From Octopus vulgaris (taxonomy: Eukaryota), in NCBI GenBank assembly GCA_951406725.2, contig OX597824.1:65286001-65350000 (forward strand): DNA of 64,000 bases. Direction: 5' to 3'. The position numbers were made by a program, and so were the translations under genes. Positions 1 through 64,000 of the stretch are shown here, piece after piece. Each line of letters begins with the position of its first letter. Position 1 is the stretch's first letter. The notes under the pieces were generated by a model. That model saw nothing but the letters and a program-made list of their open reading frames with translations, did not search any database and was not told the origin of the DNA.

Positions 1-302
1 ATTATAATCATCTTCACTATTATAAAGTGTGGTGGAGCAACAGAAATGAGTATCGGTTAAATTAAATATGTTTTGATATTTAGAATTCAGTATCTTTTAG
101 ATTCTGAGTTCAAACTTGGCCCTTCATCCCTCCAGGGTTACTATATCCTGTTCTTTCTAAATATGAATCTTTGATCTAATGTTAGAAATTATAATGTCTA
201 ACATTAGAAATTGATAACATAACTCACACCTGTGACCTTCTGCTGAAGGCAAGTTAGAAATCCTAATTATTATTGTTGCTTTTGTTGTTATATTGTTCAT
301 AA

Positions 303-550
303 CTGAAGAAGCCTGTCGTATATATGTGTGTGTGTGTGTGTATGTACGTGCATGTGTGTGTGTGTTTGTCCCTCCAACATCGCTTGACAACTGATGGTGG
401 TGTGTTTACGTCCCCGTAACTTAGTGGTTCAGCAAAACAGACCGATAGAATAAGTACTAGGCTAATAAAGAATAAGTCCTGGGGTTGATTTTTTCGACTA
501 AAGGTGGTGCTCCAGCATGGCCGCAGTCAAATGAATAAAAGAATAAAGAA
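303..550 (+). mobile_element. tRNA-derived SINE family A, 3' half
   Basis: Matches the 3' half of the copies at 52885-53302 and 38881-39290: gaagaagcctgtcgta-(TG)n-catcgcttgacaac...ggtgctccagcatggccgcagtcaaatga plus an A-rich tail. Confidence 0.85.
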
Positions 551-899
551 ATATGCAATAGTATTGAATTGCCACATCTTCATACTCAATGATGAAAATG
601 GAGGTGTATACAGGGGACAACTTTCCCCTACTTTTCAGCTCATGAGGTGGGGGCTTATATAATCTTATCCCCACCTTCTTTCCAACTTCAACTTCATGGA
701 TTTTAACATCACTCTAGTTCCTAAAACCATTTACAGTATTGTTCATAGTGAGATAACAATGAAAATTGTTTTCATGAAAGAAATAGATTTCAGTCTACCG
801 TTTGATGTTACTGGTAGAATTGTGTATATTGTAGAGCTAGAAACTAGAGCTAGTGGTGGTGATAAATGGCTTGGCTTCGTGCTCTTGCTTGATGGGGCT

Positions 900-1115
900 G
901 GGGCCAATCCAAGTTAGTAGTCCCAAAGGAGTCATCATGCATATAACTGACCAAGTCCACAGTGCTTTTCATTGTTGGTGGTCCCATGCCAGTCCTTCTG
1001 CATCCTCCAAGGTGATGTCAAATGTCTGGAGATTTTCCCCAATCACATCCAGCCATCTGGTGAGGGGCCTGCCACAGGGCCTCTTCCAGCCTGCAGCTGC
1101 TGCGTTGAATGAGAG
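900..1115 (-). mobile_element. RTE-clade LINE 3' end relic
   Basis: The minus strand translates to ...GWKRPCGRPLTRWLDVIGENLQTFDITLEDAEGLAWDHQQ*, the typical RTE C-terminal motif (GxRPRGRPxxRWxD...A.DR..WR). Confidence 0.7.
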
Positions 1116-1948
1116 TAAAGCCCTGGTAAAAGAAAGAGAACCAGATTAAGTAGGTATCAATCGGCCTTTGGATATAGTAGTTGATGGTGGTTGGAGTGCT
1201 GTTGACATAGATGAATATTATGCATCTTGTGTAGAAGAAGCTTTGCAGTGAAGTGTTTAGTTCAGGTTGTAATTCAATGAAAAAGAGTTTGCATGCTATC
1301 AGTAGTTTGTGGAAATCTTTATGTAATATAGTGCAATCATGTTTTTTCTAACCACCACCAACCACCAACTCTTCTTTTTCGTCTTTCTCCTCCTCTCCTT
1401 CTCTTCCTTTTCCTTCCCCCCCTCTTCATCCTTTCCTCCCTCTCCTTCTCTTCTTCCTCCTCCCTCTCCTGATCTCCCTCTTAAATGTAGGTCACTGGTA
1501 GTTTCTTGGTAGCAATATTACTTTTTGTGTACTCAATACATGTTTTTTATGTAAACAGAAAGCAAATCTTGCATAACATTTTCCTCACTTTTCTTTCTTT
1601 CCTTTTTTTTCTTTTTACTTATATGCTATTATATTCTATTTTTAAATTAGTACCTTGTGACATCAAGAATAATTGAAGAGCAATTTTTTTACTTTCCATA
1701 CTTGGTTTCTTAATAAAGGATTAAAGTTAATCTGAACAGCTGTGGACTGAAAACCCAGTGTATTGTTATTTTTTAAAATTCTCTCCAATAAGACTTTCTT
1801 ATTCATTCTATCAATAACTTCAGCTACTCTGCTGGATTAAACACTTTTAGCAGTTTGAGAATTTATTGACTTATATATATATATATATATATCAATAGTA
1901 CTAAAATTCTAGAGATGTTATTGTGTACTCAAAATATCAGAAACGGTA

Positions 1949-2199
1949 TTGGGTTGGTGCATAATTATAGTGGCTTGTTTTCAACAAATTTTATTCAACA
2001 AAAGCAATAACGGCATGTATCAAAAACATCTTTAAATGATTATTCCAGAGCATATTCACCATCTACTTCAGTTACTGCTTCCCATTAGCTTGTCAGATGG
2101 TCAGACCATCATTTAAAGATGTTTTTGTTAAATATTGTTGTTGTTTTTGTTGAATAAAATATATGGAAAAAAAGCTGCAGTAATTATGCGCCAAGCCAA
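1949..2199. mobile_element. mariner-derived MITE (TA TSD, long imperfect TIRs)
   Basis: TA|TTGGGTTGGTGCATAATTAT ... GTAATTATGCGCCAAGCCAA|TA. The inverted arms extend about 90 bp (aaaaacatctttaaatgat / atcatttaaagatgttttt). The interior reads WEAVTEVDGEY on the minus strand, like a mariner transposase C-terminus. Confidence 0.85.
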
Positions 2200-2799
2200 T
2201 ATATTTTATCTGAATTTTTTTGCATATTTATTTTCATACTTACCTTCGGCAGTGCAGTACGTGTATATGAAATGAATGTGTGTGTTTGTAAAAGAGAGAG
2301 AGAGAGTGAGTGAGTGAAGGGGTGTGTTGTCATGTATACGTACATACATCAATACATATGCATACATCTTTTTTGTATGTACGTGTGCATGTGTGTGTGT
2401 GTGAGAGAGAGAGAAAGTGAGTGAGTGAATGTGTGTGTTCTCATGTATGCGTAAGCAGCACTCTCTCTCTCTCACACACACATCCATTTCACATACTCAT
2501 TCATACATCTTTCACTTTCTCCTCTCTTTCACTTTAAAACAAAAAGTAACAGGTGATTTTTCAGGATAAAAATTGTTAAAAAAGCTTCTACTCATGTAAC
2601 TCTCTAACAAAAAAAAAAGTCAACTTTTTGACGTACACACACACTGACATAGAGAAATATCTTTTTTGCGGAGATTACTTATAGTTTCATCATTTCAGAT
2701 TTTATTCTATTTCATTCATTTGACATTTGCAATCTCTTTGTTGTTTTGATTTAATTTTCTTAATAGAACATTACATACAAAAATAAGCACTGATCAATT

Positions 2800-3400
2800 A
2801 TGTCACATGGAAAGAGACAGGGATCATTGTAGTCAAAAGATGATGCCAAAAGGCGTCGGGAAGAAGCAAGGGCAAGGAGACAACAGGAAATGGCTGAGAT
2901 GATGGCAGAACGATGGCAGGATAACAGAGTCACACAGCAAAGAAGGAGGCAAGGAGAGACTGAGGAAGATAGGAATGCATATCTCCAGGATGTGAGACAA
3001 AGAGCAAATAGCAGAAGACTTACAGAAATGCCTGAGATGAAGGCTGCACGACTCTTAAATAACAGGGTGAGGAAGGAAAGAAGGACAGAGGGAGCAATGG
3101 AAGGAAATTGATCCACTCTTTCTGCTGTATGATGAATAAAATATGCTCTTACCATGATTTTCAAGAGTAAATTCACCAGACCCGAACTTCTCAAACCCTC
3201 AACATACAGTGTCCTCATTCGCCACATCTTCACCAAACACTTCATTGATGTTTCGAGCTGTCTGGGATGCATTGGTTCCATGATGAAACTCATATTCATA
3301 AACAGCACAAATTTTTTATCTATCCATGGGTTCACAAAAATTGATTTACAAGAGAAAACTCACAATATAATCAGATACCATGAATTGCATTTTGAAAAGT
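2800..3400 (+). pseudogene. Degenerate ORF with STPR-like Arg/Glu repeats, possibly a Helitron Rep-Hel N-terminal relic
   Basis: ETEEDRNAYLQDVRQRANSRRLTEMPEMKAARLLNNRVR resembles the ETxExRxxRL repeats at Helitron N-termini. Several in-frame stops; no Rep or helicase motifs are visible. Confidence 0.4.
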
Positions 3401-4163
3401 GATGATGAAATTCTTCAATGTTGTAAAACAAAGAATTGTCACGATAAAACATTAAAGTTAACGCCTGTTAAACTTGGTGTATAAGAAAATCAGTCATTTC
3501 ATTCTTAACAACCTGATACAATATCATTCAAAAATTCTAGTACTATACGAACCATAATTACATCTTTTTACTTATGTTATCAGAATCTCATTTATAAAAT
3601 GAGTAATTAAATTATATATTAAAAATGATTAATAGTTATTACCATTTTGTTATCTCCAATGCAGCAATGACAATATGGTAGTGTTAGCAGTAATAAAAAC
3701 AAAACAAAAAGCAGTTACTCATGACAGAAGGCAAAACAGAACTATTCCTCTCCACATGATCACCTCCCACTCATAGATTGCTGTTTGTTATAGAGGTTAT
3801 AGTTAACAATTTTAGTAACCATACATACTCATTATGCCACAAGCTGTGTTATAGAGATTTTTCTTTCTCTTTAAAGTCAAAAGATAGACAGAAAATCAGT
3901 CCTCTTGATCTGAAAGCAAACCTTCCCTTGCTCACTGTTATGTTGTCTTGTTATTTGAATGGACCCCTGCTCTTCTATGACATCTCTCCCAGTATAACTT
4001 GCGGGATGTCTTTTCATTTCCTCACACTATGCATTCCTTCTCTGACCTTGTACTAAATATTAGCACAGTTTTATTCTCCTTTACAGTATCTCTTCTTAGA
4101 GCTTTCTATCAGATCATATTTTCAACAATCAACTTCCTTTTCTTCAAACTTTCAAATTTCACT

Positions 4164-4698
4164 GGTGCAGGCATGGCTGTTTGGTAAGAAGTTCGCTTCC
4201 CAACCACAAGGTTCTGTATTTACTCCCACTGCATAGCACCTTGGGCAAGTGTCTTCCACTGCAGTCCCAAGCCAACCAAAGTGTTGTGAGTGGATTTGGT
4301 AGATGGGCACTGGAAGAAATCTGCAGTATATATATATATATGTAAACAATTTATAAGTAAGGGCAAAAGAAAAAATTCCTAATGCCAAAATATGCCAAAA
4401 ATAGACACAATGTCAATAACTATGTAATTTATCACTACAAGCACGCGTTTCGAAGAAAGCCAACAGAAATTTCTAAAAAAATTAGAAATTTCTGTTGGCT
4501 TTCTTCAAAACACATGCTTGTAGTGATAAATTACATGGTTATGACGTTGTGTCTATTTTCAGCATATTTTGGGCATTAGGAATTTTTTCTTTTGCCCTTA
4601 CTTATAAATTGTTTATAAATTTAACCTTTAAAGGTATTTTTTAATATGCTGGCCATTGATAGAATTTTTTTCGAAAAATTATATCCTACATTAGATGT

Positions 4699-4744
<46 letters not shown>

Positions 4745-4935
4745 GCATGTGTGTTTGTATTTGTTTGTCCTACCACCACTGCTTGACAACCAGTTTTGGC
4801 TTATGTTCCTGTAAGCAACTAATAAAATAATTACCAAACTTAAAAAAGAAAATAAGTACTGTGGTCAATTTGTTCAACTAAATCCTTCAAGGTGGTGCCC
4901 CAGTATGGCCACTGTCCAATGAGAGTAAAAGAAGA
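4164..4935 (+). mobile_element. SINE family A copy interrupted by a palindromic element in its internal TA tract
   Basis: tRNA-like head ggtgcaggcatggctgtttggtaagaag...; ccttgggcaagtgtcttc body; the 3' half resumes at about 4750 and ends ggtgccccagtatggccactgtcc-aatgagagtaaaag. Confidence 0.85.
4343..4615. repeat. Long palindrome (about 135-bp arms, A5 loop at 4477-4481) with a one-sided tail to about 4700, TA-flanked
   Basis: taaacaatttataagtaagggcaaaagaaaaaattcctaatgcc... is the reverse complement of ...ggcattaggaattttttcttttgcccttacttataaattgttta. The left arm contains acgcgtttcg. Confidence 0.95.
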
Positions 4936-6810
4936 TGCATTCAACTAATAATTTTTTGTATTGTTCATTTTCGTTAAAAAGGATACTTTTATATCTTTGA
5001 GCAATTTTCTTTTTATAGAGTTTGTTTTTTAAAACTAGATTTATGATTTTACTATTTACTCTTTATTGAATATTATCTTTTAATGTCCAGCTTCCATGTT
5101 AATATGGGTTAGATAGTTTCACATGATTTGACAGCTTTGAAAACTGCCTCTTGCTCCAAAGTTTCAGTGGCTGGATACTCTTCCTAATGCCAGTCACTTT
5201 AGAAAGTGTACTGGGTATTTTTTCATGGCATTGGCACTAAGGAGGTTGCCATGCAGCTTGCAAGACTAAGATCTCCTTCTATTGAATAAGGCTTACAGTT
5301 GAGTGGAAAGCAGCTTCATATTAGGAGATGAGAGGTTAATGTATAAAAGAAGGAGGTCAGTGTATATAATCCTTTGTCAATAGCTTGACTGAGTTTTTGA
5401 TGCTCTAACAACAATTTAGAATAATCTGTTATATTTGACTAGAATCGAAAATTCTGGTACCCACAGCTTCTTAGCCTAACACAAAATACACACACACTTG
5501 CACACGCTGCCATACAAACTAAAAGTCCTTAAAAATCCTCAAATATTGGAAATTAACCCAACATATGTAAGAAGACTAACTAGGCAGTACAATTCCACTA
5601 AATCTGATACACTAAGCATGGTTAGTCCTAGTAACCATTTGTTTATGTTTGGTAAAGTTATTGTATTCCCTTGTGTGTTAAGCTAGAGCCAAGAAGCTAG
5701 ACATTCATCCAACTGATAAATTATCAAATCATTATTTTAAGTACCAAACTGTCAATTCAGTATTTTAAAACTGTGTCTTGTCACTGCGTCTTTTTTCAGC
5801 TTACTTCAGTCATATAATCAACATTGTCGTTTCTACATCATTCTGATATTAAACTACTTTACTTGTTGTTATTTCATTACTATTTATAATTGTCCGCTTG
5901 TTCACTATACACAAGGCTGGTATTATTTAGTTTTCCTACACAACATTAAACATTAATGTTAATAGAGTCATGCTGAGAACATGACATGATAGATTTTAAA
6001 GAAACACTAATACTTATATAGATCTCAATGCCATTGCATAAATTAAGCTGGTTTTAAATAGATGCAAGCATGGCTGTGTGGTTAAGAAGTTTGCTTCATG
6101 ACTATATGGATTTAGGTTTGATTTCACTGTGAGTCACTTTGGGTAACTTATCTTCTACCATAGTTTCAGATCTATGAAAACCTCGTGAATAAAATCTGTG
6201 TGGAAGCTTGTTGAAGGGACTGTTCCTGTTCTTGAGTAGTAGACTTAATCCTTTGCCCAATTTAACACCACCACCTGGTCCTTAAATAACTCTAATGGAT
6301 TCCACTCAGTTGAAAACATTTGATCTGAGGGTAACTACCTCCTTTCCTTTCCCTAGTCATAGAGGCCTTAAGAATGTCATGGGCACTGCCCTTCTTTTTT
6401 TCTGATTGCAATATGCAAAAGAAAAAGATGTTAATCACAGTTATAGTCAAAGCATGGTTGCTGGCTTTAGTCTGTTCTCAAAGTTCCTCAAACATTGATG
6501 TAGTTATTACATTAAAAAAATTTTTTAATTTGTTTGTAATTGATGTTATGCTATTAGAAAGCCATAGTCAAGCCTGCTGGAACAGGTTTATAATTTGGCA
6601 GTATGTGATTAAGTGTTAAGTTAATCCAGGTAAAAAAAAAGTCACAGAAGAAAGTACATACACACTTGCATACACAGTATGATATTTTTTACTTATGTTA
6701 TATAAGTGTTGTTGTCAGTGTGTACAAATGTTTACTTTACAAGATACAGATATACAAAAAAAATCAATCCTCCTGATCTAGACTTAAAATGGTATCTGTT
6801 ATGTTTTATA

Positions 6811-7154
6811 TTTTACTTGTTTTAGGCATTAGACTATGGCCATGCTGGGGCCATTGAAGAATTTTTAGTTGAATGAATTAACCCTCAGTACTTACTTATC
6901 TACTGGTCCCTTTTGCTGAACCACTAAGTTATGGGGACGTAAGCACACCAACATTGGTTGCCAAGCTTGGTGGTGGAGGACAGACACAAACACACATACA
7001 CTGGGCATCTTTCAGTATTTATCTACCAAATCCACTCACAATACCTTGGTTGGTTTGAGGCTATAGTAGAAGACACTTGCCCAAGGTGCCATACAGTGGG
7101 ACTGAGCCTGGAACCATGTGGTTGAGAAGCAAGCTTCTTACCACACAGCCATGC
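6811..7154 (-). mobile_element. SINE family A copy
   Basis: ctatagtagaagacacttgcccaaggtgcc...ggaaccatgtggttg...ccacacagccatgc, collinear with 52885-53302. Confidence 0.85.
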
Positions 7155-7797
7155 TGTTTAATAATTTTATGTATCCTAAGTATTATTCACAGTATTCAAA
7201 TGAATGTGACAGTTTTTCTACATCTAAAATGCACTGCACATATCCAACATCAACACTAAGGTTTCTATTGAGATTAAGTTGGTTTCTTGTGTATCATGTG
7301 AAGTTTTCCTTATTATGATAGGGTGTTAGTGTGAAGGTCTTGGTATGCTATTTCCAGTTTGATTATCAACTTCATTTGGTATCTAAAAGCATGGATAATA
7401 ATTGCAGTGAAGACAGCTGGCGCCAGAACACATAACAGTGTTAATAGTACTAATGTTCATAATGCATGTATTTCACACACACACACACACACACATGTCA
7501 ATGATTTCATTATAAACAGCAGGGACTGCAGTTAAAATAAAGTACTCAAATCTTCAAGAAGAGGTTAGAATAATTTAAGGAGAAGTGATTCATACAGGAC
7601 TGTTTCTATTCCATTCATGGAGAAATCAACTTGTTGAATGACACGGAATTAGTCTTGTATGAGATACTTCACATTTAGTTAATTAAATGTGTATATTTTA
7701 TCTCTTTTTCTTTTATTTGTTCAGCCATTAGACTGCAGCCATGCTTAGGCACTGCCTTGTGTGTATGTGTGTGTATATATTTATGTGTGTATATATT

Positions 7798-7847
<50 letters not shown>

Positions 7848-9035
7848 TAAATGAAATAAAACATATGCATATATATAAACATATATATACCTACCTCTAC
7901 ATGTACATATACACGCATATATGAGTACAGGACACCAAAGGGACGTCGAACACAAAGAGAAACGAAAACATAGACACAAACCAAAGGAACTGGACATATA
8001 TACATATATATTTGCACATGAGTTGTCTAAAAATCCATAAGCCAGGGAAAAGATGCACTCATATATCTGTTAATGTACAGTATTATCTATCCTTCATGGC
8101 TGATCTTACCAATTGATTTCATGCTAGAAATACAATACAGTGTTAGGTAACAATCCAATTATATAACCTTACGTTGATCAAACTTAGCTGATATGGAATG
8201 GATTATGTAGCAGTTGCTATATTCCTTTTTTGTAGGAGTTACACATATTATTATGTAAAACAGTTTGATTCAACTCCATGCAACTTAAATTTTGTAGGCT
8301 TCTTATAAAAACCTAGCTTGGTGGGCTCAAGTAGCCAAATGAAGATGTGCAGGATGGTTACTGGAAACTGGGCTGCTATTGTTCAAAGTGGGTCATATAT
8401 TATTAAAATGGTATCGAAAATTTTTCTTTTAATACATTCTTTTGTGAGTCATAGTCTGGCCAGATATACGGTTCTCAATGAGGAATGCAATGATTCCAAT
8501 ATATTGTCCACAAAATAGCTTGCAGCAAATATTGTATACTTCATGCTGCCACACACAAAAACTTTGTACAGGTTTTGTATTTACGTTCTTGCATATTGAT
8601 ATTAGGATGTTATTCCAATAGGCACATTGCTCTCTCTGACACTAGATACCAATGATTGTTATACAGGTCCCAAAGCACCGTATCCTATCATGAAGAAATT
8701 AGTGATAGAGGTGGGATTTTAATTCATAATGCCAAGAGCCAGAATAGATATCATAAAGTATCTTGTCTAATGGCCTAACATTTTCTCCATCCTGCCATCT
8801 TGAATTATTTATTTCTTTATTTCTCGAACCCGGCGTCTGGACTCATTGCAGAGCGGACAAAATTACTAATGCATGCTTTTCCATCCAATGCTCAAATAAC
8901 CCTAAAAATTTACTGCTTTGTAGATGCAAATAACTAGGGTTGCCAGATTAGAAAATTAGACATATGGGACACTCTTAAAATCTCTCTGCATATATATATA
9001 TAAATTTATACATGTCTACAATACAGAACAATACA

Positions 9036-9268
9036 CAGGGTTGGCCAAAAGCCACTTGACAGTAAATCAAAACTATTTAGTTCCAAGATTTATTTATGTT
9101 TAACAACTGAATGAATTTAATAAAAGCATCTAAATATGAAACATCATGAAAATTGTTCAAACTGAAGTCCTTCTTGAGTGACACATTTTCCCATTGGAGC
9201 CAATACAGAATCACAGATAGTATTTATAGAAATTTGATTTACTGCTAGGTGACTTATGGCCAATCCTG
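9036..9268. mobile_element. Tc1/mariner-type MITE nested in the hAT element
   Basis: CAGGGTTGGCCAAAAGCCACTTG ... AGGTGACTTATGGCCAATCCTG|TA; a second copy lies in opposite orientation at 26062-26258. Confidence 0.8.
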
Positions 9269-9784
9269 TATTATATAAAAGTAGACAAGTTAAAAACATG
9301 AAGCAATTATTTTAATGGATTATGAGAAAAACAAAAGTAAAATTATTTAATACAAGCTAAAATAGCGAAATAGTTAAAGTGAAATAATTTGAAAATATTT
9401 CTTTAATACAGAAACAGAGAAATAAGCAAATAAATCTGTTAAACTGAAATCATTGTAATTTTTTTTATCCAATGACAAATAGAAACAATATAGAAAAAAT
9501 CTTTTATTGTGAAAGTATTTGAATATTTTTTATTTAATACAGGCAATATAGATAACTAAAAGAAATACTGAGAAAGTGAAATCATTGCATTTTCTTATTC
9601 AATAGAGACAATAGAAAAATGCAAAGGAAATAACTTAGAAAATTATTATTTAATGCAAACAATACAGAAAATAGACTAAGAAGTTGTGTTTCATATGGAG
9701 AACATGAAAAGAAACAAAACTGATAAACTTAAATGCAAAATTTTCTTAACAGACCACATGAGAATTAAACTTAAACCTTTACTT

Positions 9785-11628
9785 TTAGTTATATTTCACT
9801 GATGATTTGGCTTTTGTTAACAGGTCCTTTTTTTCTAACATATGCCTATAAAATTCTTTACATTGATAGTTAAGGTTCCATGTACATTGTAAGATAGCTT
9901 CTACAGTAGCCACATCCAACTTATTTTGTTTTTTAGTCCACTGAACATTTATCATCGAGAAGATATGCTCAACATCAGCATTATGCCCTGGTATGCTAAA
10001 TAAGAACTGGCACAAAATTAACAACTCTGAGTATTGTTCTTGAAACAATCTACTGAAGGATAGAAAACCATCTTTCATGGCACAGTTTGGTTTTCCATTC
10101 ATCAGGTTTGATCTGCATCTCTTTAGCAAGGAATTTTTGAATGTTGATCACTGACAGAAAAGAATGTTGTTGTCAATTTTTATACCTTTGTTCTTTAACA
10201 CTATACAATATGATTCTGCATGTTCCCATACTGGAACTGTATCCAATAACATCCATATAAAGTGATCAAAATTTTCAAAAGATGAAACCCATTTCTCTAG
10301 ATTGTCATAGCAAGTACTGTAATAGTTATCCACTTCAAGTAGAAATTTCTTTTTCTCTTCAGATTTAACATCGTCTTTATTAAGGCAATCCTTCACATTT
10401 CATTAATTCTTTCCTTTATAACTGCAATGATTTCTTTTAAACAGCCAAGCACTTCAATAATGCTGTTTTCTCTCTATTCTATCTTCATAATCCTGTTGCT
10501 AAAAGCATATTCGAAACTGTGAACAAGATATAAGTAGGCTTTGCTCAGTGGATTATTGAAGAATTCTACAAGGATTTGGGGAACCTTTTCTTCAGAATCA
10601 AAAGAAGATTTCAGTGCTTTAAATAACTTTAGGATTCTCTCAACTGCTCTCATCAAAGAAAGCCAATGAGTTTTAGAATGTGAGAGAATTGAGACATACT
10701 GCACACCAACAAACTTGCAGAAATTTTTCAACTTCTCAGATCGAACAGTATGAACACCAAAGTATGAAAACAATTTAACAACAATTACTTCGACATCAAC
10801 AGAAAGAACATTGGCCTCAGTATGAGCCACATTGTACAGGACATGGGCTGGACATCCAACACTTTCCATCAATTCATTCATGCTTTCCTTAATTTTGAAT
10901 AGACTTTATTTGTGCCTATGTGGAAACGTCCACCAAAATTAGTATTTGTGTTATCTCTACCAAAAGCTATACATTTCTTCACGTCCAGTCCTAACTTGAC
11001 AAGGTACTCACTCTCTGCAGAAGCTTGCTATTGTTTTCGAGGGCTCATCTAGAAGGGATCTTACTTGCAATAACTTTATCAACAAACCCTTTTCATGTGA
11101 ACAACATTGCACTATCAATGGGAAAATTTTCTCAGCATTCTGATTACTTGCATCTGTAGATATGCCATAAAAGGAAGAGTTATTTATATCTTTAACAATC
11201 TCTGCAATAGTGTATGGAGTCACATTTTTTATTATTGCAGCACATTTAGTCCTAGCACTTGAAAATTTGTATGCAATTTTAGAATCAGGAAATACTATTG
11301 GTAGTAGTATGTTCATGGTCATTTGAACTGAATGACTGATGATGACGGACAGTATGAAATGCCATCGCAACTCCTGCAGCTTTCTTCACCTGTGTTTTTC
11401 TTGATCAAGAAGTTTGTTATTTTACCAGCTTCTTTTGAAGTAGAAGTAATATTACTTTTGTGCATTGCTGTTTTTAAGTGTTGCTTGATATCAGACTTCC
11501 CGCCATGTTCAATACTGAAAGTGCCATTACATACACCACAGTTTGCTTTCTAAAGAGCTTCTTCCTTGTTTGATAAATGTCCATTCGCTGGAATATTCAT
11601 CAAGAAATTTACACTTACCTTTTGACAT
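9785..11628 (-). pseudogene. hAT-family transposase, frameshifted and with stops
   Basis: Starts MSKGKCKFLDEYSSEW (ATG at 11628). Fragments show ISTDASN, GCPAHVL, SKTHWLSL..AVERIL and the C-terminal dimerisation-like IPGHNADVEHIFSMINVQWTK, split over at least five ORF pieces. Confidence 0.9.
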
Positions 11629-13309
11629 TTTGGGATAGATGGATTGGTTTTTAAGTTAGAAAAAAAGTGGGAAAGTAGTAACAACACACTTTGTTGACAG
11701 TATCAAGTTGCGAGCAAGTCAGTTTTGTGTAAACTTCTAGCAACACTAATTTCCTCGTTTCATTTAAGTTATTTTCATCAAGAGAATATGAAAAAAGAAA
11801 GCATAATTACTTATAAAGTTACAACTAAGAACTGTAAGAAGGTAGTAAAAAAAATATTTTTATTATGAAATTTGAAAGTTAACTAAATACGGGACATTTC
11901 GGGTGTCCCTGAAAGGTCAGTACAGGACAGGGGATAAAATTATCAAATATGGGACATGTCCTGTAAATAAGGGTTGTCTGGCAACCCTAAACATAACCAT
12001 TTCGGTTCACATCAACGTATGTTTTAATCTATATCAGATCAACAAAACGAAAAAAATAAAGTGACTAATATGATTGGGGCTATATCAAATCAGTAAAAAA
12101 GAAAAAAAACAAGACTTATGTAAATGGGTCTTCATTCATTAAAACACTGATATATTCCATAATTTGAATTAATTAGATGTTCGCTGATTTCTTGACTCTT
12201 GTAAGTTTGTGAACACACGTACGCACGCATGTGCACGCGCTCGTGTACGACGGCAGTATTGTGTGTACACACAGTCACACAAAAATCAGATGTTATATAT
12301 GCTAAAAAGGTACATTGAATCAGCAGCCTATCGCGAATAAATAATACCCTATTCATCCTCCTCCATCTCTTACACTTTTCTATATATCTTTTTCTCTTAT
12401 TTTCGGCATATTATTTCTCTTCTCTCCTCAACCACAGACTCCCCTCTCTCTACCACAGCAGCTGCTTTACTTCTCAACATAAGTGTTATATGTTAAATAA
12501 AGCCAGGTGTTAAGTTGCTTGGCCAGCCAGTCAGCCTTGCTTTCAGATTTTCGCTACCGACTTACCTACCTATCTACCTACCTGTTGCTTAGCAACTGCT
12601 CAACCATAGCTGCTATTCAAAAAAGGATCAGTTTAATACTCCTGTCTCCCCAAATCGTAATACGCTGTGACCGCTTCCTAGATTTTTCTTTTTCCTATTC
12701 ATTAAAAAAAATTTCACGCACGCACACACATAAGAATGTACTAAAAGATACCTCAATGTATATATATATCCTGTGCATAATAAACGTACATTTTACATTT
12801 TAGTATGTGCATATATAATATTTATGTATAGCCACACATGCGCATATATAAATGCGCATATATAAAAGCGCATACACATGTACAGAAAAACCTAATATTA
12901 CTATGCTCAGCTGCTTCTGTACCTTAATCGCACACAATATGATTTAACAAAAAATTAATAGATCCATAGATGGATATATCTCTCATTCAATACTATTTGA
13001 ATGAATTGTTATATATATCTATTTATACCATGTAGTTCACAACAGTCCTTTACTACTACCCCAACCACCACCACCAGTATTAGTAGTAGTAATAGTAGAA
13101 AGATGTGTGATATATATGTATATAGCTGTTTGTATGTGTGTGTGTGTAAAATAAGTTGATTTACTCGATTTAAACCCTTCCAGATGTTGCTCCAGCATGG
13201 CCTCAATCCTATGACTGGCACAAGTTATATATTCATGTATATATATTTCGTTTTTGTATTTGATTTGCAAGATTCTTTATGAGAATTCATGTGTTGAAGC
13301 ATATTTTAT

Positions 13310-13573
13310 TGTCTGGGGAGAGTCATTCTCTTTTAGTGCCTTATTACTTAACACACCAGTTCGATTTCCACTCATTTTCTTATTTTTTTCTAAAATTTTC
13401 ATTGCGTCTTGTAACCTCTTTAATATTCGTTGATTCCTCAAGAGTCAACGACTATTAAAGAGGTTACAAGACGCAATGAAAAATTTAGAAAAAATATGAA
13501 GTAAATGAGTGGAAATCGAACCGGTTAGTGTGTTAATTAATAAAGCACTAAAAGAGAATGACTCGCCCCAGAC

Positions 13574-13574
<1 letters not shown>
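13310..13574. repeat. Long palindrome (about 128-bp arms, loop ctcaa at 13437-13441) with a one-sided tail at about 13240-13309, abutting a TA tract
   Basis: tgtctggggagagtcattctcttttagtgc... / ...gcactaaaagagaatgactcgccccagaca; ttttcattgcgtcttgtaacctctttaata / tattaaagaggttacaagacgcaatgaaaa. Confidence 0.95.
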
Positions 13575-14504
<930 letters not shown>

Positions 14505-14720
14505 TGGCACTTGTGCTGATGGGACTGGCTCCTGTGCAGGTGGCACGTAAAAAACACCATTTGAGCGTGGCTGTTGCCAGTACCGCCTGCACCCACTACA
14601 CTCTCAGAGTGGTTGGCGTTAGGAAGGGCATCCAGCTGTAGATACTCTGCCAAATCAGATTGGAGCCTGTTGCAGCCATCTGGTTCGCAAGTCCACAGTC
14701 AAATCGTCCAACCCATGAAT
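14505..14720 (+). mobile_element. Dispersed repeat (SINE body / RTE-like 3' tail: aggaagggcatccagctgtag...cgtccaacccatg)
   Basis: The same module occurs at 25720-25848 (ending in (GAT)n), 27985-28095, and inverted at 23170-23320 and 5080-5240. Confidence 0.75.
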
Positions 14721-14858
14721 TTCATGTTACAAAACATTGCTTACTTTTTCCACAGCCTGACATGTGCACAGACACACAAACACACACACATGCATGCATA
14801 TATATGTACATATTCACATAGATACATATACACTCATGCATATGCATACATATATAGG

Positions 14859-14906
<48 letters not shown>

Positions 14907-14996
14907 AACATATATAGACAGATACATACAGATAACACACACATGAATTGACTCATGCAAGCATAAAAAAGTGGATGTTAAAATGATGATGATGAT

Positions 14997-15260
14997 ATTT
15001 GAAAGGCTCTACAGAAGTAGGGAGAGCTTCTGTTAACCTAGGCAACCTGTAATCTGTAGTAGGAGAGTTTGTTCTAAAAGCATAGTAACCAGAATTTGTG
15101 TAAGCTGGGAAAAGTTCAGGAGGCTAATACCTCTGTTGACAACAAGTGAATTCTGTCTGCAAATGAAGGCTAGATTATTTGATGCTTGTGTACAAACTGC
15201 AATGCTACTTGGTAGTGAGGTGTGGGCATTGAATACAGAGGATGTGTGAAGGTTGAAAAA
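14997..15260 (+). mobile_element. RTE-clade LINE fragment (post-RT region)
   Basis: Translates to WGKFRRLIPLLTT...MKARLFDACVQTAMLLGSEVWALNTED, matching the RTE 'KGRLY.ACVRS.MLYGSETW' motif. Confidence 0.75.
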
Positions 15261-18009
15261 TGACTTTTTTCTTCAGGAAATGTATGGAAGCTTAGGTGCA
15301 ATTCTCTTTCTAGCAGTTTTGGGTATTTCAAAGGAGTAATTGACTATTGATATCTGATGATCACCGACACATGTAAATGTATATGTATAAGTGTATATCA
15401 TATCAAGTTTAGAAAGTAATATTCAAAATGAAGGAAATTGAAAGTTGTGCAGTTTATTTAATGGATGGTGTTAGTGAATTCTTTATTTTGGGACAAAATG
15501 TTCTACATATTTTTCATGACTATTGCTAAATGATATCGACTGAGGGCTGAAGCAGTTTCTGGGAAATAAGAATTGGTCAGTCAAGAAGAAACTGAAGAGT
15601 TACTTAGCTTCTGGTCAGCCCAGTTGAGGAACCATGACTATCCCATCTTTTCAGATATACTTTATCACTGACTACATTTTGCAATCTACTAAAGACAGTA
15701 GAGTGTGATGAGAGAGGTTTGGTTGCTATTTCTAGCAGGTTGAAAGCCCATATAGAAACCCTTCATATGTTGTTTGTATTGGTAGGGATAATCAGTTTTA
15801 TGGTTGTGTTCTGGGGTGTTGTAGATTAACTCAGCCAGTTGAGCATGATACACATGGTGGCAATAAATCAATAGAGAAAAAAATTTAGAGTCAGAACCAT
15901 AATCATATATGTTGGCTGAATAATAGTGAAGAAATCTAATTTAGTCTTTGATGCCATATTTTCCCTTTTTGCCTTTTAGCATCAGTTTCATTTGTGATTA
16001 TGATATAGTCAAAGCTGGCTACATTTGAGTAAAGGTTTAAGGTTATTTCTATGTCCCATTGTTGCCAGAGTAGTAAAACTGCAGCTAGTTCATTTTAGCC
16101 ATTGATAATTTGCCAACCTTGACTGATATTTTGTTTTGTTAATACAATTATTATAATGATTATTTCTCATGAGACTTGGTCCTGTTTCTTCAGTTGCTAT
16201 TTCTCATTTCTTCTTTATGAGAACCTCTTAAAGAAAGAGAAAAAAAAGAAAGTCTTTTTTTTTATATATATTTTGTGAATTGTATTTGTTCGATGATATA
16301 TATTTGCTGCTTCTTTTTTTCTTGGGTCAACAGGATGAACGCTGATAACATTATAGGAAATTAAATCATGGAATATTGATTAAGTATCATTTTTAGATAC
16401 ATCTCACATTTACTAGACTAATTATTATGTATGATGGTTGGATATCTGTGTGACCTAAGTGATAAAGTAAAGTTGGAGAAAAGAAAAAAAAAAAATGAAA
16501 AATGTTCAATGAAAGCATGGTAATCTAATGTAAACTTTCTAACATTATCAATTCACATTCTGCCCCCAGAATTGTGATATTTAATTATGGAAGAGTTTAT
16601 TATTACTCTATTTGGCTTCAGCAATCTTATTGAGAATAAAAAGTATTTCTACATAACAGATGTATAGTTGACTGTAAAAATAACATCAACAATTTTTTCA
16701 AATATCAAAAAATTTAAAGACTGATTTCAATGGCTCTTGTAATATGACAAGAATTGTAAGACCATTTAAAAATCTTTTGAATATTTAGCTTGAATGTATT
16801 TTGTTCAGCTCTAGGTCAGCCATGATTGAATAGACAAACGTATTCCAATCATGTCCATCTCATCTTTTCAGATAAAGTTTAACTTTGACTAGGATTGTCA
16901 GGATAAAACATTAGAGTTAACGACTGTCAAACTTGGTGCACAAGAATATCGGACATTTCATTCTTAATGACCTGATAAAAATAAAGAGAAAATTGCATAA
17001 TCTAAGAGGAATGTTGCATTATTTAAAATCCTTGAGGTATCAGCAATTACATTGAAATATCATTTTCTTAAAATCTTCCACAAATCTACATCATATTTAT
17101 TATGTCTAGGATTGTGGATGTGAAATATTTTATCTTTCAAATGTTTCATTATGTGGTGCACCCTTGAGAGTCATAAACTTCCTGGCTTTATCTGTTTTCA
17201 GATGTTACACCTCCACCTGATAAAACAATTCAACACACCCATTATCTTTTGATGTATTATACAAAGAAATCTACCTGATTTTAATAACTATTCAACTTCT
17301 TTCAGAATTTTATTTCACTCACAGATGGGGTTGTTCCACCATTTTTTATTTTGCATTCCATTTTTTCCCTGTAGGCTCTTTGCAACATTTTATATTTTTG
17401 CTGTATCCTTACTCATCTTTATCACTTTACTTTCTTATCTACATCTCTCATCTCTTTCACTTTTATTCAATTTCAGTTCATCTTTTTCTTAGCACTTTTC
17501 GTTTTATTCCAAACATATCATCCCATTTGCTTCCAAAGAAACTTCAACTACTCTGTTGGCACATTATTTTAACATATTTCATTTCATTCAAGTAGATTTT
17601 ATCTCAAAATTTCTGATTATTATTTCATGTCATCTCTTTTTACTCTCATCTTAAATTTCCTTTCACCTTTACATCTTACCTTTAATTCATCAATTTTTCT
17701 TATCAGTTTTGAATTGACCTGACCTCAAATACATTTTTTCTAGTTGTTTTTTCCCAGACTCATGTTAGAAGTTCTCTCATTAGTAAATTTTCTGAAAACT
17801 CAGATTTCAGTCCTTGCAGTGTTAACTTAGTGTTAACTAAGTTATCTTCCATTTCAGCCTTGTTATAATTTGTAAATATATTGAATTGCTTTGAAGTTTC
17901 CAGGATATAACCAACCACAACTGTTGCTACTACTACCACTGTCACCGCCACTTCAGGGATCAGCAAAATAGTTACATAATTTCTGTTCTCTCTCTCTCTC
18001 TCTCTCTCT

Positions 18010-18047
<38 letters not shown>

Positions 18048-18706
18048 TGCATGCATATATATATGACTGAGAGAGTGAGAAGCTGTTTGCATGGATGAAA
18101 GCAGTACAATATGCCAGATAAATATATGCTCACCTTAACTTTTAGTTACAAGTAAAACATATTTCTGGTTGCAAGTAAATTGACATGTACAGATAACAGA
18201 AAGCACATCTACTGGCTGGTTGTATTCTAATAATCTTTATCTTAATCATAAATACTAATTAATATTATCTTTATAAATGAACTTTTGAAAACATTTAGGT
18301 CCCTTAGAATTAGTGTTTCAACTCTTAACCTGAAATTCTGAAATAATGGATTATTGTTAACACCTGGGATTCTATCACTACTTAAAAATACTTAAACAAA
18401 TGAAAAAACAAAACAAAAAAAAAAACACCCTAACTCCAATACCTTCTTAATGAGTAATTTTAGAAAACTCTAAAGGATTAGTTTTGTGTTAGAATTATCA
18501 TATTAAAGAGATACCATTACTTGCAGCTCTAAAGGATTAAAGAGGAAGGCCCAGTTGCCAAGGGATTTATGATATATTATCTCTAATCCAGTGCAAAGGT
18601 ATTTTAGAAAATGTGCATGGATTGAAAGTGATGTAGGGTATTAAAGTTCAACATGATTGATAGACTTTGATTTCCATGATTGGTTAGAAAAAAAAAATCA
18701 GAGTTA

Positions 18707-19088
18707 GGTGCAGGCACAGGTGTGTGATAAGAAGTTTGCTTCCCAACCACATGGTTCTGGTTCAGTACCACTGCATGGTACCTTGATCAAGTGTCTTCTA
18801 TAATAGTCTTGAGCTGACCAAAGCCTTGTGAGTGGATTCGATAGACGGAAATTGAAAGAAGCTTGCCTTGTGTGTGTGTGTTGTGTTGTGTTTGTCCTGT
18901 ATCACTGCTTAACAACCAGTGTTGGTTTATTAATGTCCCTGGTTTATGGTTTGGTAAAAGAGACTGATAGAGTAAAAACGAAACTTTAGAAAAAACCTAC
19001 TGGAGTCAATTCATTTGACTAAAACCCTTAAAGGTTGTACCTCCAGCATGGTCGTAGTCCAGTGACTGAAACAAATAAAAAAATAAAG
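18707..19088 (+). mobile_element. SINE family A copy
   Basis: Full head-body-tail, collinear with the other copies. Confidence 0.85.
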
Positions 19089-19715
19089 GGTAGAAACATA
19101 AGTTAGGCTTTGAAAAATTATTAATAATGCCACCTTTTGAAGTATTGTATTTGTATTCTTCTGGCATCTTATTTAGCTATGAATATGACCATCTCTCCAA
19201 TCCATGTTTTAAAGTTAAAGGATATTTGCTAGTCATGTTGTTGCTTATAGTACATTCTAGTCATGTCTAGTTCATTTGGGTCTAATATCTTCTGCAGTTT
19301 ATTTAGTTTCAAAAGCTGCATTCCCAATAAGGTTGATCCGACCTATCTATGCCTTCTTACTCTCTCTGACACTTGCACATTCACACACCGTATACATATA
19401 CATACATATATATGTACACTTATATATGGCTGCATAAAATCCATAACCCTGAGTCTAACAAAAAATATTCTGTTGGACACCTCCCCCCCTGCACATGCAT
19501 GCACGTGCGCATGCCTAATTGTGTTTAATGCAAGAAATTTAACACAAAACAGTAGGCTCAAAATTGGCAAGTAACAGTCTATTCAAGTGTAAAAGAAAGA
19601 TAAGAGGATAAAATGATAAAATATATTATTGATTTTTAGGTACAAAATCTGCAATGGGTTATATTATAATCGAGATAGCATTGTATTTGAACAAATGCTG
19701 TGTGAGTGTGTGTGT

Positions 19716-19789
<74 letters not shown>

Positions 19790-19791
<2 letters not shown>

Positions 19792-20325
19792 GTGCAAACA
19801 TAAGTTGGGTGGAAAGAAGTTTGCTTCCCAACCATCTGGTTTTGGGTTCAGTCTCACTGTGTAGCACTTTTGGCAAGTGTCTTCTACTATAGCTTTGGGC
19901 TGACCAAAGCCTTGTAAGTGAATTTGGTACTTAGAAACTGAAAGAAACTGTGTGTGTGTGTGTGTGTGTGTGCGTGCATGTTTATATATATGCTTATATA
20001 TATATGCTTATATGTATTCTTATATATATATATATATATACACATGCATATGTGTATGTATATATATATGAATGTGTATGTGCATGTGTGTTACTATCTC
20101 CTTGTGTTGACATATGGTAATTGTAAATGAGTGCTACCTTCATGCAAGCGATGTCCTTTATTTCCAGTCTTGCTTGAAAATATGTCAGATTTTGAAGAAA
20201 TTTTACCTCACTTGGAAACAGGTGAGGGTTGGTCACAGGAAAGGCATCCGGCCATAGGCAATTCACCGCAACTGGCTCTGTTGAACCCACGGAAATGTGA
20301 ATATCAAAACAATGATGCTGATGAC
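19790..20325 (+). mobile_element. SINE with family A head and alternative 3' module (ggaaacaggtgagggttgg...aggaaaggcatccggcc)
   Basis: The same chimeric layout occurs at 41705-42100 (+), 44790-45220 (-), 56955-57297 (-) and 58420-58880 (-). Confidence 0.7.
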
Positions 20326-21104
20326 ACACGCATGCATATGCACGTGCATGCGCACACACACACACACACACATTAGGCATGATTGTTTGATTTAAACATT
20401 TGCTTTCCAACACACAGTTTTGAATTCAGTCCCGCTGTGTGGCTTTTTAGGTAAGTGTCTTCTACTATAGTTCTGGGCCAACCAAAGCCTTGCGAGCAGA
20501 TTTAATAGACTGAAATTAAAAGAAGCCTGTTGTATATGTATATATTTGTTTGTATATAAATCTGTTTCTGTCATCTTATCTTTACTTATGCTTGCATAGA
20601 TAAAGATGATGATGATAATGATGATAATTACCGGGTTAATTATTCAAAATTAATTTAGATTGACATTTATTATGTAATTAAGACTTAGCAAACAATCAGT
20701 TACAATTATCACAGCATTCCATTTGTCTTTTTCTTTCCCCTATAAAAGAATTTGCTATCAGCTTTATTTTAATTGCTCAACCTATTAAACTCAACAATAA
20801 TAATTGTTTACGAGTGTGGATTGTTGTGAGTAAATTGTTTTATATCCTTTAATTCTGAAAATGAACTTAGAATTTTTAGTTTCAGCAAATGACAAGATGA
20901 TAACATCTTTCTTTACTCTTTCCTCTCACAACATACAATCTTCTAATTACACATATATCTTCTCAGTATCTGTAGCTAATTATTGAAGGTTAATCTAATT
21001 GATTAAAGGATTAATACTTTATTAATACATTATTGTCTACATTTCAATATACATTTTGACCTGCTTTTATTTTTACACTTGCTGTACCTGTACATTAGAG
21101 TTAA

Positions 21105-21315
21105 CTCTTGAGAGTTTAAACTGGTCATATACAACCTGTTTTATGTTCATTCAAACTTGCTAGATCTGGCTTCTCACACCTACCCTACAATGTCATTCTA
21201 AAAATAAACAATTATATCTTCAGAATCTTGAAGCCATGAGATAATGCATGATTGATTCAAAACAATGTGAATAAATAAATGTAACATTTAATAGAATATT
21301 CTGAATGCTAATGGG
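21105..21315. mobile_element. piggyBac-type MITE (TTAA TSD)
   Basis: TTAA|ctcttgag...ctgaatgctaatggg|TTAA; homologous to 44455-44670. Confidence 0.75.
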
Positions 21316-21369
21316 TTAAAGTTAATTTTTCATAGTGTATCAAATTTGTTATTCTGCTAGTAAAGATTC

Positions 21370-21472
21370 AATTTAAGGTTGAATACCTTTAAATTAGAAA
21401 TAAATTTAAGGTTGAATTACCTTTAAAGTAGAAATAAATTTGAGGTTGAATACCTTTAAAGAAGAAATAAAT
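21370..21472. repeat. Three-copy tandem repeat of about 33 bp
   Basis: (aatttaaggttgaatacctttaaa(t/g)tagaaata) x3; each unit is internally hairpin-like (tttaaggt...acctttaaa). Confidence 0.9.
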
Positions 21473-21667
21473 GCCTATAAATCATTTATTTCTTGCCATT
21501 TTTAATAATTCACTTTGTAACTACTTTGAGTTTCTTTCTTTGTATCTTGTATCTGTTCATTCATATTCATTTACCTGAAAAAATGTATGTAAGTGAGAAA
21601 TTTGGAGCAGTGACAGTGAATTAAATTAGGTTTGTGTATGTGTCTGTGAGTTTGTGTGTTTATGCTT

Positions 21668-21984
21668 GGTGAAGGCATGTAGCTTAGCAGTTAGAGTATT
21701 TGGCTCAATATTGTATGGTTAGGTCATGAGTTCAGTACCTGGCAGGGCATTGAGTCCTTGAGCAAGACTCTTTATTTCACGTTGCTCCAGTCTACTCAGC
21801 TGGCGAAAATGAGGAGTACCTGTATTTCAAAGGGCTAGCTTTGTTGCATCATGCTGAATCTACCTTAAGGGTATGCATGTCTTTGGAGAGCTCAGCCACT
21901 TACATGTTAATTTCATGAGCAGGCTGTTTGTTCTGTTGATCAAATCAATTGGAACCCTCATTGCCATAACCGACAGAGTGCCAA
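21668..21984 (+). mobile_element. tRNA-derived SINE family B
   Basis: tRNA-like head (tagcttagcagttagag...gagttcagtacc); tgtatttcaaaggg...gctcagccac...ggaaccctc...acagagtgccaa is shared with 34171-34555. Confidence 0.75.
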
Positions 21985-22840
21985 TTTCATGTTTATGCTT
22001 ACAAATGAAAGAAAACATAGTCAATATTTGATGTATTGGTTATATTTATTGGGAACCAATTAACAATTCACTCCATTACTTTAAAGAGTTTTATGCACGA
22101 ATAAGTGTAGTATGTTTGTGTGTGTGTGCGTGCATGCATGCGTGTAATTTTTACACATTCTGTATTATTTTACATATTAATTTCATGTTTAAAAATACCA
22201 CATTCTCTTTTCTGTCTCTCCACCCCAGCATTACTATCTTGCTATATTCTTTTCTCCTCTTCACTACTTTATATTTTCAGATCACTTCATTCTTTTTTGT
22301 TTTTTGTACTGTCGCTTCTGTTTTTTTTTAAAAAAAATGTATAATAAAGATAAAAACAATTTTATAGGTTATTTTTTGTTCAGTTTTATATAAATATTCG
22401 TGTCATGTACTTTCCTATGAATGCCAAATAGTCACCTCTACACAATGAAAAAAAAATAACCCTAGTGAAATATTAGACATTTCACATGCCTTGCTGAGTG
22501 TGTGTAGGCATTTATAGCTTTGTGTGTATGTCTGCAAGTGCATTTGATTGTGTGTGTGTGTGTTTCTATTTGCAATTTTGATTGTGTGGTGGTAAATGTG
22601 TGAAATTTTTTTTAAACCAAAATTTTGCATTTGCATTTATACTTTTGATTATGTGACATTTTTTGTGAATTTTAGCTTTAGATTGTGTCTCTGTGTATAA
22701 ATATGTGTGTATGTATATGTGTGTTTCTGAGTTTGTATTTATGCTTTTGATTTTGTGATTTATGTGGAAGTGTATGAGAATTTCTGTTTTAGGATATGTT
22801 TTTGTGTATTTATATAAATTTGTTTTTGATCAAGACTGGA

Positions 22841-22884
<44 letters not shown>

Positions 22885-23409
22885 TGTACACACACATACA
22901 CACACATACATGCATATATAGTTCATGAGAAGAAGCGTGATAAATTGTCACCCTCATACTAGCAGTGTAGTTCATTTCTAATTGCCTGAAAAATTTCTGG
23001 CCTTGAGGAAATATTACCTTGCTTGAAAACAGGTAAAGGTTGGTGCTGAGGGGCATCCAGCCATAGCATGTCTGCCTTATTGGATTCTGTCTGGTCCATG
23101 CTGACATGGTAAATTGAATGTTAAAATGATGATAGTATTGATGAATTACACACACACACCATCCTCATTTCAACCATTATCATCCTCCTCTAACGTCCAT
23201 TTACCATACTGGCATGGGTTGGACAGTTTGACCAGAGCTGGGAAGCTGCACCAAGTTTCAATCTGATTTGGTTTAATTTCTACAGCTGGATGCCTTTCCA
23301 AACATCAACCACTTTGCAGTGTATGCTGGATGCTTTTAAAATGCCACTAGCACAAGTGCTGTTATTTGGCACTAGCATGAGTGCTTAATATGTGGCACTG
23401 GCACAGGAC

Positions 23410-23557
23410 TCTTGCAGGCCAATCATCTTTACCAGGGAATGCAGCCATAACACCTCAACACTTCTGTTGTAGAGGATTGGTCTTCTTGAGTACCAGCATG
23501 CATGCATGCATGCATGCATCCATCCATCCATCCATCCATCCATCCATCCATCCATCC

Positions 23558-23602
<45 letters not shown>

Positions 23603-25190
23603 CCTTCAATTCCTGATTTTACTTCCATGTCTAGAATTTCAGCTTCAATTCTTCTATGGACTCTTGTATAAGACCTAAGTTGTCAGCTCAGAAGACTTCC
23701 CAAGGTCAGCCAGCTTGAAATTCTGTTATAGCTTGAGTGTAGTAATTAATATGAGTGAACTGAAAACTGTATGTTGATGTATCCTTACCTGCTCATCAAA
23801 TTCATCACTGAACACATTGCTGAATCTCACCTTGCTTGTTACCTCTTCATATACAGCTTGTACAGTCCTCACAAGCCATTCATTTCTCTTAGTTTCCTTA
23901 GTGACCACCAAATCACAGTGTGAGGGACTATGTCAAAGGTCTTTTTACATGTGATGAACTGTAAGTATGGGGGCTTATTCCTTACCATGTAAGGGATAAA
24001 CCCCCACAGGAAATATAGTATCACTGGTGTTCCTTCCAAAAACAAAGCTGAATTGCATCTCATTGAGACAAAGCCTGTCCCTAATGTTTTCCAAGTTACA
24101 GTAAGTTACTCTTTCTGTAACTTTCATGACCTGGTCCAACAGTTTGATGCCTCTGTAGTTTCTTCCCACTAGTGCATCTCTGTTTCCCATTGTAGCAACT
24201 TATGATGATACTGTGGTTATCAGTCATTGGGTATGACGACCTTCATTTTATTATTTGAGTTACTCTTTGAATGACTATTCTGTTCTCTACTACACCAGAT
24301 GTTTTAAACATCTAAGTGACTATACTTGACAGCCCAGCTGCTGTCCCAACTTTCATATCCCTTATTGATTTATTTTCTGTACTACTGTCAATTCACATGG
24401 CTGGTCCCTAGTCCCTTAGTTGGGTGTACACATTCAGCAGCCTTTTCATAGTAGCACTTCCATGCCTGTTTCTTATCAGCATCACTGAGATCAAGTGTGC
24501 TGTTATGATTCTAAGTACACTCTCTCCAACAATATCTCGATTTTTTCTAGTGCACTGCCTAGCAATGTGAAGCTCGCCATGCCTCTGATCTTCATGTCAC
24601 AAAACATGTGCAATCTTTGTTCTTTTCTGCCTTTCGCCTTGCTATGAATACCTCATGTTGGTCTTCTGTTTCAGCTATGTGGTATTTTCTCTACTGCCTC
24701 TCTCTTCCAATCTTTCCAAACCTTTCTTTTGTCATTATGGCTCTGTCTAAAACAGCGTTTCACCACCTACATATCACCTTGCGCTGAATGAGTATCTTTC
24801 ACCAGCCATAAGTCTGTTTAGTAGTATCTAGCAGATTGTTCCATAAAAACTAATAGATATTTTCCCTATTTATAAGCTTCTGTCTCTCACTCTCTGCTGT
24901 CATAGGTGTCAGTAAATCAATGAAGAACTCTTTTAACTTCCAAATATTCCTCTTTCAGTTTGTCTTCAGTCTCTGAGACAGAATAGCCCTTATTTGAAGT
25001 CATCAACTACTCATCTGCACCTGGGAAGGACTTAGCATTTACAGTCATATGCTTATCCTGCTTTCTGATGAGAATAAAATCTATCTGATTTGTGTGTTTA
25101 CCTGAAATTCACATTGCTGATTGTGAGATCATTTGCATAACAGAACTCCAGAAGTTTTGATCCCTCCTTATTTCTCATACTGAGTCCTGT
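23410..25190 (-). mobile_element. RTE-clade LINE relic (endonuclease end plus reverse transcriptase, heavily degenerate)
   Basis: Fragments [84 protein letters not shown] and EWLVRTVQAVYE...VRIHQHTVFSSLILI are RTE EN/RT motifs. Confidence 0.9.
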
Positions 25191-25437
25191 ATAATATATA
25201 TGTATATGTGTGTATGTGTATACATGTATATGTGTATATATATATGTGTATAAATGTGTGTATATATAGATATATGTATATTTGTATATATATGTGTGTG
25301 TATGCATAGAAATATATGTATATATGTATATATGTATATATGAGTGTGTGTATATATAAATATATGTATATATATATTTGTGCATATATGGATATATATG
25401 TGTATGTATGTATATATATATCTGTATGTATGCGTGT

Positions 25438-25470
<33 letters not shown>

Positions 25471-26061
25471 ATCTCAAAAAGCAAAGAAAACACACACGAC
25501 AATAACAATAATGCAAGGGCATGGTATATGTAAAATATTAAAAGGCACTTTCACATTTTGAGCAAAGCACTTCTTCAGAAACAGGAGACAGAGGAAAAAA
25601 ATTGCCAACAATTTGCATGTAGTTACATTTTGAAATGTATGTGTGTGTGTGTATATATATATATATGTATATGTATGTGTATATATGTGTGTGTGTGTAT
25701 ATATATATATGTCTGTAACTGTAGAAACTCTGCCAGATCAAGATTGGAAGCCTGGTGCAGCCATCTGGTTTGCCAGCCCTCAGTCAAAATCGTCCAACCC
25801 ATGCTAGCATGGAAAGCGGACGTTAAACGATGATGATGATGATGATGATATATGTATATATGTATTTGTATGTGTATATATATATATATATATATATGTG
25901 GGTGTGTGTATATATATATATATGTGTGTGTGTGTGTATGTATTTATATGTGTGTGTATATATATGTGTGTATATGTGCGTGTATATATAAATGCGTGTA
26001 TATATGTGTGTTTATATATGTGTGTGTATATATGTGTGTGTGTGTATGTTGTGTGTATACA

Positions 26062-26258
26062 CAGGGTTGTCCAAAATTCCATAAGTGCTATCTGTAATTC
26101 TGTATTGACTTGAATGGAAAAATGTGTCACTGAAGAAAAACTTTTCATGATGTTTCATATCTATATGCTTTTATTAAATTCATTCAGTTGTTAAGCATAA
26201 ATAAATCTTGGAATAAAATGGTTTTGATTTAGTATCAGGTGACTTTTGGCCAACCCTG
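26062..26258. mobile_element. Tc1/mariner-type MITE (same family as 9036-9268)
   Basis: CAGGGTTGTCCAAAA ... AGGTGACTTTTGGCCAACCCTG|TA; the interior is the reverse complement of the 9036 copy. Confidence 0.85.
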
Positions 26259-26267
26259 TATGTGTGT

Positions 26268-26336
<69 letters not shown>

Positions 26337-26663
26337 GATGGTGATTATGACACATGCACATATATCTATAAGAAAATACAGATAATGAGAATATACATTT
26401 TTAGTTTATGTATAGTTGGAAATAGATATGGGTGTTTACATTTCTGTTTTTCAAAGCTAGTATATAGATGTATATGTATGTTTATTTTATATCTAATGTA
26501 TGTTGTGTATGTATGTACTGAGTTATATAAGTTATTTTTTCTCTTTAATTATATGCATGTTTTGTATATAAGTCTAATGTATACTACTTGTGTGTGCGTG
26601 AATGACTTTATATGATTACATGTGTTTTGCATCATGTGTTAGATGTGTATGTATGTGTGTATG

Positions 26664-26713
<50 letters not shown>

Positions 26714-26791
26714 TACATACCCCAAAATCGAAACAAGAACGCAACAGTCACCCATGGCCTTTTCTCCTCAGTCAAGTTTCCAGGCCAGCCC

Positions 26792-26844
<53 letters not shown>

Positions 26845-29800
26845 TTATGTTTTCTATTGTATCTGTGTGTTGTTTGTATTTGAGTGCAATTGTTGCTTTG
26901 AATTATGCATGATTATGGGTGTATATTGCATATGTATACATATGTATGTACATTGTGTATGTGTGTGTGTGTATATATATATATATACACACACACATAC
27001 ACGTGTGTGTGTGTGTTGTGCATGTATATGTTTATTTATATGCACACCACCAACACACACATATATATATAATACATGTGGGTATTATGCATATACACAC
27101 TAATACATATGCTAGCAGTATTTTCAATTTATGTATGTGTGTGTTTATTTATGTCTTTTCTCCAATGTAACCTATTCAACTTCTTTGCCATATTTCATGT
27201 GATATAAGACATCATGTGCCTGTCCTTGAGTGCTTCATGTTGCTATGGAGTAAAAGGAACAAAAACGAAAGTAAACAGAAAAATAAACAGACAAATCAAA
27301 TAACCAACCAAGCACATAAAAGCCATGCTTGACTCATCTTTCCAACATGCTGTTCTGCCTTTCCACTTCACATTTTTTAGGCAATTGTCTGCAGATTTCT
27401 CTGTCGTTTTCTGTTTTTCTCTCTTCCATTTAATCATGACAGATGATCATCTTTTTTGACATGTCACTTTATTTGATCCTGCTCCATTCTTCCTGCAACT
27501 TCTCAAACCATTTTATATTCTCTTTCTTAACAAAAGAACTACTTGCCTTGACAAGGAAATCAGTTTGAAATTTCAATTATAAACAGCATTGTTACTGTAG
27601 TTATTTATGATACTGCTGTTTTGTGTGTGTGTATGTATTATTACTAAAAAAAAATTATTATTGTTGTTGTTGCTGTTGCTGTTAATACACTAGTGTTATT
27701 CTTACTGCATGCTTTCATTGCATAAATACTACTTCATTAGTTTTGGTTATGTGGAATTTTGCTGTTGTTATCCATCACTCTGGTGACAAATAAATTAAAT
27801 CCTTATTATTGCTTTCAAATTTCGACAGAAGACCAGCAATTTCAGGGGAGGGGATAAATTGATTACATTGACCCCAGTGCAAAACTGGTACTTATTTTAT
27901 CGACCTTGAAAGGATGAAAGACAAATCAACCTCGGCAAAATTTGAACTCAGAATGTAAGAATGGATAAAATGCTGCTAAAACCATGCCAAAGCAGACACT
28001 TAGAGCCTGGTGCAGCTTTCTGGCTTCTCAGCCCCTGTCAAACTGTCCAATCCATGCAAGCAAGGAAACTGAATGTTAAATGGTGATGATGATGATATAT
28101 ATATATATATATATATATATATCAAGAGGTAAGGAGAGAGAGAGAGAGCTTGTATACCTACCTACTTCCCTCCCTTTCAAGCTACGATCATTTATGCTTC
28201 TCATTGTGTAAAGTGTCAGTAAGTGAGCAAACGCATAAGATCTTGAAATTCCTTTAGGCTGCCTCTCTTGCAATGGTGTCAATAATCATATCCAATACAC
28301 TCTGTAAAGTGGTTGATGTTAGAAAGGGCATCCAGCCCTTAGGTACTAACTAAAAAGTGAAAAAAAATCAAGTGAGCTGTAGTTCTTTTGACAGGTGTTA
28401 GTACACAAAATATCTCTAACATTCTATAGCCCTGTAAATGTGTAAATTTGTACTATATTGTCTTGCTGTACAGTACAATATAATGTTATATTTGTATTCT
28501 TTTATGGCATATAAAGGAAACATTAGTACTTTCAGTTTGATGATGTGATTGATCGAGTTAAACCATTGAAATTGCAATTCAAGTGTAAAAAATCTAGGTT
28601 GAGATGATATTATTCAGAAAGTAGCTAGCTTTGAAAAGTAGGACAGAAGTCAGAAACTTCTATTTTACTTTCATAGTGTATATTACAGCTTGACTGTGAT
28701 TACTTGTCTCACGTAACACTTGGTTGCACTGAAGTGCTTTATTTGCTTTTTGTAACTTCTGTAGAAAGGATAGGTATTCATGCCCTGAAAGATCCATCAG
28801 CTGCTATCATCCACTCCACATGGGACTTGGTATGTCATTACTGCTATGTATAAGCATATGCTGAAGCTGTTATATCTGCAGAGATTCATGAGCAGTTAGC
28901 AGCTGTGGTCTTCCCTTTGTGAATGGCATCCCTCAGCTGGTTCCTTTGACTCGTACAGCAATTCTTGGTGTGCACACCTGGGTTTGCTAAAATTGCAGAA
29001 CACTCATTGTCCTCCATCATCTGGTGAAAAGGTTGAGGCTGGTAGAATGTTCACGTTGCTAAGTAATGTCTACCCACGATAGAGAGTGTGTAGTCTATCT
29101 AGAGAGTTTTCATTTATATGCGTATGTGTGCATATGTTTGTTTTATAGTTTTAGAGCATTGTGTATATGGGTTTTTTATTTATTTATGTGTTCATCACAT
29201 GTAATTGTAGCTTTGTAACTTATGGTGTCTTTGATCTTTTGTTCTGTGAATTGATCAATTGTTTGCAGAGGATATTTATTCTTCTTTTGTAACTCCTTTA
29301 CTCAATGTTGCTTGGGAAATGTAGAATTCATTATGCATTTTTTCTTTTATTTCTGAACAATTTTGCACATCAATGTGATCTACTTTTATAGCAATTTATT
29401 ATTTTATTAAACCCTAGCAGATAAACTCAGCCAATCTTATTAAATGATCAAACAAGTTGTTTCTTATATACAGTACTACTGTATTACCCCCCCCCCCCAC
29501 ACACACACACTTTAAGAATAATGACAAAATTTTATTTGTCAGTGAGTTTGTGAGCCTTTTGAATTAGTAGTTGGAGAAAAATTCTATCACTTCAGAGAAC
29601 AGTGCAAATTTATGTGAAAGTTTGGTTGATTTTAAAAATATTGATGATCTTACACAGAATTTTATTTATTAGTTTGACTTCTTTGCAAAAAAGGAAATGT
29701 TCTTACATAACAGCAAAGTTTAACTGATTTATTCAGATCTTGTAGCATAGAGATTCAGTTAAATGTGGTAGGCCATAGATCTTTTATCTATGGAAAACTA

Positions 29801-31035
29801 CCTTCTGTGTGTTTTGTGAGGCTCTTTAAAAGTTATAGGCTGTCTTGCTTAAACAAATATTTAAAGGAATTGGAGTGAGAAAAATATAAGAATAGAATCC
29901 TGAAAAAGGAAATGTCTGCAATTCAGATCAAACCTGTTTTTATCTTTATATGTATCCATAAATTTCTGCCTAAGTTATTTTAGAGTAGTTTGCATTTAAA
30001 CAAACAATACCTCAGTATTTATTATACAATTTGAAGTACATATATGTCTTGGATAAAATCTATATTCTCTGACCTCTTTGTTGTTTTCTATAGATAAGAA
30101 TTCTTTTTTTTGTATGACTTGTTTGTTTTAAATTGTTTCCTATAAAACATGTATGTGAAATACATTTTGCTTGTGTTTTACTTTGTTGTTCTGTAGTTTG
30201 GGCTTGTGTCATTCATTCATTATTTTACGATTTTCTTGTTTATAACTAGCCATTTAAATTACATCAATATTTTGGACCGCCATGCTGAATAGAAAAGAAA
30301 CCTGTAAGAATTAAGACATGATCATTTTGTTATTAACTACCTGAAAGCCATGCTGTTTTGAATACAAAAGCTAACAGCACTGAATTGACATGATACATTT
30401 AGCTAGATTCATACAAAGTGTTCATGACTATAGCCCATTACTTTCAATGGATCATTTTACCTAGGTCTAACTCATTACTATTTGGTCAGTTCAGTGATGA
30501 AATCTTTCTGTAGGCCTAGAAAAAGTATTGGGAAACCAATTCAGTGTGTCCCTATTTTCAGTGATCTTATAGGATTATAGGGCTAACTGTCAACATACAA
30601 ATGCATATTTATGCAGATGTATGTATATGTGTATTTTAGGACTTATCAGGGAACAGCTGATGGTTTCTTCTCAGTGTGGCAACTACAAGAGAAGTGATGA
30701 GCACATTATACCTGGTATAATAGAGTAAACCTTTCTCAAGGTGTTGTAATCTGCAGTCTACTGGCTGCCAAGAAAACTGCAGCGGAGACTTGTAGACATT
30801 AATATTGTGACGAAAAATATTTATTTTCCTTAGATATATTCCAATTTTTGTATTGATTATTTTTATTTCAAATTGCAAATACACGTCTGTGTGCATGCAT
30901 GCACACACACACACACACACACACACAAACATACACATGTATATACAACAACTGGAACAACAAGCAGTTGTGTGTTGCATCTACATACACATGTAGGCAA
31001 GCATAAAATCAATTATATGCATAACATGGTAAGTA

Positions 31036-32255
31036 CAGGGTGCATCAGATATTTGAGGACAGATTTACGTTTATAAAAAAACATATATAATTACAGATAA
31101 CTTTATTTATCAAAAAATGCTATGAGGATAAAAATAAACCTTTTTTCTATAATGTTATTCAATAAAGCTATCTTCAGCTTTAACAACTACTTCTATATGA
31201 GACCTAAATCATCTACATGCTTGAATCAAGTGGTCTTGATTCATTTTGGACAATATTCTTACTATGGCAGCTTTCATAGAATCTTTGGTGTTATGGGTAT
31301 GTTTATTGACCCCTCTCTCAACAACATTCCACATGTAATAGTCCAATGGATTGAGATCTGGGGAATTAGTGATCATGAAAATTTTCAACCATCCATTCCT
31401 GTGTTACTAGAGCCATGTGCAGAGTCTTACTGAAACTCATATGGCCTTCCATTGCATACACTGTCTATCCAGGGTTTAACAATTATTTCCAGGACATCAA
31501 TGTAGGTGGCAGAGTTAACTCTAAGGCCTTGTGGAAAGAAGTAAGGAAACATGACCTTCATTGCTGACAACCCCTAAAACCATGACAGTTGCTGGAAATT
31601 TTGTATGCATAACACTTGGAACTTCAGAAGTTGTCTGCACATAACCATCTGTCATTTCTTCTGTTAACATTTTGATCGTGGTTGAAGTTTTTCTCATTTG
31701 AGAAAAACTAAATCAAATTTTCTTCTGCTGGATTTTTCAGATTGTTTAAGAGCCTTTTAGATATGATGTAATGATTTTCTTTTACTTTTTCTGACAAACT
31801 GACCTTTCCTTTTCATATAAGACTTATATTTGATGTCTTTATGGACAACATTTCTGATTGTTTCTTCTGACAGGGAGATCTTTTGCAATTTACTCCATGG
31901 ACTTTCTGAGATTGTAATCAATGGTCTGTTGAACTTGATGGATAAATTCAGGTGTTCTGATGATTTCAGAGCATTTAGAATGCTTTTTTACTTTGATACT
32001 GGTGATATGTTTCCATCTTCAGTATCTAGCTCCTTACAAACTCTGTAAACGAAAGATCTGGCAACTTTTAAGACTCGAGATATTTCTAAATCATTATGTT
32101 CAGGCTTTATAACCACAATAACAGCATGTCTCTTCATTTCTTGTGTAACCTGAGCGTCTGCCTTTATTATTTTCTGAAACAAAGATTATACAGAGTTAAC
32201 AAAAAATGCAGCAATGACCCCAAAAAGTATATCCTCAAATACCTTACACACTCTG
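31036..32255 (-). mobile_element. Tc1/mariner (maT/DD37D-like) transposon, degenerate
   Basis: TA|CAGGGTGCATCAGATATTTGAGGA ... TCCTCAAATACCTTACACACTCTG|TA. The minus strand gives an N-terminal HTH (MKRHAVIV...EISRVLKVARSFVYRV), FQ*DSA and NSPDLNPLDYYMW. The D-D spacing is disrupted by a deletion, so the subfamily is uncertain. Confidence 0.88.
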
Positions 32256-33124
32256 TACATACAATTGTATTTTGTATTTACTCGGACTCACATGCACACA
32301 TACACCCCCAGACATAATATATATTCATTATTATTACTTTATACATTCATATGAAATTAAATGTCTCTATCACCAGAGGAAAATGGTGTAATAAACACCC
32401 ATTCTCTCCTCACCCAGTAAAGACACAGGGTTAAGATAGAAAATTATTTGGGTTTTAGAGCTCCTATATATAATACATTTTGGAGTTTAACATTTGGCAA
32501 GAGGATTTAATGTCATCATACATTAGTACATACTTTGAACTTGAGCCTGTCTAAATACCAGACGTTTATTGAATGCATAGCCTAAATTCCATGCATTAAT
32601 TAGCATTTTTATAATGAATTAAAAATCAATTGCTTTTTATATTTAATAATTAATATTTATAGTCTGGCTGCTAATGCTTCCTTTACCCACCTAGCTAACA
32701 ATCCTTGGTATTTATATATATGCTTATATGTCCACACATACACAGATATGGGAAATCCCTTGTCATTCATTATTAATCGTATATCTGACTCAAACATAAA
32801 ACCATATCACTTTCCATACATGCTTGTCAATGTTAACTTAAGCTTTGACCCTGTTGCTTAGCAGTGGAACTGTGAAATTGTGAAGAAAAAAAAATAAACA
32901 CCTTATTCTTCCTCCTACCCATGCAAATTTTTTACTGGTTAATGAATTGTTTGGTAGCTATAGTTTCTAGGTAAGGACTGGAAAGCTATGTCTGCTCCTA
33001 ATGAGAGATAATATATGTTCAGTTGACTATCGTCATCTAGGTTTCCCTGCTGTTAATATTAACTTGAGATTTAGTCATTGTTAGTATTATTATTGCCAAA
33101 AAGAATGAAATATTTTCTATCCTA

Positions 33125-33495
33125 TATCTTTTACATGTTTTAGTTATTGAACTGTGGCCATGCTGGAGTATTGTCTTGAAGGGTTTTAGTTGAACAAATC
33201 AACCCCAGTACTTTTTTTAAAGCTTTTTATTTATTCTATGGTTTCTTATGCTAAACTACTAAGTTGCAGGGACATGAATAAACCAACACTAGTTGTAAAG
33301 TGGTAGTTGTAAGGAGGGGGCAGTAAACATAAACATAAAGACACACATGCATAGATGTATATATCTTGTATAAATATATATAGCTTCTGTCTACCAAATC
33401 CACTCAGAAGGCTTTGATTGGCCCATGGCTATAGTAGAAGACACCTGTCTAAGATGTCACACAGTGGGGGCTGAACATGTGGTTGGGAGGCAAGC
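33125..33495 (-). mobile_element. SINE family A copy
   Basis: actgtggccatgctggag...ctaccaaatccactc...gctatagtagaagacac. Confidence 0.8.
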
Positions 33496-33546
33496 ATGCG
33501 TACACATCATGCATGTGCACACAGACAGACAGACAGACAGACACAT

Positions 33547-33588
<42 letters not shown>

Positions 33589-34170
33589 TTTGGTGTTTAC
33601 TTGACAAAGATAACCCTGTTTTGATTCTAAGTTTGAATATGTTGGCTTAGGAATATATTCATAGCTAGCTCATTTTCTTAGAATTAAATTAGGATTAACT
33701 CTGTAAACAAGTTACCAAACAAAGAATATAAGACACACTGCTTCCTGAAAAGCCAAATATTGTTGTTTTTTATCCTGTGTTTCATCATCATCATGGTTTT
33801 AATATCTACTTGTCCATTCTTGCATTGGCCAGATAAAATTTCACTGAGGTAGAGTTTTTTATGGCTGGCTGCCCCTTCCTGTTGCTAACCCTAACCTTAC
33901 TGCATGCTAATAAATTACAACAGTCTTTCAATCAATGAATGGTTCAAATATACTTTTGTGTAGGATTGCAGACAAATGACTGCATAAATGGTGAGGCATT
34001 GTGTACAATTTGCACGAGGAATACTCAGTCAGTCACACACAAACCTGTATGCACACACTAAAGCTTCTTCCAGTTTTTGCTCACTAAGTTTCACTCACAA
34101 GTTAATGGGCAGCCTACATCTATATAAAGGCTATCTGGCTGATATTGGCCATGTAGTGGTATACATACAT

Positions 34171-34555
34171 GTTGGCACTCTGTTGGTTACGACGACGACG
34201 AGGGTTCCAGTTGATCTTTTCAATGGAACAGCCTGCTTGTGAAATTAACATGCATGTGGCTGAGCATTCCACAGACACGTGTACCCTTAACGTAGTTCTC
34301 ATGGGAGATTCAGTGTGACACATAGTGTGACAAGGCTGGCCCTTTGAAATACAAGTACAACAGAAACAGGAAGATAGAGTGAGAGAAAGTTGTGGTGAAA
34401 GAGTACAGCAGGGTTCACCACCACCCCCTGCTGGAGCTTCATGGAGCTTTAGGTGTTTTCGTTCAATAAACACTCGCAACGCCCAGTCTGGGAATCGAAA
34501 CCACGATCCTACAACTGCGAGTCTGCTGCCCTAACCACTGGGCCATTGTGCCTCC
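34171..34555 (-). mobile_element. tRNA-derived SINE family B, well preserved
   Basis: Minus-strand head GGAGGCACAATGGCCCAGTGGTTAGGGCAGC...GGTTTCGATTCCC with A-box-like and B-box-like motifs; CpGs largely intact. Confidence 0.85.
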
Positions 34556-35902
34556 ACATGCATGCATGCATGCATGCATACATGCATACATACATACATA
34601 CATACATACATACATACATACATACATACATACATACATACATACATACATACGTACATGTGTGTGTGTATAGACATTGTATAGCTCTTGAGTAATTTGA
34701 AATTTGCATAACTTAAAATTGCACAAGGAATTTGATTTGTAATGGTCCTCCTCTATCTATGAATGTGTGTGTATGTGTGGTTTTGCTATGGTATAGCAAT
34801 AGCAGACACTACTATCTTCCACTAAACACTATAACACCTGAAAGGACCAATATCAAAAGTAGATTAGTCAGTGTTAAGTACTCAATATCTCTAACATAGT
34901 GGACTATCCTGTTTGGAAGTATGTTATCATTGTTAGGATGAAGTATAGTATTATGTTTATTTAAGCTTTTCTTTTACAATCCACTATTTCACTCCAGACT
35001 ACCTTTGAAAGCTACAAGGTCAATGTTCACTTTCTCTCTTTCTACCCCCATCCCTCCCAACATATGTTGGCAATGGAGGCTTCTGATTGGCTAAAATTAC
35101 GTAACTTTCAGTGCTTGTAACTTTTTTATTGTTAATTTCTAGAGAAAAATGAATATAATTTTTGTCATCAGCATGCAAAAGTACATCGGTATAGATAATT
35201 CGAAATAATTCTAGTGGTTGGAAGAATTTTAAGAAGATTTAATCTGTATTTCCATATCTTGCAATAAATAACGTTCAGTAGCAACAAGGCAGTTACAAAC
35301 ATCTGGAAAAAAAAAAAAAAAAAGAAACCCCATTTCAGTACAAAATCTTTTACTGGTGAGAATAACACACTCTACTGAGTGTTATAAATCATTTGACCGA
35401 ATCAAGCTGTTTAATTAGGTAGATGAAATAAACAAAAGAGATAAGTGTGGTAAGTGTGTGTGTGTGTGTGAGGGGAATGCAACTCTAAAGTATGCTAAAA
35501 GTCTCAGAACTCCTCAGATGTTAATAGATTCCATTAGAAATGGAGTTAAACACACTGGAAAGCAAATATACAATCTATTTATGTTTCATTGTTAATGGTC
35601 TTCCTCTCCACTCCTAAAGGTTTGGGTTAATGGCTTATAATTGAACAAGAAATGGATTTGATCAAATTGTTGATTACTGGTGGGAGATATTTGCAATGGA
35701 ATTGTTTGAGTTGTTGTTGATGAAGTTACTGCTGTTGTTAAAAAATACTGCTTGGTATTTTTTAAAGGTTACTGCTGCTTGTTTTCATAGTTACAACTAC
35801 AGGTGCTATACAGTTTTTGTTGTACAATTATCCTGTATGTGTGTATATGTATAATACACATATCTTGTGAATGAAATTTAAAAGACAAAAACTAAAATAA
35901 AC

Positions 35903-35950
<48 letters not shown>

Positions 35951-37971
35951 TTATTCCTCTATGTTTTCATGTGTGCACTGATTTTAAACAAAGGTTCACC
36001 ATTCATAGAAATGGTGTCATTTGCTTGCAGTCCTCCACAAAAGCATGTCTGGTCTGTTCATTGTTTGGTAGACTGTGGTAATTATTACTTTGAATTAAGA
36101 TTAGGATTGGTTCTGGTAGCTTAAGAGGTCATGATGGTTATCGCTGAAGACAGCAATGTTAACACCAGTGGTCATCAGGCTATTATAGTGTTTGGTGGAA
36201 GATTGCAGTGTTTGCTATTGCTATAAAAGTGATAGTAGATACAGTTGATGTTATGAGGATGCTGTCTTTGTTGAATCCCAAGTGTGTCCTGATTGAGATG
36301 GCCTATGGCTGACAGCATGTCAAATGTAGCTATCTGGTCTTATTTCTAGACAGTATACCAAGGACTACGTTATTCAACATCTTGCTTTCTTTATGTCAGT
36401 AGGCAAGGCTGGGACAAGAAAGTGCAGGATCCAATTAGAGAATTGTGAGGCCTTCTCCTCGACAAAAGCTGAAGACTGATGTTTTATGCTTTGTGTTGTA
36501 TGCTATTCCCAGCCAAAAAACGTTGAGGGCTTGATATACTAAAAATTCATTGTAACATCCTCTGTTCAAGAGTGTGTGTGGAGCCCGTTCTTGGTGTGGG
36601 TCTCAGTTTGAATAAATCTGTCTAATTGGCTTAAAACTGAACCTGTTATAGGTTGCCATTTTGCTGTTATTTCTGCAGCTTCTTGTTAGTGATGATGTCA
36701 GTGCAATGGTAATGGTGGTAGTGGTGGTTGTTGTTGTATTTTTGATGGTGATGATGATATTGTTGGTAGTGTTAAAGGTGATTGATGCTGTAAATGTTTG
36801 TTGCTGAGGAAGTAATTGCTAGTGTTAGTGATGAAAGACAGTGTTTGTATTCATAATGATGGTGTTAGTGGTAAAGCAATGGCAATGTTAATAGTGAGAC
36901 TGTGTGGAATTTTATTTAGATATTTTTTTCCCCCATTGATATCTTTAGGAAATTACTTCATGTCTTTGTTCTATCATCTGACAGCTAGAAGGATGCTGGT
37001 TACTTTTCTGATGATAATCAAATTTTCTAACTAGAAATCTGTGCTGGGTTGATAGTGGCGATGTATTCAGGAAATGTCTATTCCCTAGAAATGTATACAA
37101 GTTGTGATAAAGAAACACTTTCTGGGGGTTTGTTTTCTTTTATTTATTCATATTCTTCTTTGCTTTCATGATAGGTTTCTCTCTTTCTCTTTCACTTCCT
37201 TTCTTACTTTCCTCTTGTACTCATCGTGTGTGTGTGTGTGTGTATGTGTATGTGGCTGTATAGAGACATACAAACATGCACACACACATACAAACACATA
37301 CATACACACACACACACACATATAAACACACATACACAATTGAGTATCATTTAAAAAAATATTTTTTCTTCATCTGATGACACCTTTCTTTTCTCTCTCT
37401 CGCTCTCTCTCTCACACACACACACACACCATCTCTCTTTGTCTCTAACCTACTCTGTCTCTCTCACTGTCTCTCCCCTTCCTTTGTCTTCCTCTTGTGC
37501 TTGCATGTATACATGTGTTTACGCCTGTGTGTTAAAAGAAATATATTTTCATAGCTGTGTGAGAATATCCAGAAAAGAAGCCAAATAAATGAACAACAAA
37601 AAAATTTTAAAGCAAAACAAAAAGAGAAAAATAAAGAAAATACAGAGAAACCTGTTGGATTGTAGATACATTACAGTCAATTAACTGTCACACAAAAACC
37701 TATTAGCTAGAGAATCTCTGCTTCTTCTACAATAGTTCTTGATATTACTTGTATACTCACTATAGTCTTATCACACAGTTTACAGCTAGTTCATTGTGAA
37801 ATTATTATGTGTATTAGAGAGACTTCTGGCAGGTGGTGTGTCTGGTTTTGTTTAGTCCCATGTCAGCCCTGGCTGAATATACTTGTCATCAACAATTTTG
37901 AACCAGTGACCATCCTGTCCTTCTTTTCTGCATATTCATACTAACACTGTATGGATTATTATTCTCTAATA

Positions 37972-38507
37972 CAGTGGCTCTCGACCATTTTCACCTATAG
38001 ACCCTTTTGATTCCTATTTTACTCAGCTGGACCTCCACCATAGCCATTTGATGCTTTAAAAAATTCTGTTATATTTCTATAGTTAAATATTAGAAATTGT
38101 ATAAAAGATTGTTAAAATATTTTGTGCATTGTAGAAGAATACAGTGACCCCTCATTTATCGTGGTAGATTGGTTCCGGGACCAGCCGCGATAACTGAATT
38201 TCCGTGAAGTAGGGACACCATATTTACAGTATTTATTTAACGTGTATTTGGATTTTTAAAACCCTCCCTGTACTGTTAACAACCCACCTATTACAGTAGT
38301 CTATTAATAACAAGGACAACTGTTAAGCAATAACACTTTAGATTAAAAAAAATAAAGATTGTTACTGTTACACAGGCCAGAGTACAAAATAGAAAGCTGT
38401 AATTCGTCATCTCTCTCCATTGCTCATAATTTATTGCTCATAAATTTTTATGACAAGCTCTTATATGGACCCACAAGGGTCATATGGATTCCAGTTGAGG
38501 ATCACAG
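37972..38507. mobile_element. hAT-Charlie-type MITE with a nested insertion
   Basis: CAGTGGCTCTCGAC ... GTTGAGGATCACAG termini; flanks ctctaata / ctctagaa fit the Charlie NTCTAGAN target. Confidence 0.75.
38142..38400. mobile_element. Tigger/pogo-like (TcMar) terminal fragment nested in the Charlie MITE
   Basis: TA|CAGTGACCCCTCATTTATCGTGG...CCGCGATAACTGAATTTCCGTGAAGTAG is a typical Tigger-like end with high CpG; no matching right TIR was found. Confidence 0.6.
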
Positions 38508-38880
38508 CTCTAGAATATCCTGGCCTGCATTGTTTAATTTGTCCTTCCACTTAAAAGATAACATGGTGTGGTTTTAAGGAAATTTGGCTACTATTTTAAG
38601 CAGGTAATGCAGCTGCATAAAAACTTTCTTATTGGGAATGGTAAAATCTCCTTTGTTAACAACATTTCTCTTGAAATTCAGTCTTTGTTTCAATTAATTT
38701 TAAAGATAGTGAAGAATTTAGTAAAATAATTTTGTCATTATTAAGCTGGTGTTTGGATCAACTTAACATGAAATTTTGATGGAAGATTTAATTTAGATCA
38801 CTTTAAGGCAGGAAATTTATATCAGAATGAGAGGCACTCCCAGTCTCAGGTAGGTTGGTATCAAAAGTGTTAAGGCTTAT

Positions 38881-39290
38881 TTTACTCTTTTACTTGTTTC
38901 AGTCATTTGACTGTGGCTATGCTGGTGCACCGCCTTAAGTCGAGCAAATCGGTCCCAGGACCTATTCTTTGTAAGCCTAGTACTTATTCTATCGGTCTCT
39001 TTTGCTGAACCACTAAGTGACGGGGACCTAAACACACCAGCATCAGTTGTCAAGCGATGTTGGGGGGACAAACACAGACACACAAACATACACACAAACA
39101 CACACACACACACATACCTATATATATATACATATATATGACGGGCTTCTTTCAGTTTCCGTCTACCAAATCCACTCACAAGGCTTTGGTCAGCCTGAGG
39201 CTATAGTAGAAGACACTTGCCCAAGATGCCACACAGTGGGACTGAACCCGGAACTGTGTGGTTCGTAAGCAAGCTACTTACCACACAGCC
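38881..39290 (-). mobile_element. SINE family A copy (young)
   Basis: Near-identical to 52885-53302. Confidence 0.92.
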
Positions 39291-40700
39291 TGTTAAAATG
39301 TTTGGCTGCAAGCTAATATTTTTTAAACATGGCTTCCAATGTATTATATTGCTCTGTTGTTATATTATCTGGAAATAAGTATGTATGACCTCATGGACAC
39401 CATACAAATTTTATTAATTACAAATTCATATTTCATTGTTTGTGCTTCATTACATCACTAAGTTACTTAACTCTATTTAATTTTAAACTTCAAAAAAAAA
39501 AAAAAGTGTTTCATTAGAGGTGTTCCAAAACCTAAATGACTTTGGTGTAACATTTAAGTTTTTTTTTAAATATTTGAAGTAGAATTTAGCCCTGATTTGA
39601 AAAACTAATAAATTATCTTATTTTAGTTTCAAAGAAATTATTATTTTATTTGGAAGGTCTTCCTTATTTGTTCAGTTTCATTTCACACACTGTTTTGGAA
39701 TATGTTGAGAATTAGTGCTGAACTATTGGTTGAAGATTCTGCTTGATACTAAGTAAATATCTGGAGGGGCAGAACTGTTAGAATGTTGGTCAACATACTT
39801 ATGATATTTAGTTACAATCCTTTACATTCTTAGTTCAAATCACAGAGAGGCCAATTTTGCCTTGCATTCTTCTGGAGTTGATGAAATAAAGTTGCATTAA
39901 GGATAATTTAATATTCCTGTAAAGCATCCAAGATGTAAATGGTATTATGATAGACTATGTAGAAGATGCTTTGTGTGATCCTAGGGAAAGAAAGATATTT
40001 GACTCTAAAAGCTGTAAATAGATAGGTGCAGCCTACAGCTGTGAATAAGAGAAAGTGACTCATAGCTCTGATGGTTTATATTAAAAGTATTTGGTTACTT
40101 TATAACACAGAGTTCAAACCCTCCTGTTGGCCTTCAAAAAGCAATAGAAAATCACTATAGTGTATTTTCCCTTAAATCCTTTCATGAACAGGACATTTTC
40201 AATAGTATCCCAATTACTCTAAGGGTTGATATTGTTATCACTAAACTTTAAGGTGACTCTGGAATCTTTTTAGCTATTGACATTCTCTAGCTTTACATTT
40301 TTATCGCAGCAAGGTAATGGATGTTGAGAAAATGAATAGAAAAAATGGATATTGAGAGAATGAGAAAAAATAGAACCAAGGAAGCAAAAAAACAAAACAA
40401 GATAATTGGAAAAAAAGAGGCACCTTGAGTTATATATTATTGGATCAAATCATTGCATTTCAACACTAAAAAACTGGCAGGAAATCAAATATGTAAAGTT
40501 GAGATGTGCAGACATGGCCTGTGGTTAACAAGTATGTTTACTAACCACGTGGTTTTGAGTTCAGACCCACCTCGGACATGCCTTCTACTAACAGAAGAGT
40601 GTGGTGGATTTGGTAGATGGAAACTGAATGAAGCATGTCGTGTATACATACATATGTGTATGTGTATGCATCTACATGCATGTATGTGAGTGTGTGTGTG

Positions 40701-41001
40701 TGATACCTCTTGTGAATGCTCTGGGATGTTTCTGGGGTCTTGGGGGTTTTCAGGTCTTCAACATCAAACCTCCTCACCCAGCTGAATCTGCCAGGATTCA
40801 TCAAATCTCAGCTTGCATCCCAGTAGCAACAAACCACTGGTCTGTTCCCTTTATCCAAAGTCACCTAGTGGCCTTCCCTGCAACTTCAGTGATGGAATTT
40901 ATAGCCCTCTTCTTTGTTGTACCAGTAACTCCAAACCCAGTCACGGCTTTGCATAATAAATGCCCCACAAAACCTTGGCGGTCCACTTCAATTGCTTCGT
41001 A
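40701..41001 (-). mobile_element. HERO-type (R2-group, RLE) non-LTR retrotransposon 3' end
   Basis: The minus strand reads YEAIEVDRQGFVGHLLCKAVTGFGVTGTTKKRAINSITEVAGKATR*LWIKGTDQW, like the HERO C-terminus (PIEVGCRGF...KRRAI..I.EAAEKA.RWLWIK). It is followed by a 3'UTR with gatgttgaagacctgaaaacccc. Confidence 0.75.
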
Positions 41002-44000
41002 TTCACACATACACACACACCTCCCTCCCTCCCTCAAGCTGTTTCTGTCCCTACTCGCCCAATTATGCTGTGAATGTTAAGTTCTCTGAAATCGGGTCCC
41101 ACTATTTTGTTTCATCTCTTCTTTGATCTGCTGGTAATTTACCCACAACCGGCCACTTACAATGCTTTTTTCTCTCAGCATGCATCATACATTGCCTTTT
41201 CCCTGCTTTCCCTTTTCCTCATACTCCACCAGATACTTCTAATAATCCAGTTACTTCCTTGTTTCATTTTCAGTCTAACCTATCAACTTCAGGTAAAATG
41301 TAGTTTGCTATTAACAATAGTAATGTATCTTTGATGATAAAAAAGAAATTGCCTCTATAAATATAATTTGTAATTAACTCAGCAAGATTAAAGTAATATA
41401 AGATGAATTTAGAAAGGCTATGACGAAATTTATATTCTGTATAACTTTAATAACAAAATTAGGTTATTTTAATTACTATTTTGGATCCACACTGGGTGGT
41501 TATTTTTTAAGGTGATTTATGTTATTAGTTAAAATAATTAGTGTTGGAAAGAGTATCTATGATATGTAAGTTCTTACCACAGCCTTAAGGAATAGTCTAA
41601 GTTAAAAATAGGATAAAATCTATTCTGACTTGTAAAAAAGCATCAATGAAAAGTGGTGGTGATGTTGGTAATAATAAAGATCGTGATTTTGGTATTATTA
41701 ATAGGTACAGTTGTGGCTGTATGGTAAGAAGTTTGCTTCTCAGCCACATGGTCTCATGTTCAGTCCCACTGCATGACACCTTGGGCAAGTGTTTTCCACT
41801 ATAGCATTGGGCTGACAAAAAGTCTTGTGAGTGAATTTGGTCGACTGAAATTGAAAGAAAACTGTCGTGTGCGCACATGTGTTACTGTCTCTTTGCCTTG
41901 ACCTGATGTAATATCTGTAAGCAAGTGTTAACATCATTCAAGTGGTGTCTTTCATTTCCAATTTTCTGTGAAAACGTGTCTAGGCATGGGAAATGAAATG
42001 GTTGAAAGTTGGCAACAGGAAGGGCATCTGGTTGAAGAAAATTTGCCTCACCAAATTCTGTCCAACCCATACAAGCATGATGGTGATGGTGATGATATTG
42101 TATTACATGACTACGAAATAGATAGCCTTTATAATAAAGCTTTCTTCAAATAAAAAACACAAAATATTGCACTTGAGGAAGCTCGTCATTTTAACTTCAT
42201 CCTTATTGAATAAAACTTTAGTTTGCATTTTATACTTCATATGAGCATATTTCTAAGTAGTTATAAAAACTGAAACAATATATCTCATGGTATATAAATG
42301 TTATTATTCTGAACAGCATTAAATCATAAATTGTCCACTTGAACTAAATTGTTTAGTGCATGAAATCTGTACTATGTTTCTTCAGTAATGTGTGTATGTC
42401 TATCAGTATTATAATGCTCATCATCAACATTTAAGCATGTTCTTTTATTTTATATTCTTTCATTTTATTCTTTTATTCTTTAACTGGTTTCAAGTTAGTG
42501 TACTGTAGCTATGTTGGAATGCTGAGGTTTTGTTGATCATACCTACTCCAGTATATATTTTAGCCTGATATTTATTTTATTGATTCTTGTGGCCACCAAA
42601 GGAAGAATTTATTTATCTCTGTTTTATCATGTGTTTAATTAAAATTTTTGACAATAACTCAACTCAATGCCTCTGTTTACACTTGTATATACTAACACAG
42701 AAACATACATGTGCACATACACACCATTGTTATATAGTAATAATACAGTAATAATTTCACACTGATCAGTTGGGTACATTATAGATCTGAGTTTGACTTA
42801 GATTTACAATTACCTCATCTGATAAGCAAGACACTATTATTCTTATTCAAATGCCTGAGTCATGACATTTATTTATACGTATGATTGTCATTAAACTATA
42901 TTGCACGTCATTACTATATTCATCCCAACTCTTTAATTTCTTTATACATACACACAATTCAAATTCATGCCAACATGTAAAGTGAACATAAAACTATAAT
43001 GGTAATGCTGATATGTATATGAGACAGGCTTCCACACAGTTTCCATCTACTAAATTTTACTCTTAAGGCATTTATCAACCTGCCACTATAATAGAAGACT
43101 GTTGCTCTGAGTACCACACATTGGGATCAAGCGAGGAAATATGTAGTTGTGAGGAGATTTCCTTAACCTCAAGGCTGCTTGCGCATGTGAAGAGACAGAA
43201 TATCTTACAGCTTTACTAATTTTTATAATGCGTATAAATTACATGACATGCACATGTGCATGTAGATGTGTGAGTAAAGTTGTAAATAAATATACATGTA
43301 CATATATATCTGTGTGTGTGAAATGTGTCTGTATGTATGAATATGTTGAATGTGTGCCTAGTCACATAAATATATGCATACACTATATACATTGTTTAAA
43401 CCTTAGAACCTTCACAAATGTTCCTTATCATTTTACTATTAATGGTGTTCTTATTCTTTTGCTACGGAAATGTCTAAATAAATAATAGCATGATCATACA
43501 GCCATATATTTTCTGTTTATCTATCTATATGAACATCTGTGTATCTATTTAAGTGTAAATTATCATTTATGTGTGTGTGTATGACTGAGTGTATGTGTGT
43601 AAGTAGTGATGTATCACTGTATGTGGTTTATGAAGAACGTGCATATCTTTGAGGTTTTCAACTTCCACAGATAATCTCCTTAAGTCAGGCATTAAGTTGT
43701 TAATAGTTACATCCAGCCTCTTGTCAACCCACACTGTTACATCCTCTGTAGTGCTGTATTATCTTCATACCATTAAGGAAACAACATAAATATTAGTCTT
43801 TATATCACATAACACTTGATCTAGATAAGATAAACTATTGCTACTAAGAGAAAGTTATTGAGATTAAACGTGTGCTTGTGTGTTTGTTGGGAGTGGAGTG
43901 ATGTAGGCAATGGGGAACTTGAGAAAGAGATGGAAGACTTCTAGGTAAAGAATGTAAAGTTGAATGTGCTGGTTCATTGGTGAATAGATTTATATATAGG

Positions 44001-44454
44001 GCTGTCTATTAATATAACAAGAAAGAAAGATATAGCTTTTGCTTAAATATAGTGGAATGAAATTCCCTTTATATATAATTCCCTTTATATAATAGGTTTC
44101 ATTCCTATAACTATAACAGTAAACATAGACTTGTGAAAATATACATATGTTACTCTCAGCTGTAAGATAAAATTCTGTAAAATGCTTGAAATATTTGGAA
44201 CGATTTTGTTTACTCCAATGGTAGAATTTATCCAGTTTAGTTAAGGTGTTGAATAATCTAGAAAGGACTTATGTTCTTGCATCTGAGCTGATACATCTCT
44301 TTCAACCATTGGTATTTTAAGATTACATTGCAGTGAATGTTCAGTGGTAAAGCCCGAAAACATGAATTGATTTTGTTTTTCTCTGCGGAGTGTGGTATGA
44401 AATGATAGTCAATATCTCTTCTTTTCTAGGAATCCTTCAGTTATGCTGGTTTAA

Positions 44455-44670
44455 CTCTTCAGCATCTAAACCAGCCACATCCAGCCCAAATATTCTGTGT
44501 GTTTTATGTTCAAACTGGCCAAATCTGGCCTCTCACACCTATCCTACAATGTCATTCTAAGAGGAAGCAGCCACATCATTGAAATCTATAAGTAACAAGA
44601 TAATGCATGATTAATTCAAAACAGTGTGAATAAATAATCATTACATTTGAGTAATCTGAATGCTAAAGGG
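44455..44670. mobile_element. piggyBac-type MITE (TTAA TSD)
   Basis: TTAA|ctcttcagcat ... aatgctaaaggg|TTAA; homologous to 21105-21315. Confidence 0.8.
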
Positions 44671-45030
44671 TTAAAAGAATTGTTCTTCTACGTATATGAC
44701 TGAAAGCCTTATTTAATTGTATCACTTAACCTGTTATTTTTATTTATCATAGTTCTGTTGAAATACACTACTCCTTCTCCTCTTCTTCATCATCATCATC
44801 ACCATCATCATCATACTAACAGAATTCCTAGAGGCATTATTTCCTTATAACCTGACATGTTTTCAAGAAAAATTGGAAATGGACAACGCCTCTTGTATAA
44901 TGGTGATACCTGCTTATAGCTATCACACAATGTGAGGATAAGGAGACACAAACATGTACCCCTCCCCATACACATGCATGCATATACAAACCTACCCATG
45001 TGCATACATGTACACGTATGCGCGTACGCG

Positions 45031-45062
<32 letters not shown>

Positions 45063-46447
45063 AACACACGTGCAGAGAGGCTTGTTTCAGTTTCTGTTTA
45101 CTCACAATGCTTTGGTCCACCAAGGGCTATGGTAGGAGACAATTTGTCCAGGGCACCATGCAGTGAGACTGAACCTGAAACCATGTAGTTGGGAAGCAAA
45201 CTTTTTAACCCCAGTCATGCTTCTACCTCTGTTTCTATTAATTTGGGAATAATTTAGTAAAATAGCTTTAATCATTAAGCTAGTTCTTGGTGCATAAATT
45301 AAGATGAAATTTTGATGGAAGGTTTTAATTTATAAAACCTTAAAATCAAGAAGCTTGTATCATAGAACCAGGAGTATCATAGAATTAGACTGGTTGATCT
45401 CAAAAGGGTCAAGATACTCTTTACATATTTTTTTCCTCTGTTGCTTTTAAATGAATCAAACTATTATTTGTTATCACCCACAGCCATTTCAGACATTAAA
45501 AGTTTAGAATTCCATGAAATTTATATATACCTTTATTATTAATTGAACTTTCTAACTTTCTATCATAAACATTTTATTGTTATTTTAATGAGGTGGATAA
45601 TGTTGATGTGGTTAAATGTCTTGCAGCTAGTGACAAACATATATTCATTCTAAATATAACCAAAGTCTTCTAAGTAAGAGACAGTTGAATTAATAGTGTT
45701 AGGACCAAAATGGAAAAAAGAAATTCAATGTCTTGTAACATGAATAAATATTTATTTATAATGAGAAAAACAAGTTTATCTGAGTTTATTACATATGCAC
45801 AAAACATGTGTCCTGCTAAAACTGAACTTGTAGATATTGATTGGTTATACATATACTAGAAAAGTCAGCTGTCTAGACATGGTAAGATCATGAGAACTAG
45901 ACAGATATAGTCTATATATTTTGATAGAACAGAATTAGAATATTGATATAAGTTATTTAATTATATTTTATTGTAGTTGATATAGAAAATGTAATTAGAA
46001 ATACTTATGCAGTGAAGAAAGGACAAACAACATTAGCTTAGTGACTAATATTATTTAAATCATTACAGTGAGGGAGACAAATCTGCACATGTTTCAGTTT
46101 TATTGGTTCTCCTCTGTAATGCATAGACTTGTTCATGTTGACACAGGCATAGTTGATAAGTGGATGCCAACAGACTATAAGTTAACGAAGAAGCTTCTTT
46201 TGCTTACTGTTACCAACTCCATTTGGGTTGTGATCTAATTCTGAAAAGATTGCAAAGACAAAATGTTTTACTTTAGAAATATTTGATGTGATGTAAAAAT
46301 GTTCATGAATATGTTATACAATGACATATAGGCAAAAGGGCTACAATACAACACTTACTCTAAACAAAAACTGAAGAATATTTTACCAAGAAAATTACCA
46401 AAGTTAAATGCATTTCTTGGGAATATGATGATCTATATATATAAAAC

Positions 46448-46510
<63 letters not shown>

Positions 46511-46619
46511 GTAGTACGCACTCCAGAAAAGTTAACAAGGAATTTTTTTTTTAAATCTCCTCACCCAAGTTAAAGAACTTATCTACGATTTTCAAGTGAA
46601 TAACATTAATTTTTTTTTT

Positions 46620-47051
46620 TGCATAAATATTTTGTAAAAGACCCATTCATAACTTTGGTGTAAAATACTACTTGTTTTGTCTGCTGGTACAAGTATCCCT
46701 GGAGCTTTTTTTTAAGTCAACAAGTAATTTTCTGATTTTCTGTTGATGTATATTACACCTTCTAGGGTACTTCCTGAATTTCACCTTCTTGACAATATTA
46801 TATAATTGTTCTTAAAATCTGGTTTGGTGTTGGTTTGTCAGTGGGTTCCTTCTAGATTTGAATACTTTCCTTAGTAGGTCACCATGTTCAGGTTTGTCAT
46901 TTGGCCTAAGCTCCTTGTTGAAAAAGAAAGCTTTCCACTGCATCTTTTGCGCAAATTGGTTTGTTTTCTCCAAAAGATCACGTATATAATCCTTCCTACT
47001 GGGGATAGGTATGTCCTTTAGCGAAACATTCAGTGTTATTTTATCCATCAT
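46620..47051 (-). pseudogene. Penelope-like element ORF, N-terminal fragment
   Basis: MDKITLNVSLKDIPIPSRKDY...KTNQFAQKMQWKAFFF...FKSRRNP..., then across frameshifts LYNIVKKVKFRK...ILVPADKTS. This is the SLKNIPIP / MRWKA.FF / ADKT signature found upstream of PLE reverse transcriptases; the RT itself is absent. Confidence 0.75.
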
Positions 47052-47233
47052 CTTGGTATGCTACTGTATAGCACCTTCTTCCTAGAAATCGGAAATTGGT
47101 TGTGGTTAATGGATAATAAAACGAATGGTTTACACCTGGTAGCTTACTGGTAAAGCACGGTCACTTTCAGAGTGATCGTTAGGTATATAGCAAATGAAAG
47201 ACAGAAGATGGAATATACGAGAATTTATTATTA

Positions 47234-47336
47234 ATCATGATAATTATTTCGACACATCTAGCATCGATTCCTCTTGTGGGAACTCAACAACTGGTTCAAG
47301 AGAATCCTGTGGTGCAGATGTATCTCATCAGATGAT
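47234..47336 (-). ncRNA. Type I hammerhead ribozyme upstream of the Penelope-like ORF
   Basis: Minus strand: stem I ATCAT - CTGATGA - stem II GATACATCT...AGATGTGTC - GAAA - palindromic stem III (ATAATTAT) - ATC cleavage triplet - ATGAT. All core nucleotides are canonical. Confidence 0.85.
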
Positions 47337-47592
47337 AAATAAATAAATAAAAACAACTTGTTAAAATGACCATTCCACATTGTAACTTACTGTTTTGTAG
47401 AGAGAAAAACAGCCTGACGGAGGAAAAATCTTCTTATATATAGATTAAAAATAAAATGGCAGAAGACAAAAAGAGAAACAATCATAAGCTTGACGCTCTA
47501 ACCGCTGAGCCACGTGCCTTCACACATATATATAATGTGTATATAAATATATGTATATATATATATATATATATATACATATGATGAGGATG

Positions 47593-47624
<32 letters not shown>

Positions 47625-47695
47625 GTATGTTTACATATATATACTCGTATGTATATATATATATATACACATGTATGTTTACATATATATACTCG

Positions 47696-47739
<44 letters not shown>

Positions 47740-47743
47740 CTAT

Positions 47744-48030
47744 AGCCTTGTGTCAACCAAAGCCTTGTGAGTAGATCTGGTAGACAGAAACTCAAAAAAG
47801 CCTGTCATATATTTGTGTGTGTTTGTGTGCCTACATTTGTACCCCACCATCGCTTGACAACCGATGTTGATGTGTTTGCGTCTCTGTAACTTAGCAATTC
47901 AGCAAAAGAGACTGATAGAATTAGTACTAGGCTTACAAAGAATAAATCCTGGGGTTGATTTGCTGGACTAAAGGCAGTGATCCAGCATAGTTGCAGTCAA
48001 ATGACTGAAACAAGTAAAAGAATAAAAGAC
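47744..48030 (+). mobile_element. SINE family A, 5'-truncated
   Basis: ccaaagccttgtgagtagatctggtagac...catcgcttgacaaccgatg...gcagtcaaatgactgaaacaagtaaaag. Confidence 0.85.
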
Positions 48031-49599
48031 TATGCCATTTTAATCCAGAGCAACGTCAGCTATCTCTGCAAGTAATAATATAAAAAAAGTGGAGAGTATT
48101 CCTGATTTGCTGAAATGGTCCATAATAGGGTAAAAACCAGGAACTGCTGCTCTGTGTTGTTGTTCAACATCTTGGTTTAATAGCTGAATATCTCTTATTA
48201 TATTCTCTGATCCCAAAGAATACATTAAACATTGTAGTCCTATATAGAGTGCATTGAATTATAGGGCTGCTCAGTCAGAGCTGATGTGGGACTAGTTAAC
48301 AACACAACCTATATATATATTAACCATTCAGTCTGTTGATATCCTTCTTTTCCCCCATTCACTTTTCCATGCTGGCATGGATTGGATCAGTTTTCTGCAG
48401 TCATGGATTGGATCAGTTTTCTGCACTAGTGTCTTATGGTTGAATACCCTTTCTGTTGCCAATCCTTTTAGTCTCCTCTTACAATACAATTTCTTATATT
48501 TTATTTCTATGTAAAAATCTTGTTATATTTTTTCCCACTGATTTATACTCTTTTCTTTAATAGTTTAAAGTTATTTTGCTATGTCTGGGAGAACCTAAAC
48601 AGCTAAGGTGATTCTGTTCAAATTTAAAGTGAATATCATTATATCTCCCAAATACCGCTTGTTTTTTTGTTTTTTTCTTTTATCAGATAATAAAATTGAA
48701 AACTATCATTCAGTACTAGTGATATGTTAGAAAGAAATAGGTGGGGGAAGTATTTTGTGAGCAACAGAATAGAGAATGGAAAAGGTTTTTCAATGTAAAT
48801 GAGCAAGGGAAGTGACAGTAGTTGAATAAAGAGGAATTTCAAGATATGGAAAAAGGCATGTTCATTATTTATTCATTACCTGTTATTTTGTATCATTAAA
48901 CTTTGGGCTTTTCTTAGATTTATATCTGATACATTCCTGACAATGATGTCTGTTAATTCCTGGCATGCTTTCTTGTAACTGTAGTCAGATGTGGGAGTAA
49001 TGAAGGGATGAATTTAAAAAAATTTTTACTGTTGGAAGAATATGGAGCTATTTTTAGAAATGTCACCTATCTCGAGCATACACATGCATCTGCACACACA
49101 TACACAGACATGCATGTTTACACATACATGCATGCATACACATGCAGGCATACATACATTGCATGCATACTCACAAGTATGTGTACATGTATCTGTCTGT
49201 TTATAATCAAACATGAAGACATTAACTTTCTACAGATTGACAAATGTGTGTGCGCATGAATGCATGTGTAAACACTTTAAGTTTAAACAAGGAGAAAAGA
49301 AGACTATTTGATACTGGAAAGGACTTGCGTAGTATATTCTATTGGAAACTGAAACTTTGCAAATCATTACTCCAAGTTTTTGTTTCAAATTTTTTTGGTA
49401 CAATTATGAAAAATGCAATGCATAAATGGTATATGATAGTAATATAGTGGAGATTTTTGAATATCGCAATAAGCTTTGGTTGCTAAAATAGAACAATAAA
49501 ATTGTATTGGTTGACAAAATAGCTGTTATTTAAAAAAGCAGGATGAGAGGATCTGCCAGTTAGAGGAAAAAAAAAGACAATCTAAAAATGTGTCTTTCA

Positions 49600-49826
49600 T
49601 CTTTGTCTTTTATTGCTTTCTAGTTTTAGTCATTGGATTGTGACTATGTTGGGGTACCACCTTGAAGGGTTTGGTTGAACAAATCAGCCATAATACTTAC
49701 ATTTTCTATTAAGTCTGACACATATTCTGTTGGTATTTTTTGCCGAACTGCTAAGTTACTGGGATGTAAACAAACCAACACCAGTTGTCAAGCAGAGGTG
49801 GGGGACAAACACAAAGACACACAAGC

Positions 49827-49878
<52 letters not shown>

Positions 49879-50020
49879 CATACTTCTGTCTTCCAGATCC
49901 ATTCCTAAGCCTGCCTTTGGTCAGCCTAGAGCCATAGTAGAAGACACATGTCCGAGGTGCCATACAGTGGAACTGAACCTGGAACTATCTGGTTGGGAAG
50001 CAAACTTCTTACAGACACAC
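49600..50020 (-). mobile_element. SINE family A copy
   Basis: ttttgccgaactgctaagttac...gccatagtagaagacacatgtccgaggtgcc...gttgggaagcaaacttctta. Confidence 0.8.
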
Positions 50021-51098
50021 TTGCACTTATATATATGCAAAAAAAATATGAATTCTTATATAGGCACAAGGCCTCAAATTTGTGGGAAGGGACCAGTTGA
50101 TTATATCAACCCAATATTAGACTGGTAACTGATTTTATGAATCTTGGAAGGATGAAAAGCAAAGATGACATCAGCAGGTTTTGAATTCAGAATGTAAAGA
50201 GCTGGCTAAGTAATAAAGCTCCATTGATTCTGCAAATCCTCTGCAAAATGTATATAAAAACATAAGAACAAAATACATACAGGAAACATGCATGTATAAA
50301 GATCTTTTGTAGAAAAAAAATATTTATAATCCAGATGTATAAAAAAACAAAACAAATCTGATTGCAAGGAAACTAAAAAATGTTAAATATTAATTAACAG
50401 AATTGTTTTTAATGAATCTTGGAAAATAGAGGTTGGGAAAAAAAAAAAGATGATCCCTCTGAAACTTCTTCATATTGTGTATGATATACCATTTTTATGT
50501 CCCATTTTTCATTATTGTTTGAAAATAAGAACTTGAGTAATATTTTATGAATTTTCAACTTCCATTAAAATTACTATAAGATGATAGATGATAAAGTGTT
50601 GATCGGTTGATAGCCCCCACCATGCTTTATGTTGTTCAGAGAGAAGGGAGAGAAAATAAGAGATGCAGAGAGAGTTAACACAAGAGGTATAAGATGAATG
50701 CCCATAAGACTTAGTAGCAGGCAATGATAACATTTTGAAAATACATTCTAATAAAATTTTGCAGATATCGGTACTTGATGGAGTAGATGGCTATTTTGTT
50801 GATAAAATATAGAAAAATAATGGCAAATATACAAATGAAAAATCTGTTTTATTTAATTTTATTTTAAACTAATACTTTTCTTTTGAAAAATAGTATTCAT
50901 TTCATCATTTTCTATAAGCACTGAGAAATTTGATAAAAGTTAAATTATAATTACTGCATGTATACTACATATCCTGATATTAGCCATGGTAACAAAAGTA
51001 TACTTCTAAAGTTATCTGTCATACAAAGGGTGACATGCCAGTATATATAAGTCCAGGAGTTAGCTGTTCATACACGCACACATACATACATACATTCA

Positions 51099-51134
<36 letters not shown>

Positions 51135-51293
51135 TAGATAGATAGATATGTATATGTATGTATGTATTGGTAACTGCGTAATTGGATAAATAATTTCTTT
51201 TAATAGAATTTAGTGGTTCAGTAACATATGTTTTGTGCAGTCAATATATTTGCACATAATCTATGGTATTGGATCGCTGAGTTCTATTAAAAG

Positions 51294-51345
<52 letters not shown>

Positions 51346-51350
51346 ATGTA

Positions 51351-51386
<36 letters not shown>

Positions 51387-52008
51387 CGTATGTGTATGTG
51401 TGTGTGAAGAGAGTGGGGGGAAAGAGATATGTACATTTGTAGGCTTGAAAAGGAGCTATTTTTTTTGCTCACTATTTTATTGTAATCGAAATTGCTAACA
51501 AGGCTTTCTATGTGTATAAAGAATCTGATGAGCTATCAAACTCATTTCTCTTGTGCCCTCCTGCAAGGACATTTCATTGAAATGTTGGTTTATACATTTT
51601 GCATCTGCGTTCATTATTTGTTTTCTATATCCTCTATTCCATTACTACTTGTTGCTCAGACAGTCTCTTCTCATAGTCCTTACCTTCCCTTTTCCCTGTC
51701 AACCACTCTCCTACTCCACACTGCTCTTTAAATGTAGCAGACATGTGATTCAGCCTTCTGTTCTATGCCAAATCCAGTCATCAATCATTCAGCGGAGACC
51801 AAGGGCTGAGGTGCTTAAGTTGCCGTGGCAACTGAAAGATGCCTGCAATTACAGCAGAGCTCATGGTTACAGTGCACTTATGAATCGAACAACTTGCATA
51901 TTTATGTTTGAGCGTGTATGCAGATCATATAAGAATATGTTTATGCACGTGTATAATGATATTTTTGTCTGGAATATTTGCACATGTCTGTTTGTGTGTG
52001 CATATGTA

Positions 52009-52050
<42 letters not shown>

Positions 52051-52500
52051 TATTTTCTCTTCATGATGTGAATGTATGTGTATGTAATGATGTTTTTGTG
52101 TGGAAATATGTACATGTGCTTATATGTACATACAAGACTTAGTGGCAGGCAAATGAGTACGCTTTGTGTGACACTATGTGTATAACAGTATATTGTCTGG
52201 AAACTACTTTCTTTTGAACGGTCTTACCTAGACATTAATGGTGATTCAAATATCAAATGAATAACCTTAAGTGTATTTGCAAGTGTGTGTGTGTGTGTGT
52301 TTTATTCTTCAAGGAACAATCATTAAAATACACACATTTTAATAATTGTTCCATGAAGAATAAAACTTACATTGTACTTAAGATTGTTGTGTGTAATCTA
52401 TCACTCACATTTTCTTCTATATGCGTGTGTGTGTGTGTGTGTGTGTGTGCACATAAATATTCATACGTAAATCTCTCGCTGCCTCTTCACTCACATGTGT

Positions 52501-52601
<101 letters not shown>

Positions 52602-52884
52602 GGTATGCACTTACACCTATTTGTGTAGATGGATGTGTAATTGGTGGTCACCCTGATACTCTGTTTAATAGAGATTGCTATTTGTTAGATGCTTTCCATA
52701 ATACATTTTTTCTAATTTCAAGGTATCTTTTTGTGGAGTTGTTTTAATGTTTAGGTTTAAACTGTCAGTGTATCCAGAGTACATAACCACAGAAATAGAG
52801 CACTTTATTACATATTTGTCTGAGAAGCTTAACTCACTGTACCAGAAAGAGGTTGGTCACCTCTCTAGCAATACCTTACTTCAA

Positions 52885-53103
52885 TACTCTTTACTCTTTT
52901 ACTCTTTTACTTGTTTCAGTCATTTGACTGCGGCCATGCTGGAGCACCGCCTTTAATCGAGCAACTCGATCCCGGGACTTATTCTTTTGTAAGCCCAGTA
53001 CTTATTCTATCGGTCTCTTTTGCCGAACCGCTAAGTAACGGGGACATAAACACACCAGCTTCGGTTGTCAAGCAATGCTAGGGGCACAAACACAGACACA
53101 CAA

Positions 53104-53134
<31 letters not shown>

Positions 53135-53302
53135 CATATATACGACGGGCTTCTTTCAGTTTCCGTCTACCAAATCCACTCACAAGGCTTTGGTCGGCCT
53201 GAGGCTATAGTAGAAGACACTTGCCCAAGGTGCCACGCAGTGGGACTGAACCCGGAACCATGGTTGGTAAACAAGCTCCTTACCACACAGCCATTCCTGC
53301 GC
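52885..53302 (-). mobile_element. SINE family A, best-preserved copy
   Basis: Minus-strand head GCGCAGGAATGGCTGTGTGGTAAGG...GGTTCCGGGTTCAGTCCCACTGCGTGGCA (A/B-box-like), then body, internal (TA)/(TG) tract and (AAAAGAGT)n tail; CpGs intact. Confidence 0.93.
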
Positions 53303-54551
53303 GCATTATTCTCCTCAATGTATAGATTAAAATTAAATTTAAGGATGTGGCTCTTCAGAGTTGTTTTATCATGTGCCATCATACTTTTTTAAAGATCAAC
53401 AATTGATAGACATAGAATAATATTGCAGAAATAAGATATCTGCTCAAAATTTCATTACCCTTAACTGCTGAAAGCATTTTTGTATTTCAACTTATCTTTT
53501 GTTGAGACAACATGACTTGCAGGAAATGCTAATTCTGTTTTTTGGTAGAAGATATTTAACATCATTATTGGTATAACCTTAAAATTTAATTTCACTTTTA
53601 AAGGATTAATAGATTATGCAAGCATATTAATATTACTCTACATTTATTTCAAACCAGAAATAATCTTGTCCAGCTAAGAGTTATTTAAAATAACTTATTC
53701 AGTAATATGCATATATTTTTATGTTTTTCTTTTCATTTATTTAGATTGGAGGAAACCATTGTGCTCATTATCCTTGCAAATAGCATAAGATGTTTGAGGA
53801 TAATAAAACCTGGGAGGACAACTAATACTTCTTAAATCAATTGTATTGTCATACACACACACATCTCCTGGGACACACTTCTTGTCAATATTTTGTCTAT
53901 GTATATTAAGTGTTTGTATGTTGGTATATTTAAATTCATGGTTTTGTTGGTTTATAACATGCTCATACACATGCATACTCATACGTTTATGTTTGTGCAT
54001 GTAGAAATAAATATTGGTGTTTTACTAGCAAAGGTATCATAGATGTTTAAATGTGTGTACTTTCGTTTAGCCTTTGTCAGTGCTGATTCAACAAGTTTAT
54101 CAAAAATTATACATTCATGACCACTATCATTTTGTACATCCATGCTGTGCTCTGAGGGATATTTGGATGCTATTTTCAGCAGGTTGAGTAACTACATATC
54201 AGATTCCTTTTTGGTTGTATTTGTGTATAATAATGTTCACTTGCTCCTTTGTTTTATGTCCGTTTTTCAATGCTTGCATGGGTTGGAAGAATATGTTATT
54301 CAAAGTGTTGTTTTATAGCTTGATGCTCTTCCTGATCCAGACCTATTTTTCAAGAGAGAAATCTCTTGTTCCAAATGGCTTTGACAGTACAAAGTGACTT
54401 AATGATTTATTGAGTGATACTGCTCACCTTAACTTTTGTACAGTGATAGCAGATGCAAACAGACACACAGATGCACATACATACATAATATTTACATACA
54501 TATGTGTGTATACATACATACATTCATACATGCATGCATGCATGTATATTA

Positions 54552-54740
54552 GAGTGAGCATATAAATGTGAAACAAGGTGGAAAAAATAGTACTTGAATA
54601 CCGGAGGTAGAGTAATATGCTTTATTAATAAAGCTTCAAAGACATCACAAAAACTTACTCAGAGTTTCACATTCCCATGAACAGGAAAATGCAACTCTGT
54701 AACAGTTTTTGTGATATCTTTGCAACTTTATTAATAAAGT
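54552..54740. repeat. Older, internally deleted copy of the adjacent palindromic element
   Basis: Shares the leader taaatgtgaaacaaggtggaaaaaa.agtact...ggtagagtaatatgctttatt with 54760-54835, and is itself an imperfect fold-back. Confidence 0.85.
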
Positions 54741-54862
54741 GTATATATGTATATACACCGGAGTAAACACATAAATGTGAAACAAGGTGGAAAAAAGAGT
54801 ACTCAAATACCAGTGGTAGAGTAATATGCTTTATTTAAAAGCAGCAGAAAATTCAACAAAAC

Positions 54863-54900
54863 CTGTTACTCTGAGTTTCACGTCCCCGTTCGTCGGACAG
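54863..54900 (-). ncRNA. Minimal type I hammerhead motif (U4C core variant)
   Basis: Reverse complement: CTGT CCGACGA ACG GGGA CGT GAAAC TCAGA GTA ACAG. Confidence 0.65.
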
Positions 54901-54923
54901 TTTTTGCTAGAATCTAGCAAAAA

Positions 54924-54961
54924 CTGTCCGACGAACGGGAACGTGAAACTCAGAGTAACAG
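54924..54961 (+). ncRNA. Minimal type I hammerhead motif (U4C core variant)
   Basis: CTGT CCGACGA ACG GGAA CGT GAAAC TCAGA GTA ACAG: stem I CTGT/ACAG, stem II ACG/CGT with a GNRA loop, stem III ACTC-A-GAGT, GUA site. Confidence 0.65.
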
Positions 54962-55419
54962 GTTTTGTTGAATTTTCTGCTGCTTTTAAATAAAGTATAT
55001 ATATATATATATATATATATATGATATTCTTCTTTTAATTTCTGTCCACTGAATACACACTCAAGGCTTTGATTACCACAAGGCTATAGTAGAAGTCACT
55101 TGTCCAAGGAACCATGCATTGGAGCTGAACCTGAAATCATATGGCTAAGAATCAAAATTCTCAACCATAGACCAATTTGTGTGTGATATGTATAAGAGTT
55201 TTTGTATCTTTATGTGTAATGGTTTCCTTTTTGGAGAGTAAGTTTGGTGCTGATGGCAGAAACAGATCAAATGTTGCATTGTGGTGAGCTACATATTTCT
55301 GAGCTCAAATCTTTTTGGATATCATGTTGGTTTTTGTCAGTAATATATTGTAAAAGCCAATTGAGAAAATCCTTTCATCCATAAATGTGTAACACACACC
55401 TACACATACTAACTTATAT

Positions 55420-55670
55420 ATATAAATAGGAAAAGACAGTCTTTATATCCGGTTTAACAAAGATGTATTGTTAGAATGCTGACTGCTGCAGTATTCACCT
55501 TATCAGGTCTAAGAATTGTCTTGCTTGGGTGTCTGCTATGATATATGTCTGTGCTTTTATGCACCATGTAGTCTATCACAGAACCTCTCAAAGCGAGTAC
55601 CACAGTATTCAGCATTCTAACAATATAGCCACATTAAGTTGTACATAAAAATTGCCTTTTGATATTCATA
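55420..55670. repeat. Inverted-repeat element (about 80-bp imperfect arms, 17-bp perfect core)
   Basis: tattgttagaatgctga (55466-55482) / tcagcattctaacaata (55609-55625), with weaker complementarity on both sides. Confidence 0.7.
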
Positions 55671-56766
55671 CTGCTTCCTCATTTATAATTGAATATATAT
55701 ATAGTCAAAGGAAGTCAAGTATGTGTGAACATAGATTGTGTGTATGTTTGTGTGCATGTATTTGCTGATATGCTTTAATATGCCCGTTTTATTCAGTTTA
55801 AATTCTCACCTTCCTTCCATCTGTACCTCTATACATTCTTTCTATATATATATATTTATTATTGTCTTTTATTGTCTTTTAGTCCTAGGTCAGCCTGGAT
55901 CATGCTGACCTATGACCAAAACATTACAGTTGTAAATGTCTCATCTTTTCTCAGGCACATGTATTTATTACATTTTATAGGTGTCCTTCCTTTTTTATGG
56001 TAATAAGGTGTGATTTAAGTGAAAATCAGTTTCAAATTTTAGCAGGTTTAGAAACTGTTTATAGGTTCTCTTGTTGGATCAATATGTTTCTGTGTTATAG
56101 AAGGGAAATAGCTGCATTGATAAAGTAATTGTATTGCCTGTTTATAATTTACAAGTTTAAACCCACTTAAATTATTTGACTCTGATTCTTAGCAGGTGCT
56201 CTTGCCCATAGGGAATTGGTATCAAATCTAGGAATGTTACCACCGTTAGCCAAGAGGAAAATTCTCATTTATTTACTAAATGCAACAAATTTAATTGTTA
56301 AGTACCAATTAGACACATCTCTGAATTATATAGAGATTTTGCTGTCCATATCTGTGTGTGTCTTTTTATAACAGTTGGACAGCTTGGCTTCTGGCATTTG
56401 TATATGTTATACTAAGTGAAAATAGTGAAGTGCAGTTAAATGCAGTCAACTGCATTTGATGTAATGATTGCAGTTGAATTTAAAGGGAATGATTTCATAA
56501 TGAAGGAATTGGCAAAGAAATTTGCTTTTTATTGATTAGAAAGTTCTTTTACAGGAAAATTGTTCCTCAAACATCAAACACTGATCAAACAACTTCTTCA
56601 GACATTAAGTGTTTGTAGATGAAAGGTGCTGAAATGTTCTGTTGAATGCATAGAAGCATATCAAGTTCACAGTTGATGTGTGCAATCACATATTATTATA
56701 GGAATACAGCTTTGATGGCTGACAGATAGTTTATTTCTCTCTCTCTCCCTACCCATGTGTGTGTGC

Positions 56767-56825
<59 letters not shown>

Positions 56826-57292
56826 CACAAATACACACCACATGCTGAAATTCATGCATGTAAATTTATGTATATTTATGTAAATTTTTTTGATGTAAGT
56901 TTTCATGTGCACACTTATGTAATTCTTTTCATGTATGGATTTGTGTATGTGTGAGTACAACCAGATGCCCTTACTGCTGCAAGCACACATCTGTTTTCAA
57001 TCAAAATATTATTTCCCCATGGGTAGAAATTTTTTTTTTCACAGAAGACTGTAAATGAAGGACATCACTTGCATGATGGTGACACTTGAGTACAAATAAT
57101 GCACAATGTCAAGACAAGGAGATCCTTCCACACACACACAGCGAGCTTCTTTCAGTGTCCATCTACTTGATTCACTCACAAATCTTTAATTGGTCTGCAG
57201 CTATAGTAGAAGACACTTGCCCAAGCTGCCATGCAGTGAGACTGGTTCAAAAACTACATAGCTGGCTGGGTAGCAAACTCCTTAAACATACA

Positions 57293-57341
<49 letters not shown>

Positions 57342-58067
57342 AGAGAGAGGGAGAGAGAGAGAGATACAGACACATATATACCTATACATATATACACACA
57401 CACAAACATGTGTACATACAAGTAACTATGCACATATGCTCTGACATATGCGTGTAAGCTTGCATGTGCAATTGTGTATATACATATATATATTTATATA
57501 TACATACACATTTATAAACTGTAACATACATACACATGCATGCACACACATACACATATATATATATGCATGTATGGTCATGCATAAATGTAGATGTGTG
57601 GCAGCATCTATTTGTGTCTCTATAGTTGGTGCATCGTGTTGTCTGTGATGGGAAATGTTATGCAGTTACAGTATGCTGCAGAGTGATATATAAACATTTT
57701 TGTAGTTGAGGAATGATATATAACAGCAGCACGTTTATTTGTGATGGAAAACTGATGTGTAGCGCTGGAGTGGTTGTAAACTACTATAGTGGAAGTTTAC
57801 TATTGTAATAACTGAGTCACTATGTTCAACTATCTTCTAGCAGATGTGTGTGTGTGTGTGCGCGCATGTATATACATATATTTTTTTTTATTAATATGTA
57901 ACAAAATTTACAGAGTGACTCAAGGTCTGAGAGTTTCGTGCACTGGCACTTATCAAACTCTTGGACCTTGAGTCACTCTGTTACTTCTGCTAAATATTAA
58001 TAAAAATATACATATACCTATATTCTGAGTTCTATTTTTCCTGTTTGCATTACCATACCTGTATGTA

Positions 58068-58101
<34 letters not shown>

Positions 58102-58143
58102 TGTGCGTGCATGCGTGCGTGCGTGTGTGTATGTATGTATGTA

Positions 58144-58174
<31 letters not shown>

Positions 58175-58987
58175 ATAAATATATATCTGGTATATACGGG
58201 TATAAACTGGTGTATAAATATATATAACTGGTATATACTGGTTATATATAACTGGTGTGTGTGTATAAATATATATAACTGGTATAGCCAATTCATACAT
58301 TGTCTGATCAGCATTCTAATATATGTGTTTGCCCCCCCTCTCTCTCTCATACATGTATGTGTGTGTGTATATATCTATCTGTCTATCTGTGTACATGTCA
58401 TCATCATTGTTGTTGTTGTTTTAACATTTACATTTCCCAGCTTGCATAGGTCAGGCATACAGCAGTGAGGCAGATTTTCTGTGGCCGGATGCCCTTCCTG
58501 TCTCTAACCCTTACCTGTTTCCAAGTTAAGTAATATTTTCTCATGGCCAGACATGTTTCGATGGAAGATAGGAAATGAATGACACAGCTTGTATGATGCT
58601 GACACTCATTTGCAACTATTGTGCAATGTCATGACAAGGGTACAGAAACACTCATGCATTCATGTGTGCACACACATGCATACACATACGCACAAAACTG
58701 CACATAAACACATATATGCTATGGGATTTTTCAGTTTCCATCTACTAAATCCACTCACAAGGTTTTGGTTGGCCTGAGGCTGTAGTAGTAGACACTTACT
58801 CAAAGAGCCATGCAATAGGACTAAACCCCAAACCACATGGTTATGAAGCAAACGTCTTAACCACACAGTTATACCTGTGCCTATATATCCATATTCTGGT
58901 TGAACTAGTACTTTCATGCATTAAACGTTGCAATCTTCAGGTTCATGTAGTAGTGGTGACAGTTATGTTTTACAGTTTACAACTGTA

Positions 58988-59028
<41 letters not shown>

Positions 59029-59081
59029 TTGTGTATGTATGTATGTATGTATGTATATATATGTATATATATATATGTATG

Positions 59082-59128
<47 letters not shown>

Positions 59129-59277
59129 ATATTAATTAGAGACAAAACCACTATTATGCAAATCAAACAAAGAAAGACTTAATCCAATACATAAAAAATT
59201 TTCGGTGCCCCAGCATGGCCACAGCTCATGAGCTGAAACTAGAAAATCAAAAAAAAAAAATCAAAAAATTAAGATAT

Positions 59278-59323
59278 CCACTACAATCGTTTCTTGTCAC
59301 TTCTATTGACATTCATCAGGTGG
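59278..59323 (-). ncRNA. Type I hammerhead motif (left arm)
   Basis: Reverse complement: CCAC CTGATGA ATGTCA ATAGAAG TGACAA GAAAC GATT GTA GTGG. Confidence 0.7.
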
Positions 59324-59362
59324 TTTCAAGACCTTCTTTGCAATGCAAAGAAGGTCTTGAAA

Positions 59363-59408
59363 CCACCTGATGAATGTCAATAGAAGTGACAAGAAACGAT
59401 CGTAGTGG
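59363..59408 (+). ncRNA. Type I hammerhead motif (right arm)
   Basis: CCAC CTGATGA A TGTCA ATAGAAG TGACA A GAAAC GATC GTA GTGG: stem I CCAC/GTGG, stem II TGTCA/TGACA (A.A at the core-proximal pair), palindromic stem III ACGATCGT, GUA site. Confidence 0.75.
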
Positions 59409-59591
59409 ATATCTTAATTATATTTAATTTATATAAAATTTTTTATGTATTGGATTAAGTCTTTCTTTGTTTGATTTGCATAATAGTGGTTTTGTCTCTA
59501 ATTAATATTATTTTATATTTTACTATAAAATTGGATTCAATCCTAAATCTGATTTTTCCCTGTAAATTTGGATTAATTCCCTAATATTTAT

Positions 59592-59594
<3 letters not shown>

Positions 59595-59629
<35 letters not shown>

Positions 59630-59751
59630 TTATATATGTATGTATTTATATATGTATGTATATATATATATGTGTATGTATATATATATATGTACATATA
59701 TATATGTATATATATATATATATGTATGTATATATATGTACTATATATATA

Positions 59752-59791
<40 letters not shown>

Positions 59792-59889
59792 TGTAATATA
59801 TATATATATATATATACAATATATATATATGTATATATATATATGTACATATATATATGTATATATATATATATATGTATGTATATATA

Positions 59890-59934
<45 letters not shown>

Positions 59935-60020
59935 GTACATATATATATATATAATACACATATATATATATACATACATATATGTGTGTGTATAAACACA
60001 CACACATACACACACATATA
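59595..60020. repeat. Compound (TA)n microsatellite with an internal duplicated block
   Basis: TA tract with repeated tgtacatatatatatgtat units. Confidence 0.97.
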
Positions 60021-60424
60021 GTTGAAATTTATAGAAAAACAAAACACGAAGACAGATGTATGAACAACAAGCTAGTGTATTAGTTTGATGCTTAGGAAAG
60101 TGAGAAAGTCTTTTACATTTTGAGCCTACACTCTTCAACAGAAAGGAATAAGAGAAAATAAACAGAGAGAGAATAAAACAGCTTGTGGATTTAGTAGTCA
60201 AGCTATATATGTATGTGTAACTACATGTGGACTGTTGGCGACTTTTCCTCCTTCCTTCTATTCTCTTGGACTTTCCTGTGTCTCCTGTTTCTGAAGAAGA
60301 GCTTTGCTTGAAATGTAAAAAAACCACTCCTTTCCTTCTCTGCACATCTTATTGATACTTTGTACTATGTCTTCACATGGTTTTTTTTTTTGTCTTTTTT
60401 CTGTTTTTTTATTTTTATTATTTG

Positions 60425-60452
60425 TATATGTATGTATGTGTGTGTGTGTATA

Positions 60453-60499
<47 letters not shown>

Positions 60500-60686
60500 A
60501 TGTATGTATGTATGTATGTATATGTATGTATGTATGTATATATATGTATGTATGTATGTATATATATGTATGTATGTATATATATGTATGTATGTATATA
60601 TATGTATGTATGTATATATATGTATGTATGTATATATATGTATGTATGTATATATATGTATGTATGTGTATGTATATATATGTATG

Positions 60687-60746
<60 letters not shown>

Positions 60747-60750
60747 TGTG

Positions 60751-60783
<33 letters not shown>

Positions 60784-60928
60784 GTATATATGTATATATG
60801 TATATATATATGTATGTATGTATATATTTATGTATGTATATATATATGTATGTATATATATATATGTATGTATATATATATATATGTATGTGTATGTATA
60901 TATATATATATGTATGTGTATGTATATA

Positions 60929-61004
<76 letters not shown>

Positions 61005-61065
61005 TGTATGTTTATATATATATATGTATATATTTATATATATGTTTGTGTGCGTGCGTGTGTGT

Positions 61066-61097
<32 letters not shown>

Positions 61098-61153
61098 TTA
61101 TATATATATATGTATATATTTATATATATGTGTGTGCGTGTGCGTGTGTCTGC

Positions 61154-61200
<47 letters not shown>
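60425..61200. repeat. Compound (TG)n/(TATG)n/(TA)n microsatellite
   Basis: Includes several tandem 18-bp tatatatatgtatgtatg units; source of the 280-aa spurious ORFs. Confidence 0.98.
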
Positions 61201-61201
<1 letters not shown>

Positions 61202-61835
61202 CATTTGAATGTCCATTAAAAAATTTTTTCAGGCAAGATAACAGAGTGTGTTCAGGGTAAATATGAGTAGTATATGAAAGAGTGTGTCACAGCTGCATTC
61301 CCTTTTCTTAGATATAAGTTATTGTTGTTGCATGATTGAAGTTGGCTTTGACTGAGCAGAAGCTATGATTAGAAGCATTCCTGCCATGACCATTCCATCC
61401 CATCTTCCAGTACTTTATTCTGTTTTTTGAAATGGCAGGGTATAACTTGAGAGAAATTTGGTTACTATTTCTTGCAATTCAAAGAACCTTGTGATGGCCC
61501 CTTGTTAACTCATAAAGTATTGTATGTAGTAGAGAGGTGATGAAACTGCTGTTTAACATGCTTCTGGACAGAGTAGTGCACAGTTAGTGTGTTTCAGTTG
61601 AATGATATTAAATTTTGCAAATAGATACCCTTTCCTTTGATTTTAACTTTTATTTTTCAACTAGACTTATTTTACTACTATCAACACTCCTTTATGATGG
61701 CAGACTCCTTCGATGTATTTATTCCACATCCCCTACTCAGCCCCTTTAACTAGTCAATGGCTAAAAATATATTTCTGCGTATGTGTGCACACGCATGTGT
61801 GTGTTATTGTATGAAAAATATTGTGTGGAAAGTAC

Positions 61836-61874
<39 letters not shown>

Positions 61875-62173
61875 AAGAGTGAGAGAGAGAAAGAGAGAGA
61901 GGGGGGTGTTAACAATCACAAACTAACATCAACTAAATAGATATTAAATTTCATTACATTATTGGTACCTAATTTATTGATTTTTATTTTATTGATTCCT
62001 GTTTTATGTGAAGCAGTGGTGATTCTATCAAGATTTGCACTTAACAATATAAAGAACTGCATTAAGATTTGAATCATCTCCACAACACTACTATACCCAC
62101 TGTGCCAGCTCTGCTACTCTAACCTTTTCAGGAAGATAGCACTGAACTCTGTATGCTACAATATATATATGCA

Positions 62174-62204
<31 letters not shown>

Positions 62205-62273
62205 GCGCGCGCATATACATTCACACATACAAACATAATATAGATATTGTGTGTGCATGTGCATGTATGTATG

Positions 62274-62305
<32 letters not shown>

Positions 62306-62668
62306 AATGCTATTACATTAATATAAAATTCATTTTTTAAGTATTCTTCTAGTTTATCCATTTCTCTTGCTTGCTCATCTTCATTTATTTCACCTCTTTT
62401 ATTTCTACATCAGTTTTCTACTCTCTCTCTCTTCCACACACAAAATACCTTCATCAATTAAAACCCTACGAAATTTTTTTACTAATGTTTATGGAAGCAT
62501 TAACTCTGAGACAGAAATATTGACAAACACATGTTCAAGAACTCCTAACATCTGTTGCTGAATGTTGGTTTGTCTTGTTAAACCTGTTATTCAGTTTGGT
62601 ATGACTCATACATCTTCCGAGAAGAGTCTCTGCATGTCTGTGTACAAGAATGTGTATATATTTATGTA

Positions 62669-62708
<40 letters not shown>

Positions 62709-64000
62709 CATGCATATTAATGTTTGTGCATGATTATACATTCACGTAAGGGTTTGCATGTCTGTCTATTGTTGTGTATGTGTTTGGTGTAGTTACATAT
62801 TTGGTTGTGGATTTGTGTATGTGTACAATCAGATGTGCATGCAAATGCAATGTGCCTGCACGTTCTTCATTCTCTTTCACTGTCTCCACTCTTTCTCTTT
62901 CTTACCCCTTCTCTTTCTCTCCCTCTTTCTTTTCCATATCTCAAATTACAAACACACACACACACCAGATTTAGTTTTGCTTCTGTTCTGTCCATTTCCT
63001 CCCCACCATCTTTTTACCTCGAAAGAAGATTCCTCTTTGATTGCAACGGCTCGAGGCTAATTATGCATTTCTTGCATTTTCATTCGTTCGTCAATCTAGA
63101 TAATCCATCATTCTTCTTGTGTTCACCTCCTCCTCTTCTTTCTCTTAACTTTTTCGTGGTTTTGTTTTCTTGTGTTGTGTTTTATTTATATATTTCACCT
63201 CTGTCTGTGTGTCGGTGTCCCTACAAATACCTATCTTTCTGCTACACTTCTATCTGAGATCTTTTACAAAACTTTTTGTATATACTTTTTCATTATTTTG
63301 TTTTATTTAAAAAAAGTATTGTTAATTTTTTTTTATTAATATTTTTGTTTTTTGACATCATATTTTTCTGCATTGAGTGAGAAGTTCTCGCTAAGGATTT
63401 TTCAAGATTTTTTGTATATATTCATATAGTGCACATCTATGCTTCTGTATTTGCATAGTGTGTTTGTGTGTAAATGCATGTTCATGCACTTGTATGAACG
63501 TGTGTGTGTGTGGTATGCATACATATATGTATAAGCATTTGTATATATCTATATTGTATGTGTTTGTATATATGCATATGTGTGTTTGTATATATGTTAA
63601 TGTATGTGTTTTTATATCTGTACATTATATATATACATATATATATAGCAGATTCTCCTATCATATTTGATGTATGAGAGTCTAACAGTCGATATAAGTC
63701 CTTGGGCATATATATATATATATATATATAATCATTCAGCCACGGTAGTGGTTGAATATATTAAGTCCACCATTTAGTCAGTCACAGCAGCTTCCAAGCT
63801 TTACCACTAATTCAGTTCTTGACTAAACTGCAAACTGTTAACAGTTTTAAAGAAGACACCTTCTCAGCTACACTTTGGCATAAATAGTTTGAGATTTGGT
63901 TCAGTTGAAAAAATTACATCAAAATATCTGCGACCTCAAGGGGTCAGTAAGGCACCTATTCACCTTCAATTAACATAAACTTTTTAATTTTAAAATAAAG

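What the first reader, a model, noticed from the sequence alone, without database searches (positions are those of the whole stretch)
46620..47460. Penelope-like 5' region with a fully canonical hammerhead having an unusually long stem II
Seen: about 185 nt upstream of the PLE-like ATG and on the same strand is a hammerhead with perfect core (CTGATGA, G-C closing pair, GAAA, AUC), a 5-bp stem I and palindromic stem III ATAATTAT. Stem II is extended to about 75 nt with a second helix (GATTCTCTTG / CAAGAGGAATC). Predicted cleavage is 3' of position 47239. Known: PLE hammerheads are usually minimal with a short stem II. This provides a local example of the autonomous partner type for the palindromic elements, and the ribozyme is better preserved than the frameshifted ORF.
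Basis: partly seen in the sequence, partly recalled or inferred. Interest (0 to 1): 0.7.

Follow-up and report, generated by a model that had tools for sequence, protein, structure and literature searches.

The report
Octopus Hydra-type jumping-gene long-arm hammerhead
This is a worn piece of a known kind of jumping gene (a Hydra-clade Penelope-like element) from an octopus, carrying the expected self-cutting hammerhead RNA, but in this repeat family one arm of the ribozyme is about three times longer than in the relatives examined.

Summary
The hammerhead is real (minus strand 47336-47234; type I; 74-nt stem II region; predicted cut 3' of 47239, 187 nt before the ATG). The ORF is the truncated N-terminus of a Hydra-clade Penelope-like element (Craig et al. 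2021), 90% identical to an Octopus bimaculoides protein; full-length relatives carry RT and GIY-YIG. A hammerhead about 150-190 nt before the ATG is the normal pLTR layout of this clade. The long stem II is a family trait, not a one-off: contigs from four public runs span it, and the pLTR part is far more abundant than the ORF. It is unusual: 43 distinct Hydra-type hammerheads from metagenome loci have 10-25 nt. Three claims fail. The copy is not fully canonical (AUC triplet and U-A at 15.2-16.2, where about 95% of family depth and 43 of 43 relatives have C-G). It is not better preserved than its ORF (14.0% versus 14.9% divergence). It shares no DNA with the window's palindromic elements. Verdict: new variant of a known kind; the function of the extension is untested.

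The parts
47107..47465 (-). pseudo-LTR: the 3' end of a Hydra-clade PLE placed before the next unit's 5' end; high-copy part of the family; upstream limit approximate (a SINE-like head follows at 47470)
   Evidence: summed contig depth 1e4-2e5 in DNA runs over 47091-47346 and 5,000-23,000 over 47379-47442 (X1, X13); loose ends reading (TA)n at 47107, 47112 and 47184
47234..47336 (-). type I hammerhead ribozyme motif; predicted cut 3' of 47239
   Evidence: 0 of 100 shuffles reach the strict descriptor
47251..47324 (-). 74-nt stem II region: 12-bp basal helix (47324-47313 with 47251-47263, one bulge) plus an inner structured insert
   Evidence: spanned without large deletion by records 8, 15, 16, 24, 30, 31 (all four runs)
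   Evidence: pair probabilities 0.39-0.97; one search shows majority differences at 47299 and insertions behind 47275 and 47281
47240..47247 (-). palindromic stem III AUAAUUAU; U15.2-A16.2 in this copy, C-G in about 95-98% of family depth (palindrome kept)
   Evidence: table 3 rows 47241 and 47246; 43 of 43 relatives C-G; monomer pair probability 0.0
47142..47156 (-). first of two short hairpins between ribozyme and ATG, analogous to the GCTC...GAGCACT hairpin of Hydra-type loci
   Evidence: analogy by position and GCT...AGC arms; sequence differs
47060..47072 (-). second short hairpin, just before the ATG
46662..47051 (-). decayed, 3'-truncated N-terminus of a Hydra-clade PLE ORF (S-x-K-D-I-P, QWK for RWK, DKT); in-frame stop at 46813-46815, frameshift in the A-run near 46706-46713, homology ends about 46662-46672; no RT core or endonuclease present
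   Evidence: contig matches end at 46662-46672

Best explanation
The locus is a dead fragment of an octopus family of Hydra-clade Penelope-like retroelements: pLTR (3' end of one unit with its hammerhead) followed by the 5' UTR and first ~125 codons of the next unit. In the active family the ribozyme most likely cuts tandem or read-through transcripts into unit-length RNA (leaving 187 nt before the ATG), working as a dimer through the palindromic stem III or with the element's protein as chaperone, as proposed or shown for other PLE hammerheads (inferred). The long stem II most likely arose once in the family's founder as an insertion into loop 2, which these tertiary-contact-free hammerheads tolerate, and was then copied into very many short 3'-end insertions at (TA)n (insertion inferred; family-wide presence shown). 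This copy has drifted about 14% from other copies, has a weaker all-A-U stem III and no same-family partner in the 64 kb, so it is probably weakly active or silent.
For: Protein: 90% identity to O. bimaculoides UniRef A0A0L8G9Q2; 567 relatives at E<=0.001, 5 of the 8 long ones aligned carry YRDDG, CxCx5C and a GIY-YIG-like motif (Pfam RVT_1 E 8.5e-4 and GIY-YIG E 9e-4 in one protein each, both below cutoff); RWK/DKT/CxCX5C are the Hydra diagnostics in PMC8557442 section 11 and the N-terminus matches its Hydra ORFs by eye. Layout: 54 of 79 Hydra-type loci carry a type I hammerhead; cut-to-ATG 144-185 nt in 18 loci. Family-wide long stem and high copy of the 3' end, (TA)n termini, matching the clade's (TA)n preference. 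Decay: 14.0% versus 14.9%; 11 of 18 listed ORF differences nonsynonymous, one a stop. Dimer or protein dependence: PMC4209133 (sections read), PMC11167929 (passages).
Against: No full-length member of this family was recovered, so RT and endonuclease are known only from relatives of about 30-45% identity. One search shows only 40 of 457 variant rows and 15 of 55 joints, so a short-stem subfamily is not excluded (depth inside stem II is 2-6 times lower than just 3' of it). This copy differs from the majority by a double change that keeps stem III paired and by changes that improve its inner helix, which fits a distinct subfamily under selection as well as drift. No cleavage data.
Confidence: 0.62

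Rival explanations
1. Same element, but the stem II extension is a selected RNA domain. After cleavage it lies within the last ~90 nt of the unit RNA and could be the handle bound by the element's protein (RT loading or ribozyme chaperoning), which would explain why the short 3'-end copies outnumber ORF copies so strongly.
For: Insert retained in copies from runs labelled as four organisms codes A, B, D, F; basal 12-bp helix very stable; both this copy and the majority letters can form an inner helix of 8-10 pairs (loose ends read by eye); 3'-end copies 20-100 times deeper than the ORF; the Anolis PLE hammerhead needs the protein (PMC11167929).
Against: Inheritance from one founder explains retention; the inner region carries the family's commonest indels (table 4); the two inner folds are different helices; 43 of 43 relatives work without it; 5'-truncated 3' ends are the normal excess product of target-primed reverse transcription (established knowledge); in the Anolis element the binding region mapped to the first 172 nt of the ORF (PMC11167929).
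Confidence: 0.22
2. This copy belongs to a separate, older ORF-bearing subfamily whose ribozyme (U-A stem III, rod-like stem II) was itself selected; the high-copy majority is a derived non-autonomous branch.
For: Double change at 15.2-16.2 keeps the palindrome; several differences from the majority turn mismatches of the rod fold into pairs (by eye); 7 of 18 listed ORF differences are synonymous, somewhat above a neutral quarter to a third.
Against: The window's letters are also the minority (mostly 20% or less of depth) among ORF-bearing contigs; both stem III changes are C-to-T type transitions; AUC is essentially absent from natural hammerheads (abstract of PMC1636495); the rod fold was chosen after seeing this copy.
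Confidence: 0.11
3. The ribozyme at this locus has been kept by the host (exaptation) while the ORF decayed.
For: All core nucleotides are intact; near-identical low-depth contigs in run X2 (RNA only a guess) cover 46626-46793, 46813-47141 and 47361-47465.
Against: Equal divergence of ribozyme and ORF; 13 core positions stay intact by chance with probability about 0.16-0.25 at 10-13% divergence; no host exon found among 80 of 151 candidate frames scanned.
Confidence: 0.05

Closest known systems
Hydra clade of C-terminal EN+ Penelope-like elements (Craig, Yushenova, Rodriguez, Arkhipova 2021, PMC8557442), including Hydra-1_Obim from Octopus bimaculoides
   Same: N-terminal SxKxIP and (R/Q)WK motifs, DKT, type I hammerhead in the pLTR, (TA)n termini, two alternative 3' ends (about 50 nt after the ribozyme or about 30 nt after the first hairpin, as the published consensi end by eye).
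   Different: Different family from Hydra-1_Obim (whose ribozyme has a 7-bp stem II and 8-nt loop). The 26 Hydra rows of File S2 have stems of 3-7 bp and loops of 3-10 nt; here the region is 74 nt. This copy has U15.2-A16.2 and AUC.
Minimal and palindromic-helix-III type I hammerheads of metazoan PLEs (Cervera and De la Pena 2014, PMC4209133)
   Same: Conserved core, G10.1-C11.1, short palindromic helix III suited to a dimer, no loop 1-loop 2 tertiary motif, mostly lone copies from truncated elements, some in opposite-strand pairs.
   Different: Helix II 12 bp plus a ~50-nt structured insert instead of 6-8 bp and a small loop.
PLE-X1_sMoe hammerhead of Selaginella (PMC8557442 File S2, marked as deviating from canonical)
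   Same: PLE type I hammerhead with a long stem II region (9 bp plus a 35-nt loop, 54 nt by my count): a precedent for the long arm.
   Different: Plant, Chlamys-related, endonuclease-less, rDNA-targeted; shorter insert; no sequence relation tested.
Non-LTR retrozymes (PMC7229834; bioRxiv 10.64898/2026.07.22.740005)
   Same: Short, high-copy, non-coding elements with type I hammerheads, argued to derive from PLE pLTRs.
   Different: No tandem array here; the abundant copies end in (TA)n like PLE 3' ends; circular RNA not tested.

Membership tests
Type I hammerhead ribozyme | Core CUGANGA / GAAA / UH around three helices, helix I open | tested here: met
Type I hammerhead ribozyme | Self-cleavage 3' of residue 17 | not testable with these tools
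   Only contigs were available; they cannot show RNA ends
Canonical (extended) type I hammerhead | 4-bp helix II with loop 1-loop 2 tertiary contact | tested here: not met
   Helix II runs 12 bp before the first loop; canonical sizes from PMC4209133
Rfam hammerhead families | Match to an Rfam covariance model | tested here: not met
   5 chance matches at E<=10 in 47100-47530, none a hammerhead; the long insert explains the miss
Hydra-clade PLE | N-terminal RWK motif, GxKF/Y not conserved | tested here: met
   QWKAFFF in P0001; homologous column is RW in all 8 long relatives
Hydra-clade PLE | DKG motif changed to DKT | tested here: met
   ADKT in the shifted frame, at the place of DK[TS] in relatives
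Hydra-clade PLE | RT core, CxCX5C linker, C-terminal GIY-YIG without CCHH | tested here: inconclusive
   Absent from this truncated copy; YRDDG in 8 of 8 and CxCx5C plus GIY-YIG-like motif in 5 of 8 long relatives; no full-length member of the family found
Hydra-clade PLE | Hammerhead in the pLTR, same strand, shortly before the ATG | tested here: met
   187 nt here; 144-185 nt in 18 loci
Hydra-clade PLE | Insertion into (TA)n | tested here: met
   Loose ends reading (TA)n at 47107, 47112, 47184 in X1, X11, X13; shown for the family, not for this copy's own ends
Hydra-clade PLE hammerhead | Short stem II region and C15.2-G16.2 | tested here: not met
   10-25 nt and C-G in 43 of 43; here 74 nt and U-A; model R1 built from 44 relatives misses it. 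Family majority does have C-G
Hydra-clade PLE | RT phylogeny inside the Hydra clade | not testable with these tools
   No RT sequence of this family was available
Non-LTR retrozyme | Tandem 150-400 nt repeats each with a type I hammerhead | tested here: not met
   No second copy in the window; genome-wide arrays not testable
Naiad/Chlamys PLE | N-terminal GIY-YIG, no canonical hammerhead | tested here: not met
   Relatives have the endonuclease at the C-terminus; hammerhead present

The most novel reading that the evidence does not exclude
A very abundant octopus Hydra-PLE family has turned loop 2 of its hammerhead into a ~50-nt structured domain that serves as the protein-binding or RT-loading handle at the 3' end of the cleaved RNA; such long-arm ribozymes would be a large class missed by Rfam and by short-loop descriptors. 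Together with the twin hairpins flanking the element junction across the clade, it would define the cis signals of Hydra-type transposition.
Probability: 0.2. Interest if true: 0.62.

Novelty: new variant of a known kind. Interest (0 to 1): 0.36.

Why it matters
The role of hammerheads in Penelope-like elements is still open (PMC8557442; PMC11167929 found cleavage dispensable for insertion in vitro). A natural high-copy family with a 74-nt stem II offers a ready comparison (insert versus tetraloop) and hundreds to thousands of copies for covariation. It also shows that standard searches undercount PLE hammerheads: Rfam and a model trained on the clade's own ribozymes both miss it. This single decayed copy is itself ordinary.

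Tried and rejected
No whole genome is held for the window, so copies could not be aligned one by one. Pattern scans for family copies found 0 in metagenome contigs, 0 in viral contigs and 5 prokaryotic 18-mer matches that extend no further than 23 nt and are chance. Hydra proteins were not found in viral contigs (0 of 54 candidates). A search for longer proteins with P0002 1-110 gave 0 of 36 candidates (weak evidence). No RNA holder listed; X2 is RNA only by guess, so expression is not shown. A 5' UTR intron like that of Drosophila Penelope (GT...AG near 47147-47082) was considered: no such joint among the 15 of 55 joints shown, X2 record 27 reads through 46813-47141 without gaps, and the family's 3' end falls inside it; rejected. 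Host-gene context: 0 Pfam hits in 80 of 151 candidate frames; not resolved. Cofolding two copies did not form the stem III duplex (swap through stem II instead; palindrome duplex only -2.6 kcal/mol): inconclusive for the dimer. Partnership with the palindromic elements: rejected at family level. Literature: searches found no description of a long-stem-II hammerhead in octopus or Hydra PLEs nor of the twin hairpins; the library lacks most subscription papers, Repbase/Dfam entries were not searchable, the Terminon paper (Arkhipova 2017) was not read, and supplements of the bioRxiv preprint and of PMC4209133 were not seen. Earlier findings by sequence and place: none. A fold of the family-majority stem II was not computed; it is read by eye.

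Full report
Observation. The motif is in the sequence as described, on the minus strand. Stem I is AUCAU/AUGAU (47336-47332 with 47238-47234), the core CUGAUGA is 47331-47325, stem II opens with G-C (47324/47251), GAAA is 47250-47247, stem III is the palindrome AUAAUUAU (47247-47240) and C17 is 47239. The stem II region is 74 nt. A loose descriptor finds 4 motifs in the window against a mean of 0.12 in 100 shuffles; a strict one, met by this motif, finds 0 in 100 shuffles. Folding z is -2.87. Rfam lists no hammerhead here (one search showed 150 of 253 matches, none a hammerhead).

The ORF. The ATG at 47051 opens MMDKITLNVSLKDIPIPSRK...MQWKAFFF. It is 90% identical to an uncharacterised Octopus bimaculoides protein, the only hit among 13 candidates. 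That protein has 567 relatives at E<=0.001. Of the 8 relatives longer than 570 aa that I aligned, all 8 have YRDDG and 5 reach a CxCx5C linker and a GIY-YIG-like motif; Pfam gives RVT_1 and GIY-YIG below cutoff in one protein each. RWK, DKT and CxCX5C are the diagnostics of the Hydra clade of Penelope-like elements (PMC8557442, section 11 read), and the N-terminus matches the published Hydra ORFs by eye (supplement passages). The local copy has an in-frame stop at 46813-46815, a frameshift near 46706-46713, reaches ADKT and ends near 46662-46672. It has no RT core. The clade assignment therefore rests on the N-terminus and the layout.

Layout. I fetched 79 Hydra-type loci (the best 80 of 239 relatives). 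54 of 79 carry a type I hammerhead (61 hits, 59 on the ORF strand). In 18 loci with a recognisable next ATG the cut lies 144-185 nt upstream; here 187 nt. So a hammerhead before the ATG is the ordinary pLTR arrangement: the 3' end of one unit followed by the 5' end of the next.

Is the long stem unusual? Yes for this clade. The 43 distinct stem II regions are 10-25 nt (median 18), although the descriptor allowed up to 200 nt. The 26 Hydra rows of File S2 of PMC8557442 have 3-7 bp stems and 3-10 nt loops. A covariance model from 44 of these motifs finds five short hammerheads in the window but not this one. It is not without precedent among PLEs: PLE-X1_sMoe has a 54-nt stem II region, and minimal PLE hammerheads were first described with a larger than usual helix II (PMC4209133, parts 1-2 of 4 read).

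Is it a family trait? Yes. Laying contigs of four runs at 80% likeness gives summed depth of 107,000-121,000 (X1) and 176,000-196,000 (X13) at 47187-47250, 25,000-63,000 inside stem II, 700-6,800 over the ORF and a few hundred in the flank, while single long contigs are about 40-55 deep. The tool warns that summed depth is no copy number; it still shows a highly repeated 3' end and a much rarer ORF. Six of the 32 listed pieces (of 5,879) span the whole stem II at nearly equal length, in all four runs. Loose ends reading (TA)n at 47107-47112 and 47184 mark two 3' termini, in line with the clade's (TA)n preference. Several single contigs join opposite strands around the ribozyme, so the family forms its own inverted structures. 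Only part of each table is shown (40 of 457 variant rows, 15 of 55 joints), so a short-stem subfamily is not excluded.

Is this copy well preserved? No. At 47246 and 47241 about 95-98% of depth in all four runs has C15.2-G16.2, as do 43 of 43 relatives; this copy has U-A, giving the AUC triplet that is essentially absent from natural hammerheads though active after transcription (abstract of PMC1636495). Pieces over the ribozyme differ from this copy by 14.0% (6 pieces, including 3' flank), ORF-only pieces by 14.9% (12 pieces). Thirteen core positions survive such divergence by chance with probability 0.16-0.25. Of 18 listed majority differences in the reading frame 11 are nonsynonymous, one being this copy's stop. 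Inside stem II the majority differs at 47299 and has insertions behind 47275 and 47281. This was not computed; the inner fold of the family is open.

Partner of the palindromic elements? The element has no DNA similarity to anything else in the window (best E 0.049, AT-rich), nor to the palindromes at 54824-55000 and 59119-59518. Their ribozymes are short-stem types; that at 54861-54963 is about 80% like those of L001, L002, L004, L005 and L055. They are Hydra-type 3' ends of other families.

Mechanism. Shown: anatomy, clade motifs, family-wide long stem, excess of 3' ends, decay. Inferred: in active copies the ribozyme cuts tandem transcripts to unit length, as a dimer or with the element's protein. 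PMC4209133 reports no monomer and low dimer activity for minimal PLE hammerheads; PMC11167929 (passages) reports cleavage only with protein and no need for it in insertion in vitro. A 12-bp helix II leaves no room for the canonical loop 1-loop 2 contact, so loop 2 is free to take an insertion. I favour a tolerated founder insertion (0.62) over a selected protein-binding domain (0.22), a separate selected subfamily (0.11) or host exaptation (0.05).

Novelty. My eight paper searches found no account of this family's ribozyme; the published octopus Hydra family has a short stem II. The library is partial and repeat databases were not available. Verdict: a new variant of a known kind, modest interest, with a clean test available.

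Noticed in passing
L001-L079, between hammerhead and ATG; window 47156-47142 and 47072-47060 (-): Hydra-type loci carry a conserved hairpin GCT[CG]-N5-22-GAGCACT twice, one 40-57 nt after the ribozyme and one just before the ATG: 27 of 37 distinct ribozymes have at least one, 17 have two within 200 nt; GAGCACT occurs 109 times on the ORF strand and 10 on the other. It is visible by eye in published Hydra consensi but I found no mention (weak search). The window has two analogous hairpins flanking the family's (TA)n 3' end. Candidate cis signals for priming or endonuclease recognition.
   Followed up: partly
window 54824-55000: Palindromic element (97% inverted) with two opposite hammerheads (54922-54963 +, 54861-54902 -) having a CCGACGA core variant; about 80% like the ribozymes of L001, L002, L004, L005, L055.
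   Followed up: partly
window 59119-59518: Palindromic element with two opposite short-stem hammerheads (cores at 59367 + and 59319 -), A-A mismatch at the base of stem II, (TA)n at both ends.
   Followed up: partly
window 58899-58945 (-): A lone short-stem hammerhead (CUGAAGA, U-U mismatch, palindromic stem III, GUA) next to (TA)n; Hydra-type by model R1, E 0.004.
   Followed up: partly
window 4335-4623, 13301-13585, 1947-2201, 57876-58015, 54620-54739, 51073-51406, 52299-52366: Further long inverted repeats (67-90% identity) without a hammerhead hit in my scans.
   Followed up: no
window 47470-47523 (-): Looks by eye like the 5' head of a tRNA-derived SINE (recalled resemblance, not tested), abutting the upstream end of the pLTR and a (TA)n tract.
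   Followed up: no
window 46611-46667: Depth of about 2,300-2,600 in X1 and X13 with a separate loose end at 46667 suggests another repeat fragment joined to the truncated ORF end.
   Followed up: no
P0002 and window 46706-46713: The O. bimaculoides protein reads the same shifted frame (GYLYQQTKQV) just before DKT as the window's copy: slippage in the same A-run, or a shared old lesion.
   Followed up: no
P0050: A Hydra-type RT protein from Argonauta hians is named 'GATA zinc finger domain-containing protein 14-like' by its source, a likely misannotation.
   Followed up: no
window 47129-47138 (-): A 9-10 nt word around CTACCAGGT is shared by eye with the 5' UTR of Hydra-1_Obim and the 3' flank of the Penelope-16_HM ribozyme; significance not tested.
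   Followed up: no

Follow-up and report, generated by a model that had tools for sequence, protein, structure and literature searches.

A 64,000-nt stretch of the Octopus vulgaris genome (contig OX597824.1; hereafter the window) carries two hammerhead ribozyme motifs placed back to back at the centre of a palindrome, which raises the question of whether the pair is a conformational switch that evolved at this locus or the product of an insertion. The plus-strand copy is a type I motif (59363–59408) with a 4-bp stem I (CCAC at 59363–66 with GTGG at 59405–08), an intact core (CTGATGA at 59367–73; GAAAC at 59393–97, followed by GATC and by GTA at 59402–04), a 5-bp stem II (59375–79 with 59387–91) that begins beyond A59374 facing A59392, and a palindromic stem III segment, ACGATCGT (59396–59403). 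Cleavage of the plus strand is predicted from the motif to fall after 59404. The initial annotation of this DNA had reported the same string of elements (CCAC-CTGATGA-stem II-GAAAC-GATC-GTA-GTGG) and the same predicted cut, and the string is present in the sequence. Its mirror copy with a single C>T change was likewise found on the minus strand (59278–59323). The change lies at a CpG site, 59285, and creates a G.U pair in stem III; because of it, the perfect palindrome claimed for stem III holds for the plus-strand copy only. Both cores are intact, and the type I core (CUGANGA / GAAA / NUH) is accompanied by stems I and II; in place of the Watson-Crick G-C pair at 10.1–11.1 the locus has A.A.

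Identification of the hammerheads rests on the core motif, on comparison across the family and on the literature. Searches against Rfam returned no hammerhead match at the gathering score in the whole 64-kb window and no hammerhead model at E≤10 in the interval 59100–59600. The sub-threshold matches obtained (RUF6-5, mir-305, mir-181 and snoRNAs) are hairpin look-alikes and were rejected as artefacts of the palindrome. The antisense arm (59305–59326, plus strand) resembles the mir-305 family consensus at 37.9 bits against a gathering score of 66, a resemblance that is likely due to chance. Hairpins of this sort could, even so, be taken for miRNAs in annotation or enter small-RNA and A-to-I pathways.

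The two hammerheads are separated by a 39-nt spacer (59324–59362) centred at 59343. The perfect 39-nt hairpin described earlier was right in size and centre and too modest in extent: the perfect symmetry extends 57 bp to either side of 59343 (59286–59400), not 19. The palindrome, given previously as 390 bp, measures ∼385 bp (59127 to ∼59510) and is interrupted by an insert in the left arm, with a further, unmatched tail on the right arm. The left arm (59127–59343, minus strand) is an inverted, 5′-truncated, tail-less pLTR copy in which the end of a foreign repeat and an A-run (∼59203–59264, the right boundary being approximate) replace a short AT stretch; part of this insert matches 10 other fetched loci, and it is likely a later SINE-like insertion. 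The arms meet head to head at 59343/59344, both stopping inside exon 1 of the element. On the plus strand the right arm comprises the last 10 nt of exon 1 (59344–59353), a splice junction at 59353|59354, the hammerhead, a pLTR 3′ segment common to both arms that ends at the first inferred reverse transcriptase (RT) start site (59409–59510), and a tail of ∼80 nt found on this arm only, ending at the second inferred start site (59511–59592). Of the element, the window holds pLTR ends only. (TA)n microsatellites flank the insertion on the left (58986–59125) and on the right (59584–59983, overlapping the AT-rich end of the tail), and sister copies likewise end in (TA)n. Since both flanks are TA runs, neither an empty site nor a target-site duplication can be defined. 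A near-perfect symmetry of 57 bp between microsatellites is also what an assembly or library fold-back artefact might leave; however, the arms differ by one substitution, one insert and one tail, and comparable head-to-head joints with other junctions occur in contigs of four public runs, so that we regard the chance of an artefact as negligible.

Copy numbers were obtained by exact-match searches of the 2.8-Gb genome, with reversed sequences as controls. Since a 26-mer has 170 exact copies and its reversed control has none, the palindrome motif is not a chance occurrence; the hammerhead 3′ half matched 1051 times and the 3′ 25-mer 1658 times, again with 0 matches for each reversed control. 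Comparison of the right arm with the genome gave 1406 first-look candidates, and in the 40 of these that were scored, identity reached 98–100% for the highest-ranking full-length matches. Within the first 100 of the 1051 hammerhead 3′-half matches there were 15 adjacent pairs less than 1.5 kb apart, and all 15 were back to back at spacings of 65–1183 nt; back-to-back hammerheads are thus routine in this family and their junction is not fixed. Many inverted partners in the family lack a ribozyme altogether. The tail was sampled from the first 100 of the 1658 3′ 25-mer matches, which gave 99 distinct contexts; these come from 71 loci on a single chromosome, and some are segmental duplicates. Each of the 28 inverted pairings in this sample, drawn from 27 loci with one entering twice, joined a tailed arm to an arm lacking the tail (p=7e-9 if either outcome had a chance of 0.5, as in a coin toss), as is the case for the pair at the window locus; this is the published signature of two RT start sites. 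At L174, L181, L184 and L232, sister subfamilies combine a much longer stem II region (up to ∼39 nt) with an unchanged stem I, core and stem III.

These counts bear on whether the palindrome moves as a whole, as a non-autonomous and self-contained foldback element of the MITE or retrozyme type. Short length, high copy number, terminal inverted symmetry and a type I hammerhead would all suit such an element. Against it, junctions and arm lengths differ from locus to locus, and in the 11 pairs whose length allowed a comparison, the two arms are closer to each other (97% alike) than to the arms of other pairs (75%). Retrozymes, moreover, are defined as tandem units (10.64898/2026.07.22.740005, in the part available), and the head-to-tail hammerhead array of a non-LTR retrozyme is absent from the window locus. 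Given also the coding parent described below, the foldback reading is already largely refuted, and we consider it very improbable.

The parent, L091, was found from the spacing of exact hammerhead matches, two on the same strand 2979 bp apart and a third inverted. It is laid out as an inverted truncated copy, a pLTR, an ORF and a second pLTR; its identity to the right arm of the window is 97–98%. Judged by motifs and homologues, the direct pLTRs enclose a single ORF encoding RT together with a GIY-YIG endonuclease (EN) at its C terminus. The 695-aa open frame contains YRDD, CTCRDKSKC (CxCx5C), YIG, CYLC (CxxC) and CRH (CxH), and a frameshift near the ORF start separates it from an N-terminal frame holding RIKWK. 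The DKT motif is present in another copy, L092. Nine full-length relatives of the parent ORF were found (429–836 aa, 33–46% identity, E≤2e-54; PF26215 in six of the nine), together with an O. bimaculoides gene model that is 73% identical over 12% of the ORF. Searches with the parent ORF gave no RT or GIY-YIG match in Pfam and no relevant match in the PDB, and a Pfam GIY-YIG search of the genome missed the parent, touching pLTR pieces at 2 of 30 loci and a hammerhead core at 0 of 30. An Asn-rich stretch lies between RT and EN in L091 (1433–3517, minus strand) and in the homologue P0001; N-rich ORF inserts are also described in Adineta vaga Penelopes (PMC3846280).

The Hydra clade of EN+ Penelope-like elements (PLEs) was defined by Craig et al. 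(2021; PMC8557442, in the sections available) and includes Hydra-1_Obim and Penelope-13_HM. The family shares with these elements a length below 3 kb, the single RT and C-terminal GIY-YIG ORF, DKT, CxCx5C, CxxC and CxH motifs (the latter two around E/N), (TA)n targets and a hammerhead in the pLTR; as judged by inspection of its Cys and His positions, the EN domain lacks a CCHH motif. Placement of the parent in this clade fits its motifs, length and TA target, as read from sequence. Penelope-13_HM includes a 5′-truncated inverted copy with a hammerhead on both strands, like the window. The family nonetheless differs from the published members in several respects: RWK there is KWK (within RIKWK) in L091, with RWK or RWR in most homologues; the core-proximal pair is U.U or G-C there and A.A, A.C, A-U or A.G here; and the tail is 30–40 nt there and ∼80 nt here. 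The hammerhead of Hydra-1_Obim is unlike that of the window family, to which it does not belong, and four diagnostic motifs of our family had 0 matches in the available portion of the PMC8557442 supplement. PLEs have been reported in O. vulgaris, with no mention of ribozymes in the available text (PMC13282606). The layout of the insertion is already known, since hammerheads in the pLTR, pairs on opposite strands, copies that are inverted and truncated, a tail on one side, (TA)n targets and two start sites for RT have been described in PMC4209133, PMC8557442, PMC3846280 and PMC11167929, the inverted truncated copy with a one-sided tail specifically in PMC8557442 and PMC3846280; in a title-level search of the open literature, no description of this Hydra-clade family or of truncations at its cut site was found.

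The centre of the palindrome is explained by splicing. Family copies fall into three upstream classes, namely an intron end (TATTTTAG), the ORF 3′ UTR and a leader of ∼28 nt, and all three are accounted for by the structure of L092, in which the ORF and 3′ UTR are followed by donor 1, then by an internal exon with donor 2 at its end, and then by a single acceptor 9 nt before stem I. Two GT donors thus share one AG acceptor, giving introns of 2875 and 1116 nt. L092 (4023–6897) is an intron-retaining copy whose ∼2.9-kb intron contains exon 1 of the element and microsatellite-rich sequence. A GT donor follows exon 1 in L092, L110/L232 and L233, the acceptor AG directly precedes GTCTTG, and the exon-1 variant that matches the window stands unspliced in L110/L232. 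A trans-spliced origin of the leader was dropped once the leader had been found in cis before a GT donor. The 1116-nt skip was also seen in contigs of two public runs, which may be RNA or DNA. In the window, exon 1 is fused to the acceptor in both arms (at 59353|59354 on the right) and both arms cross the cut site, so the template of each was a spliced RNA left uncut by the ribozyme; the region upstream in exon 1 and the intron are gone, and 10–11 nt of exon 1 are left. Among the 99 sampled copies, 53 cross the cut site, 25 have a spliced leader and 9 an unspliced acceptor.

A 5′-UTR intron ending beside the hammerhead, with intron-retaining copies alongside, is a PLE trait found here. In the Drosophila virilis Penelope the intron ends at helix I (PMC4209133, in part), and the D. 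virilis pLTR and A. vaga Pen2a resemble our family in having an intron that ends just 5′ of helix I, spliced copies next to intron-retaining ones, an inverted pLTR and a tail on one side (PMC4209133, PMC3846280 and PMC8557442, in the parts available). The Penelope intron is 75 bp, whereas those of the window family are ∼2.9 and ∼1.1 kb and use two donors (in the ORF 3′ UTR and in the promoter exon) with one acceptor. At L233 (G000:C1:8393500-8400500) two inverted, intron-retaining copies of a sister subfamily have an intron of 1316 nt, and a similar pair lies ∼373 kb away.

We are highly confident that the locus consists of head-to-head, 5′-truncated, hammerhead-bearing pLTR copies of a Hydra-clade Penelope-like retrotransposon inserted in a TA microsatellite. 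This reading draws on the pLTR match to an RT/GIY-YIG parent, the spliced centre, the single tail and the read-through of the cut site. A single event, driven by the endonuclease and reverse transcriptase of the element itself, likely produced both arms. The enzyme would nick both strands of the TA run, and cDNA synthesis would start at two internal sites ∼80 nt apart on the 5′ part of a spliced, uncleaved element RNA; both cDNAs would run towards the RNA 5′ end, stop in exon 1 and become joined head to head, with the CpG change and the foreign insert in the left arm presumably following afterwards. We infer the same two-start joining for the inverted pairs of the family. Such paired cDNAs resemble L1 twin priming. 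A published alternative, favoured in PMC3846280 (in the part available), is self-priming on an antisense template.

The initial annotation had proposed instead a built-in conformational switch, in which a read-through transcript sequesters the ribozyme in double-stranded RNA and a transcript started near the centre cleaves. Both cores are intact, and computed folding agrees with the sequestration: the probability of stem I is 0.000 in read-through RNA and 0.435 in the arm alone (RNA from 59344). For the centre-started transcript, however, the claim survives at 59344 and fails 14 nt to the left of centre, since RNA from 59330 again gives 0.000, so that a switch would need transcription to begin almost exactly at the junction, a few bases away at most; the locus has no promoter-bearing part of the element that could provide such a start. 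The same layout recurs at many loci with unrelated junctions and often with ribozyme-less partners, the left arm has already been disrupted by its insert, and the window copy, being 98–100% identical to dispersed sisters, is young. Contigs of public runs guessed to be RNA contained pieces of the family, the 1116-nt skip and fold-back joints of other kinds; none of them spans the window junction, a result with no bearing on whether the locus is expressed. Burial of the ribozyme in read-through RNA is a by-product of any such insertion. A switch evolved at this locus is accordingly a most unlikely reading, and as a routine insertion product the hammerhead here is most likely a passenger. The locus is in that sense ordinary transposon debris, and shows how PLE insertions can mimic designed ribozyme switches.

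The hammerhead would belong to the RNA cycle of the element, in which its palindromic stem III would let it work as a dimer, and it would probably be slow or protein-aided. Variation was followed across 139 fetched contexts; these are not a random sample, since the window subfamily weighs heavily among them and the regular expression that collected them required the core. Stem I was CCAC/GTGG in 125 of these, and stem III was ACGATCGT in 114, ACAATTGT in 12, ACGATTGT in 8 and other sequences in 5, while stem II loops varied widely and stems and core persisted. ACAATTGT differs by a CpG-type transition and preserves the palindrome. The core-proximal pair was AA in 75 contexts, AC in 46, AT in 11, AG in 4, TA in 2 and TT in 1; the A.A pair that had been flagged at the locus as a caveat is present, and is no damage particular to this copy, being the commonest state in this sample of the family. 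Of 25 published Hydra-clade hammerheads, 15 are mismatched at 10.1–11.1 (U.U or U.C, counted by eye), A.A not being among them in the available part of File S2 (PMC8557442). Formal covariation across nine representatives did not exceed that of shuffles (163/500).

In computed folds, the 12-nt stem III segment forms a self-duplex at −12.0 kcal/mol, and the forced monomer fold reaches −4.0 kcal/mol against an MFE of −7.3 kcal/mol. A weak monomer next to a stable self-duplex fits dimer action, and the palindromic stem III, proposed earlier as the hallmark of dimer hammerheads, points to that mode for the predicted ribozyme, the duplex energy and the palindrome-preserving variant both lending support. 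Each strand of the locus holds a single sense hammerhead, so a dimer partner must come in trans. Published PLE hammerheads similarly combine an intact core, a short stem I and a palindromic helix III, occur in opposite-strand pairs ∼100–700 bp apart and are expected to have low monomer activity; they differ in their conserved G10.1-C11.1 pair.

Whether the ribozyme folds or cuts in the living animal was approached through the ends of truncated copies. Among 62 copies truncated short of the acceptor, 24 end 50–64 nt upstream of the anchor (the cut being at 60), where simulations of measurement bias expect 18–23% (p from 1e-4 to 4e-3, for a bin chosen after seeing the data and arms that are not independent). 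Genome-wide, the first base of the copy is that of GTGG in 3 cases and that of TA-GTGG in 4; two upstream control positions gave 0 and 0 truncations (one hit there being a point change) and a downstream control gave 1, and the comparison of exact-GTGG starts with controls (3 against 0, 1 that is a point change and 1) is too small to decide. A pattern for ends lying 0–4 nt upstream of the cut retrieved 17 copies genome-wide, with the downstream sequence of the window subfamily in 11 of them. Fifteen of the 17 fall within 0–2 nt, sharing 0 nt (4 copies), 1 nt (6) or 2 nt (5) with the uncut sequence; of the remaining two, one has 4 nt in common and the other carries an internal deletion. The distribution departs from uniform at p=0.012. 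The overlaps of 0–2 nt are often explained by the partner arm or by a TA run.

The pile-up favours RT run-off from a cleaved end, as a hint that falls short of proof; a similar picture would arise if RT stalled where stem III or I is folded, or if ends were joined at AT microhomologies. Copies that stop at the predicted cut hint that the ribozyme likely folds or cuts in the living animal. A broader reading takes the thousand or so stumps as a fossil record of the element's RNA, in which every inverted insertion joins cDNAs from both RT starts, 5′ ends mark either the spliced exon-1 start or the exact cut, the A.A hammerhead cleaves in vivo as a dimer, and both cleaved and uncleaved RNAs are retrotransposed; we judge this reading evenly balanced between right and wrong. 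The Anolis Poseidon element PAc offers an in vitro parallel (Frangieh et al. 2024, PMC11167929), since two internal RT start sites define its tail, both strands are cut and extended, and unprocessed RNA is the main template. No RNA-seq reads ending at the cut were found in that system, whereas genomic copies pile up at the cut here, and its ORF starts in stem II, whereas the long ORF of our family begins 288 nt after the hammerhead start. The family is a Hydra-clade PLE that is young and high in copy number, and because its spliced, intron-retaining and full-length copies coexist, it allows DNA-only tests of how PLE inverted repeats form and of whether PLE hammerheads cut in vivo.

Two further repeats were noted. 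A second, unrelated PLE family (L096:2245-4587 and L097:2164-4506, plus strand) has an upstream ORF and an intact 781-aa RT and GIY-YIG frame, found in 16 of 148 rows of the GIY-YIG genome search, which suggests recent activity; a pattern search of the fetched stretches L096 and L097 yielded no hammerhead core. Finally, the window contains two copies of a 110-nt dispersed repeat (57150–57259 and 58729–58838), which are 74% identical and probably SINE-like.
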